DNA of 60,894 bases, filler included, from Sphacelaria rigidula (taxonomy: Eukaryota): assembly GCA_964200075.2 (NCBI GenBank). It is 3 parts of 3 records of this genome, joined end to end, with 100 filler letters (N's around TTAATTAATTAA, not from the genome) between each part and the next. Parts side by side here need not be neighbours in the genome. Positions count along the whole stretch, not along the records: positions 1 to 20,247 come from CAXNAA020000555.1; 2 more parts are not named here. The stretch is one strand, 5' to 3'. The notes under the pieces are model-generated. The model was not told the origin of the DNA and ran no database searches. It saw nothing but the letters and a program-made list of their open reading frames with translations. A program made the position numbers and the translations under genes. Shown in pieces: positions 1-60,894 of the stretch. How positions within the stretch are numbered: the stretch's first letter is position 1; the number at the start of each line of letters is the position of its first letter.

Positions 1-238
1 ATTTAGAACGTTTTTTAGGAGGGCACTTGCGAAACGGTGGGGTGATACGGTAACCCCCCCCCTTTTCAAACCGAAGTTCCCCCCCCCCCCCCCCCCGTCA
101 TGCCCATACGCGACGTCAATGATTTGATGTGCAACCATATTCAAGCTTCTGTCTCACACAACTACGGGTTTCCCGCTCCACCCAGTAGCCTACTGCGTCA
201 GTTCACAATCTGTGTCACTCTTGCTGTATGTCGCTCAC

Positions 239-3200
239 AAGTTAGTCAGGGCCGTCAGTCCGTCGAACACCCCTACAGGTAAGGTGGTGAGGAGGTCGTT
301 GAAGCTCATCCACCTGATGAGAATCGAAGCGATGGCCGCAGAGAGAAAACAACGGATCGAGATTTGCAAGGAACGAGGGACGGGTCGAATCAGCGTGTGG
401 CTGCGGGGAATGGCACATCACGATTTGAACTCTAGCTAGCTGTTGGCTCTACAAGCTCGCGTCCGCTACATGTGGCAGTCATAATCGTGAACACCCATGG
501 GTGAAAGGTGCGTGGCTGTACGACAGAAGGGAAATAACGTTCATTATAATACGCACTACTGAGTAATAACTCCTTCCTGTATCTGGACACGGCATGCCGG
601 GCCAGTGCACACGCGAGTGGGGAGACTGGCAACATCGTGCAACCGCCACCTGGGATATCATATGCACGTGGGATATCACACTCATGTGGGATATTATATC
701 CATCTGAAACATCCTCCATTGATATGGGTGTTCGCCTGAGATATCCAACTCGTATGTCCCTCTAGGGCATGGCATCCATCTGAAACCTCCACCTGAGATA
801 TCCATATCCCAGATGGCGGCTTCACGATAATGCGAATGAGGGCGCAAGATGTCGTATGTGTTGGTCTCTGCCGATGATCATCCGATGCATCTACGGTAGA
901 AATGCGCACGCATATATTGGTGGACTGCGAGCTGGATTGCTCCTTTCGCGTATCGCTCCAGGGCATCGCTTTCCTCCAAATCTACCCGAAATGGCACTCT
1001 GTAACTGTTTTTTGTTCTCACCAGCGTGTTTCATCAGCAGCATCTTGGAGAATATCCGAGGTGGCGAGGCGAAAACACCACAATATTTTGTGCAGTAATT
1101 TGCTTGAGTGATTGATTGCTCGTCGTACTTTAACTGAACAGTAAGCATCACTACAAATACCAGCACCCAAGCTCCATGCTACCTGAGACCTGAAGCAACG
1201 GCCGTTGCCTCGAGACCAAACGCAGTATTTTCAAACAGGCGGAGGCCAACACGTTATTCCTGGTATCACACTCAGGTGACAACCCAGAAATAATTGTCGA
1301 ATCTCTTCATTTTGCACACTAGAAAAAGCGCGCACGTGTACTGGATGGACGATTATCTTCAGTGCACAATCGTACATGATTCTGCTTATAGATATGGATC
1401 TACCAATGACCTGGCGCAGGTGCATGGAGCGGCACATCCCTCCACCCCCCACTCCCTGGCCTTGTATTTTTACTCAGTACATATATTCCACACCTTGGCC
1501 GGAACCACCATCAACATAAGCGCGCTGAATGCATTTGCAGCAGCTGAAGGGGCGACCTAACGCACGTAGACTTGATTCGTTAGGTGAGCTAATATCTTCC
1601 TACATCACTCCATTACGACGTGGAGCGGTCTCCAGCCAACTCCGAAATTCAGCCATCTCACTGCCTCATATTCACCACAGCAGTTAGACTATATCGACTC
1701 TGCCAAACCTCACCAATCCCTCAAAAACAGCGCGCATTTTTGCTTCAAGTCTGGCAGGATAATCTTGAGACATGACTACTGACACCCGCGCCCCTCTGCT
1801 CCTCCAGCAAAACGCCTTATTGGTTTGCTTCTCCGCCCATGTTCCTTGAAACCTGTCCCCTGCACGTGCCCTGTCTTGGGTATTGAGTTCATGGCACCAG
1901 TACTTGCCTTATAGTCTATTTGTTGCCAAGCATTGGAGCATGACTTTCACCACTCCCGCCGCCCGTCTCGTTTCATGTAAATTTATTTTTAATTGCCATC
2001 TCTTGCTCTTACGTGTACACACGCCGAAACCCGGAACAAAGCTCCTTCTGTAGGGATCCAAGGTCGCGGAGTCCGCCCAAAACAGTGTTGACATGCGAGC
2101 TCGACCAACGAGGCGCGGCAGTGTTTCATCAGTTGACTCCGTTAAATTAGACCCAGTTTGTGCGCAGCGCGCGACATAATTCCATGAGTCCATACAGACC
2201 TCACCCCCACCGAAACACTGGATATTTCTCCCATGATTGTACAAGGTTGTTGTATTGTACATTGATGTCGTCTCCGGCACCAAAAGTACGAGGAAACGTG
2301 GACAAGTGCGAGGTGGAAACGTGAGGCATTACAAACGAACTCACAAGACGTTGATGTTGTCTTTCCCGAAGGTTTCGAAGCACGGCTGGAAGAGAGGGCC
2401 ATCTGTGTCCACCAAATTGCAACCCGAAAGATCCCTGTAGGGTGGAGCACAGACGCGCAAATAGCGTGCAAGAGACGCACACAGGTAGCCAACGCGACAT
2501 TATGTCAGACGAGAACGTGCTTGCTCACGGAGCCCGTACTCCTTACAAACTGTCGTTCTGAACCATCAATCTCATTACAAAAATATTACGGCGACACTTT
2601 ATCTATAAATGCGTACTGAAAGAATCACACACGTCATCTTCTCTTTTTGACATTCCTCAGTGATATATTGCTCGGCGAAACGATTCTACTGGTGCTGTTG
2701 TAGTTACTGCCATAAAATTAGTGATGTATCTGACATCATTTCCCCTACCTCGGCTATCATTCTCACCGCTAGAAGCATGAAAATTACCGGTACCTCTCGC
2801 ACCCGAGTATGGAGCATGTTTATTGCTACCGCGGGTATATGATTATTTTTCATCATCGCCACAGTCCATCTCTGTCCCTGGATATTCACGTTGATCTAGT
2901 TTATTGACCACGGCTGGGAATCGCAGCACGTCAGTGCACGTTACGAGAGACAGCATAAAAATCAGCCGATCAACCGCTGAAAACATTGGATACGACCTAT
3001 CAAGCTGAAAGTACCGTGTCTCTGTTTAGGTCAACGGTATGAATCGTCCGTCCATTTAGGCGCTACTAGTCAATGCCACTTTCATTCTAGCGCTCGTCTC
3101 CTGTCATGTGCGTAGGCAGGGTAGTAGTGGTCAAGTTATACCCTAGGTACGTGTGGTGTTTGATGGCATAAAGAGGGGCAACATTGATCAAATGAAGGGC

Positions 3201-3563
3201 GGCAAGGTCGTCACGTCAACAGCGTTTGACCAATTTGCGCGCTAATGATGCTGCATTAGATTTCTTGCATCAACGACAAGTGCCGGAAACCACGACACCA
3301 TCCAACAGCTGCAAGAAAGCTATCGTACTACAGTTGGGGGAGTCACGACAACACTCCATCCACGAAAAATGATCGATCAAAATGCCAGCGACGTGGCGCG
3401 AGTCAAACGGTACTGTTCTGCGATATGCTGTTATGCCCCATGTCCATGAAACTGTCCATAGCACAGGTACGCACATCGCGAACTACTCACAGGGTCGTGC
3501 CGGATCCATCGAAGTTGCACCTGTAGTCCTCGTGGGAGCTATCCAAACAGGCATTCACATTTT
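239..3563 (-). CDS. LRR N-cap and leucine-rich repeat exons, continuing beyond the left edge
   Basis: 3491-3563 ENVNACLDSSHEDYRCNFDGSGTTL; 2345-2434 DLSGCNLVDTDGPLFQPCFETFGKDNINVL; 239-313 WMSFNDLLTTLPVGVFDGLTALTNL. The last matches the typical extracellular LRR consensus LxxNxLxxLPxGxFxGLxxL. All three have gtgag donors. Confidence 0.8.
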
Positions 3564-6500
3564 CTGAGGGACGGAAACACCGGGGACAAAGAAATGGACG
3601 AACAACAACCAGAACATTGTGTTATCCGACCCGATCCGATGCGACTCAATCCGATCTGGAGAACGTGGGTGTAACTGAAGAGTCAGTCGGCCAGCCACTG
3701 GCATCACGTTTACAGCCATCTCCTCGAGAGGATGCGTCGTTCTGCTCGCAACTGGTGCTGTCTATAGCGGACAGTTATATCCGTGTGTGAGGACGACACT
3801 CAAAATGGCACTCAAAATGGCACTCAAAATGGCAACGTTACAGCGCATTACTGAGAATAAACTGGCCCGTGCATGATTTGCTCAAAACGGTACGTCACTA
3901 CTCGGAATCCGCTGGCTACAGTAGTACCAGCGATGTTTCTCAAGTCAATGAAAAAAATCATCTCGCTCAACGGTTTTGGCTGAAAATGCACTGTGCCCTG
4001 TTGTGTAAGCGTGCATTTGTACATTGCCACCTCAGTTCAGCTGCCTATCAGTCGGGTCAAGATATTGTTCGTGGGAACCAATAGTACAAAGTACCGTGAT
4101 TACAGGGAGTAGGAGGGCGCTCGTGCATGGTGCGAGATTGGCCAGCAGCGTGTTTTGCCCAGAGTCCCCATCATTTTATCTTCAAATCGGCGACACGAGT
4201 CGATGGTCGAATGGTTGCACTGTTTTCATACGCTACCATTGCTCATCAACCCAACTCCTCCACTAAAACCTGTGGGGATGCACAGCAAGTTGCCCCGCAT
4301 CCGCGCGAACGTTATGATGACATTGCCTATGATATCCTGTACTCTTCATATACCACTACCAGCGGCGGTGGGGGTAGATATCGACGTAGTTGCGTCAGGT
4401 ACATGCAGTTGTAGCGTTGCAGGTCTCCTGTTAGTACCAGCAACATTCACGATTTTCCGTAAATTCTTGAAAATCGGAATGCATCGAACTCTTGACCCAT
4501 TCAGCGTCTAGAGCTATTTCACCGCATTTTGTAGAGTCGCGGGAATGCGTTATTCCCCACCAGTTCGAAACGCAACCTCACCAAAAACCCAGACTTCAGG
4601 GAAAATCCCCCGTGGTGTCGTGAACACTCATCTCGACTCCCATTGTCACAGGCGGTTGGTTGCCGCTCAAAATCGTTTCACCTACCAACGCAACCCCCCC
4701 CTTCAGCAGTAGCATCCTGGATACAGAATATGGCGGCGAACACGTCAATTACGGTGCAGATACAACCATCGATCACTGCCGGGTAAACCATCTCACCTGG
4801 TCCGCAGCACGTCGCGTCGCTGCATACTGGTGTGTATCCGCTCTCCTCGGGATAACAAAAGCCTCCCGTGGGAATCTCTCCGTCGGGACAACCCCAGAAT
4901 GAGCAGTGGGTTTCCGTGGTAGATACGACTGCACATACGATGACGTTCGCGCACACACATTTGGTGGGCTTTCACGCTACTGTATCGCACCTCCAAACCA
5001 TGTGCGATTTCCTCATGGAGGGTTTCGTGCGCATGCATACCCGTATCCTCGGCATGGGACACTAGACGTTCAGACATTTTTCTCAAGTTTTTCGAGTACC
5101 CGAGTAACCATCACGGCGACTTGCTTGTGTTTCAGGGCCGCTGTACCGTAACCCACACCCTCACGATTCACCATATACCCCACACACACATGGTTGGAGT
5201 GGTCTATCTTGCATCACGTACCAATACTCCTACGGACAGCCCACCTCAAGTTACAGGTCAAGGGGTAAACCGTGGCCGTTGAGTTGCCTCTGCCAATCTT
5301 TCCTATCGCTCGTGTGTTGCGATCGGATACCCGATTCGTAGTACACACCTGATCTTTCTAATAAATAAATAAAACGTGAAATAGCTAACCTTGACATCTG
5401 CTGGAGTCTTGCAATACCTAGGTCATCGTTATGTTACCCTTCCGTAATAGTCAGAGCAATGTTAAACGTTAGATTTGTGCAAAAACTGTGGCAAGCGCTG
5501 CTGCAAACACTGATACGGAACCTCTGCAGTGCTCGGGACGGGCATCAAGTAGCACGCCTGTGGCTGTGAGACCCCTGTTCGATTTGTTTTGGCGCCGTGT
5601 TCACTACAGGTGGCGACAGCACTCAAGAAATCACCCGTTAAGAAGTCGAGGCTCAGATTTTTCAAATTTTGAGAAATTCATGCCAAGAAATTTTGCTCAG
5701 ATCGGAGCGAAAATAAGGATAATAAATTGAAAGATGCAAGAGGCTCGGCGGATAATAAATCTGTCATCGACACTGCTGTCTTGGGAAAAAAGAAATTGGT
5801 CCCAGACCCATCAGCCCCTCGACGCAAGGATGCCCCCCCCCCCCTCTACCCCACTCAAGAAATTGGCCTTCGAAAAATTCATCATTGCACGTGTGCGGAA
5901 AGTAAGAATTTGGCTGTAAGAAACTATGCTTGGCTCGGCGAAAAGAATAAAACATGAGCTTCGCCTCGAATTAAAGTTTCTTGAGTACTGACGCCACCTG
6001 TATATCTGCAGACGAATACTTAACCGTCAGCACGTGCTCGTACTTCGGGCAGGTTTTCCGCCCCATGCATCCCGATCCCCGCGGACGTGTGGGGGGAAGG
6101 GTGTTCGACTCGCGTGGGTTCATCAACGCTAAATCCATGAACAAGCTAGTTTAGCCTTGGATGCGTAAGTGAACCAGTGACACAGTAAGTATCACAGAGT
6201 TCCCTCTGAGCCATCCCTGGGGTATGCTGATTTGTTATCTCATCTACTCCACGATGTAATCTCCCAAGCAAATTAGTTGTTTTCACCCCCTCCCCGCCCG
6301 TAAATCGCATACGTTTGCCGGGATAGGCAAGATTCGATACTGAACCGACTCACCGGTTGGTGCTGGTGTGGGCGGCAGGGTGCCCTCTGAAGACGATGAG
6401 AATCCAGTTACCAGTATTCAGCATGCCGCATTGTCCGTACACGCACAGTAGGGCAGTGGCGGCGGTGCGAGGTTGGCGAAAGAGCATTGTACGGTCAGAC

Positions 6501-9500
6501 GACACACTCAGCCGAGCAATCAGATGGTTGATTGAACTACATACTTGATGCTACAAAACGGGATTCCTCGATAATAATGTTGCATTGTTGTACTCATGAA
6601 GCGGAACAAAAGCACCGCAGCATGCAGTTTTCTCCAACTTTTTCATCCCGCTGCACGCCTCTTGAAGTAGCCCGGACGGTACCTCCAGTTTCGTTTATGA
6701 GGAAACACAAACCGGCTAGAGTGATTTGACGGAGGGAGCATTCGATTTTCGAGTGTCAGGTCATGTTTCTGTCCTATTTCATCACATGAAACCCCGATCC
6801 CTTCTCAGGGCAGATTTTTACTCTCAGGGGATCAACCCATTCCTCCTATTGTACTTGACTCACACCTTGCTATCGACCGCAGGATCACCACCCCCGCAGC
6901 CGGCCGAATTTCATCGGAATTTGATTTTGTTTCAGGTAACGTTTGGGTAATTTCGCGCGACGTAAACCGGGAGTAAAGGTCCATTATCATCGACACCGTT
7001 TTTTCGGAGATCTCTGAAATTTAGGCGTTTTCAGACCCAGCGCTTAACAATCTCCATCTCACAGAGAGGTTGCGAGAAAAACATTACCGTAGTTTTGAAC
7101 GCCATACACGGGTAGGCAGCATCATCCTGTCCTTCGTTTTGCCGGCGAAGGCGAGCAAACGACGAGATCAGCACGACGTCCGTAATGAGATATCTAACAG
7201 CAACAGTAGATCTCGATGATGATGGGCTCTTGGGAGCTCTCCTAAATTTGAGAACTTGTCTTGAAAAACATAGTATCTCTAATAATCGGCTGAAAATGCT
7301 CCACTGTCGGAGTCACACCTACAGAATCCTTCCGAAGTAGCACTGGCTGCTGGTACACCATCTTGACCACCGAAGTTGGCGTCAATTTTGTGATCAAGAC
7401 AAGCTAGGGCCATACATAGAGTCGGAGTTGGGCTAAGCAATACTCACCACTCTCGGATTGTCGGTAAACACTGATCGCGTTGCGTCCACCGCACTTCTCG
7501 ACCGGAGCACCAGGGCACTGGAAGGTGCACCCGTCAGACGGACCTAGCTCATCAGGCTCATCGCTGGCGGATCCGCAGTAGCACTGCAAAAGCACAAGCA
7601 GACACAATACGCAGTAAGTCCGACTACAGCCAAGATGTAGGAAGCAAGCGTCGGAACACACGTATTTCCGTTCACCCCCTTCGGTAGGCGGTGGCAAGTG
7701 TGCGAAACGGCGGCGACAGAGTGCCGGCGGCGGGAAGGAGTTGAAACTGCCCAGGAAGCTTATGACCACAGCGGCACAGCTATAGGCGTATGCCCCAAGC
7801 CGCCGACTACGTTTCGATGGCAGGAAAGATCAAATGAAATAGGCGTGCATGTCTGAGACCGTGTCACTCTTGACTTGTCCCCATAGATCATAGCACGAGG
7901 CATGCCAAACAAGCTAATAGTGTCGACTTGCCTAGAGCAAATGCGCTGTAGTCAGAGCCTCACCACAAATTACGCACTGCCGCACACTCATACCCGCTTA
8001 TGGTCAATAATCCAAAACGGGGATATGTAGGCGGATGTGGCACGCGGTACACGGTGGCTGCGAAAAATGCGAATCAGAAACGAAATAGTCGCACCCACCT
8101 CCTTGCCAAACTCAGTCCCGAACAGAGGATAGCCAGCGCAAAGCTCCGCACAAATCTGCCATCAGAGCATCAACGAAATACGCAGTACAGACATCATCGC
8201 GGATGAGAATGTTCCGGGTCGATCAGTGGAGACATCATCAGGAGCGATACCACCGATGAGGGATCTTTGGTATCCTCGAGACACCAGTAAGCTACTGGGG
8301 AAGGAAAATATATGTGGACATTTGTTTACGTGGTAATATCCTGCTGTTAAGATCCCGGTGTTCAACCTCGTCGAGCAAACCAGTAGCAAGAAAACAAGTG
8401 CCCCCACAGATAGTAAGGCGTGAGGACGATACGTAATCTGCTTGCGCTCAGCATTTGTTATGCACCCTAGGGCATTGTTGGCTGATTCAAACATGTAGAC
8501 TACTCTTACCACCAAACCAACCAAACACTAACATTATGTTTCGGTGCGCCTCGGTTTTGAAGCCCCCCGCGAATTAAGACGGGGACCTACACTGCGAACG
8601 CACACGTGCGTTACGACAAGTAAAGCCAAACACACGCCGTTAATGTGAGACAAACACATCCCGCCGTATTACCGAACACGTGGACCATAAGGTACCCCTT
8701 CGCCGTCGAAGGTTTCTCATTTTTCCGAGCGAAATCCAAGGTTTCTCGCGCTTTACAGTGTTCTGTTCTCACATCCGTGGTCATGGCGTCATCCCGGAAG
8801 TCTGCCGCGGTCAGCACGCGGTCACGAGTGCTGTCGATGTAGCAGCCGTCAACGGTGTAGTCGGCGAACCTGTACACGTTGATGGCATTACGCCCGCCAC
8901 AAATCTCTTCAGAGTCTCCAACACAAGGTACCGTGCAAGCACCAGACTCACCCAGTCTCGCGGGATCATCGGACGAGGTGCCGCAGAAGCACTGTCGTGA
9001 ACGTTCAGGAGACAACGCGCGGAAACACAGAGGAGGGAATGTTTTGGGGCGGAGAGAGGGCTGAACATCTGTTTCTTATTCCACGCTTTTACCCTACCCC
9101 GTCCCCGCGACGAGTCCATATTCTCAAGGTACACAGTAATATTTTCTTCCCGTAGCCTGCGCTACTTTCTATTACCCACAATTCGACTAATACGCCCGTA
9201 ACGCGGGGATTTACATCCAATCATCTTCATCGACTCCCATTCTGACGCTTTCGGAGGACGAAAATGGGGGCCACTCTACGATCAGGATTCGACCCCGTAA
9301 GAGGCCCTCAAAGTTTTTACATACGTCATTTTCACCATCGGGAAGCGGTCGTCATTCACGAATAAAAACCAAGCTCAAGGCTCCAAAGAGCGGTGGGCAG
9401 CTGAAAAACGCACCCGATGTTTACAAACATGTGGATGAGATAGATGCGGGAAAATATGCGTGAATCTCAACAGTCATTGACGATGCCAAACTTTAAAGGA

Positions 9501-10525
9501 AGTAAGAGGGTTCAGAAAAAAAAACGCAGCAGCGAGAACTGTCGCATCAGGAGGTAAGGTAAGCGCTGATAGGCAGGAGCAGATACGGGGCGGCGTAGGT
9601 GGAGGTAGGTAATCAAGAGATTGAAACGACTTCTGGGGGATCCGCATCATCACTCAAGTGCAAGGCGTCGAGGGTTTAGAGACTAGGCGGAGGGGTGGGG
9701 GTAGTTGATGGAGTGAAACGACCACCACCGTGATTGCGTTCTCAAAGTAGTGTGCACAGTGTGGAGATACAAAACACCGTCCCCATTTTAACATCAACGA
9801 GAGTCCAACAATCTGCGATCGATATCCGGTACGTACTGCAGAAATTTCGGCCACGGTCAGAGGCCGCCGTACTCCCAGGAAACAGCCGAAAACATAGCTG
9901 GGGGACGCACATTTGCCTTGATCCTCAATTGGTGACAAAATTTCATGCATGTTGAGGTCGATCTGTCTTCAGTACAGGTCTGTATTTCTACGGGTTGCAA
10001 TATGGAGGGAGATGCATGTCCTTCTCGAAAACAACACGTGAGCTCGTACGAAAGTGACGACACCGCGCACCACTGTCGTATCTAGTTCTAGTCTAACGAT
10101 ACCCTCAACGTGAGAGCACTATACGGGTACTGCATGAATTCCCCCTCCCTTGCTGCGGTCCATCGTCAGCTCATCCCTCGAATACTCGTCGACATCGCAC
10201 ACGACGCCTCACTGAGGTTACGGCCCTGGTCTAAGGAAGCGCGCAAGGAAACGGTTCAACCCGGTCAGCTCGCCTCGTTATTGTTGGACATGAAACCACT
10301 CACCTCTCGACCGAACTCAGTTCCGAAGTATGTCGACCCTTCACACAACGCTGCGCACACCTGCTCCGCCGAAGTCGGCCAAGTAGACACACGACAGTTT
10401 CACACAAGGAAGGACGGCCGCGCGCGGAAGAAAGCACACGCGTATTCAGTGAAGGGCCACGGCGGACCTGACTCCAACATATTTCTGGATGTTGGCGTTT
10501 ATAGTTCCGCTAGAACCGGACCCAT

Positions 10526-10556
<31 letters not shown>

Positions 10557-13500
10557 CGTCGCGACGGGGTGATGGAGGCACATGCTCGGGGATTCATTTA
10601 TCTTATGTCATGGGTTCGTACCAGGTACCGGGTGAGTGAAATTGGCACAACAGAAATACCTGTGCGTGCTGTTGCATCAATCACATGGCAAGTGCCGTGT
10701 ATTACACGAAGGGAACAGTAACACCCTGCAACAAAGACGGCATTCTCGTGATTTCTCCTGCCCCGTTTTTCCCTCTTCCTCATAATCAATTCGGCATTAT
10801 TACAGGTGATCCCGGGAACAAATCCAGGAACCCACAGATGGATACGAATCAAAAGCATCAACACCGCGATCTCTGATGACCTGAGAGGTTGGACATAAGG
10901 TGGGATAACGTGCACCAGCGGCGACCCTAGTTAAAATCTAGCACACCATCAAACACGACAAACGATATTCCCTGAAAAAAGCACGCCTTTAAGCACAAGC
11001 ACCATTAAATGCACAACATAAACGCCAGAATCTTTGGCCATATCGTGTTTCACCTCCGCTGTCATGTCCGGGGTATTTTTATGTTCCGACCCGGTCAAAA
11101 CTCGATCGCGACTGCTATCCCCCCAACACCCGAGGGCCACATAGCCGCCATTTGTCGTAGGGGGCATTGTGGGAGTAGGTGGGTCTGTAGGCGGCGGTGC
11201 GGTCGGAGAAAGGTCAAAGGTCGGAGAAGGAGTCGGTGCTGGTGTCATCTCGTCGACCACAGGCTGGTAGCTTGCAATGGTGTCCTGCGTTAGATTTACG
11301 AGATTGTAGAAGCGTTGGTGCAGATGGAAGATAGGAGGGCGGGTACGGTGGGGCACGACAGGAAGGGGAAGACGAAATAAACGTTCAAGCGGTATTTGTA
11401 AACAAGGATGATGTATTTCAATCGAAGTGAAAAACATCATCCGTGAACGCATACGAACTGCAGATCGACTCAAAACGATGGATATCGATACCCGAAATCT
11501 GCCAGCAGAGTACCACGGAGAATCTCGCTCAAGGCTGATGATGTCTTGGCGCCAACACAGTAAATCGCTTTGAGGGGAGAGGTGGGTGTCACATTGGGAA
11601 ATTTTTGACGGAGGATTAGGGGTACTTTCCATTTTTCCGGTGGAATGACAGGATGGCGGACGTTTCGGCACACGAATGCGGTACGTGTACTGCAGAACGG
11701 TTCTGACGCGCGCGCGCTCCCTGAAAACGGTACTATCTGTACCATACAGTTGTGCACCATCGCAGGAGAAGGCATGACAGAAATCGGAATATGTCAGCCG
11801 AATAGCATTGTGGACAACCGAGTTCGCGCGAGGAGCTGTGGAAAATAAGAAACAAAATGTATTGCCAAAAGCTGTCAGGATCCTCACTCTGTTACACGTT
11901 GTACGGGTGGTGTCTCGGTAAGTAATCGCATAGACGGAGAATTGGGAGATGACTCCTCGCCCTATCCGCTCGAGACAGACGGCAACATTTATGGTAACGT
12001 TGGCTCAATCGCTAGGAAGGCTTCAGCCACAAATAGTTGCGCACCTCCCGTGGGTCTCGTGCCACATCAATTCACTTTCGCCCTACTGTTCATGGCATCA
12101 TTATGCAAGGGCGCTATATCAACCCTACACGTACTGTACTGTTGTATCAGTTTCCTCTGAGTAGCCGCAATCCACTCTGAATCCCACGATCGAAAGAATG
12201 TGAAGTACTGCGGTAACTCACCATGTTCTCTCTGATGGTTCTGGCGCAATCAGCCGTTGCGGTGCCGGTGGGCTGCTCAGCGTAGAGGACGTCCGGATTG
12301 GAGTAGTGATTGATCCGCGGGGCCGAACGAAGGTCAGGGCAGCGCTGGCTCCTCAGTGTGCTGAACCTGAAGGTTTTATACGCGCACAACAAGTACATCA
12401 CATGGTTTGTATATGTTGTTGAGGAATGGTATTTGATTATTCCTCACTACTTTTTCGGGGGGACGCGCGGAAGTGGAGGGAGGGGGGGGGAGGGGGGGGG
12501 GGAGGTCGGACCCAGGACAGAGCTAAAAACAGTGATAGACAGTGCGTTTATTCATAAATGTAATAATTACGCGTGATTTTTTATTTTGTCTACATTACAA
12601 CGCCTGGACAAGGTTTGTGCCGCATAGGCCCCACAGATGTCAGCAACCGGTGTTCGCTTTTTTCTGCGCTGTAGTTGACTAAATTTAGTAACTTTTACGG
12701 GCAGATCGCTCGCTTTGACAAATAAAGGCGACCGTACAAAGGTAACCTGCATCGTCACTGAGGTTATGAACCTAGTCAAGTCAGCCCAGGGACCTCGTCG
12801 AACCAAGACTAGTTCTCCCTCCGCACCCCCCCCTCCCGTTCCACCTGAACGATGAAGCGATACAGTCATCTCCGCTGTTAGGCACTGTGATGAATCACAG
12901 TACAGTACACTTCACTCATCTTTGCAATGAGTTTTACTTGTTATCGTCAGCCCGTTTATACCAGGAGCCGTCGCATCTGAAATGTTCATGCTGAATGCAG
13001 CCAGACACTGCAGAGACAAAACGGTGTTGTGCACGACCTATAACGGCTCCACCACAGGGGAATTTCGGATCAGTGTGATACACGGAGACTGCTATGTGCT
13101 GCGATGTCTTAGACTCCTTCATTCCAGAACTGTTTTGAGGAAAAACCAATTCGATACATCACGGAACGTCATATGGTGAAAAACAGATACTGGCAAGTAC
13201 AGGGAAGAAAAAGCGATTGTTTGCACAGGCATGTGAGGAAATATTGCCACCGCAGAAGGGAGCTTTGAGCCTTGGATGGGTGAATGGCGTACTGGGTGAT
13301 TGGCTACTCGAAGAACAGGGAGTATGACAGGATACCACATTTACGACAGAGCACAACAAGTTCCGCATGTTTCAGATTTTTGAATTAGAGCATGCCATGC
13401 TCTATTTGAACGGGTGTTCTGCCAACGAATGGAAAACATGTTTTAAAAATTGGCGGAGAATACCTTATTGGTTTATTGATTGTCTGTCACACTTTAGCTG

Positions 13501-16500
13501 ATGTGAACTAATAGTTTGCGTGTGCAGGTACCAGGCACACGAGTTCCAAAGTGAATACATATATATACATATATATATATATATCATATCATATGTCTTG
13601 TCGCACGTGTGCACAAGATGACAATTTCGCTGAAAAAGTACAAGCAGAGTAAAGCGGCCCAGCAATAGTCAAGACTTCGCTTGCTCACGGGAAATCTCCT
13701 TCGCAGACGCGGTAGCCGTGGGCATACTCCGTTTGGAAAATGCTGGCGTCTTCCGTGTTTGTAAAACAACCCATGTTCAGGCCGAACACGTCGGACTGGT
13801 AAAGCCCGTCGATGCACGAGGCTCCAACGACGGAGAAGCCGGAGCTCGGTAGTGCTGTGTAGGAGTAACTGCAGGCATACGGTCGGGAGCGGGCAGGGGA
13901 GTCGAATTTAAAAGTGTGCTGAGGGTGTCAAGGTATAACAATAATCACTGAGCTACCAATCTTAACAGAGGGAAAAGGTGATGGTTTGATTGATTATGAT
14001 TGTCGCACTTTGACAGACCCCCCCCATGCTCCGTCTCGAAAGGGATGCGTGGTCAATGGTCAAACGACTAAGGCAAGCAATAAATGAGTACGTTCCCCCC
14101 TCCCCCAGGGATCCAGCCGTGGATAGACGTACCCGAGACAAAACAAAAACAAAACACGCGCCGAAGAAAAAATAAGAAACATATGAGGTAGAAAGTGCTC
14201 AAGGGGAATAAAATCCTAACATAGTTTCTCAGCATAACGGTTTTCATGGATGTCATTGGCGAGACCGCTGACGCTCGGTGTAGGGTTTACACTGAAGGAA
14301 CAACACCACGGAGAGCAATAACAATTCAACATGAAGGCGTAAAAAATATGTATCCATGGTGGCGGAAAGCAAACACGGAGGGAGCATGGCAGCATTTCGC
14401 CAACGTCTGATTACCAAATTAAAAACACAAGAATCACGCCTTACGCTCGGAAATAGTTGTTCGTGGTCGACCGTAAAATATGAGCCGACTGGATAACTCA
14501 TTCATCGATGATATTCTCGGCATCACCCCTCCCCCCCCCTCCCCCCGGTCCCCACCCTTCTCCTTCCACTCGCTCTACGAATGTTTTGTTTTTTTACAGG
14601 GGCAGTTCTTCTCTTTCCCCTTGTAGCACATCAACACTTACCCGATGCTGCAGAAGTCGGTGAAAGCGCCAACCAGTTGCACGAGGTCTGCTTGGTACGT
14701 GTTGCGCAGGGTAGTCACGTCGTCGTTCGCCCGCATGTTGTCGAGTGCACTGATGGCGCCGCTGTCATCGTCGCCGGGGTACTGGGTAGCAGGTGCACAT
14801 GTAGTAGGTGACGGACAAATCACCAAACAGCGTCGCACGGGAACAAAAAATCACGGCTGGTGAAGAAAAAAAACTGGCGGTGAACCTGATATACTCCAAA
14901 ACTCCGATATATCGTACAGATACAATACATCTAAGAAGAACCAGAACCATCTGAATACCACCTGACCACAGTGGCAGAGTTGCCAGGTAATCTACGGATA
15001 TTGATCAAATAAGCGGGTTTTGCAGCGGAGATATGCTCACCCGTTCCTCGGGATATCTGTTGTGCACCTCATGATGTACATCCGGCTGGTCATCGGTGCT
15101 AATTCAGAGTGTGACGTCAACAAGACGCCGAAAGCTGAGTGGAAAGGGAAAGTAGTGGGGGACTCGTTGCGAAAGCGATTTTGCTGCACTGGTGTCGGGG
15201 CATGATATGATAAGCGTGGGCGGTGGTGCTGATACATGATTGATTCATGAGCAGCGACGGTGGTGCCGTACTCTTGTCTTCGTGTTTCTTTGTTCGAGCT
15301 AAAGCATGCGTCATACCCCTGGGTGTGCAATTCAAGAACGTGTACATGTACGAACAACAGTGGAGCGATGTTCGGCAGCGGTAGCGAGAAATGAGAGAAG
15401 AATGACTAGTAGCCCAAAGGGTGATGATCTGTGCTGAGTAGGCGAAAGGTACGACATACGCGAGCCGCTTCGTGGTAAAATCAGCAACAGCATTACATCA
15501 GCTGCATGCTTCCCGCCGAAGGTAAAATCGACGATTAACAGGACAGCCCTGGGGTATGGTGACTCTGGGAAGAGATTATTGTACGCCGTTCTTCATCCGA
15601 TTCATTTTCCTGGCAACGTCACGTAAGTAGCCAGCCTCTGGAACCACTGTATTCCCACAACGTATGTAATACTGTATCTAAGTAAGGCACTCCCCGCCCT
15701 TATGGCGAGCATCGTAGTATTCACATTTTCCTCTATGAGGGTAGCAAGCAAGGTAGAACGAATGACCCGTTGGAGTAACCTTGAAATGTGATCTTCCCGG
15801 TCCCTCTGTCGTATGATAGTACAGCATTGAAATGACGACCCTGTACGCAAAGTATCACAAGGCGGAAAAAGCACGTGCATGTCTGTTTCCCCGATTCAAA
15901 ACCTCAATCTCTTCAAATCGGGCACATCCATACGCTCACACGAGTTGGAAGACGTCGAGCAGGTAGAAATCGACAAAATATATATCAACATGCGGCGCAA
16001 GTACAGAAATCTGCTACGGTAACCGCAGAACCTCGGCCAAGTCCGAAGCATAGGCCCGGCCCCCGTTATGGTGCAGTTCCCTTGCTCGCCAGATATATCT
16101 CACCTGCCTGTGGATACCACACATGTCATACATTCTGTTTTTTGTCGCACTTTGAACCCCTCCCCGTTCTCGGGATGAGTCCGTGGTCTCAGGGGAGCAA
16201 CCGCTTTCCCCCGGTACACGCCTTGCGTTTTGGTCTCGCGGATTGGATCATGACTATCAGCACTCCCGCACCGCGCCAACTCACGTCAAACAAAGCCAGT
16301 CGACTACTTTGTTTACCCACGTTCTCTCGCTTTCCACGGTGGAAATCAGACATTACGAAGAAAAAAACCAACGCATCGGGAACCGAATCCTCGTTCTCTC
16401 CGCCCTGATGGCGACAGTCGGACCGTTACGCCACCTGGGTGCGGCGGTAGCCTAGAAGCTAGTATTGCCAACGCCATACTCGGTGTTGTTGCAATCTTGC

Positions 16501-19500
16501 AAGTTCCCGTACACAATACTTTGTGTAACGAGGCGTAAGGGGTGCCGTAAGAACAAGTCACACCCCTGAACGCCGAACCTAACTTCGGTGGTGTTTAGTT
16601 TGATGCCGTAGATTCGTCATCGTAGTATATGTTTAATTCACCGCGGGGCTCTAGATCACAGTGAGATGGACTGACTCACAAAGCCGATGAACGCGAGATT
16701 GAAGGTCAGCGAGATGAGCGAGTTCTTGAATGCATCGTTCGTCGAAAGCAGGCCTGCGAAGATGATGGAATTCATCTGTGCGGGAGAGACGCCACCCATC
16801 TGAGTCATCGCCGCCTCATTGAACAGATACATCACGTCCACCTGCAAGGGCGCGTTCAAGTGAACGAGACACCGTTTGAAAAAGGATCAAAAGTACGGGG
16901 AACGAGGGAGACAGAGAGGGGTTCCGTTAGTCAATCTGTCTTGGATGAAGGAAGCTAGGGGGAAAAGGGGCGACGTTTACCTCAACGCGGGAACGCCGGT
17001 CGGGAGTCACAGTTCGAAACGGGCTCAGATTCTCGGAACGCGGACCGAGCTGATCAGATCCCTGACTGGAAAAATAACGCAAAAGGGGCGGCGGCAGGGA
17101 TCGGCATTGTTGGGCCGAATGCCCGTGCCGAAATTTCAGGCACCATCCGAGCGCGACCAACTTACATCGACGGATTCCGTCTGCAGCGCGCGGGTGCCCG
17201 AAGTGCGCAGGCTTCGACGTCCTCCAGGTGAGCTAGTGGTTGTGGCAGGGGAGGGGGTAGTACTGCTGGGTATGGGCTCTGACTGCTCGGGGGTGCCATC
17301 ATCCAAGAAAGCTGCGGTGGTGACCTGTTGTTATATTATAGGGGCCACAGTGCAGCGATAGGCGGTGGGCATGCACCGCATGAGAGGAGGGGAAATATGT
17401 CATTAGAAGCAATATTAATACGTCAAATCAAGAAGCGTTCGGTGAACTGGCATGCGTATGGATGTCCGCGGGTACTCATTGGGCGGTCACTGAATCCAGC
17501 GTTAGGGTTTAGGAAAGTGCGCATGTGATTTTGGCCCATCGTGGGACTCCAAGAGAAAGAGCAAAAAGGATACGTTTGTGAGCAGTCGGGAGAACGAGTA
17601 GATCGTCTTCATTTCGATTGTTGTTGAGAAAAAGGTTATTAAAGGTGCCATTCAGTGATCGCCTGAGACCGCAGAAGCACAACCGTCCAATCACCCGCAA
17701 GTGCGGTCACTCCGATCTCACTGTGAAATCCTCACCCGCCCGAGTAAGTACGTATAATATCGCCAGTGCTTAGGTTGATCAGTTGATCCGGGTGTAGGTA
17801 TTTGTGGTGCATGCAGACACTGTTGAGCTTGATTACAAGTGAGCACACGATTAAGGCAGTATCCCATGCTAGCACAGCACAATTCGGTGTTGCTGGTGAG
17901 ATACAACCTTAGGGATAATATCGCCGACATCACGCATCAGCATGGACAGCACGTTGGTCTGACACTTCCGCGCTCTGCGAAATTACGGGGTTGTTCATCT
18001 CTCCTGCCTTACGCGACGGACTCGTTGGAAGAGGCATCACCTGCACCAAGCAGCTGTCGGTATCGGGTGCAAAGTCGCACGGGATGGACTTGACCACAAC
18101 GGTGCTCCCGTCCGTCTTGAATGAGGTCATCTTGAGCGAAAACGTCTGAAGGTAACAGCAATGCCGAGGGAAATCGCGTGAGCAGCACCGTCGGGTACAG
18201 TCGAGGCACAGGCACAAAGCGAGAACGGGAGTGTTGTTGGGCGCTGCTCAAGCGTCGAAAGAGTCAATTTAAACCCTCCGTTAGCAGATAGATGCGATCG
18301 CTTATTCGCTTGGCTGTGCAATAACCTGTGCGTTTATCCGCACCCTCCACGCACGTACAGCGACGTAACGCACCGAAATCAAACAAAATAATGCATCACC
18401 TGCCATTTTCCCTCTATCAACTCGCGTACCCAAGGGTTACTATAGCAGCGCATCGCGAGTATTTACGTCGTCAGCGACAGGATCGACGTACGGGAACGCA
18501 TTCCACGGATATCAAACACTCACATGCGCTTCATTCTCGGATAGTGAAACACGTGTACGAGTTTACGCCCCTGCCTGTTAACACAGTTGTTGCAGAGACG
18601 GCCCCCTGCCTATTCAGGGCATGATACATGCGCTTTGCGTAGTTCCACGTGTCCACGGCGTTGCGAGGAACCCGTGGGTATCCGTGAAGGGCATTCATGA
18701 GGTTCTTACCTGGCTATCGCACGGATCGCCCCAGACCATGCTGACGCTGCGGGGTGCCGTCTCGTCATCGCCTTGTGCAGGGATGCTAACCGTCCCAGTC
18801 CATGCCTATTTGAGGAGAACGGCACAAAACATTTAATTTTCGCAGGTCACGTGAACAGCAGTCTTGCGTTGACCAAAGGTCGAGATCGTCCCATATCATC
18901 AAAACTGAGTGCGGAGTGAATACTATTAAGAAGGAAGAGGGAACCGTAACTGTCGCGGAAACGAATCTCACCCCTCTCTATGCTTTACTGTGCTGCAGCA
19001 TTTGGTTATCCTTATTTGAAGTACTGACAAAATATCACCAATTTGTTAAATGTGTCGTTGTCTTGCCGTGGTTGTCTGCACATCTAGTCCACGACCAAGC
19101 GATGGACGACGACATATCCTCGTTGTTCATAGTAGACATTTGCCGCTGTTGTAAACCAAAAGCACGTACTCTGGGCATCATACAACGACAGGCTCACCTT
19201 ACGAGTGATGCCGTCGTCGAAGTGAGAGCCATCCATCGTGCTGTAGGAAGCCTTGTCCGCAGTAATGTTCTGCAGGCATTCGACAAGGGGAAAATCAAAG
19301 GCGAGGTGCTCGTATGAACAGCGGGCTCGCATCACTACAAGAGGAGAGTGCGCCCGGTTCATCGTTGTATAAACGCCATCTTATGGTATAAGACCTACCC
19401 TGCAGTCTGTCACCAGGTATCAATACATTGCCATAGTTGCACACGTCTGTACTTCTTGTCCAAAACGTCTCCTCAAGTAAACCTATCCAGGGAGACGCAA

Positions 19501-20042
19501 GTGGCATATTGTTTCAAGTGAAACGGTTTTGGGTAGTAATACAGGCGTGACCGCACCGGGCTCGGATCCTGCGCTACCCACGGTAAATGCACGAAGAACC
19601 AGTGATACATGAAACGTGTCAGGGATTTCATACTCTACTAGATGTTCGCTTCGTCAGAGGTACCGGTGGACCCCGCATGTTGCAGCAGACTGGGTTGTGC
19701 TAGGTGCTCATCATGTGTGGATGCCTATAGACATTAAACGGCGGCTGTCGCAGAAATCAACCAAATACCTGTTCGTAGAACTACAAACATTTGTAGAGGT
19801 GAAGATAGTGTTGTACGTGCCTAAAAGTGCAAACCACACTCGATCCCAGACTTCCGTATACTGCCGTAGGGATAGTATAGCAGCAGGATTTTTATCGGAC
19901 ACGCGTAATTTTCGTCAAAATGTCGCGTATGACTCAAACGTACTAACCTCAGCCGAGCTAATGGCGATCGTCAAGGTAGCGGCGTCTTCTGCCGAGTCCA
20001 AGTACGCGCAATCAACCGCTCCGAGTCGCACGATCTCGCTCA
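239..20042 (-). CDS. Multidomain protein, probably extracellular: prodomain + catalytically dead metzincin-like domain (M72 peptidyl-Asp / M12B reprolysin-like) + Pro/Thr linker + 2 WSC + Cys-rich module + LRRs; 5' and 3' partial
   Basis: 19 phase-compatible exons with canonical AG/GT ends, in transcript order: 19948-20042, 19198-19269, 18710-18805, 18041-18145, 17166-17324, 16680-16841, 14642-14781, 13689-13868, 12222-12366, 11054-11284, 10304-10360, 8773-8991, 8099-8155, 7448-7583, 6354-6386, 4797-4928, 3491-3563, 2345-2434, 239-313. Total 2257 nt, about 752 aa, no in-frame stop. The start/signal-peptide exon was not found (gap at 20248), and the gene runs off the left edge. Confidence 0.8.
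650..815. repeat. GATATC-rich degenerate internal repeat, probably a TE remnant
   Basis: Repeated GGGATATC/GAGATATCC and duplicated CCATCTGAAAC motifs. Confidence 0.5.
3797..3834. repeat. 12-bp tandem repeat (CACTCAAAATGG)x3
   Basis: Directly visible. Confidence 0.9.
5607..6000. mobile_element. Tc1/mariner-type MITE, 394 bp, intronic
   Basis: TIRs CAGGTGGCGACAGCACTCAAGAAA and TTTCTTGAGTACTGACGCCACCTG, with TA on both flanks (5605-5606, 6001-6002). Confidence 0.85.
7448..11284 (-). CDS. Pro/Thr linker and two WSC carbohydrate-binding domains
   Basis: WSC1: YVALGCWGDSSRDRVLT...MTAE|VCAALCEGSTYFGTEFGRE|CFCG...CTVPCVGDSEEICGGRNAINVYR. WSC2: YTVDGCYIDSTRDRVLT...MTTD|ICAELCAGYPLFGTEFGKE|CYCG...CTFQCPGAPVEKCGGRNAISVYR. 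Both have the full 8-Cys WSC pattern. Confidence 0.92.
12222..16841 (-). CDS. Metzincin-like pseudo-protease domain exons of the 239-20042 gene
   Basis: Exons translate to VDVMYLFNEAAM...TNDAFKNSLISLTFNL, LRNTYQADLVQLVG...CSIG, GFSVVGASCIDGLYQSDVFGLNMGCFTN...YAHGYRVC and FSTLRSQRC...RINHYSNPDV...PTGTATADCARTIRENM. This is the scaffold of peptidyl-Asp/reprolysin-like metalloproteases, but without HExxHxxGxxH. Confidence 0.8.
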
Positions 20043-20247
20043 CTGCGGTAACAGCGGAAGCCACGAGGTTGCTGCGTTAAGGATTGCGATCTTGGCACTG
20101 GACTACGTTGCGCTACCTGGGGAAATGGAGTGCACTTGTCTCGTACACTAACAATATATTTATCCTGCATATATGGCACAACACGAATGGCCGGCGCATG
20201 GCCATGGTCTCCGTAACCCATGGGGATAGAATGCCCCCCCCCCCCCC

Positions 20248-20347
20248 NNNNNNNNNNNNNNNNNNNNNNNNNNNNNNNNNNNNNNNNNNNNTTAATTAAT
20301 TAANNNNNNNNNNNNNNNNNNNNNNNNNNNNNNNNNNNNNNNNNNNN
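20248..20347. other. Assembly gap with artificial six-frame stop linker
   Basis: 100-nt N run with TTAATTAATTAA at 20292-20303. Confidence 0.97.
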
Positions 20348-20840
20348 GAGATGGGTTGACCCCTTGAGACCACGGACTCATCCCGAGGAAGGGGAGGGGT
20401 TCAAAGTGTGAGAAGACAAAAAAAAAGTCAGCTGTGAAGTGTAGAGATTTGATGGTGACACGTGCGGCCGGTTTTGGAGGGGGGAAACGCTGACATCAAA
20501 ATTTTGTTCTCAGACGATTATGCCGCGGCCGCAAGTCGTGGAGATGCGCAAGTCGTGGTTGTACAACAATGTATGTCGTACTTTAGGCGCGGTGTCAAAG
20601 ATGGCACGCAGAAGAGGCCCCCAGCGCGCCAACGCGTCTGGTAGTAGTGTGCAAATTTGTGAGCAGTGGGTGAAGAAATCCCGTGGAGAACGTCAAAGTT
20701 CTGGCTGAGGTTGTTGTCCTCTACAAGGAAGTCAACCGGTTTTCGACAGTAGATGCGGTCGAGCTGTCCAATTTTGAATGGTTTACTATGAGGTTTCGAC
20801 GCCATGTACATGAGGTACGTACGATGCTCCTACCGTTACC

Positions 20841-21344
20841 TGACACTTTCTACGATAACCTCCCCCCCCCAAAACGCATGGTTATAGAAGGAAAAATCTT
20901 CACATAAAGACACTTTCTACGATAGCCCCCCCCAAAAACCAGCTAAAAGTGTCACGGAAGAAATGGCCATACAGCGCCTGATGTTTATGTTCAGGCTGCA
21001 TGAAGCGCCTCCTATTGGCGACATTGGCTAAAACGAACCCCAAGCGTGGGAATTCCCAGCTTCTCGTTGTGCTCGGTTTTTCCCATTTCGATTGACGTGA
21101 AGATTTTGCCTCCCAAAACCATGCACTCTTTGGGGGCGGCTATCGTAGAAAGTGTCTTAATCGAAATGGGAAAAGCCGAGCACAACGCGCAGCTGGGAAT
21201 TCCTACGCTTGGGTTCGTTTCAGTCAATGTCGCCAATATGAGGCGCTTCATGCGGCCTGAACCCCAGCATCAGGCGCTGTATGGCCATTTTTTTTTGTGG
21301 CACTTCTGGACTGGTTTTGGGGGGGGCTATCGTAGAAAGTGTCA
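20841..21344. repeat. Complex fold-back repeat (A-B-A'-B' arrangement)
   Basis: About 20909-21096 is the inverted copy of about 21158-21344. About 20841-20903 is the inverted copy of about 21097-21156. The motif GACACTTTCTACGATA / TATCGTAGAAAGTGTC occurs four times. Confidence 0.85.
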
Positions 21345-22689
21345 CCTCTGCGCTGTTTGGTTTGCTCATCGTGTGTTTTCGGTATTCGAAATTTCGGGAC
21401 AGTTTTTTTCCCGGTGACCATCGTCGACAAATCAATGAAGAATGACAATAAGCATTGGAGGCTTTGATGTAAAACAGAACATTCGATACCGCTTGTTACG
21501 TTTCGTATTCAACACTATATTCGTGAGATTCAGAGGGTAACATCGGATACAGAGTGAGACCCGAAACAATGGACTTTCCCGTTGATTTTGACATCGCCAC
21601 AGTTCGAGGAGTAATGCGCCCAGCTGGTGAAGCGGTGGCTTCAATGAAAGCTGTCACCTAAATGATCAATTTGACACATCTTGATCGCAACGACGTAGTC
21701 AGTCCATTGCAACAAAAGATCCCCTCTTTCAGGAAAAACCGATCAGTGCCTGAAACAGTTTCAGTTCCGAAATGCCCCACCAGCTGTAAAAATGCTTTGT
21801 GCGGTATCTCACCAACCAGACCGTCGAATTCCTCGAATGGGGTACTGTACGGTAGCTGCATGCACAGGACGTGTGCTCAAGCCAAAAAAAACAAATTGCC
21901 TGTAAGGGACGCTAGAGCATCCACTGTGAATCCGATATTACGCTCTGAATCTCACGAACATGTTGTTATTTGCCGGTATTGTGAGAAAAATACGAGGAAA
22001 AATACCGCGAGGTAAATACACCCAAAAATGTTGACCCTACCTCACGGCTCCAGATATATTTTCGAGGGGGTGGGGGGGTATCAAGAAGAGCGGGGAGGTA
22101 CCGCAAGTAAGGTTAGCCGAATTCAAAGGGGTGTACACGCCAAGGCCGGGTACAAAGACTGAGAGACTTCGCCATGCCAAGCTTTCTGTGTTATTAACAG
22201 CAGATCCTGAAATATGGGGTCCATATAAAAAATGAGGTTGAAGTGTCATTTCGTTTTTGCAGGGATCACGCGAAACACTTACGACCGAGCGATGCCATCT
22301 CCCCCCCCAAACGTTTGCAGCAGTTAAGTAGCAGTGGCTAGGTGCACCTAACGAATGCGGTGTACACGCATGTCGATGACGATATCACCAGAGAGAGAAA
22401 CAACGACAGAGAGGAAGGTGCTCGCCCGTGTCCTTTGTGTGTCCTCGCTCGGCGAATACCAATCGCTCGAGAGACTGGCATCATCGATGTTACCAGTATG
22501 TACCCAACTTTCCATGTGCCAGAACATCGAGGCGCGGAGAGATTCCGCCTCTTCTTGCCGGTGGCTAATGGGAAGATTGATTTCTCTCTGCCTCTCTTTT
22601 TGGACAGGACGCGCCTCTGTGCGCTGAAAACATGTCGTTGAAAAAATAGGGCAATGTGATGGTATATGGCTGAGGCATTGAATTAAAAC

Positions 22690-25600
22690 TAGTTTCCTTG
22701 TGGATATGCTGATGGTCCCCAGAAACGACCAGCGGGTATGGTAGGAATCTGGTCGAATGTGTGTTTGTAAGGCAGGATTCGATTCCCTGTATAATTTCGG
22801 CTGGGGTTGAAGCCAAGAGGATTGTACCCTATTAGTCGCGTGTACCTATCGACAGCCTTGACTTCCAAAAGGTACGGCGCGTCACGGTGATTTTGTATTA
22901 TGACAAGATTGTAAGCAGGACAGACGGATGTACGAGAAGCAGCACCCCCCTGCCGCACTCGAAAACCCCGACCTCAGTCTTCAGGCCTAATTGGATACAA
23001 GGAAGAGCTTTGCTCATCAGCTACCCACCGATCTCCTGTCTTCAGTGTCGCGAGTCCACAGCCTTATTGACGTGAGTCTTAGCTGTGCTGTACTATATTG
23101 ATATGTTGTGTTGCCGTGAAAAGTACGCAGCGAGGAGGATCTGTTTGGCGTGTGGCGCCGAAGTGGGGAAACAAGTTCGACTCTTGCAGATGACTTAGTC
23201 CCAGAGCAACACGGCCGTTGTACTTGAACGAAAAATTTGAGTCACCCATACCCCGAGCACACATCTTCACCTGATTGTCACCGAGGTACCCGCCATCGCC
23301 TCCAACCCACTTGACGCGGGGGTTAACAGCAATTTCATCTGCCATCAGTGTCCACGTCAGGGGTCCCTCGTTCATGATAGACACCAAGTTCCCGATGTTG
23401 GACTCCAGAGCTGCTTTTATGGCAGCGTCGGCGCCCGTCGCGCACGTCCAAAATTTCGGCACCTGAGAAAAAAGACGGGTGGAAATGTCAATTCACGGGA
23501 GAAGAGGTGCGCTCTGCCAACATCTGTGGAGCGCACAACAACGACAACAAATCATTTACGAAGAAACACTTCCCTCGATCCCGGCCTGCTCTTCCAACCG
23601 CACTTCACGTTGCTGTTGCACGATATGAGTAACGATCGTGCTGAACATTTCAGCTTTTTCTACCAATTTGAAAATACCGCCATGCTTACCTTGCCGGCTC
23701 GAAGCTGCTTCTGGGTCCAGCTAACGCTGGGCATGCCGGCGGCTTGATGGAGGGTGTCGAGTAGAGAAGGGCCTCCTATCCTCATGACGACAGTGGCAAG
23801 GTGCAGGTCTTTACGGTCGTAATTTCGAGCGGAGTACTGCCGGTTCACAGCGCTCTCCAACGTCGCCAAGATCGCATGAACTGATTTGCCCTCTCGCAGA
23901 GCTTGTCCAAATATGCGCTTTATTCCACCAATGTCTTCGCTGCCGACCATCATCACTATACGTTTGTGGATATCGATGTTCTTTACCACAATCTGTCTTC
24001 TCTTTTCCGCGTGCTTGCTTTGTAGACGGAAGGCCTTCTTGTCCACGTAGTGAAACTTGGCGCGGTCGATGAGCTGCGATCGCGTGAGGTAAGCGTAGTT
24101 GAGAGAGTCCAATCTCTCACCCTCCCTTCGCCGACGCCATACTGCACGCGTCTTGATTGCTGCGATCAGACATACGGGTGAGCGGGGAAAACGAGGGCAA
24201 TTACGGTGGAGTATGGCAAGTACGTTTCGTGTTCCCCGAAAAAAATCGTTGTGAGTTGTGAAACCCCAGGCAAAAATTAATATCAGTATATGGGTACAAT
24301 CGAGTGCTGCCGATGGCACAGATTGGGGCAAACACCAGGTGCCTTGCGGTAATTGCATTCCGTCTGTCGCGCACTCTTTCCACAGACTCATTTCGGTGCA
24401 CTTTCGAGGACTCTCACCTTGCAGTTGCGTGTTGTATTCGAGGTCGGAGCAGACGTTGCACGGGGCAGGAACGGACTCCGTTCTGGTGCATATGCCAGTG
24501 CAGCCCGGCGATGTTGGGTTCTTCAGCGCGTGCAGATACACGGCTCCACCGGCGCACGAAAAAGACCACGGTGGGGAAGTTGAACGCTGCGTGTGCAACC
24601 CACACGGATATTGGTCCACAGGGATGAATTCGGCGTCTTCACCCTCGACGTGGTACCGATACCCCGGACAACGGGCCCCGAGACTTGAAACACCACAGTC
24701 GGGCGGGGCTTCAGGAATCGACAAGTCGCACACGTTTGCCTCCTCAACTTCCTCTTCCTTCTCTTCCTCTACCTCCTCTTCCTCTTCATCCTGCCTGTAT
24801 CTCTTCTCCTGCGTTCGGCGCGCTCCATCGATTCCCTGATGGGTATGTTCACCGTGGATGTGACGTGGGCAGAAGATGTTGAGCTTGAAAACAGAGAATT
24901 ATCTGGTTCTAGAGAGTTTCGGAACCGAACATTTTTACCAAAAAAAAAAAACTCTCATCCTTTTATCGGGCGCTAGGTTGAAGACGTACGTTATTTCTTC
25001 AGTTTTGGGCTCAAAATTGTGTTTTCCGAAACTGCAATAATTTCATGTCGCCAACATATTGTGTTCCCTTTCCCTAAAAAACTAATAATCCACTCCCAGC
25101 ATCCAGACCCAACCAACCGACCAATTGATGAAATTAATTTAAAAATATTTCATTCATCAATTAATTATTATACGAATCACATCGGCATTTACTTTTATAT
25201 TCGATTGCAGTGCCTACCGTTGACCTAAAGATCACCCCCTGTATTCACTGTATCCTCAAATTCCTGTGCACGAAGAACGCTGCACTCTCCATATATACCG
25301 CGCATAGGCATATGTCCACAACAGTTCATCTACCACTTCTTTATGACGCGAGTTTCGCCGTCGCTACAGGTTTGTATTACCGTATGCTTCGGCATATTTC
25401 AACAACCTGTGGGGGTGTTATATACCGTCATCTCTACAGGCCGTGATGTTTATCGACGCCTCACTTGGCACTGATTTGATATGTCACTCATGTCTCACCG
25501 GTGAGATGCTGATGCCGTGTGCTGTAGTACGTTATGCCGGAGGCGGTTCCCATCGCCGAAGTTATGGCCGCAAGGGCACAGCCACGCCCATTCATCGATG

Positions 25601-25716
25601 CTGGAGATATGCGTCCACCTCGCGTTCACCCCTACTAATCCTTGTGGCACCTGTGGGACACTTCCAGCGCCTGTACCCCCAGCACTTTTATTTCCACCAC
25701 CTAAATCTGCGGACAT
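22690..25716 (-). mobile_element. Degenerate, spliced DNA transposase, P-element/THAP9-like DDE type, truncated
   Basis: Phase-compatible exons 24418-24835, 23690-24159 and about 23213/23271-23462. They give YPCGLH...PW...CTG...CNVCSDL, HKRIVMMV...YSARNY...RIGGPSLLDTLHQAAGMPSVSW and WTLMADEIAVNPRVKW, resembling the LPSxxT...LxxDEMxI signature. A candidate first exon 25499-25716 carries a CPCG...HxxxxxH zinc-finger-like motif but does not join in phase. Downstream sequence is frameshifted and no later catalytic residues were found. Confidence 0.6.
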
Positions 25717-25922
25717 ATTCTTCTCGACTAAAGGCTGGCACAAGCCGGGAAAAGCCGTTCAAGTACGTGCTGCACAGTACAGTGGCTACTATCGTCATCA
25801 TCCACCTGATGAGGGGGGTACCTACCACCCAAACTGGGGTACCCCCCCCCCCGGTCGCCCAGAATGAGGTTTTCGGGAAATTGGGGGGGAGAAAACCGTT
25901 TTCCAGTCTGTAGGGCCCCTTG

Positions 25923-26107
25923 ACTCGGCTCCTGGTGTCCTGGTTTGTTCGCCGGCTCTGAATTTTTCACTATTTTTTCAAGTGAAAGTGATACCGATTC
26001 AGAGGAGGACCTGACCTGGCGGTCAAACGGTCTCATCATCTGATGAATCGCCATCACTTTCACTTGAAAAAATATAACAAAACAAACCAGGATACCGGGA
26101 GCCGAGT
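25923..26107. repeat. Imperfect hairpin
   Basis: ACTCGGCTCCTGGTGTCCTGGTTTGTT...TTTTTTCAAGTGAAAGTGAT pairs with ATCACTTTCACTTGAAAAAA...AACAAACCAGGATACCGGGAGCCGAGT. Confidence 0.8.
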
Positions 26108-26215
26108 TTGAGATACATCTAATAAAGCTAAAAATACAGCTTCATTTTCTTCATTTTAGTTTTCCAAATTTTCCCATTTTCAGGGAAATTTTGAGGAGAA
26201 ATGAACACTGCTCTT

Positions 26216-26663
26216 GAACACGGGGTCTTACAAATTGGCGATGGATCTTTATTGGGGATGAGAAACCCGGAGCATTAAAATCTTCGTATCCACATCGAAG
26301 CTTCGAAATATTATTCCATTTCTACACCTACTGATAGCTAGTGACAACGGCTGCACCCCATACAAAATTGGATTTCGATCACCGAAATGTTGGGGTCCTA
26401 GGTGGAAAAACAATTTTTGGGAATTCCGGGTGTCCGAACGGACGTCAAAATGCTTCCCAAATTGGTTTTACAGCTAGGACCCCAACATTTCGGTGACCGA
26501 AATCCAAATTTATATGGTGTGTAGCAGTAGTTGCCAATAACTGTCAGTAGATGAAGAATTATAACCAAATTTCGAAGATTTAGTGTGGATACGAAGTTTT
26601 TAATCCTCCGGCTTTCTCATCCCCAATAAAAGATTCATCCCCAATTTGTAATATCCCATGTTC
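26216..26663. repeat. Long imperfect palindrome, about 200-bp arms and 40-bp loop
   Basis: For example TTTATTGGGGATGAGAAA pairs with TTTCTCATCCCCAATAAA, and CACCGAAATGTTGGGGTCCTAG pairs with CTAGGACCCCAACATTTCGGTG. Confidence 0.85.
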
Positions 26664-28343
26664 TTGGGGCTTATCTCAATTAAATAGCTCAACTTTTCTA
26701 GAATTAGGAGTGTTTTCGTGAGATTGAGAGTAGATGATACGATTGAGAGTGGCTGCTTTTTTTTTCTTTCCGGACTGAACATCATCTTGTTTTTGCTTAA
26801 ATTCCAAATGCCTGTAGCTCCTTTTCTCCGCTTCTTTGCTTGTCGCGTGCATTTCCTTCATGGAAGGTTGCTGTCAGAATTTCAACGTCAAACTCCTAAT
26901 TACATGACGTGCGTCGCCTGAGCGAGATTCACACTTACTCTTGGCTGGCCCAGCTCGTATTCGCCTCTAGACTGACCCACCATGTTCAACATCTATTTCA
27001 TTTGGTGGCATCCCCATCAATGTTGTTCGTCTTGATAAAAATGTCGTGTCAAAATCTCAGAGCCCAACTTCTCTCCTTCCCCACAGCAGGTCCGATACAT
27101 TGCAAAAATTACTCTTCACAGGACCCGGCGATGCAAGATACAGATTTGGTTCATGTAGCATCTGCTTGTAATATCCATTCATGGAGTTTTGTATTATGCT
27201 GGCTGGGCTCAAAGGAGCTTCATCCGAGCCAATCCCCCGCCTGGATGGGCGAAGTACTACCCATTCATCAAGTCTCGATGACTGGTATAGGATTCATTAC
27301 TGCCTGATTCTTCGCTCAAGACACTCGATATGACCAGAAACGTTTGAGGAAAAATTGTCATTTCACGAGCGCGTCTCAACATGACGTTGCAGGATCAAAT
27401 AAAAACGCGCAGCTCCTCCACAGAACATGATCTTCGACGTGAAGAGCAAAACAGGCGAGTCCCGTACTGCTCCTCTCCAGACCACAACCTCTGCTGGTGT
27501 ATGCATGACGTGCCCGCAACCTCCGCCGACGAGGGTCTGGGGGTAGCATGAGGTACTTCAGCGCTACTTCCCATCCTCAACCCCACCGCCGAGTACCTCC
27601 TGGCTTGCTGATCACAGCAGCGTGAACAACGCGGCGAAGTGTATCAGCGCCAAGAGACGCACAGTTGTACTGAGCGATTTTCACGCAATACGCTGATGAC
27701 TGCACACACGCTCGATTCACCCACCACCCCTCAACCACTCGTCTCGTATAAACAACCGGACGATCCAATCCCCGACCCTTTTTTTCACAAGCTCTCCTCT
27801 TTTTATACAGAGCGAATAACCGAGCTCCACCCAATCCAATTCGATCCATCCCCCCTACACTTTTCCCTTTTTAATTTCTTCCACCACGCTTCCTCACGCT
27901 ACAACCAACCTGCAATACAGCTCATACATGCTCCGCTACCCTGCCGCCCACCTACGGCACATGCACAGCCCAACGAGACTTCCCCTTGTGCCGCTATCTC
28001 TCACCGAACTACACAACAATCTAGCCTACACCCTAGAGCTCAGTACGTCAACACGAATTCAACGCAGTTTTGTAGTACCGCCACCCACCCACCTCCGACC
28101 TTGCAGTGTCGACAACTATCACCCTCGACCACACGCTGTTCACCTCCCACCCGTTCACCCTGCTCCCCGCCATCCCGACTAGAAATCTACCGGATCCCGT
28201 GTGAGATCTACCAATGAGGATCTTATATCGCATCATGGAGAATTCTACTGGATACATGGAACTGCCACCGCGACTCGAACGTACGACATTTTTTCACGAG
28301 GAAATAAGAGCCATGATTTCCGTGATAATGAAGGATTACTTCA

Positions 28344-34664
<6,321 letters not shown>

Positions 34665-35626
34665 GATTGTTGATTGAGCTGGCCTAGTGTTCGCTTTTTG
34701 TTGGTTTGTTGGAGGTGGGTGTCGTGTTGTGTTGAGCGGTGCGTGGCACGTTCCCGGTAAAACGTGTTGATGTGGTGTCCATTCCTGTGACATCTTACGT
34801 ACGTCAAAACAAGAAGAGGATACATCGTATAAGTATCGTACTGTACTGTATGGTCGATAAACCAAATACCAAATTATACAGATTTTACTTCTTCGCAGTT
34901 TTATTTTGCTCGCCGCGCGTGTGACAAAAATGTCAAAACAAATCATGAGCACCCCTCATAACATGTCGTTGATCAAGAAATAATGTGTTCCCCACCTACC
35001 CACGCCCGTGCTTCGATTCCACGCTGCGAAATTTATCTAGTAAACTGTGGGCTACTAGAGGAAAGATGGGAGATTGGTAGTCATTCACTGTACTCCCACT
35101 AAAGGTATCTACTCCAACTCGTGGTCCCCGATATATTTTATATTTTCATCTTTGTATATAGAAAAGAGATGAACTGGTGAACTCATCCTCTTTCGCACGT
35201 GTGTGTGTGACTTGTCGAGGGTCCTTGCCATTTTTATATGTTTTATTTTTCATGCGCCCATTTTGGGTAGTTTTGAGCCTGTACCCACGAAAAGCGCCCC
35301 CCTACCTGTTGAAACATTAGCAGTGCATACTTTTTTTTCGGCAGTCAGACAGAGAGTACTAGTTATAGGTCGGTGGGAATTATTTTTTAACGACAAAGAC
35401 AACAACCACATCTTGACTACAGTACAACAATCCTTTGGGGGTGATAAATAAAAAACAATTACTCCGAAAAATCAATAGGAACCGGCTCTCAACTCGCGCC
35501 GTATCTAAAACAACAGTAATAGCAGCAGATCATAGGTACAACAATAGTGCAGTCAGTAAATACTCGAAGACAAACTCAACAGGGTACATTGAAATTCTGA
35601 CAGTATATATCTTGTAGCGTTTTGCG
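34665..35626. promoter_or_regulatory. Divergent (bidirectional) promoter and 5' UTR region
   Basis: About 960 bp between two head-to-head ATGs (34664 minus, 35627 plus); relatively AT-rich. Confidence 0.55.
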
Positions 35627-37810
35627 ATGATTGCATCGTGCACCACCGCTACGGTGGCCACCCCCAGAGTTGCATTGGTTGCATTATGGATTGTTACACT
35701 CATAGGAGTATCTGATGCCTTCCTGCCTACGGCTACAATGCGCTCCGCGGGCGCCACTCCGCGAGGTAGCAGCAGCTACGGGGGGCGATCTGCTGTTGTC
35801 ATGAGTGCGGAGGGGGGAACAACTCGAGGTACGTTAGGCACGGTGTGTTGCGGTCATGTATGTTATGCTGGTAGTCATCGGGAAAAGTCGGGTGTCGATG
35901 GCTCTGCTATAATAGTGGGGAGCTCCCTTGGGCAGGTGATCAAAATGAACATGACACAGGTTAGGTTCGAACGTAAGATTTGCTCATGAAGCTGATCTCT
36001 TCTTGTCAGTAATACCGTACAACGACATGTTTCCCTGGACTGACTGAATCATGCCGGAGCACGTGTTTCGCGCACAATCAGCATGACCGTCGTGGACGCA
36101 GCTGTCAACAGGTTTGAGCTGATAGTATCGCGTAGTCGCTATTGTTGAACTGTTACAGCCATCAACAAGGAGCTGCTTTCATACCAGTTTCCCGCCTGGG
36201 CTACCCCGAGTTCACCCTCCCCCTCATCAGACCGCTCCTCCGAATCTCCGACCAGCTCTCTAGACTGACCGCGACCTTCCCCAGGAGCCGAAACAAGAAC
36301 AAGTGTCCGGATTGCATTTTGCAAGACTTGTGGGTCCATCCCCTCCGGCTTTAAAGGATGAGCGCCCTCGAAATCGCTGTCTCTTACTTCAAATCACGAA
36401 GTACGATGCAAATGGTACAACTGACAGGAACAACGACAGTCACAGTGGTAGCTTGTAACCCAACCTCAAGATTGGCATGACCAAGAGCTACTGTACGGAG
36501 TATAACACCCACCCCCGCTGAGTGTTGAGTTTTAATCTCAGTTTACAAAGCAACTGGCTGCCTCAGGCATGCTGCCGAGGTTTTCAAATTGTGGGATTGA
36601 GAACTTCTAATCGCTCTCTTCCATAAGCAGCATGTGTCGGTAGTGCAGCGCCTTGTATCTCGGGCAAATAAAGGTGCAAAAACGCCTTCCCCGACGGGTG
36701 CTGTGCTCCTTCATTGGCGTCGGAGGAAAATTCGAGAGTTATCCTCTCGTCAGGTACTTGTATGTCCCAGGATACACCGAGTGGAAGCTCGACACCTTCG
36801 CGTCTCACAAGAGAAACCCGGCCTCTCTGTCAGGTCCCTGCGAATATGTGAGACATGAGAGCACAAACTCATCAGTCGAGTGCGATATTGCATGTCTTTG
36901 CCGCTGCACGCCGCTGTTGTGCAGCGCACCACAGAGGGAGAATCCTGGCCCGCGAGGGCGCCAACACCCTCAAGCGCTTTTGCTCAGCCCAGAAGTTTTG
37001 AGTTACGACACGGATGCGCACTGCATCTGCCTCCCTTTATATAGGCAGAAGTGTCATGCCGCAGAAAACAATATTCTGATGTCCGCTTATCCATGATACC
37101 TATGGTGCTTTTTCTCGTAAGTACTCCAAGAAGGGGAACCATCGTTGGTACTTGGTTCGAACCCTGACGGTATTTTCATGTTACATGAAACGCGTCCACG
37201 CTCCCTGTTGCGTATCCAAACACACTAGAACAAGGACGATACCTGATCGAACGCATTTTGCCCACGTTGGGGTGGTCGAACAAAGATACCAAGTCATGGT
37301 CACACGAGCTTTGGTCTCTCAAATCGCGTTCCTTCTTGGGCAGCGTGCATGTACTTGGAATTGCTTGGCACATTTCACATGTTGCAACCATCCCCTTGTT
37401 GATCGCTGGCCCTGCGGCAGAGTCGCGTCCTGTAAATGTAAGGAAACCCGAACGAAAGGGGTGGAAGCGGTAGTGAATGGCACCCCTGGTGTTTTCAGAG
37501 ATTTCTTGCGAGCACATACATGGTCGTTTCGGCTTGCTAGGGGCGGGAACACAAACTCCGCGCACCGACCCCGGCCCTCCTTTTCTCAAGCGACGTCATC
37601 ATCGCCCCCGGTATACTCGCTTTACCGCTCTTCTTTTGTCGTCAAAATCGTAATATTTTACGAACCACTTGCCGGACGGGTACGGCAATGACAGAGGAGT
37701 TCAGCCGGGCAACGGTGGCTTCTTTGCTGGCGGGATTGACAGCCGCTGCAAATTTCGAGGCGGGGAACGCTGCATCGAAAGGAAAGCTAGTGATCAGCAA
37801 AACGGCATCG
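35627..37810 (+). CDS. First two exons of a plastid, probably thylakoid-lumen, protein; possibly an FKBP-type PPIase; 3' partial
   Basis: Exon 35627-35828 encodes a signal peptide ending VSDA|FLP (ASAFAP-like) and a Ser/Arg-rich transit peptide. Exon 37695-37810 joins in phase 1 to give TTREEFSRATVASLLAGLTAAANFEAGNA|ASKGKLVISKTAS. The ending KTAS resembles the TxSGL start of lumenal FKBPs, but the next exon was not found before the gap. Confidence 0.65.
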
Positions 37811-38922
37811 GTGAGGGGTTGACGCCGTTAATTTTATCTGCGTTTTGATCGGATATTCTTCGAGGGAAAACATAGCGACACGCCAGGGTAGCGGGGGTAT
37901 TGCACAGCGCTGCGTGCTGTTTATTTCAACGACAATTACCCCGACGACAACTTCAGATTCACGGTGATCACAATGCTCGTTGCTGATGGAACGCGATTCG
38001 GTTGATCAAGAAATACAAGTATGGAGCTCCCGCGAAATGTACCCGACGACACGCTTTTCGTCTCGTCCAGCAGAGGCACCGTGAATGCTGACAACACATT
38101 CTTGGCTGATCGTCCGTACTCTTGTTCCTTCGCTACGGTTTGTCCATCTCGATCGGGTTGGGCGTTTTTATGGCAGCGGCACACGGTACTGTAACCTTTC
38201 TGCGATGAAGAAATTCCTCGACAAGCAGCGCATTGCAAGCTCGTAAGGCAGAATACGGATCACTCAGCAAAGTAGGACAATCCGAGATCTTCACCCCCAT
38301 AGCGTCAACACACAGGTGTATGATATACCAGCAATGGTCATCCACCGCCGTTCACAACGTCTCCTCCTTTCCGGTTCATTTCTTCCGGCATGGCTTAAAG
38401 AACGTTCACAGTCTTCACCAACGGAAGTCTCGGCATACCAAACACACCTTGACTGCCACACACGGCGTCGCAAAAACAATCCCACACCGTGCGTTATTGT
38501 GACGTTTCTTCCCCTAGCACTGATTCGTAGGTACATGTGTATAAATTGTGGTCAGTATTGCCGCCATTGTCCACAAATTCCTGGACTCTAAGATGTTGTT
38601 TCCCGCGTGGCATCTACGACCCACGTCCTGTTCCTGTAACATGTGCATTCTACTTCTCTGCTTCGACAAAATCGAATCTCATTACCATATCCCCCCGTCC
38701 TCCCTCCTCCTGATTTCCAAGCGGATCTCGTGGTTGTCATCAGCCATCATCCAGAGATCGGCATTTCTTGACCTCTGAGCAGTGTGGCGCCGGCCATATT
38801 TTTCAATTTCAACACCAGTTTATTCGCCTATATACATATTCGTAGATGATGACGGGTATCGCGTGTTTTCGGCCTGGACGCTGCCTATTTGACCCCATCT
38901 CTTCAGGGTAATGTGCTGCGTA

Positions 38923-39291
38923 GCCGGTCGCCCCGGTGGCTCAGTTGGTAACTTCGAAACCTTTTGACGGTTGGGTCGTGGGTTTGACTCTCGGGGCGAT
39001 CTGTGATTTTTCTCACACACTGCCCAACAGTCGAGAGCGACCATGTCGTGGGTACACGAAGTTCGACTTGATGGTCGACGAGGGAAAGGGACTGCTGAAC
39101 CCCTCTCGCGATAAAAAATAAAATCAAGCACCGCAGACGGAAGGTGGAGAACCAAAATCAAACAGAAGAGAAAAAAAGCTCCTCTGCTGGCCTTCCTCCT
39201 ACGTGACCCCGGCTAGTGCGCCCACATATACCGAAAGGTGTAGACCGGCGTCCAGAATAAATGGGACTGTAACACACAACACACACACATA
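38923..39291 (+). mobile_element. tRNA-derived SINE
   Basis: tRNA-like head with A-box TGGCTCAGTTGG and B-box-like GGTTTGACTC, then a non-tRNA body and a (CA)n tail. Confidence 0.7.
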
Positions 39292-40586
39292 TGTAGGGGG
39301 GGGAATGATATTCACGCTCAGGAGCAAAATAAGGTGGCATGAGACAGGGGTAGGCAGAGTTTGTCCCTGCTTTGATTATTTATCACCGCCCGCGCGGAGT
39401 AGCCCTGTGGTGTTGCGAGGGGACAGCTACTCTCGTAGTGTGTCGCTTCCTACATCCCCGAGGAGGCGTGGATCACCTTGGCATCATAAGGTTTACATTT
39501 AAAATTGTTTGGTGAACTGATATGAACTTCGGTAACCAAACACCTTGGTTGAAACCCTAAAATGTGTGGGGGGAAAGGGCTCAAAATGTCACTTGACTTG
39601 GCTTTATTGCGATTGAACCTAGGCAGGTATGTTCTAGATACTGCTGTGCTGACGTTAGGTGCAAAAATCTTCTGCGCTGTGTAGTCTTTTGAAACGAGAA
39701 TTATAGGGACGTGATGTGCAGACCATGAGAAACAACGTGCGAAAGATTTCGTGGATTTTCTTCCATGCCGTGAATTTTACAGTGCGACAGAAGTTGGACA
39801 ACCTTGGGCGAAGACAAGGACCGACTGTGCAATATTGTGATGACCGTTAAACACGAAGAAATGGGCGAAAAACAGAGTGCAATCTCCAAACGAGTCCACG
39901 AATGATGTGACACGTGTCATAAGTAAGTACAACATACAGCAAAACTGGTCACCATCAGTGCAGTACGAGAACTAGAGAGCTTGGAATCGCCGACAAGATT
40001 CATGTACGGCGAAACCGTCGGGCTTATGATGTTGTTCTTAGTGATTTGTTTGGACGACATCTTCATTTTTTATGCTTGAACACTGCGCATAGTCGAGGAA
40101 ATCTCTGTCCACACCCTGCCAACTGAAGCAGCTCACCTTGCGCTGTGCAGCTGAGACGTATACCTGTCAAAAGTGTTGAGTGATGCTTCTAAACACCCCT
40201 ACCGTGAAAAAATAACGGAAGGTGAATTCGAAGCACGGTCTGCAAGTATCACACACACTATACACGGAGGTTATGAGCACAACCGTGGCCTCATACGAAC
40301 GCTACTAGCCAGCACTAGTCGCGTGTGCAGAGGCATCTTGCCGAGCTCCGTACAGCGAGAGGTATCTGCGATCGCGTCTCGGAGGGTAGAGTGGAGAATG
40401 ACCTTCGGGCTTGTACAAACACTGATATCTAGCGGTGGTGCTTTCGAAGGGACATCCATCAGCGATCTGTGCGCTATAGTGAGTAAAATCAAGTCGGGGA
40501 GGGGGGGGGGGGGGGCGAGGAAGCACAGACCGGGGCTCCGAAGAAGAGGACTTTTCTCGGGCCCGTTCTCCCTGCCCATCCATAGC

Positions 40587-40686
40587 NNNNNNNNNNNNNN
40601 NNNNNNNNNNNNNNNNNNNNNNNNNNNNNNTTAATTAATTAANNNNNNNNNNNNNNNNNNNNNNNNNNNNNNNNNNNNNNNNNNNN
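40587..40686. other. Assembly gap with artificial six-frame stop linker
   Basis: 100-nt N run with TTAATTAATTAA at 40631-40642. Confidence 0.97.
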
Positions 40687-40690
40687 GCCG

Positions 40691-40721
<31 letters not shown>

Positions 40722-41149
40722 AGCTCTGGAAACCCCCGGATTTCTCCGGACTGTCAGCCGGTACAACTGTTCCGAGGTGACGCTCGTCGTCTAAGGTTCA
40801 AGTGCTGTCGTCACCTGTAATACGGTACAACTCAGCGGTACCATTTTCCACTCTGAGATATAACACAAAACTGAACCCATGAGTTGTCTGACTTGTGCAT
40901 TCACTTGAAGCTTGGTACCAAGCGAAGACAACGCCGCCCCCCAAATCGCGCAGCGATCTCTCCCTGCAACGTATGATAGTTGTTACTACGATCTTTGATG
41001 CGATGACCATCTGTATCCACCACGAGGGAGAAGCACCAAATTAAAACAGGGCGGACGTTGTCCGTGCTTTGTTTAGTTGAGTGACTGATTTGATCTGATT
41101 AGATTTTATTCGATTGATCGATTATTACTGTACGCATTATCTTATTCCC

Positions 41150-42175
41150 GAGAGTCATTATCCAGCCTTGCCGTGGTCATTAGACACGGGATAGACGTTC
41201 GGCCCCGAAGGTGAAACAGAACGGAAACACCCACAGAAGAAAGGTAAACAAATCGGAAGAGTAGCACAGACAAACAGAGCAGGCTGACACAAAAAAAAAC
41301 GGGAGAAACTAGAAGTGGCCGGCCTCTGCATCATGGCTTCAGGTGGAGACGGGTCTGTCGTTAGCGCAAAAAGCACACTCACTCTCTCACCTATATCGAA
41401 ACGTCAAGGAAAAGTCTGTGGAAACAGATTGCACCTCAGCTATCTCGGCCAAACAATATTCCGGGTATGAGCTCTCACCCGTTAACCCTTTTGAGGCGAG
41501 GCGTCATACTATTTGCATGCACCGGAAGGAAAGAACACACGAACATACACATACAGAGAGAGGGGGATAGAAATAGAGAACAGACAGGAAAGCAGCTACG
41601 GAAGTTCTGGAGCCGAAGGACACATTACAGTAGCGCAGGTACAAAAGCACAATCCGAGAACACCCCAAGATCACCGACCAAGGCAAAAATTAACAATCAA
41701 AAGAAAAAGACAAGAGTACATCGGACTCTGTATCAACCCAGCTTCCCCCACTTATCCCTAGTCGGTTACAAAGCAGGACGTTCTCTCGGCCGTTTCCATC
41801 CTGAATTCCTCGCAAGCTTCTGCTGTTTCGTTAGCGGTGGCAGCTCTCCAGTTGGCGGTTCTTGACGCAGCAGCCTCTCTTCTGTGTCCGTCCGATGGAG
41901 ACCCCCGGATGTCTCTGGACTGTCAGCCTGCGAAACTGTTCAGAGGCGACGCTCGCGGGGTACGGGTTAATGTCGGGGACAAAACGCACCCTTATCTGAG
42001 TCCCTGGCAGACGTGGAAGCACGCTGAAAGTTCGCCATCACCCAGCTGTACCCGAGCTCGCAAGCCGTCGTGAAATATACGGATGACCGTGATCATTCGA
42101 GGCGGGACTCCCAACGGGGCAAGCACGCTCCAAAGGAGCGTGCGGTCTATGGTATCGCAGGCTCTATACAGCACA
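41150..42175 (-). mobile_element. Degenerate non-LTR retrotransposon (RTE-like LINE) fragment
   Basis: About 41975-42170 translates to RACDTIDRTLLWSVLAPLGVPPRMITVIRIFHDGLRARVQLGDGELSACFHVCQGLR*GC, matching RT motifs KAxDxVDR...GLRQGC with a nonsense change. The left boundary is approximate. About 41900-41957 has a related copy at about 40730-40786. Confidence 0.85.
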
Positions 42176-42654
42176 TGCATAATGGAACATTGTTCGTACG
42201 TGTCAACTGATCAACTGCTGTAGACGTGTCTGATCATTGACACTTTCTTCAACGCCAACCCCTTGAAAACCCGAAGAGTTTAGAAACCATTTTCGGTGTT
42301 CATTCGTCCTGGATAACGTCCCCGCCATACACATGTGGTTGTCTGCAAGTTGTGCCGAAATGGGTCCTCCTAACCCTTTGATCGCCAGGTTAGGGTATCT
42401 CTTGAATCGGCATTTTTTTTCCCCGTGAAAAGGGGTTGCATGACCATCAACACCCGCTCTGGTGGTATCGAGATTAATTCTCATCGCTCCCCCCCCCCCC
42501 CCCCCCCCCCCCTCCCCGCCTCGGCATGGCCTGCATGCGACCGACNNNNNNNNNNCCCCCGAAGGGGGGGTGTTACCCCCACCCCCCCCCCCCGGGGGGG
42601 GTTGGGGTTTTTTCTCTCCCCCCCCCCCCCCCCCCCCCCCCCCCGCGCGCGCGC

Positions 42655-42897
42655 GTTAGCCTGGTCCGGCGAAAACCTGGCGTGCTCCGTCCTGACCTTG
42701 TAGGGACGGACCCGCTATGGGGTTGGCGTCGCTGAGCAATGACGCTGTAAAACACGCCACTCACTGCGTAAGCTAGGCAACCAGGTTACCGATTGTTTTG
42801 CCCGCTTGCGTTTTTTTCCGGTAACCATGATGGTGGTCGAACTAGACCATATTGTGCGGAGCGGGAGAACCTCAACTCCGATTAAAGGGGATAATCA
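42655..42897 (+). mobile_element. Dispersed repeat, SINE-like, copy 1
   Basis: Inverted near-copy of 57451-57685; shares GTTAGCCTGGTCCGGCGAAAACC...CACTGCGTAAGCTAGGCAA...GGTGGTCGAACTAGACCATATTGTGCGG. Confidence 0.8.
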
Positions 42898-44215
42898 TAT
42901 TTTTTATACATAGTGCTTAAATGGTGAGACACCCATGAGGCGGTGTGTATGCCATGGCTGTCTCTGGAAGTGGCGATACCAGAAAATTTAAGCAACTCCT
43001 TAGAGGCTGTCATCTAAATGCAAGATAATAAGTACGCTGCGAACTGAATAATCTAAGCAGGATGCAGCTCACCCTTCATGCGACTCGATGAAGAAAGACA
43101 TCAGGTCGCTTCGCGCTTGGTAATAGATAGCGAACCTGGTTCAGCGAAAACCCGGCGTTCTCCGTCCCGGCTTTGCAGGTATGCGAGCTCAATGGTCACA
43201 TGCCTGAAGCATACAAGATCATGAGTACACCCCCCCCGCGCGCGCAGTTTTTGCTCTGTCTCGAAAGGGATGCGTGGTCAATTGGCAAACGACTAAGACA
43301 AACACATACGGGTATGCCCCTCCCCCCCCCTCCGCTTGCACCCATGTTGGTATGCATGGTACTGACTGTTATGTACAACTTTTACGCACCCTGTTGCCCC
43401 GTTGGGCGAGGGGTGGCATATCTGTCGGTCCGGCCCCCTCCCCCCCATTTTTCACCCGTCATGAAGAAGCTTTCATATTGTCCAAACCCCCCTTTTGAAG
43501 TAGTATGAAGTATGAAGGCTTCTCCAAGCCGTTCATTGGCTGTCGGAGTGTCCCAACGTACACAAACACACATACAGCTGGTTATACGAGCTGATCTCAT
43601 CCTCTGCCCTCCCGCTGTGGAGTGTTATTTGAGCGGTCTCCAGGAAAGTCGGGAAGTGGGGGTGTAATTTGAATCAGCACATCAGTCCGACCTTTTTCAC
43701 TCGCGTACTGAAATCTCGAAACAGAGTAAATCCTTGCTCGCACTCCAGGAACATTATTTTAAGGCGTGAACCAACTTCATTTTCACAAGTCTCACCACGT
43801 CTGGCAGCCTTGTTACTTGGATTAAAGGTACCCCGTCCCCCGCCTCCCGCCCTCCGCCCTCCGCCAATTTTGAGCTTGTAAAAATAATGTGTGTGATGTG
43901 TGTTACCAAGATCCGGTAGATGAGGTGAACAATATAACAAGTACAAACAACACTACATACCCGATCAACTCAACCCCAGAGACAAAATTGGGAAAGGAAC
44001 AATTGGAGACGACTCCGGTACGGTTACTTCGTAACATACGCAATGACATGCTTATTTTGTTATGCTTTAGTATCTCATAACCCCAGTGCAGAATCACATG
44101 GTTTACGTTGATGGAGTTCGCTTCCTTGTGTCGCTTGTCTATGTATGATATTGGCTATGAAGTTCGACCTAGTGGAACCGACTGACTCTGCTTCATGTTG
44201 ATGATCACGCATGTA

Positions 44216-44843
44216 CCCTTCAATGATCGAGTGCATACCCTTCTTTGCCCTTTTTTGTGAAGTGGTGACCGTATCGCCGGCTCCGCTCAAGATATGCCAG
44301 TCACAACCTTACTTGTTTTTTGGGGGCTTGTTTTTTGGGGGGGAAGTGACACCCCACCAAAAATTCGAAACTTAACGACCAAGAAATTGTAGCCGCCTAC
44401 TGATTGGCCCGCAGACCCGGGAGATCCGACGATGCATACCTCCAGGGCGCCAACGCTTGTGTGCCGAGGAGCACAAAGATCGAACGGCAAATTGCAGATC
44501 CCGCAACAGTCTGATGTTTCACATGACCACGCCACATAATGCCGTTCAGGCGTGTGTGCGTCGGCAAGTTTTTTTCACTCATGCTCGCTGGGTCTTCGTG
44601 AGCTCCGGCACACAAGCGTTGGCGCTCTGGCTGTATGCATCGTCGGATCTTCCAGGTCTGGGGGCCAATCAGCAGGCGGCTATAAGTTCTTGGTCGTTAG
44701 GTTTTGAACTTTTTGGCGGGGTGTGATTTCACAAAAAAAAAAGTATGGTTGTGACTGTTCGGCGTATCTTCAGCAGAGCCGGCGGTACGGTCACCACTTC
44801 ACAAAGAAGGGTAAAGAAGGGTATGTACTCGATCATTGAAGGG
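44216..44843. mobile_element. MITE with long (about 270 bp) terminal inverted repeats, TA-flanked
   Basis: TA|CCCTTCAATGATCGAGTGCATACCCTTCTTT ... AAAGAAGGGTATGTACTCGATCATTGAAGGG|TA; the arms pair inward to about 44480 and 44592. Confidence 0.9.
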
Positions 44844-44882
44844 TACATACGTTAACAGAAGAGGACGAGATACACACTTTGA

Positions 44883-45375
44883 CCCTTTGGCCGCGAGGGT
44901 AGGTCACCTGCTGAATCGGCATCAATTTCACTTGGAAAAAGTTTCTGTGATCCAGATGTACTACCCGCATCGCGGTGTAAGGGTAAGTGGACTGCGAGAG
45001 GTGGATCATCTGTTGAATCTGCATCCATCTCACATGAAAAAAAGAAGACATGATTCAGATGGGCTACCCTCGCGGTCTAAGGGTAAGTGGACTGCGAGAG
45101 GTGGATCATCTGCTGAATCTGCATCCATCTCACATGAAAAAAAGGAGACATGGTTCAGATGGGCTACCCTCGCGGTCTAAGGGTTAAGCAGAGAGTGGGG
45201 TGCACGGTCCCGGTGTGCATACAAAAAATGGTACTCTCACAGGCTCTCCTTTTCCGCGTCGTAGGTAGCCCTTGGACCGCGTTGCGGGTAGTCCATCTGG
45301 ATCATGCATACTTTTTTCAAGTCAATATTGATGCCGATTCAGCAGGTGACCTGCCCTCGCGGTCAAAGGACTAAG
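44883..45375. mobile_element. Cluster of about 100-bp piggyBac-like MITE units: three in tandem plus one inverted
   Basis: Units end CTACCCTCGCGGTCTAAGGG (or a variant) at 44983, 45083 and 45183, the last followed by TTAA. The first begins TTGA|CCCTTTGGCCGCGAGGGTAG. Inverted copy at about 45270-45370; other copies at about 51608-51725 and 59508-59598. Confidence 0.7.
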
Positions 45376-48300
45376 CCCAATACCACGTGTGAAGAAATAT
45401 AAAAATGGTCGGGCATGCTGTCCAGACACCTTGTACGTGGGGCTGGCGCGCTGGAACGTGTTTTGGAGGTGCCGCGTCCCAAAACGAGAAATGCGTTCCC
45501 CTTCTTGTTCCAAGAACACGAGGGCATGCCCTTTTTTGTATACTGCCCTTGTTTTTTTCATTGGTTGATTGAATGTCTCACACCACTCACTCATCCCCCA
45601 CGAAACCAGGCTTACGTCACCTTACCTTACCGTGCTGATTGTTCATATGATGAACGTAGCCGAGATGAAACAAACCGGGAACACTCGCTGAAGGAAGCTG
45701 AAGAAAAGAAAAGTATGAAGTGTGGAAGGAACAGCAAGAGTACACTGAAAAGAAGATGAATGAAGACGAAGTACACAAGTTGAAGAGACAAGAACCATAA
45801 TAACACCAACACCAACACGGTTATGGCACCGGCAAAAAGCCTACACTACTTTTTGTATTTCAATCTGTGACCAATTTGTCCCGAAATGAACATGGCGAAA
45901 GTGGCAGGACTCCCCAGCATCTCTCCGTGTCTTCCTTTTTCCTACTGATTGCTGCCTTCCGTGTACCCCTACCCCGAGGTTTTGTGTTGTTATGTCGTGC
46001 TTTTGTTGTCATGCTATTGTTATGCATAGTGTACCTGTACATATTACTATACCTCTGTAATAGAGGTACAATGATGGAATCATGCGATTCTTATCGCCAT
46101 GGTTGGTGATCTTGGTTCCTTACTTTAGCTCCATCTCTGTTTGGCCTCGCGTGTTGAGTGGATCATCGGGCCCTGCCTCCAGTAGCCCGGATGGTCGCCT
46201 GCGGTACCGGAACTTACGAGGTCAGCAGTATATCTATTTCTTCCTTCATTTATTTTTTGTATCGCGTCTGGATTAATTGTTCTGGGTCCGATTTTTTTTC
46301 TCTTCCTCATACCTTATTTTGGGTAGTTAGCTTGTGACCACGAGAGGGTACAGCGTATCGTCACGGTTTTTAATGTGAAGACAAAAACACCAGCAACTGT
46401 AGAAACAGCCTTGGATCGCCAGTACGCCAGTACAGTGAGCAAATCGTGGTCTCACTTGCTCTGCAAAAGCAAGTAGACATCAATTTTCGGGCACGATCAT
46501 TTTCCCCTCTATTTTCTATTTTCCGTGCATGGTAACTCCTGCTGTAGAGCTGGTACAAAGTGCTGAACACGTATGTCAGGCTGTGGGCTCACGGCCTGGT
46601 ACTGATCCTTCTCAACAAGTGGGCGCCAAAGCTCTTTTCGGAAAGCATCACCGGCCGGCCTTCGACACAAACCCGAGCGCCGTAACTGGGCAGGTAGCTC
46701 CTGGGTGATATTATTGTATACACGTATAGGTCTTGTTGGACTTACGCAGCTGCCCTTTACATACTGTCATACTGTACTCTCAGGGATCCGCCAAAGGCTC
46801 CCGATTGAAAGTTGTGCTATGGCATGTATTTTTATTTTGAGCAGTGGTGGTGGTTGTATCACCACCCCCAGCCCCCCTACTTACTGCGCCCAACACAACG
46901 GCACTGCATTGCGCTACACAGCACCGCACCGCATGACTGCAAACGAGTTTATTTCTGTGGGGGGTGATCGTCATGGTATTGACCCTTGTAGTGCTGTCAA
47001 TGACGCAGTGGAATGAGATGTGGAATGTAGCAGGTGGGCCAAAAGTGCTGAATTGATGAGATGATGAGAATTTCCATTGTTCCGGTGGAAAACGAAGAGA
47101 TCTATGGAAGGCCTGTCATCTTTCATATTTTGTGGGACTGAATTTTTCCGAGTTTTGGGACAGTTGGCTTACTTTTTTGTCCACAAAATAGTTGATATTA
47201 TCACCATCTGTCTTTAACGCTGTGTGTGATGCGAGTATGCATCATGGGGAAAGCGATGTAGCTCACTTTTCCGATGCACTCGACTCCGGGGTTTCGGGAA
47301 CAGCATCTCAACTAAATCTACCTGGAAATGAAAAAGGGCGCTCTCTGCAGCGATATTTGTAAAATTTCCTTGTCGTCTTCACATTCCTATTTTCCGTCAG
47401 ACTTTGGATCAGAAGTGGGTCAGAGGCTATGATATCAAGTCAGGCTGTTCTCGAAACCCCGGATCCCAGCAAGTCGGAGGAGTCGGCTGAACTCCTCAAT
47501 GAGGTGATATATACTGTAGAGTCCAAGACATGCGGTGACGATACTCCTACCCCCCGTCTTGGGGGCAAAAGCAGTGTCGAATGTTAAATGTCAAATGTCT
47601 CAAAATGGAATAATAGAAGCCAAGCAAAATCATATCTATACATCAATCATGAAAGATCATGATGGTCGAAATTGTCCAAAGCTAACCCCATCGTGTAGCC
47701 TGCAGGTATCATCTCTCATCTCTCATGTCTCGTGGAGAGGGAAAGGGAGATCATATGTCATACCTCGGTTATGCTAGGTATAATGACGGCTAACTGCTAA
47801 CGGCATGTGGGGATGTACGCCGTACTACTCTAGAGGAGTAGCGCATTGTAAATAGCCCGAAACGTGTGACTCAGTGGAACCCCCGGAAGGCGAACATGCC
47901 GAACTCCGTATGAAACGCGTATTAATAGCGTGGCGTGACTTGTAGATGAGGATTACAGTGATCCTGTCATCATCTGTCATCACTACGGATTTTGGTTCAA
48001 AATTCTCAATGTACCCCCTTCCTTGGAGAAAGGTTCTTCGAAGCAGGGTGCAAGAATTTCGTATCTAGTACTCGATGCTCGATCCTCGATCCTCTCTCTT
48101 ATCGGAAGCCCAGCATATTCCTTTCCGATTCGGTCTACTGTGAGGGGAATACTCAAGTTGCGACTAGCAATCAGCATTGAGTCTTGGCAATAACGTCCTT
48201 CCCCTGTAGAGCCTGGTCACAGCCTATTAATCATAGAGTTCTGTGAATACACACAACCATGGCTCAAGTCGCACTCTAGCTGCTGGGGAGTTGAGCGCAG

Positions 48301-49462
48301 AGCACAGGGCGCGATGTGGTTGTGTTGGATGGAATGATGGATGATGAAAACTTGGGTAGGGGACGACGGTTTTTGTAGAAATGGCACCAAATACTAAGCA
48401 AGTACTTAGTAGGACACGAAAGATGCATTTCTTCGGCCAAGTTCCGTCCGTTTGTAAACTGCAAGCACAGCGCATTCTCTGACCTAAGACTTCATCGAAT
48501 TGTACTTGTACTTCTCGTACAGACATTTTTGCTGTGCGGATGGAGAGCGCTGGCGCCAGAGCTAAAGCTCAAGTGCTGCAGATGTCGTCTGTACATGCTA
48601 TTTGAGGCTCTCCTCTGTGGTGTAGCTCTGTAGGGAGGTCATGTGTTGACGTACGATTCAAGCCTATGACCGCACATGCACATGTTTTTCATATCGAGAC
48701 TTTTTTCGCGTACAGTTCCGCCAGTCGTTGGAGTATAATTTGTAAAGTATAAAGGAACGCTACCTGGACATGGATTTGTTCTAATTCCGATTTCTATGCA
48801 TAATGACGATGTTTTTCATATTTTGCCTATTCTTTGGAGAGACATATTTTCAAGACACGGCTGGAGTGACGCCCAAGTATTTATACGTCTCAGCCAGGAG
48901 TGCAGACGCCTTTTGCCGTGGTCTAGAACGGAGGTTGGCCGTGTTCTTTCTTCATTTTTCATTTTCCTGTGTGTGTTGTGTGTGCTGTATTCGCTGACAT
49001 AGGTTTTCATACATCCGTGGCCACATGTGCTGCTGGCGCGAACACCGCTACAGTGCTACAGTGCTACAGTATCGCCCGACCGCGTTGAGACCGCAATATG
49101 CTGACGACCACGACTCATGCACGAAAAACGATGACACACGGCGAATGTGTGCCAACGGCCTTTTGTGTGTATAGATGTTATAGATCGCATCTCCACCAAG
49201 ATAACTCTCGGACCCCCCCTCCCCTCGAGTCTGATCCGGCCAAAACAAGCATGTACTGCCATGAGTGGGTGCAGGTGAGCTGGGGCAGGTAGGTTCACTC
49301 ACCTGCACGTTTTTTTTTTTTTTTTATTGCCATCATTCGCTCATACTCATTGTAGCCCGTGACGTACCGCCATTCATCTAATTGATGGCCATCGTTCGCC
49401 CATGCATTTAACATAGTGTGTGAAGTGGCGTCACGAAGTCGCCGACGGTCACGGTTATCTAT

Positions 49463-49760
49463 CATACCCAAGTAATACTCTGTACTCGAGTAATACTGAG
49501 AGTGCTTACTCAACATTTGAGTATAGTCTTGGAGGTTGCATTCGATCTACTCAAATTGTGAGGAGATTATTCGAGGCCGTACTCGATCTACTCAAAAATT
49601 GAGTAGAGTATTGAGGTCATACCCAAGTGATACTCTACACTCAAGTATTACTGAGAGTGCTGACATAAAATTTGAGTAGAGTATTTGAGGTCGTTCGTAC
49701 TCAACCTACTCAAAATTTGAGTGGAGTAGATACTCGGGTATTTTCCTCGAGTACTCACAA
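49463..49760. repeat. TACTC/GAGTA-rich degenerate repeat with an internal direct duplication
   Basis: CATACCCAAGT(A/G)ATACTCT...TACTGAGAGTGCT occurs at about 49463 and 49618, plus several CTACTCAAA...TTGAGTAG hairpin motifs. Confidence 0.7.
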
Positions 49761-50613
49761 GTCCATAGATGACTCGAAACAATACATGGGACGACAACAC
49801 ACACACACACACGCAAAAGTACATACTCTACTTCACCTGCCCTTGAGATGGTGTAAATGCTGGCTATGAAACACGGTATAACACCGTGTTGCTGCAATCA
49901 CTACTGTATAGTTTAGCACAGTATCAAGCCATCAAGCCTACTGTAGACCATGACGTGTCGATCTCCAAGGTCTCACAGTCTCAAGTGGTCGCCCTTGGTG
50001 TCATGCTGTCATGGTGTGATGATGTCGTGTGGCAAGACAAGGGCAACTTGCCTACGTCGTGTGGTATATATGCACTATACACTGTGTGCACCCCCCGTGC
50101 CCGGGGGTTCATGTTCTGCCTTGGGTTGGGGTTATCAGGGCTTGTTTTGGGGTTAGGGTTTGACAAAGTATTCTCACCCGTAGGAACTCGGCGCCGAACT
50201 CGGGTAAACCTGCCTCGCTGCAATTTTACACTACTCATTACAGTACTAGTCTATCTGTATTGCAGTACAGTGCTATTTCGGCGCAAGGTCGCTATTATTA
50301 GCGAAACGTCGTGGGAAGAAGGATTAAAGGAGGGCCAGCACGAGCATCAACATCAACATCAACGTCGTGCCAAAATACTGTAGGCACTGGAGTCTAGTGA
50401 GATACTGCATTAACGTTGTCGTACCCGCAGGATGACATGGGTCTTCGGACGCAGCAGTCTACATTAATTGTAGTGTAGCCAAGTGCGGGAAAGTGGTAAG
50501 TTTGACAGATTGTAATTTGGTTCAATTAATCGGGCAACAAAACATGACACAAGTCCAATGTTATCTTCGCGTGGCTCGCTTTCATTCTGATCGTTGTATC
50601 ACATGTTATGCAG

Positions 50614-53600
50614 AAGTGGATGCGCAACACTACGCTCTGGGGGGAGCGCTGTTGGCGAGCACGAGCTTGCAAGTGGTATCCAACATTGCCACTGTCATCA
50701 AGCGCAGGAAGAGCACAGAGCAGGCGGGTGTACAGCAGCCAATACCGGTGAGGTTGTCTTTCCGGCATTTTCAAGTGGCATTAAACATGTCGTGTCCGTA
50801 ATCCGCTATACCTCTATACCCCTCTGTTATCCCTCTATTTCTGTACCTGACATCGCTGGAGTTACTATACCACTGCTCTCCACGCATCGTACTGGAGATT
50901 CTATTCGAAATCACAGTTTTTCTTGTCTTCCGAGTTGGGCTGTTACTGGAATTAAATCACACGTAGGACAGCTCATGAGCTAGCTCATCTGCGGGCGGTA
51001 GCTCACTTGTAGTCAAACATGTACGTGTGAGCTACGTCCGATAGCTCAACACGAGGCAAACGTGCGCTGATGAACTACGAGTTGGTAGCTCATCCAGGAC
51101 AAATATGCGTAGCTCATGCAGCTCTCATAGCTCACCCAGGGCGAATATGAGCTGATGAGCTACGGGTTGATAACTCACCTAGGGGAAACATGCGTAGCCC
51201 ATGCAGCTTTCATAGCTCACCCAGGACGAATATGAGCTGATGAGCTACGGGTTGATAGCTCGCCAAGGGTCAACATGTGTAGCTCATGTACAGTAGCTCT
51301 CACAGGTCACCTAGGGAAAACATATGCGGATGAGCTACGGGTTGGTAGCTCATCGTACGGACACACGGTCGTGGCTCACTCACGTCATATGCCTAGCTCG
51401 CTGCTGGCCAACCCCGTGTCGCCTATGATGTAACATTCTTGTTCGAACGGATGGCGCCACATATCATTAGCTTGTCATGTTTTGCCTCACTCTTCGCGAT
51501 AGGAAAAAGAGAAGCCAACACATGTCCTCGTTTGCTTGGTCGGATGATGCAAAAGGTATTAATATTTAATGTCTACAAGAATCGACCGATTCATTTCTTT
51601 TGATCGGTTGGCCGCGAGGGTACGAGTCCATCCGGTCATGCACACGTTTTTAAAGTGAAATTGGAGCCGATTCAACAGATGACTCATGCTCGTCGTCAAG
51701 GAGTTAGCCCTTCGACCGCGAGGGTTGGCGATATGATATATGAGCATAATTAACTTCATGGCTCTCATTGCTCATCCAGGGCAATTATTCGCAGCTCACC
51801 TAGCTCTCATAGCTCATCCAGAGCCAACATGTGTAGCTCATGCATCTCGCATAGCTCTTAAAGGCATGTTTAGCTTATGCATCTCTCATAGCTCATCCGG
51901 GGCAAACATGCGTAGCTCATGCAGCTCTCATAGCTCACCCAGGGCTAATATGAGCTGATGAGCTACGGGTTGGTAGCTTATCCAGGAGAAACATTCGTAG
52001 CCCATGCAGCTCTCAAAGCTCACCGAGGACGAGTATGAGCTGATGAGCTACGGGTTGGCAGCTCACCTATCGCAAACGTTCGTAGTTCATACAGATCCCA
52101 TAGCTCACCCGGGACGAATATGAGCTGATAAGCTACGGGTTGGCAGCTCACGTCAGTTAAACACGCGTAGCTTATACAGCTCTCATAGCTCACCCCAGGA
52201 AAAACATGCGTAACTCATGTAGCTCTCATAGCTCACGGAGGAGCTACGGTCAAGAAGAGCTAGCTCGAGCTACAGGGAGCTGACCTGTCCAACATGTGGA
52301 GTATATTGACAGTTTTTTATTCGCGGCGCAGAAGCTTCCCTGAATCGGGTACTGTACATATACCGGTATATACTCGTATATTTATATTTGTAAAAAAGAT
52401 TGAAACACCGTTCGCTTCACCACGATTGATGGATTACTGTCACTGTTTGGTCCACCTGCAAACGTGCTATCATAGCGTAGTATCGATTAAAATTTAATAT
52501 ACGGTGTAAATAATCATGTCTCCATTCACCGCAGAAAAGGGCGACTCAGATTGAGGTCCAGACACGAGCAATTGAAATCGTTATACGCTAGGTGGGCCAG
52601 ATCGTCTGACGCACTCACTTCCTGGATGTAGATGATGTTGATTTTGTAGACTCAATACTTACACCTCAAGTTTAGGTCACCTGATGGCTCTCTTTGGGTG
52701 GTTTCAGAGGTTAGCTCTAGCTAGTAAAGTTAATACAGTTAATACGTGACTTATTTTTGTTCATTTTGTTGGTTGCGTTTTGGTGTTACTGTACTGTACC
52801 TATAGTCTATTGTTGTTGTCATGAATAGTGTGCTGAGTTCCGATGATACACGCCGCGATGCAATTTTGGGCGTAGCAGTATAGTAGCACCTCTCACAGGG
52901 GCAACAAGGAACAGGTTAGTTGAGCCATCCACCCATGTGACTTTTCGGAGCAACACTATTACCTCTCACACAAGTAGACGGGCATTTGAGAGCACGGATA
53001 TGTAATAGCAGTCGCGCATGACTCTCTATTAAATTATTGCCACGCCCGCTGCATTCATCATTGTATTGTGCATATAAGAGTATTTCTCAGTGTCGAGAAC
53101 AAGTGTGCAGCAGCTTGCTTTGGCGTGCTTGACCACAGTGTGTTGGCGGAGTTCAAGTGCTGAGGTAGGGTTGTGCGAGGCGCCGAGATTCGGAGAGTGC
53201 TGCTTGGGTTCGTCCCTTTGGTCCGCCACTAATCACAATTGCCCTTGCAAATGCAATTATGAAAAGCTACGCGGACGTTGTTGCAAATTATTTTTATGCA
53301 CTTGGCATGGCTATAGCGGTGAAACTCCTGCCTTTCTCCCCTCGCTTCCTCCCGTCTTGCGCCTGTGCTGGATTGATTGTGTTGGCGACAGGCGGGGCTG
53401 AGCAGCTTCCGCTGGTGGTATCTGGGCATCTTCGCCGTTTACTCCTTCGCGGATGCGCTCGTAACACCCTATCTCATGGTCTTCTTGGGAGAAAAGGTAT
53501 TACACGAATTGCTTGTTTATTTGTTCATGTAGAGGTTCCCTGCTGTGTATCTCAAATGCCAAACCAAAGTGAATAAAACACCCATCGCCGGGCAGTACAG

Positions 53601-56600
53601 TTTGCCGTTAAATAATTATTCCAGGTGAAAAGCGGAAGTCTTGCCTGTTCTCTTGTTACCTTGTCTCTTCGCGACTGTCGATTGCTGTTGCTCATGCACG
53701 ATTGATGCCCTATACCCTGGCAGAGATCTACGATAGTGGTCGATGTCCCTCAAGTACTTGATACTTGATACACGGTCCGACGTCGGAACGTCTTGTAGTT
53801 ATTTTTCATAACTGTGTAGGTAGGTTGTATGTTGCATGTGGAGATGTAGAGATGTCATTTTCCGAGCGAAAAGGGTGAAGCGTTCGACAAAGATGATGCC
53901 CATTTGTGTCCGTCCATGTTATGACTTTCATAGTCAGGCTTAGTGTTGGGGCTAGGTTGTGCGTCCGAGTACGTATCAATGCTTCACCAAGACTAGCTTG
54001 CATTTGCCGTGCTGTAGCCTCAGAGTCCCATTCGTAAGCACACACACACAAATGATCTGTGAAGGTGTTGAGCACCTGAATCCCCCGATAATGTTGACAA
54101 CGTCAAATGTTGATGTTCACAGGGCGAGAGCCTTGAGCTTTGTACTGGAGTAATCAGCTTTCTTTTGTGCACCCGTTTCGTGAGCACTGTGTTTCTGCTC
54201 TGTCGGCTGGCTGTGTGCTGTGCCTGTGTTGCGGCGCATCCTATATGTCTGTGTCTGTTCATCTTCCTAGCAGAAACCGAGGATACCTCATGAAATGGTC
54301 GGGGTGCTGGTGGTGTGCGAGCGCTTGTCGTGTATGGCGGCGGGACTATTCTATGGCGGCTTAGTCGACAGGTGAATCGCCGTATCCGTACATGGTAGAG
54401 ATACCAGATACATGTGGGGTTGCGGTCCAATGTTGCAGTACTGCTTCGCCGCAGCAACTGTAGAATACCTGTGGAATACCGTATGTCTTATGTGCGTGCT
54501 CGACTTCTGCAAATATTGGATTGTCTACAGTGAATAAACCATGCAACACCATTCAGCAGGGCACTGTAGTTTATTTCACTGTAGGCCCACTCGCATTTAT
54601 TCATAGACATGCTTTGGCCCATTGCCCATAGCCCATAGACTAAGTCTATATTTGGACTTCACCAGGCGTCGGGCGTTGCGTCTAAACCACTTGGGCCTGT
54701 TAATGAAGTCAGGGTGTATAGGACCGACATCACTTTAGGTGAGGTGAGCTAGGTCGTCGTGCTCTGGGGTGATGGTGCTGTAATGTATGACTTGCTCCCT
54801 GAGGAGTGCCTGCGTATCCGCATTTGTTTTTGGGTGGCTCATCAGCAGCTAGAATGGGCGAGTCTGCTGCGTGTGATGATGAACCCTACCGAACGTGCTC
54901 AAAAATGATGTTGGAAGATGTTGGAAGGTGGACCCTTGGAATACCTGCCGGGGAAACGTACAAGGATCCTCGAATGGCATACACTACAGTACTTGTGCAA
55001 AATACGAGAGTGCAGCTCTGCTGAGGGAAAACGCGCGTGTGTACTTTTGATAGGCACGGGCGACGGAAGGCGTGTATCATGTGGCCGGTCCTAAGCGTGG
55101 CGTTCTGTCTCCTAGTCAGGTCGTCGAATTTCAGCATGCTTATGCTGGCCTGCATCATCCACGGTGCGTTCGATCCTTGTGTTAATCTAGTGCGCAGTGA
55201 AAAGTGTACAGTAGTGCTTCGAAGTAGTGCATATTGTACGAATAGTAAGAGTAGTGCTGGTGCAATTGTTCACCGGCGCGGGGGTGCTGTTCGGTAGCAA
55301 CGCCGACCTTTGCGCTCTCAAGTGCACTTTGGAGTATATATATACTGGTATACTGTGATCCCTCTCCCGTACGCGGCACAACGTTCCGTACATCCATTCA
55401 TCTCCTGTCGACTGCAGGATAGCAACTAGCAGCATTGGCCACTGCTTTTTCATGCCACGTGCTGACTTTGACACTGTCGAACACCATCCGCCTCCGATTG
55501 CTACTGAAGTGCGAGCAGTGCTCTCACGAGTTCGCGTTGAACCTTGCCAATACCTGCATGACTCCAGTAGTGCATGACTCCAGTAGGCGTCCCTGATCTT
55601 TCCTGGCCTCAATCGTTGCTTGTTGACCGTAAAACCGCACAAGGAGCTGGATCGTCTCTGGGTACAACATGCTTCGAGTCCTGGATGGTGGCGGAACACA
55701 ACCTGAGGAGATACTCGTCCAGCCTACTGCCGGCCATGTTTCGTTTGGTTTCATGGGCGGGCAACCTGTCATGGATCACAGCTGGTTTTGTGGTGGCAGG
55801 ACTACGTAGCAAAGCGAAGGACGGCTTTTTGGCAGCTTCCAATGTCTCCATAGTGGTGAGTTCCGGCCCGCATAAACAAGTGCCTGCCTGAGGTGCATTA
55901 CGTCCCGCTGTACTCTACTCTACTCTACTCTATACTCTACTCTACTCTACTTAATTGTAGCGTACTTAATTGTAGCGTACTTAATTGTAGCGTAAGAGTA
56001 ATAACAAGGCAGCTATACGGTACGTCTTGGCTACCTTGACTCCACTTAAATGCCAGCCATTTCATCACGATGCCCGGTCGATGAAAGCCCTCCTGGGACC
56101 CCGGGTATCTGGCGGAAAAAGAAGAAAAATCGAGAGTCTCCTTTCATACAACTTTCCTGAATATCTCAGAGCACCCGTGTACAAAATTTCAGGGTCTAAT
56201 TGAAAAAAAACCGGCGTGAACAATCGCTGGGGAGTAAATTGCGATCGTTCACCCTCCTTCAGCCTGTTTTGTGGCTCATGGCAGATAGCTGCAGTTTCAA
56301 CGTGTCGGCAAGCTCCAGTGACTTCTTTATGTTGCGGCATGGAAGAAAAACAGGCCCCGGGCTTGACTTTATCTAATGTCAATCACCAGTTGGCTGGATA
56401 CATATCCATGGCATTTGGGCACTGCCTTGAGTGTGCCTAGTTCAAAAACTCCAATCAAGCTTGCCGTTACCCGTCCGTGTTGGCCATGAAAATGCAACGC
56501 GCTGCAACATGCCCTGTCTATACGCGGTTCACAAGTTGGGCCATCACAAGCAATAGACAAGCCGTGAAAGCGGTACGTTCAAGCGGTACGCGTTGAGGAG

Positions 56601-58285
56601 TCATCTGACGTGTGTGCGGGCCGTGGGACGAAAGTGCGTTCAAGTGCGGATGACTGTTGAAGGAACGCCGCTCATGATGATCGTGTGGCCATTGACTGCT
56701 AGCTTGCTATTAGAGCTTGCTAACTTGTTGCGGATTTTCGATTAATGGGATGAATGTTGCATGTTGCCACACCTATGCTGTGCGTGTCCTGAGTCGGTAC
56801 CGACACTTCATGTACTGCGGCAAAGCTTGCGCTGTTCTGCACTGGTACGTTCATCACGACACTTGAACGGTCACGTAGTATCTACCCACTGGCCAGTGTG
56901 ATCGCTATCCTCCCCTCTCCTCCTCTCTTCGATCTTCCTCCAGTTATCCATAACTACAGGCCTTTTGATATGGCGATGCTGGTCGGAAAACTACGGTGAT
57001 CGCACGTCCTCGTCTTCACAACACACTCGGCAGGCGAGTCTCAACACATAACGCACTGAGCAGGAACTAGCAGTACACTGCACAAGCGTGTGCTAACATG
57101 AGCAAAGCATAAGTTAGGAATAGGGGGGGGGTGTACTCATGATCATGCATGCCATAATCATAAGACCCACTACCTCGCATCCGTACGAAGCCGGGCCGGA
57201 GCACGCCGGTTTTCGCCGGACCAGGCTCGCCATCAATCACCACGCGCGAAGTGCCGTGTTGTCTACGGCGAGTCGCATGAAGGGTGAGCTGCATCCTGCT
57301 AATATCGTTTGGCCCAAAGCGTACTAATTGTCTTGCATTTGGATGATGGCCTCCAATGATTTGCTTCATTCTTTGGTATCGCCACTTGCAGAGACAGCCA
57401 CGGCAACACACCGCCTCGTGGGTGTCTCACCATTCAAACACTACGTGGTTTGATTATCCTCTTTGCGCGGAGTTGAGGTATTCCCACCCCGCACAATATG
57501 GTCTAGTTCGACCACCATCACGGTTACAGAAGAAAGATGCAAGTGCTGAAAACAAATCGGTAACCTGTTTGCCTAGCTTACGCAGTGAGCGGCAGCGTCA
57601 TTGCCAAGCGACGCCAACCCCATAGCGTGTACGTCCCTTCAAGGCCGAGACGGAGCACGCCGGGTTTTCGCCGGACCAGGCTAACTCACGGTTATATGAT
57701 CACGAAAGTTCAGGAAATTGTCGGATGCCGCGATCCCAACACCGCGCAAACCTGGTGCTGCACAAGATATAGCCGAGAATACGTTTGCAGGGGGAAAGTG
57801 ATGACGATGATGACCATGATTCACATCGGCACTACTTCCCAACATCGTATGAGATACTGTACCACTTTACTGACCTTACTGGATGTGCTCCAACGTGTAA
57901 GCTGTTGGTGCTGTCACCTTGTCTTTATTTTCGAGGCCGCTGCGCTACCGGTACTGTTGACACTGTTATCATGGTAGTCTTGGTAGTGTTGGTACGTGAC
58001 GTACAGCAGCTACACCGGGAGTAGGTGGCGATTCCGCACTGGCAGATGACACATGAGGCCATGCGGTGCGAGGCCGTGCCGCAATACGAACACCAAGAAC
58101 ACCAATGCTCAATGCTTGCATACATTGACGCATTTTGAATGTTTGGGCTTGTCTTTTTCGCGCACCAGGCTCTGAGGCGAATTACAGGAGACACGAGACT
58201 TTTGCTCACGGCCGTGGTTGCGGTGTTATTCGAAGGGGGCATGAACGCCTTTTTCCCGGTTTGCTTCGCGTGCTTGAAGCGGCAG
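50614..58285 (+). CDS. MFS transporter of the MFSD5/MOT2 (molybdate-anion transporter) family, divergent; partial
   Basis: Exons 50614-50747, 53392-53496, 54274-54371, 55054-55163, 55644-55855, 56944-57033 (GC donor) and 58169-58285, about 288 aa in frame. Motifs: FRWWYLGIFAVYSFADALVTPY, GGLVDRHGRRKAC, CFESWMVAEH, WSENYGD, LFEGGMNAFF. Start and C-terminal exons not securely found. Confidence 0.88.
50958..52298. mobile_element. Non-autonomous TIR element with CAC...GTG ends (CACTA/CMC-like) and 85-bp tandem arrays
   Basis: Left end CACACGTAGGACAGCTCA versus reverse complement of the right end CACATGTTGGACAGGTCA (15/18). The motif (A/G)TATGAGCTGAT(G/A)AGCTACGGGTTG recurs at 51145, 51230, 51948, 52033 and 52118. 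No clear TSD. Confidence 0.7.
55911..55994. repeat. (TACTC)n microsatellite followed by (TACTTAATTGTAGCG)x3
   Basis: Directly visible. Confidence 0.9.
57451..57685 (-). mobile_element. Dispersed repeat, SINE-like, copy 2, in an MFS gene intron
   Basis: Reverse complement of 42655-42897; a further fragment lies at about 57197-57228. Confidence 0.8.
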
Positions 58286-58667
58286 GTGTGTGCATATGTG
58301 TATGTTTGTATGTGTTTGTGTCTGTGTTCAATACTTTGGGGGACTCACCTTAGGTGCCCATGGATGTACTGTTACTATAGGCGTGCACCGCGAGATCGAA
58401 AGCGACAGCGCGGGTGCAGTAGGCACATGATGAATACTTTTACAATGAATACTTGAACATACCGCTATAATACTATACTAGTATCGATCGTAAATGATCT
58501 AATGGTGAGCTTATCTGACCTATTGTAGTCACGCTTTCACGCACGACTTGCCGCTGTGATGACTGATGACTCGTGCACTTGGCCAGCAAGCCTGTTGTAC
58601 ATGCTCTAATGTCTACCGTACTTCCTCAGGATGCACTTGTGAGAATCTTGCCGAAGATACATTTATG

Positions 58668-60706
58668 CACAGTTATAGGCGCGCCTGACCCCTCAAAATG
58701 GGCAAAAAAAGTGTCACCGACCAATATCACGAATAGACACGAACAGACCGACTTCTGAGGCTTATCCAGGCTCGTGGGGTAATATGTGTCCTACGTCATC
58801 GGAAGAGAATGGCATGGATCCAAAATTCATATCGAGAAAAAGTAGAATGCATTCTAAAATCAGAATTCTACCGTTATTTCCGTTGTTGTTCCTCATATAT
58901 TACATGCCACTGGGTCGCTTTTCGTCCGCGCTTGCGATACCCTGGCATGCAAGGAGGCTGGTTGGGTTGAACCAACCCAACGCACACCGAGAACACTCGG
59001 GCAAGGACGGAACATACATTCCCTGAAGAAAGTGAGACCTCGGTAGACCCCAAATCGGCGCCTGTGGCGCCAATTTGAACGAAAACGGGTTGGCCGCACC
59101 CGAGGAGCCCACGAGACTGTCAGTCCTACTAATATTCCGATTCTCTTTGTACACACTCAAATCAAGTAATATCAACCATGAACATTTGTAGCCCAACGCC
59201 GGTAACTGAAACCAGGAAGCTGAGCCATTTTTTGGGCCAAAATGATGTGCTCAACATGCGATAGAGCCACATGTACTGATGAACTTCAACGAGGACGGCC
59301 CTCACACAGACGAGTGGAGTACAAATAGTCACCGGGTGTGTAATGTGGGCTGGGCGGGTGTTGGTTCACCACCTCTTCATGTTTTGAGGAGCTTGATTTA
59401 TCGGCTGCCATCATTCCACAGCTTTTGTCGGATGAATGACTCGCCTTGTGCAAGTGTATTCGTTGTTCCGTGGGCATGTCTTTTCATTTCATGAATATGG
59501 TATATATGACCGCGACGGTTGGTCACATGCTGAATCGGTATCATTTTTCACTTGGAGAAAGTATGCATGATCCAGCTGGACTGCCCTCGCGGTCTAGACT
59601 CCAAAGATATTGTGTTGCACGAGGGAATGGAAACAAACGGTCGTCCGTTCCCCATCAGTGATACAAAAGATGCGTGTCTTACGACGGGTGGGTTTACTGA
59701 AAGACATGAAAGGAGCTTCGGTGCCATGTGGCTCCAGCGAAAGTGGGCCGAGGACTTTATGCTGTCTCTTCTATCGTCTTGACGCAGTATGCTTTGCCAT
59801 TCGACAGGGCAAGTTAGTTCATTTTGATCTTAGTCTGGAAACCGGAATACGGATCTTCTATGGGGGCTGTGCTCCCCGCATGCTCCTAGCATGCCCAGAA
59901 CTCGTTTTTGTCTAAATCGGCGCCTGGGGCGCCGATTTGAGGTCTGGCAACGCACCCGTCGCCCAGGGAACTCGTCGCACCGCCCTTGCCTGAGTGTTCT
60001 CGGTATGCCTTTGTTGTGGTTAGGGTTAGGGCCAGTGTTATAATTTGTTCTCTCCGCTACTGCGAGGTCGCGAAGGTGATTCTTGCTCCTGGGGGTTCGA
60101 AGGTTCAAATTCTACACCTGTCGAACACTCCACATATCTGATGTATCAACCATCTGCACTATCAAGAGTCATTCATGGGTGTCATCTATTCTGAGGCCGT
60201 TAGGCAGGGGTGAGGTTTTCGCGTTTTGTGGAAACCGGCGAGGGTTGGAGGCGCGTGTTTGCGATCATAGCCCAATCTGTTGCAGAAAATACTCATCGCC
60301 AAGGCCATCGATTGGGATTCGACTTTTTGCATCATCTGCGCCAAGACGACAGCTGCAATTGGACCGGATGATTTTTTTTAATTTCATCAGGATGCGAGTT
60401 TTATAACGAATCAAGTTACAAAAAAAACATGTTTTTTTCGCGATTTCCTCGATCACCATAACTTGTTTGGTAAAACTATCCGGTCCGATTGTAGCTTGGA
60501 CAAATACACGCGGGTGAGTAGTTCATACTCCGGAACGATTAAACTTCGAAACCGTGAAATGGAAACCCTACTCAAATCAGAAGTACTTCGAGGGATTTTA
60601 CGGCGTGCATAGTCAGGAGATGAACGAAATCTCCGGTCTGTTCGTGCTTTTGGTCTTTGACACTTTTTTGGCTCATTTTGGGGGGTCAGGCGCGCCCATA
60701 ACAGCG
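58668..60706. mobile_element. About 2-kb non-autonomous TIR DNA transposon, possibly Transib-like, with nested repeats
   Basis: Left CACAGTTATAGGCGCGCCTGACCCCTCAAAATGGGCAAAAAAAGTGTCA pairs with the right end ...TGACACTTTTTTGGCTCATTTTGGG...TCAGGCGCGCCCATAACAGCG. Flanks TTATG / CAATG form an imperfect 5-bp TSD. Confidence 0.7.
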
Positions 60707-60894
60707 CAATGAGTTAGAAGAGCATACACACGACCTAACGAGTGTCTTGGTATCATAGATCGTTTCATGTACACATGCACATGTTCAGCTGTTGCTGTGG
60801 TGCGCCCATTTTTTTTTTTTTTTTTTTCACAGTGTTTGTCATGACAAAGTTGGTAGAACAGACACGGTAGGGCCGCCACGGGTTTGTTTCTGGC

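Follow-up and report, generated by a model that had tools for sequence, protein, structure and literature searches.

A single gene of Sphacelaria rigidula joins a catalytically dead metalloprotease domain of the reprolysin/M72-like type to two WSC domains and a type II leucine-rich repeat (LRR) cassette, and this gene is real, expressed and read as a single spliced transcript. The architecture is new and built from known parts, and what the protein does we infer. The reading that we favor, with a probability of roughly 0.5, is that this one spliced gene arose by phase-1 exon shuffling and that its product is likely an extracellular binding (adaptor) protein tethered to the wall.

The window, that is the whole stretch of DNA analysed (60,894 nucleotides, filler included), carries the gene in positions 1-20247, which are one contig (G000:C555) followed by a linker (N44-TTAATTAATTAA-N44, 20248..20347) at the contig end; the gene is therefore truncated at both ends. 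Its 19 visible exons, all on the minus strand at 239-20042, give a stop-free reading frame of 751 residues when joined in phase, and an AG acceptor and a GT donor are present at every one of them, as an earlier note on this DNA had held for the joining of the exons. Exon 1 (19948..20042) begins at a phase-1 acceptor, and its alignment to homologs starts at about their residues 73-88; the window contains neither a start codon nor a signal peptide ahead of it, and the upstream exons lie outside. At the other end the contig stops 238 bases past exon 19, with no further sequence to the left of position 1. The prodomain continues through exons 2 (19198..19269), 3 (18710..18805) and 4 (18041..18145), the last of which is also spliced in transcript contigs. 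It is followed by a low-complexity linker in exon 5 (17166..17324), whose terminal R-x-L-Q motif is a likely prodomain processing site, and by the protease-like domain in exons 6 (16680..16841), 7 (14642..14781), 8 (13689..13868) and 9 (12222..12366).

Expression was assessed in runs X6, X7 and X9, three samples of one study that are RNA by guess and were treated as transcript runs because their contigs contain GT-AG joints. Among the joints listed for these runs, 15 correspond to junctions 4-18, with CT..AC ends on the plus strand at each; every run has one contig at one depth (245.9, 646.9 and 303.9 in X6, X7 and X9), the contigs showing adjacent joins and not single molecules. Junctions 1-3 are not among the listed joints, and the depth bins of exons 1-3 equal the depth of the same contig multiplied by exon length. 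The five WSC-to-LRR joints for which the earlier note had proposed a transcript check (6386/7448, 4928/6354, 3563/4797, 2433/3490 and 310/2342) are present in all three runs, whereas the DNA run X1 has 0 of the 15 joints and tiles the stretch with no differences in its long pieces. The three transcript contigs measure 5029, 3131 and 5174 nt; they extend 269-398 nt ahead of exon 1, and two of them reach 2503-2519 nt past exon 19. Together with the in-phase exons, these contigs bear out the proposal of one gene running from the protease to the LRRs.

In place of the HExxHxxGxxH motif of active metzincins, exon 8 encodes the degenerate DVFGLNMGCFT, in which all three His and the catalytic Glu are substituted (H>D, E>V, H>L and H>T relative to P0164, an active homolog from Ectocarpus fasciculatus). 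The Met-turn in exon 9, where the domain ends, is likewise lost, with LRS standing against the IMS, VMS or IMA of the homologs. The earlier description of a dead metzincin is thus confirmed, and residual protease activity was ruled out since all four catalytic positions are replaced. The fold-bearing columns are nonetheless retained: a profile of the homologs scores the model with an E-value of 2e-106 over residues 5-392, and the prodomain and catalytic part align with many homologs at 30-37% identity over residues 4-391, with E-values down to 1e-62. At the position of the exon-5 motif, R/K-x-L occurs in 8 of the 9 homologs shown, and a basic residue precedes the L in all 9. In five full-length homologs, visual inspection showed a hydrophobic leader at the N-terminus and 70-85 residues ahead of the equivalent of exon 1. 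An adamalysin-type fold with an ADAM/fragilysin-like prodomain is seen in the predicted model of P0164, a protein other than the product of this gene. Its catalytic part matches CpaA (Z 24.8, rmsd 2.0, 199 aligned), and its prodomain plus catalytic part matches profragilysin (Z 19.0, rmsd 4.2, 299 aligned) and ADAM17 (Z 18.7, rmsd 5.1, 302 aligned).

By descent, the protease domain belongs to a brown-algal reprolysin/M72-like family, in whose tree it is nested; the family matches Pfam Reprolysin_3/4/5, and one Ectocarpus member is labelled MEROPS M72. In this genome 20 copies were found, 10 of which form one dead clade on one side of a branch with support 100/97, in a tree that omits C14502 (too short) and C12740 and C6970 (contigs without exon 8). 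The copy C18042, unlabelled in the tree, has lost the second His and is placed among the active copies; this loss is separate from that of the dead clade. Alongside the dead clade there are nine paralogs that are intact and have the same WSC tether. Six paralogs end directly after the last WSC, and the catalytic loss, being common to a clade of paralogs without LRRs, predates the fusion. Rough dN/dS ratios (Nei-Gojobori on tblastn alignments) are 0.34-0.44 between this gene and eight dead paralogs over 106-204 codons, and 0.23-0.38 for the prodomain against four dead paralogs. Three active pairs have lower values than the dead clade (0.12-0.28), and 3 of 7 close dead pairs reach 0.51-0.76, so that constraint on the dead clade is relaxed. 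The ratios point to retention of the dead domain by selection, and such purifying selection lends indirect support to the earlier suggestion that the domain binds rather than cuts.

The protease-like domain leads into a Pro/Thr stalk (65% P+T+S) in exon 10 (11054..11284), which also begins the first WSC domain; exon 11 (10304..10360) encodes its middle, exon 12 (8773..8991) its end and the start of the second WSC, and exons 13 (8099..8155) and 14 (7448..7583) the middle and end of the latter. PF01822 matches exon 12 at 29.2 bits, over its cut-off of 27.8, and exon 14, a half domain, below the cut-off (E 3.5e-4); with 8 Cys per joined domain, both WSC domains of the earlier reading stand. WSC domains are putative carbohydrate-binding modules (PMC12879055). 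A metagenome scan with exon 12 gave 354 pattern matches, of which 0 were confirmed. The phase-1 donor of exon 14 is the likely fusion point. It is followed by a 33-nt Pro/Thr linker (exon 15, 6354..6386) and a six-cysteine module (exon 16, 4797..4928), both of phase 1-1; the module had no family match in Pfam, homolog and atlas searches, and the homolog searches with short exons, which are weak, returned 11 and 1 candidates, none scored.

Exons 17 (3491..3563, phase 1-2) and 18 (2345..2434, 90 nt, phase 2-2) encode a two-part LRR N-cap; a different LRR gene, on contig G000:C3919, has homologous exons of the same phases, the second also of 90 nt. Exon 19 (239..313, 75 nt, phase 2-2) is the first type II LRR exon: it fits xLxxNxLxxxxxGxxxxxxxLxxL with one inserted residue, and does not fit GxxPxxLxxxxxLxxLxLxxNxLx, the type I pattern of the ROCO and type I LRR immune candidates. 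The gene runs on past the contig, so the earlier account of the LRR part stands as to its exon-modular build and cap, whereas a single full LRR exon, and no LRR array, lies within the window. In the G000:C3919 gene the cassette ends at phase 1 and is followed by a Cys module, which in Ascophyllum comes after the protease domain instead. Searches for the 3' continuation with the left end of the contig, by DNA and by pattern, matched only G000:C555 itself. None of the candidate continuations could be linked to the gene: G000:C1572 and C5689 carry tandem type II LRR arrays and share upstream DNA with each other, none of it common with window positions 1-2500, and G000:C3919 has its own N-cap.

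P0164 shares the domain order of this gene from the prodomain through the protease to the second of two WSC domains (32% identity over residues 4-613, E 2e-89); its zinc motif is intact and it ends after the second WSC, whereas the present gene is dead and continues into the Cys module and LRRs. The architecture that the earlier note considered possibly new is ordinary for the family in its protease-WSC part, already seen in active Ectocarpus relatives, and novel in its LRR tail. We found no description of the whole in the literature covered, which includes few subscription journals, and in the available part of the supplement of PMC3341825 the terms WSC, peptidase and metallo first match in sheet 2, outside the sheet of Ectocarpus LRR proteins. 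Brown-algal type II LRR-exon proteins and LRR receptor kinases share the LRR exon pattern of one repeat per exon, as far as the accessible text describes them (PMC3341825; bioRxiv 10.1101/2024.02.19.579948); here ~700 residues of pseudo-protease and WSC stand in front, and exon 19 is one residue longer. In ADAM22, according to the portion of PMC5906670 available, a dead reprolysin domain is the ligand-binding surface for LGI1, an LRR protein. The P0164 model matches ADAM22 at Z 15.5 (rmsd 3.9, 191 aligned); there the LRR lies in a separate ligand and here in the same chain, and with its independent origin the likeness is one of analogy, not membership. Instead of the disintegrin and Cys-rich/EGF modules, which had no Pfam match in the 16 exons scanned, the protease-like domain is followed by the stalk and WSC domains. 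Among solved structures, CpaA of Acinetobacter (M72 O-glycoprotease, PDB 6o38; about 22% identity) is closest to the family's catalytic domain in sequence and fold, and in the part of its description available it also has putative glycan-binding modules. CpaA is active and bacterial, with Ig-like repeats where this family has WSC, and its substrate preference is not transferable. As reported in the accessible part of PMC7542363, CpaA, active or inactive, showed no binding on a glycan array; glycopeptide binding by such domains may thus be weak.

These data allow a mechanism to be proposed for a wall-tethered adaptor. The missing first exon or exons would encode a signal peptide that directs the protein to the secretory path, where the ADAM/fragilysin-like prodomain would aid folding and would probably be removed at the R-x-L-Q site. 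Through its WSC domains the protein may be anchored to wall or microbial glycans, and the dead domain may bind, without cutting, the sort of peptide or glycopeptide that the active paralogs cut. The LRR cassette, presumably acquired through the phase-1 splice after the last WSC from a type II cassette like that of the separate LRR gene, would offer a second protein-binding surface, through which the protein would connect a partner of the LRRs with a protease-type ligand and a glycan surface.

It is highly improbable that two genes, or an assembly artefact, are joined here by occasional read-through. The contigs are paths through a graph, the RNA runs all come from one study, and read-through of exon 14 meets a stop after 14 codons; yet the five linking joints recur in three runs at full contig depth, and the DNA run is continuous over 200-5714, 5879-7018 and 7188-10516 with no differences. 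Moreover, the acceptors of exons 15-17 are in phase 1 and so need an upstream exon, and 0 of 7 ATG-plus-hydrophobic candidates between 7447 and 2435 serves as a start in a spliced exon, in agreement with the earlier view that no new start separates the WSC and LRR parts. An expressed chimera that is functionally idle, its LRR tail a passenger on a WSC pseudo-protease gene, would accord with the lack of any fusion relative or ortholog among 191 proteins or 21 paralog contigs, and the family does decay, as the stop in a WSC exon of the dead paralog C1566 attests. We consider this improbable: in exons 15-19 the reading frame, the cysteines and the splice sites are all intact, the contig depth at which they are spliced equals that of the other exons, and no close parent copy of exons 16-18 was found in this genome, which suggests that the join is not recent.

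A role as regulator of its own active paralogs, with the dead domain competing for substrates or a released prodomain inhibiting them and the LRRs targeting this brake, is consistent with the coexistence of the nine intact paralogs of the same WSC tether and with the conserved prodomain; it explains the LRR part no better than the adaptor reading and seems to us distinctly unlikely. Doubtful, though deserving weight, is a membrane receptor with an integrated dead-protease decoy, in which a transmembrane helix, perhaps joined by a kinase, would follow the LRR cassette and a ligand on the dead or WSC domains would signal inward. An LRR array with a cap, a stalk and an anchor would fit into the 2503-2519 nt past exon 19, and tightly a kinase as well, but brown-algal transcripts usually have long 3' UTRs. 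The visible 751 residues contain no transmembrane segment (highest 19-residue hydropathy 1.13), and the template gene on G000:C3919 has, by exon scan, Cys modules and no kinase from its LRRs to the contig end. Exon 19 does fit the type II pattern of seven Ectocarpus LRR-kinases (PMC3341825, in the part available), but non-kinase LRR proteins carry such exons too, as the accessible text indicates. The fuller version, a cell-surface receptor in which a dead protease and glycan-binding domains were captured before an LRR ectodomain and which signals via anchor and kinase, as an independently evolved integrated decoy sensing protease substrates, inhibitors or wall damage, is unlikely.

For brown-algal extracellular LRR and WSC proteins, ligands and partners are described as unknown in the portion of PMC8307928 available. 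The gene offers a concrete protein on which to ask whether algal pseudo-proteases act as binding modules, with the active paralogs and the LRR-less dead paralogs as built-in controls. It shows, with transcript support, that brown algae combine phase-1 modules into mosaic extracellular proteins, and that dead proteases have persisted and multiplied as a clade next to their active paralogs. Should the unseen end hold a membrane anchor and a kinase, the protein would represent a receptor of the decoy type from a lineage other than plants and animals.

Reading of the minus strand over positions 1-33000 of the window delineated 19 exons in the interval from 20042 down to 239; each is AG/GT-bounded, and they join in phase and without a stop into 751 residues, just as the earlier note had proposed. 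These exons have a GC content of 58% (68% at third positions) versus 49% in the introns, which also carry short, very high-copy repeats (14018-14105 and 16150-16390) with depths thousands-fold that of the gene in both DNA and RNA runs. Positions 1-20247 constitute a single contig (G000:C555) of the 244 Mb, 27,214-contig assembly and are followed by the N-TTAATTAATTAA-N linker at 20248-20347; hence, the gene is truncated at both ends. One G000 paralog matches a protein whose source labels it Sphacelaria rigidula, which points to that brown alga, or a near relative, as the probable origin of the window. As the window strings together three contigs that are unrelated to one another, with the second boundary marked by the N-TTAATTAATTAA-N linker at 40587-40686, neighbourhood across the linkers is meaningless. 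The next contig bears a cyclophilin gene (28347-34800, minus strand), whose last exon matches PF00160, and a Cys-rich open frame of 412 codons (23660-24898, minus strand), which has no Pfam match and looks transposon-derived.

The WSC-LRR gene is real and spliced. Sequencing runs X6, X7 and X9 (three samples of one study, RNA by guess) and the DNA run X1 were mapped onto positions 200-20199. The 15 joints displayed, spanning junctions 4 to 18, all have GT-AG ends, and each is represented by one contig per RNA run with a single depth per run; X1 contained none of the 15. Among them are the five junctions leading from the second WSC domain to the LRR exon, for which the earlier note had suggested an RNA check, and all five were recovered in X6, X7 and X9 and were absent from X1. 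The downstream joints were assigned to the same contig record as exons 5-14 because their depth values are identical, and the read depth of exons 1-3 fits this transcript contig too. The contigs, which are not single molecules and whose depth gives no expression level, are 5029, 3131 and 5174 nt long, extending 269-398 nt upstream of exon 1 and 2503, 507 and 2519 nt downstream of exon 19.

A profile of exon 8, which holds the degenerate zinc motif, and 14 paralog exons retrieved 231 proteins at E<=0.001, with an intact zinc motif in 138 of 150 among the matches listed. The best long matches are brown-algal (Sphacelaria, Ectocarpus, Scytosiphon, Nemacystus, Undaria, Ascophyllum, Pylaiella, Hapterophycus and Choristocarpus) and bear Pfam Reprolysin_3/4/5; one of those from Ectocarpus is annotated as MEROPS M72. 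The Ectocarpus fasciculatus homolog P0164, in which a leader and a prodomain precede an active protease and a pair of WSC domains, aligns with residues 4-613 of our model at 32% identity. The structure predicted for P0164, with pLDDT above 90 for most of residues 41-210 and 271-490 but an unreliable WSC part, matches CpaA (Z 24.8, rmsd 2.0, 199 aligned), profragilysin (Z 19.0, rmsd 4.2, 299 aligned) and the ADAM17 zymogen (Z 18.7, rmsd 5.1, 302 aligned).

In the window protein the His, Glu, His and His of P0164 are replaced by D, V, L and T, respectively, and the Met-turn is missing, while the cysteines and core residues are retained; thus, the protease is dead, as previously claimed. The genome contains at least 20 matches to exon 8; of 20 such matches, 9 are intact, 10 are degenerate in one group and one (C18042) is separately damaged. 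The 10 degenerate copies form one side of a branch with support 100/97 in a tree built from 37 catalytic domains, and the dead Undaria protein P0149 is placed elsewhere, implying an independent loss. Degenerate zinc motifs were also observed in further algal homologs, namely P0149 and the short ORFs P0005, P0008 and P0016. Rough dN/dS estimates, in which some near-identical contigs may be alleles, were 0.34-0.44 for comparisons of the window gene with 8 dead paralogs, 0.30-0.76 for seven pairs among other dead copies and 0.12-0.28 for three active pairs (only copies without a damaged motif), a pattern indicating that selection has relaxed since the loss of catalysis but has not ceased. The genome presents an expanded clade of dead reprolysin-like WSC genes without LRRs (C2279, C11258, C1566, C15762, C18865, C9274, C786, C12617, C9411; loci L047-L057, L065, L072) beside nine intact paralogs. 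One dead paralog (G000:C1566:4905-5117) has an in-frame stop in a WSC exon and is possibly a pseudogene.

A stop directly follows the last WSC exon in all six paralog contigs showing that exon; the others end before it or display no WSC, and exons 15-19 have no match on any of the 21 paralog contigs. In the window gene exon 14 instead has a phase-1 donor at its end and leads into phase 1-1 exons encoding a Pro/Thr linker and a six-Cys module, which matched no known family; two cap exons come next, one of phase 1-2 and a 90-nt one of phase 2-2. The same two cap exons, in identical phases, occur on G000:C3919, where they lead into roughly a dozen type II LRR exons, then a C-cap and phase 1-1 Cys modules, one being 50% identical to repeats after the protease domain of an Ascophyllum homolog. 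This sharing of cap exons and Cys modules by LRR and protease genes argues that these algae swap phase-1 modules between them, and an exchange of this kind is the best interpretation of the window gene. The C3919 locus itself (L077, L078) resembles a stand-alone type II LRR gene, with some 12 LRR exons between an N-cap and a C-cap, and with two Cys-rich phase-1 modules that algal proteases also have. Elsewhere, G000:C1572:2500-10500 and G000:C5689:170-4500 carry type II LRR exons in tandem exon-plus-intron units of ~1035 bp, 83-93% identical in DNA and differing mainly in a few residues around a conserved Asn; these arrays are a recent expansion.

Homolog scoring took in 8000 candidates of up to 1547 residues and missed this genome's own paralog proteins; within it, an LRR motif was found by pattern in 0 of 191 homologous proteins and WSC in 4 of 191, and none of 34 matches of a homolog search had an LRR family annotation. 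No ortholog of the fusion was found in the searches made, leaving a single gene. A preprint (bioRxiv 10.1101/2024.02.19.579948) reports that five WSC orthogroups and LRR receptor kinases are expanded. The earlier impression that the architecture is undescribed accords with the absence of LRRs from the 191 homologs and of any description in the parts of the literature searched. The gene is a new arrangement of known modules, atop an apparently undescribed pseudo-protease clade.

From these features we infer that the product is most likely an extracellular adaptor. The main rival, a membrane receptor, turns on the ~2.5 kb of transcript 3' of exon 19, for which no place was found in the G000 assembly. 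As an adaptor, the protein would be secreted through a leader on unseen 5' exons, as suggested by the leaders of homologs and the unseen 5' length, and might mature by cleavage at the conserved R-x-L-Q motif. It would be tethered by its WSC domains and could bind its partners through the LRR surface and the cleft of the dead domain. The precedent for the latter is ADAM22, in which a dead reprolysin domain has a ligand-binding role (PMC5906670).
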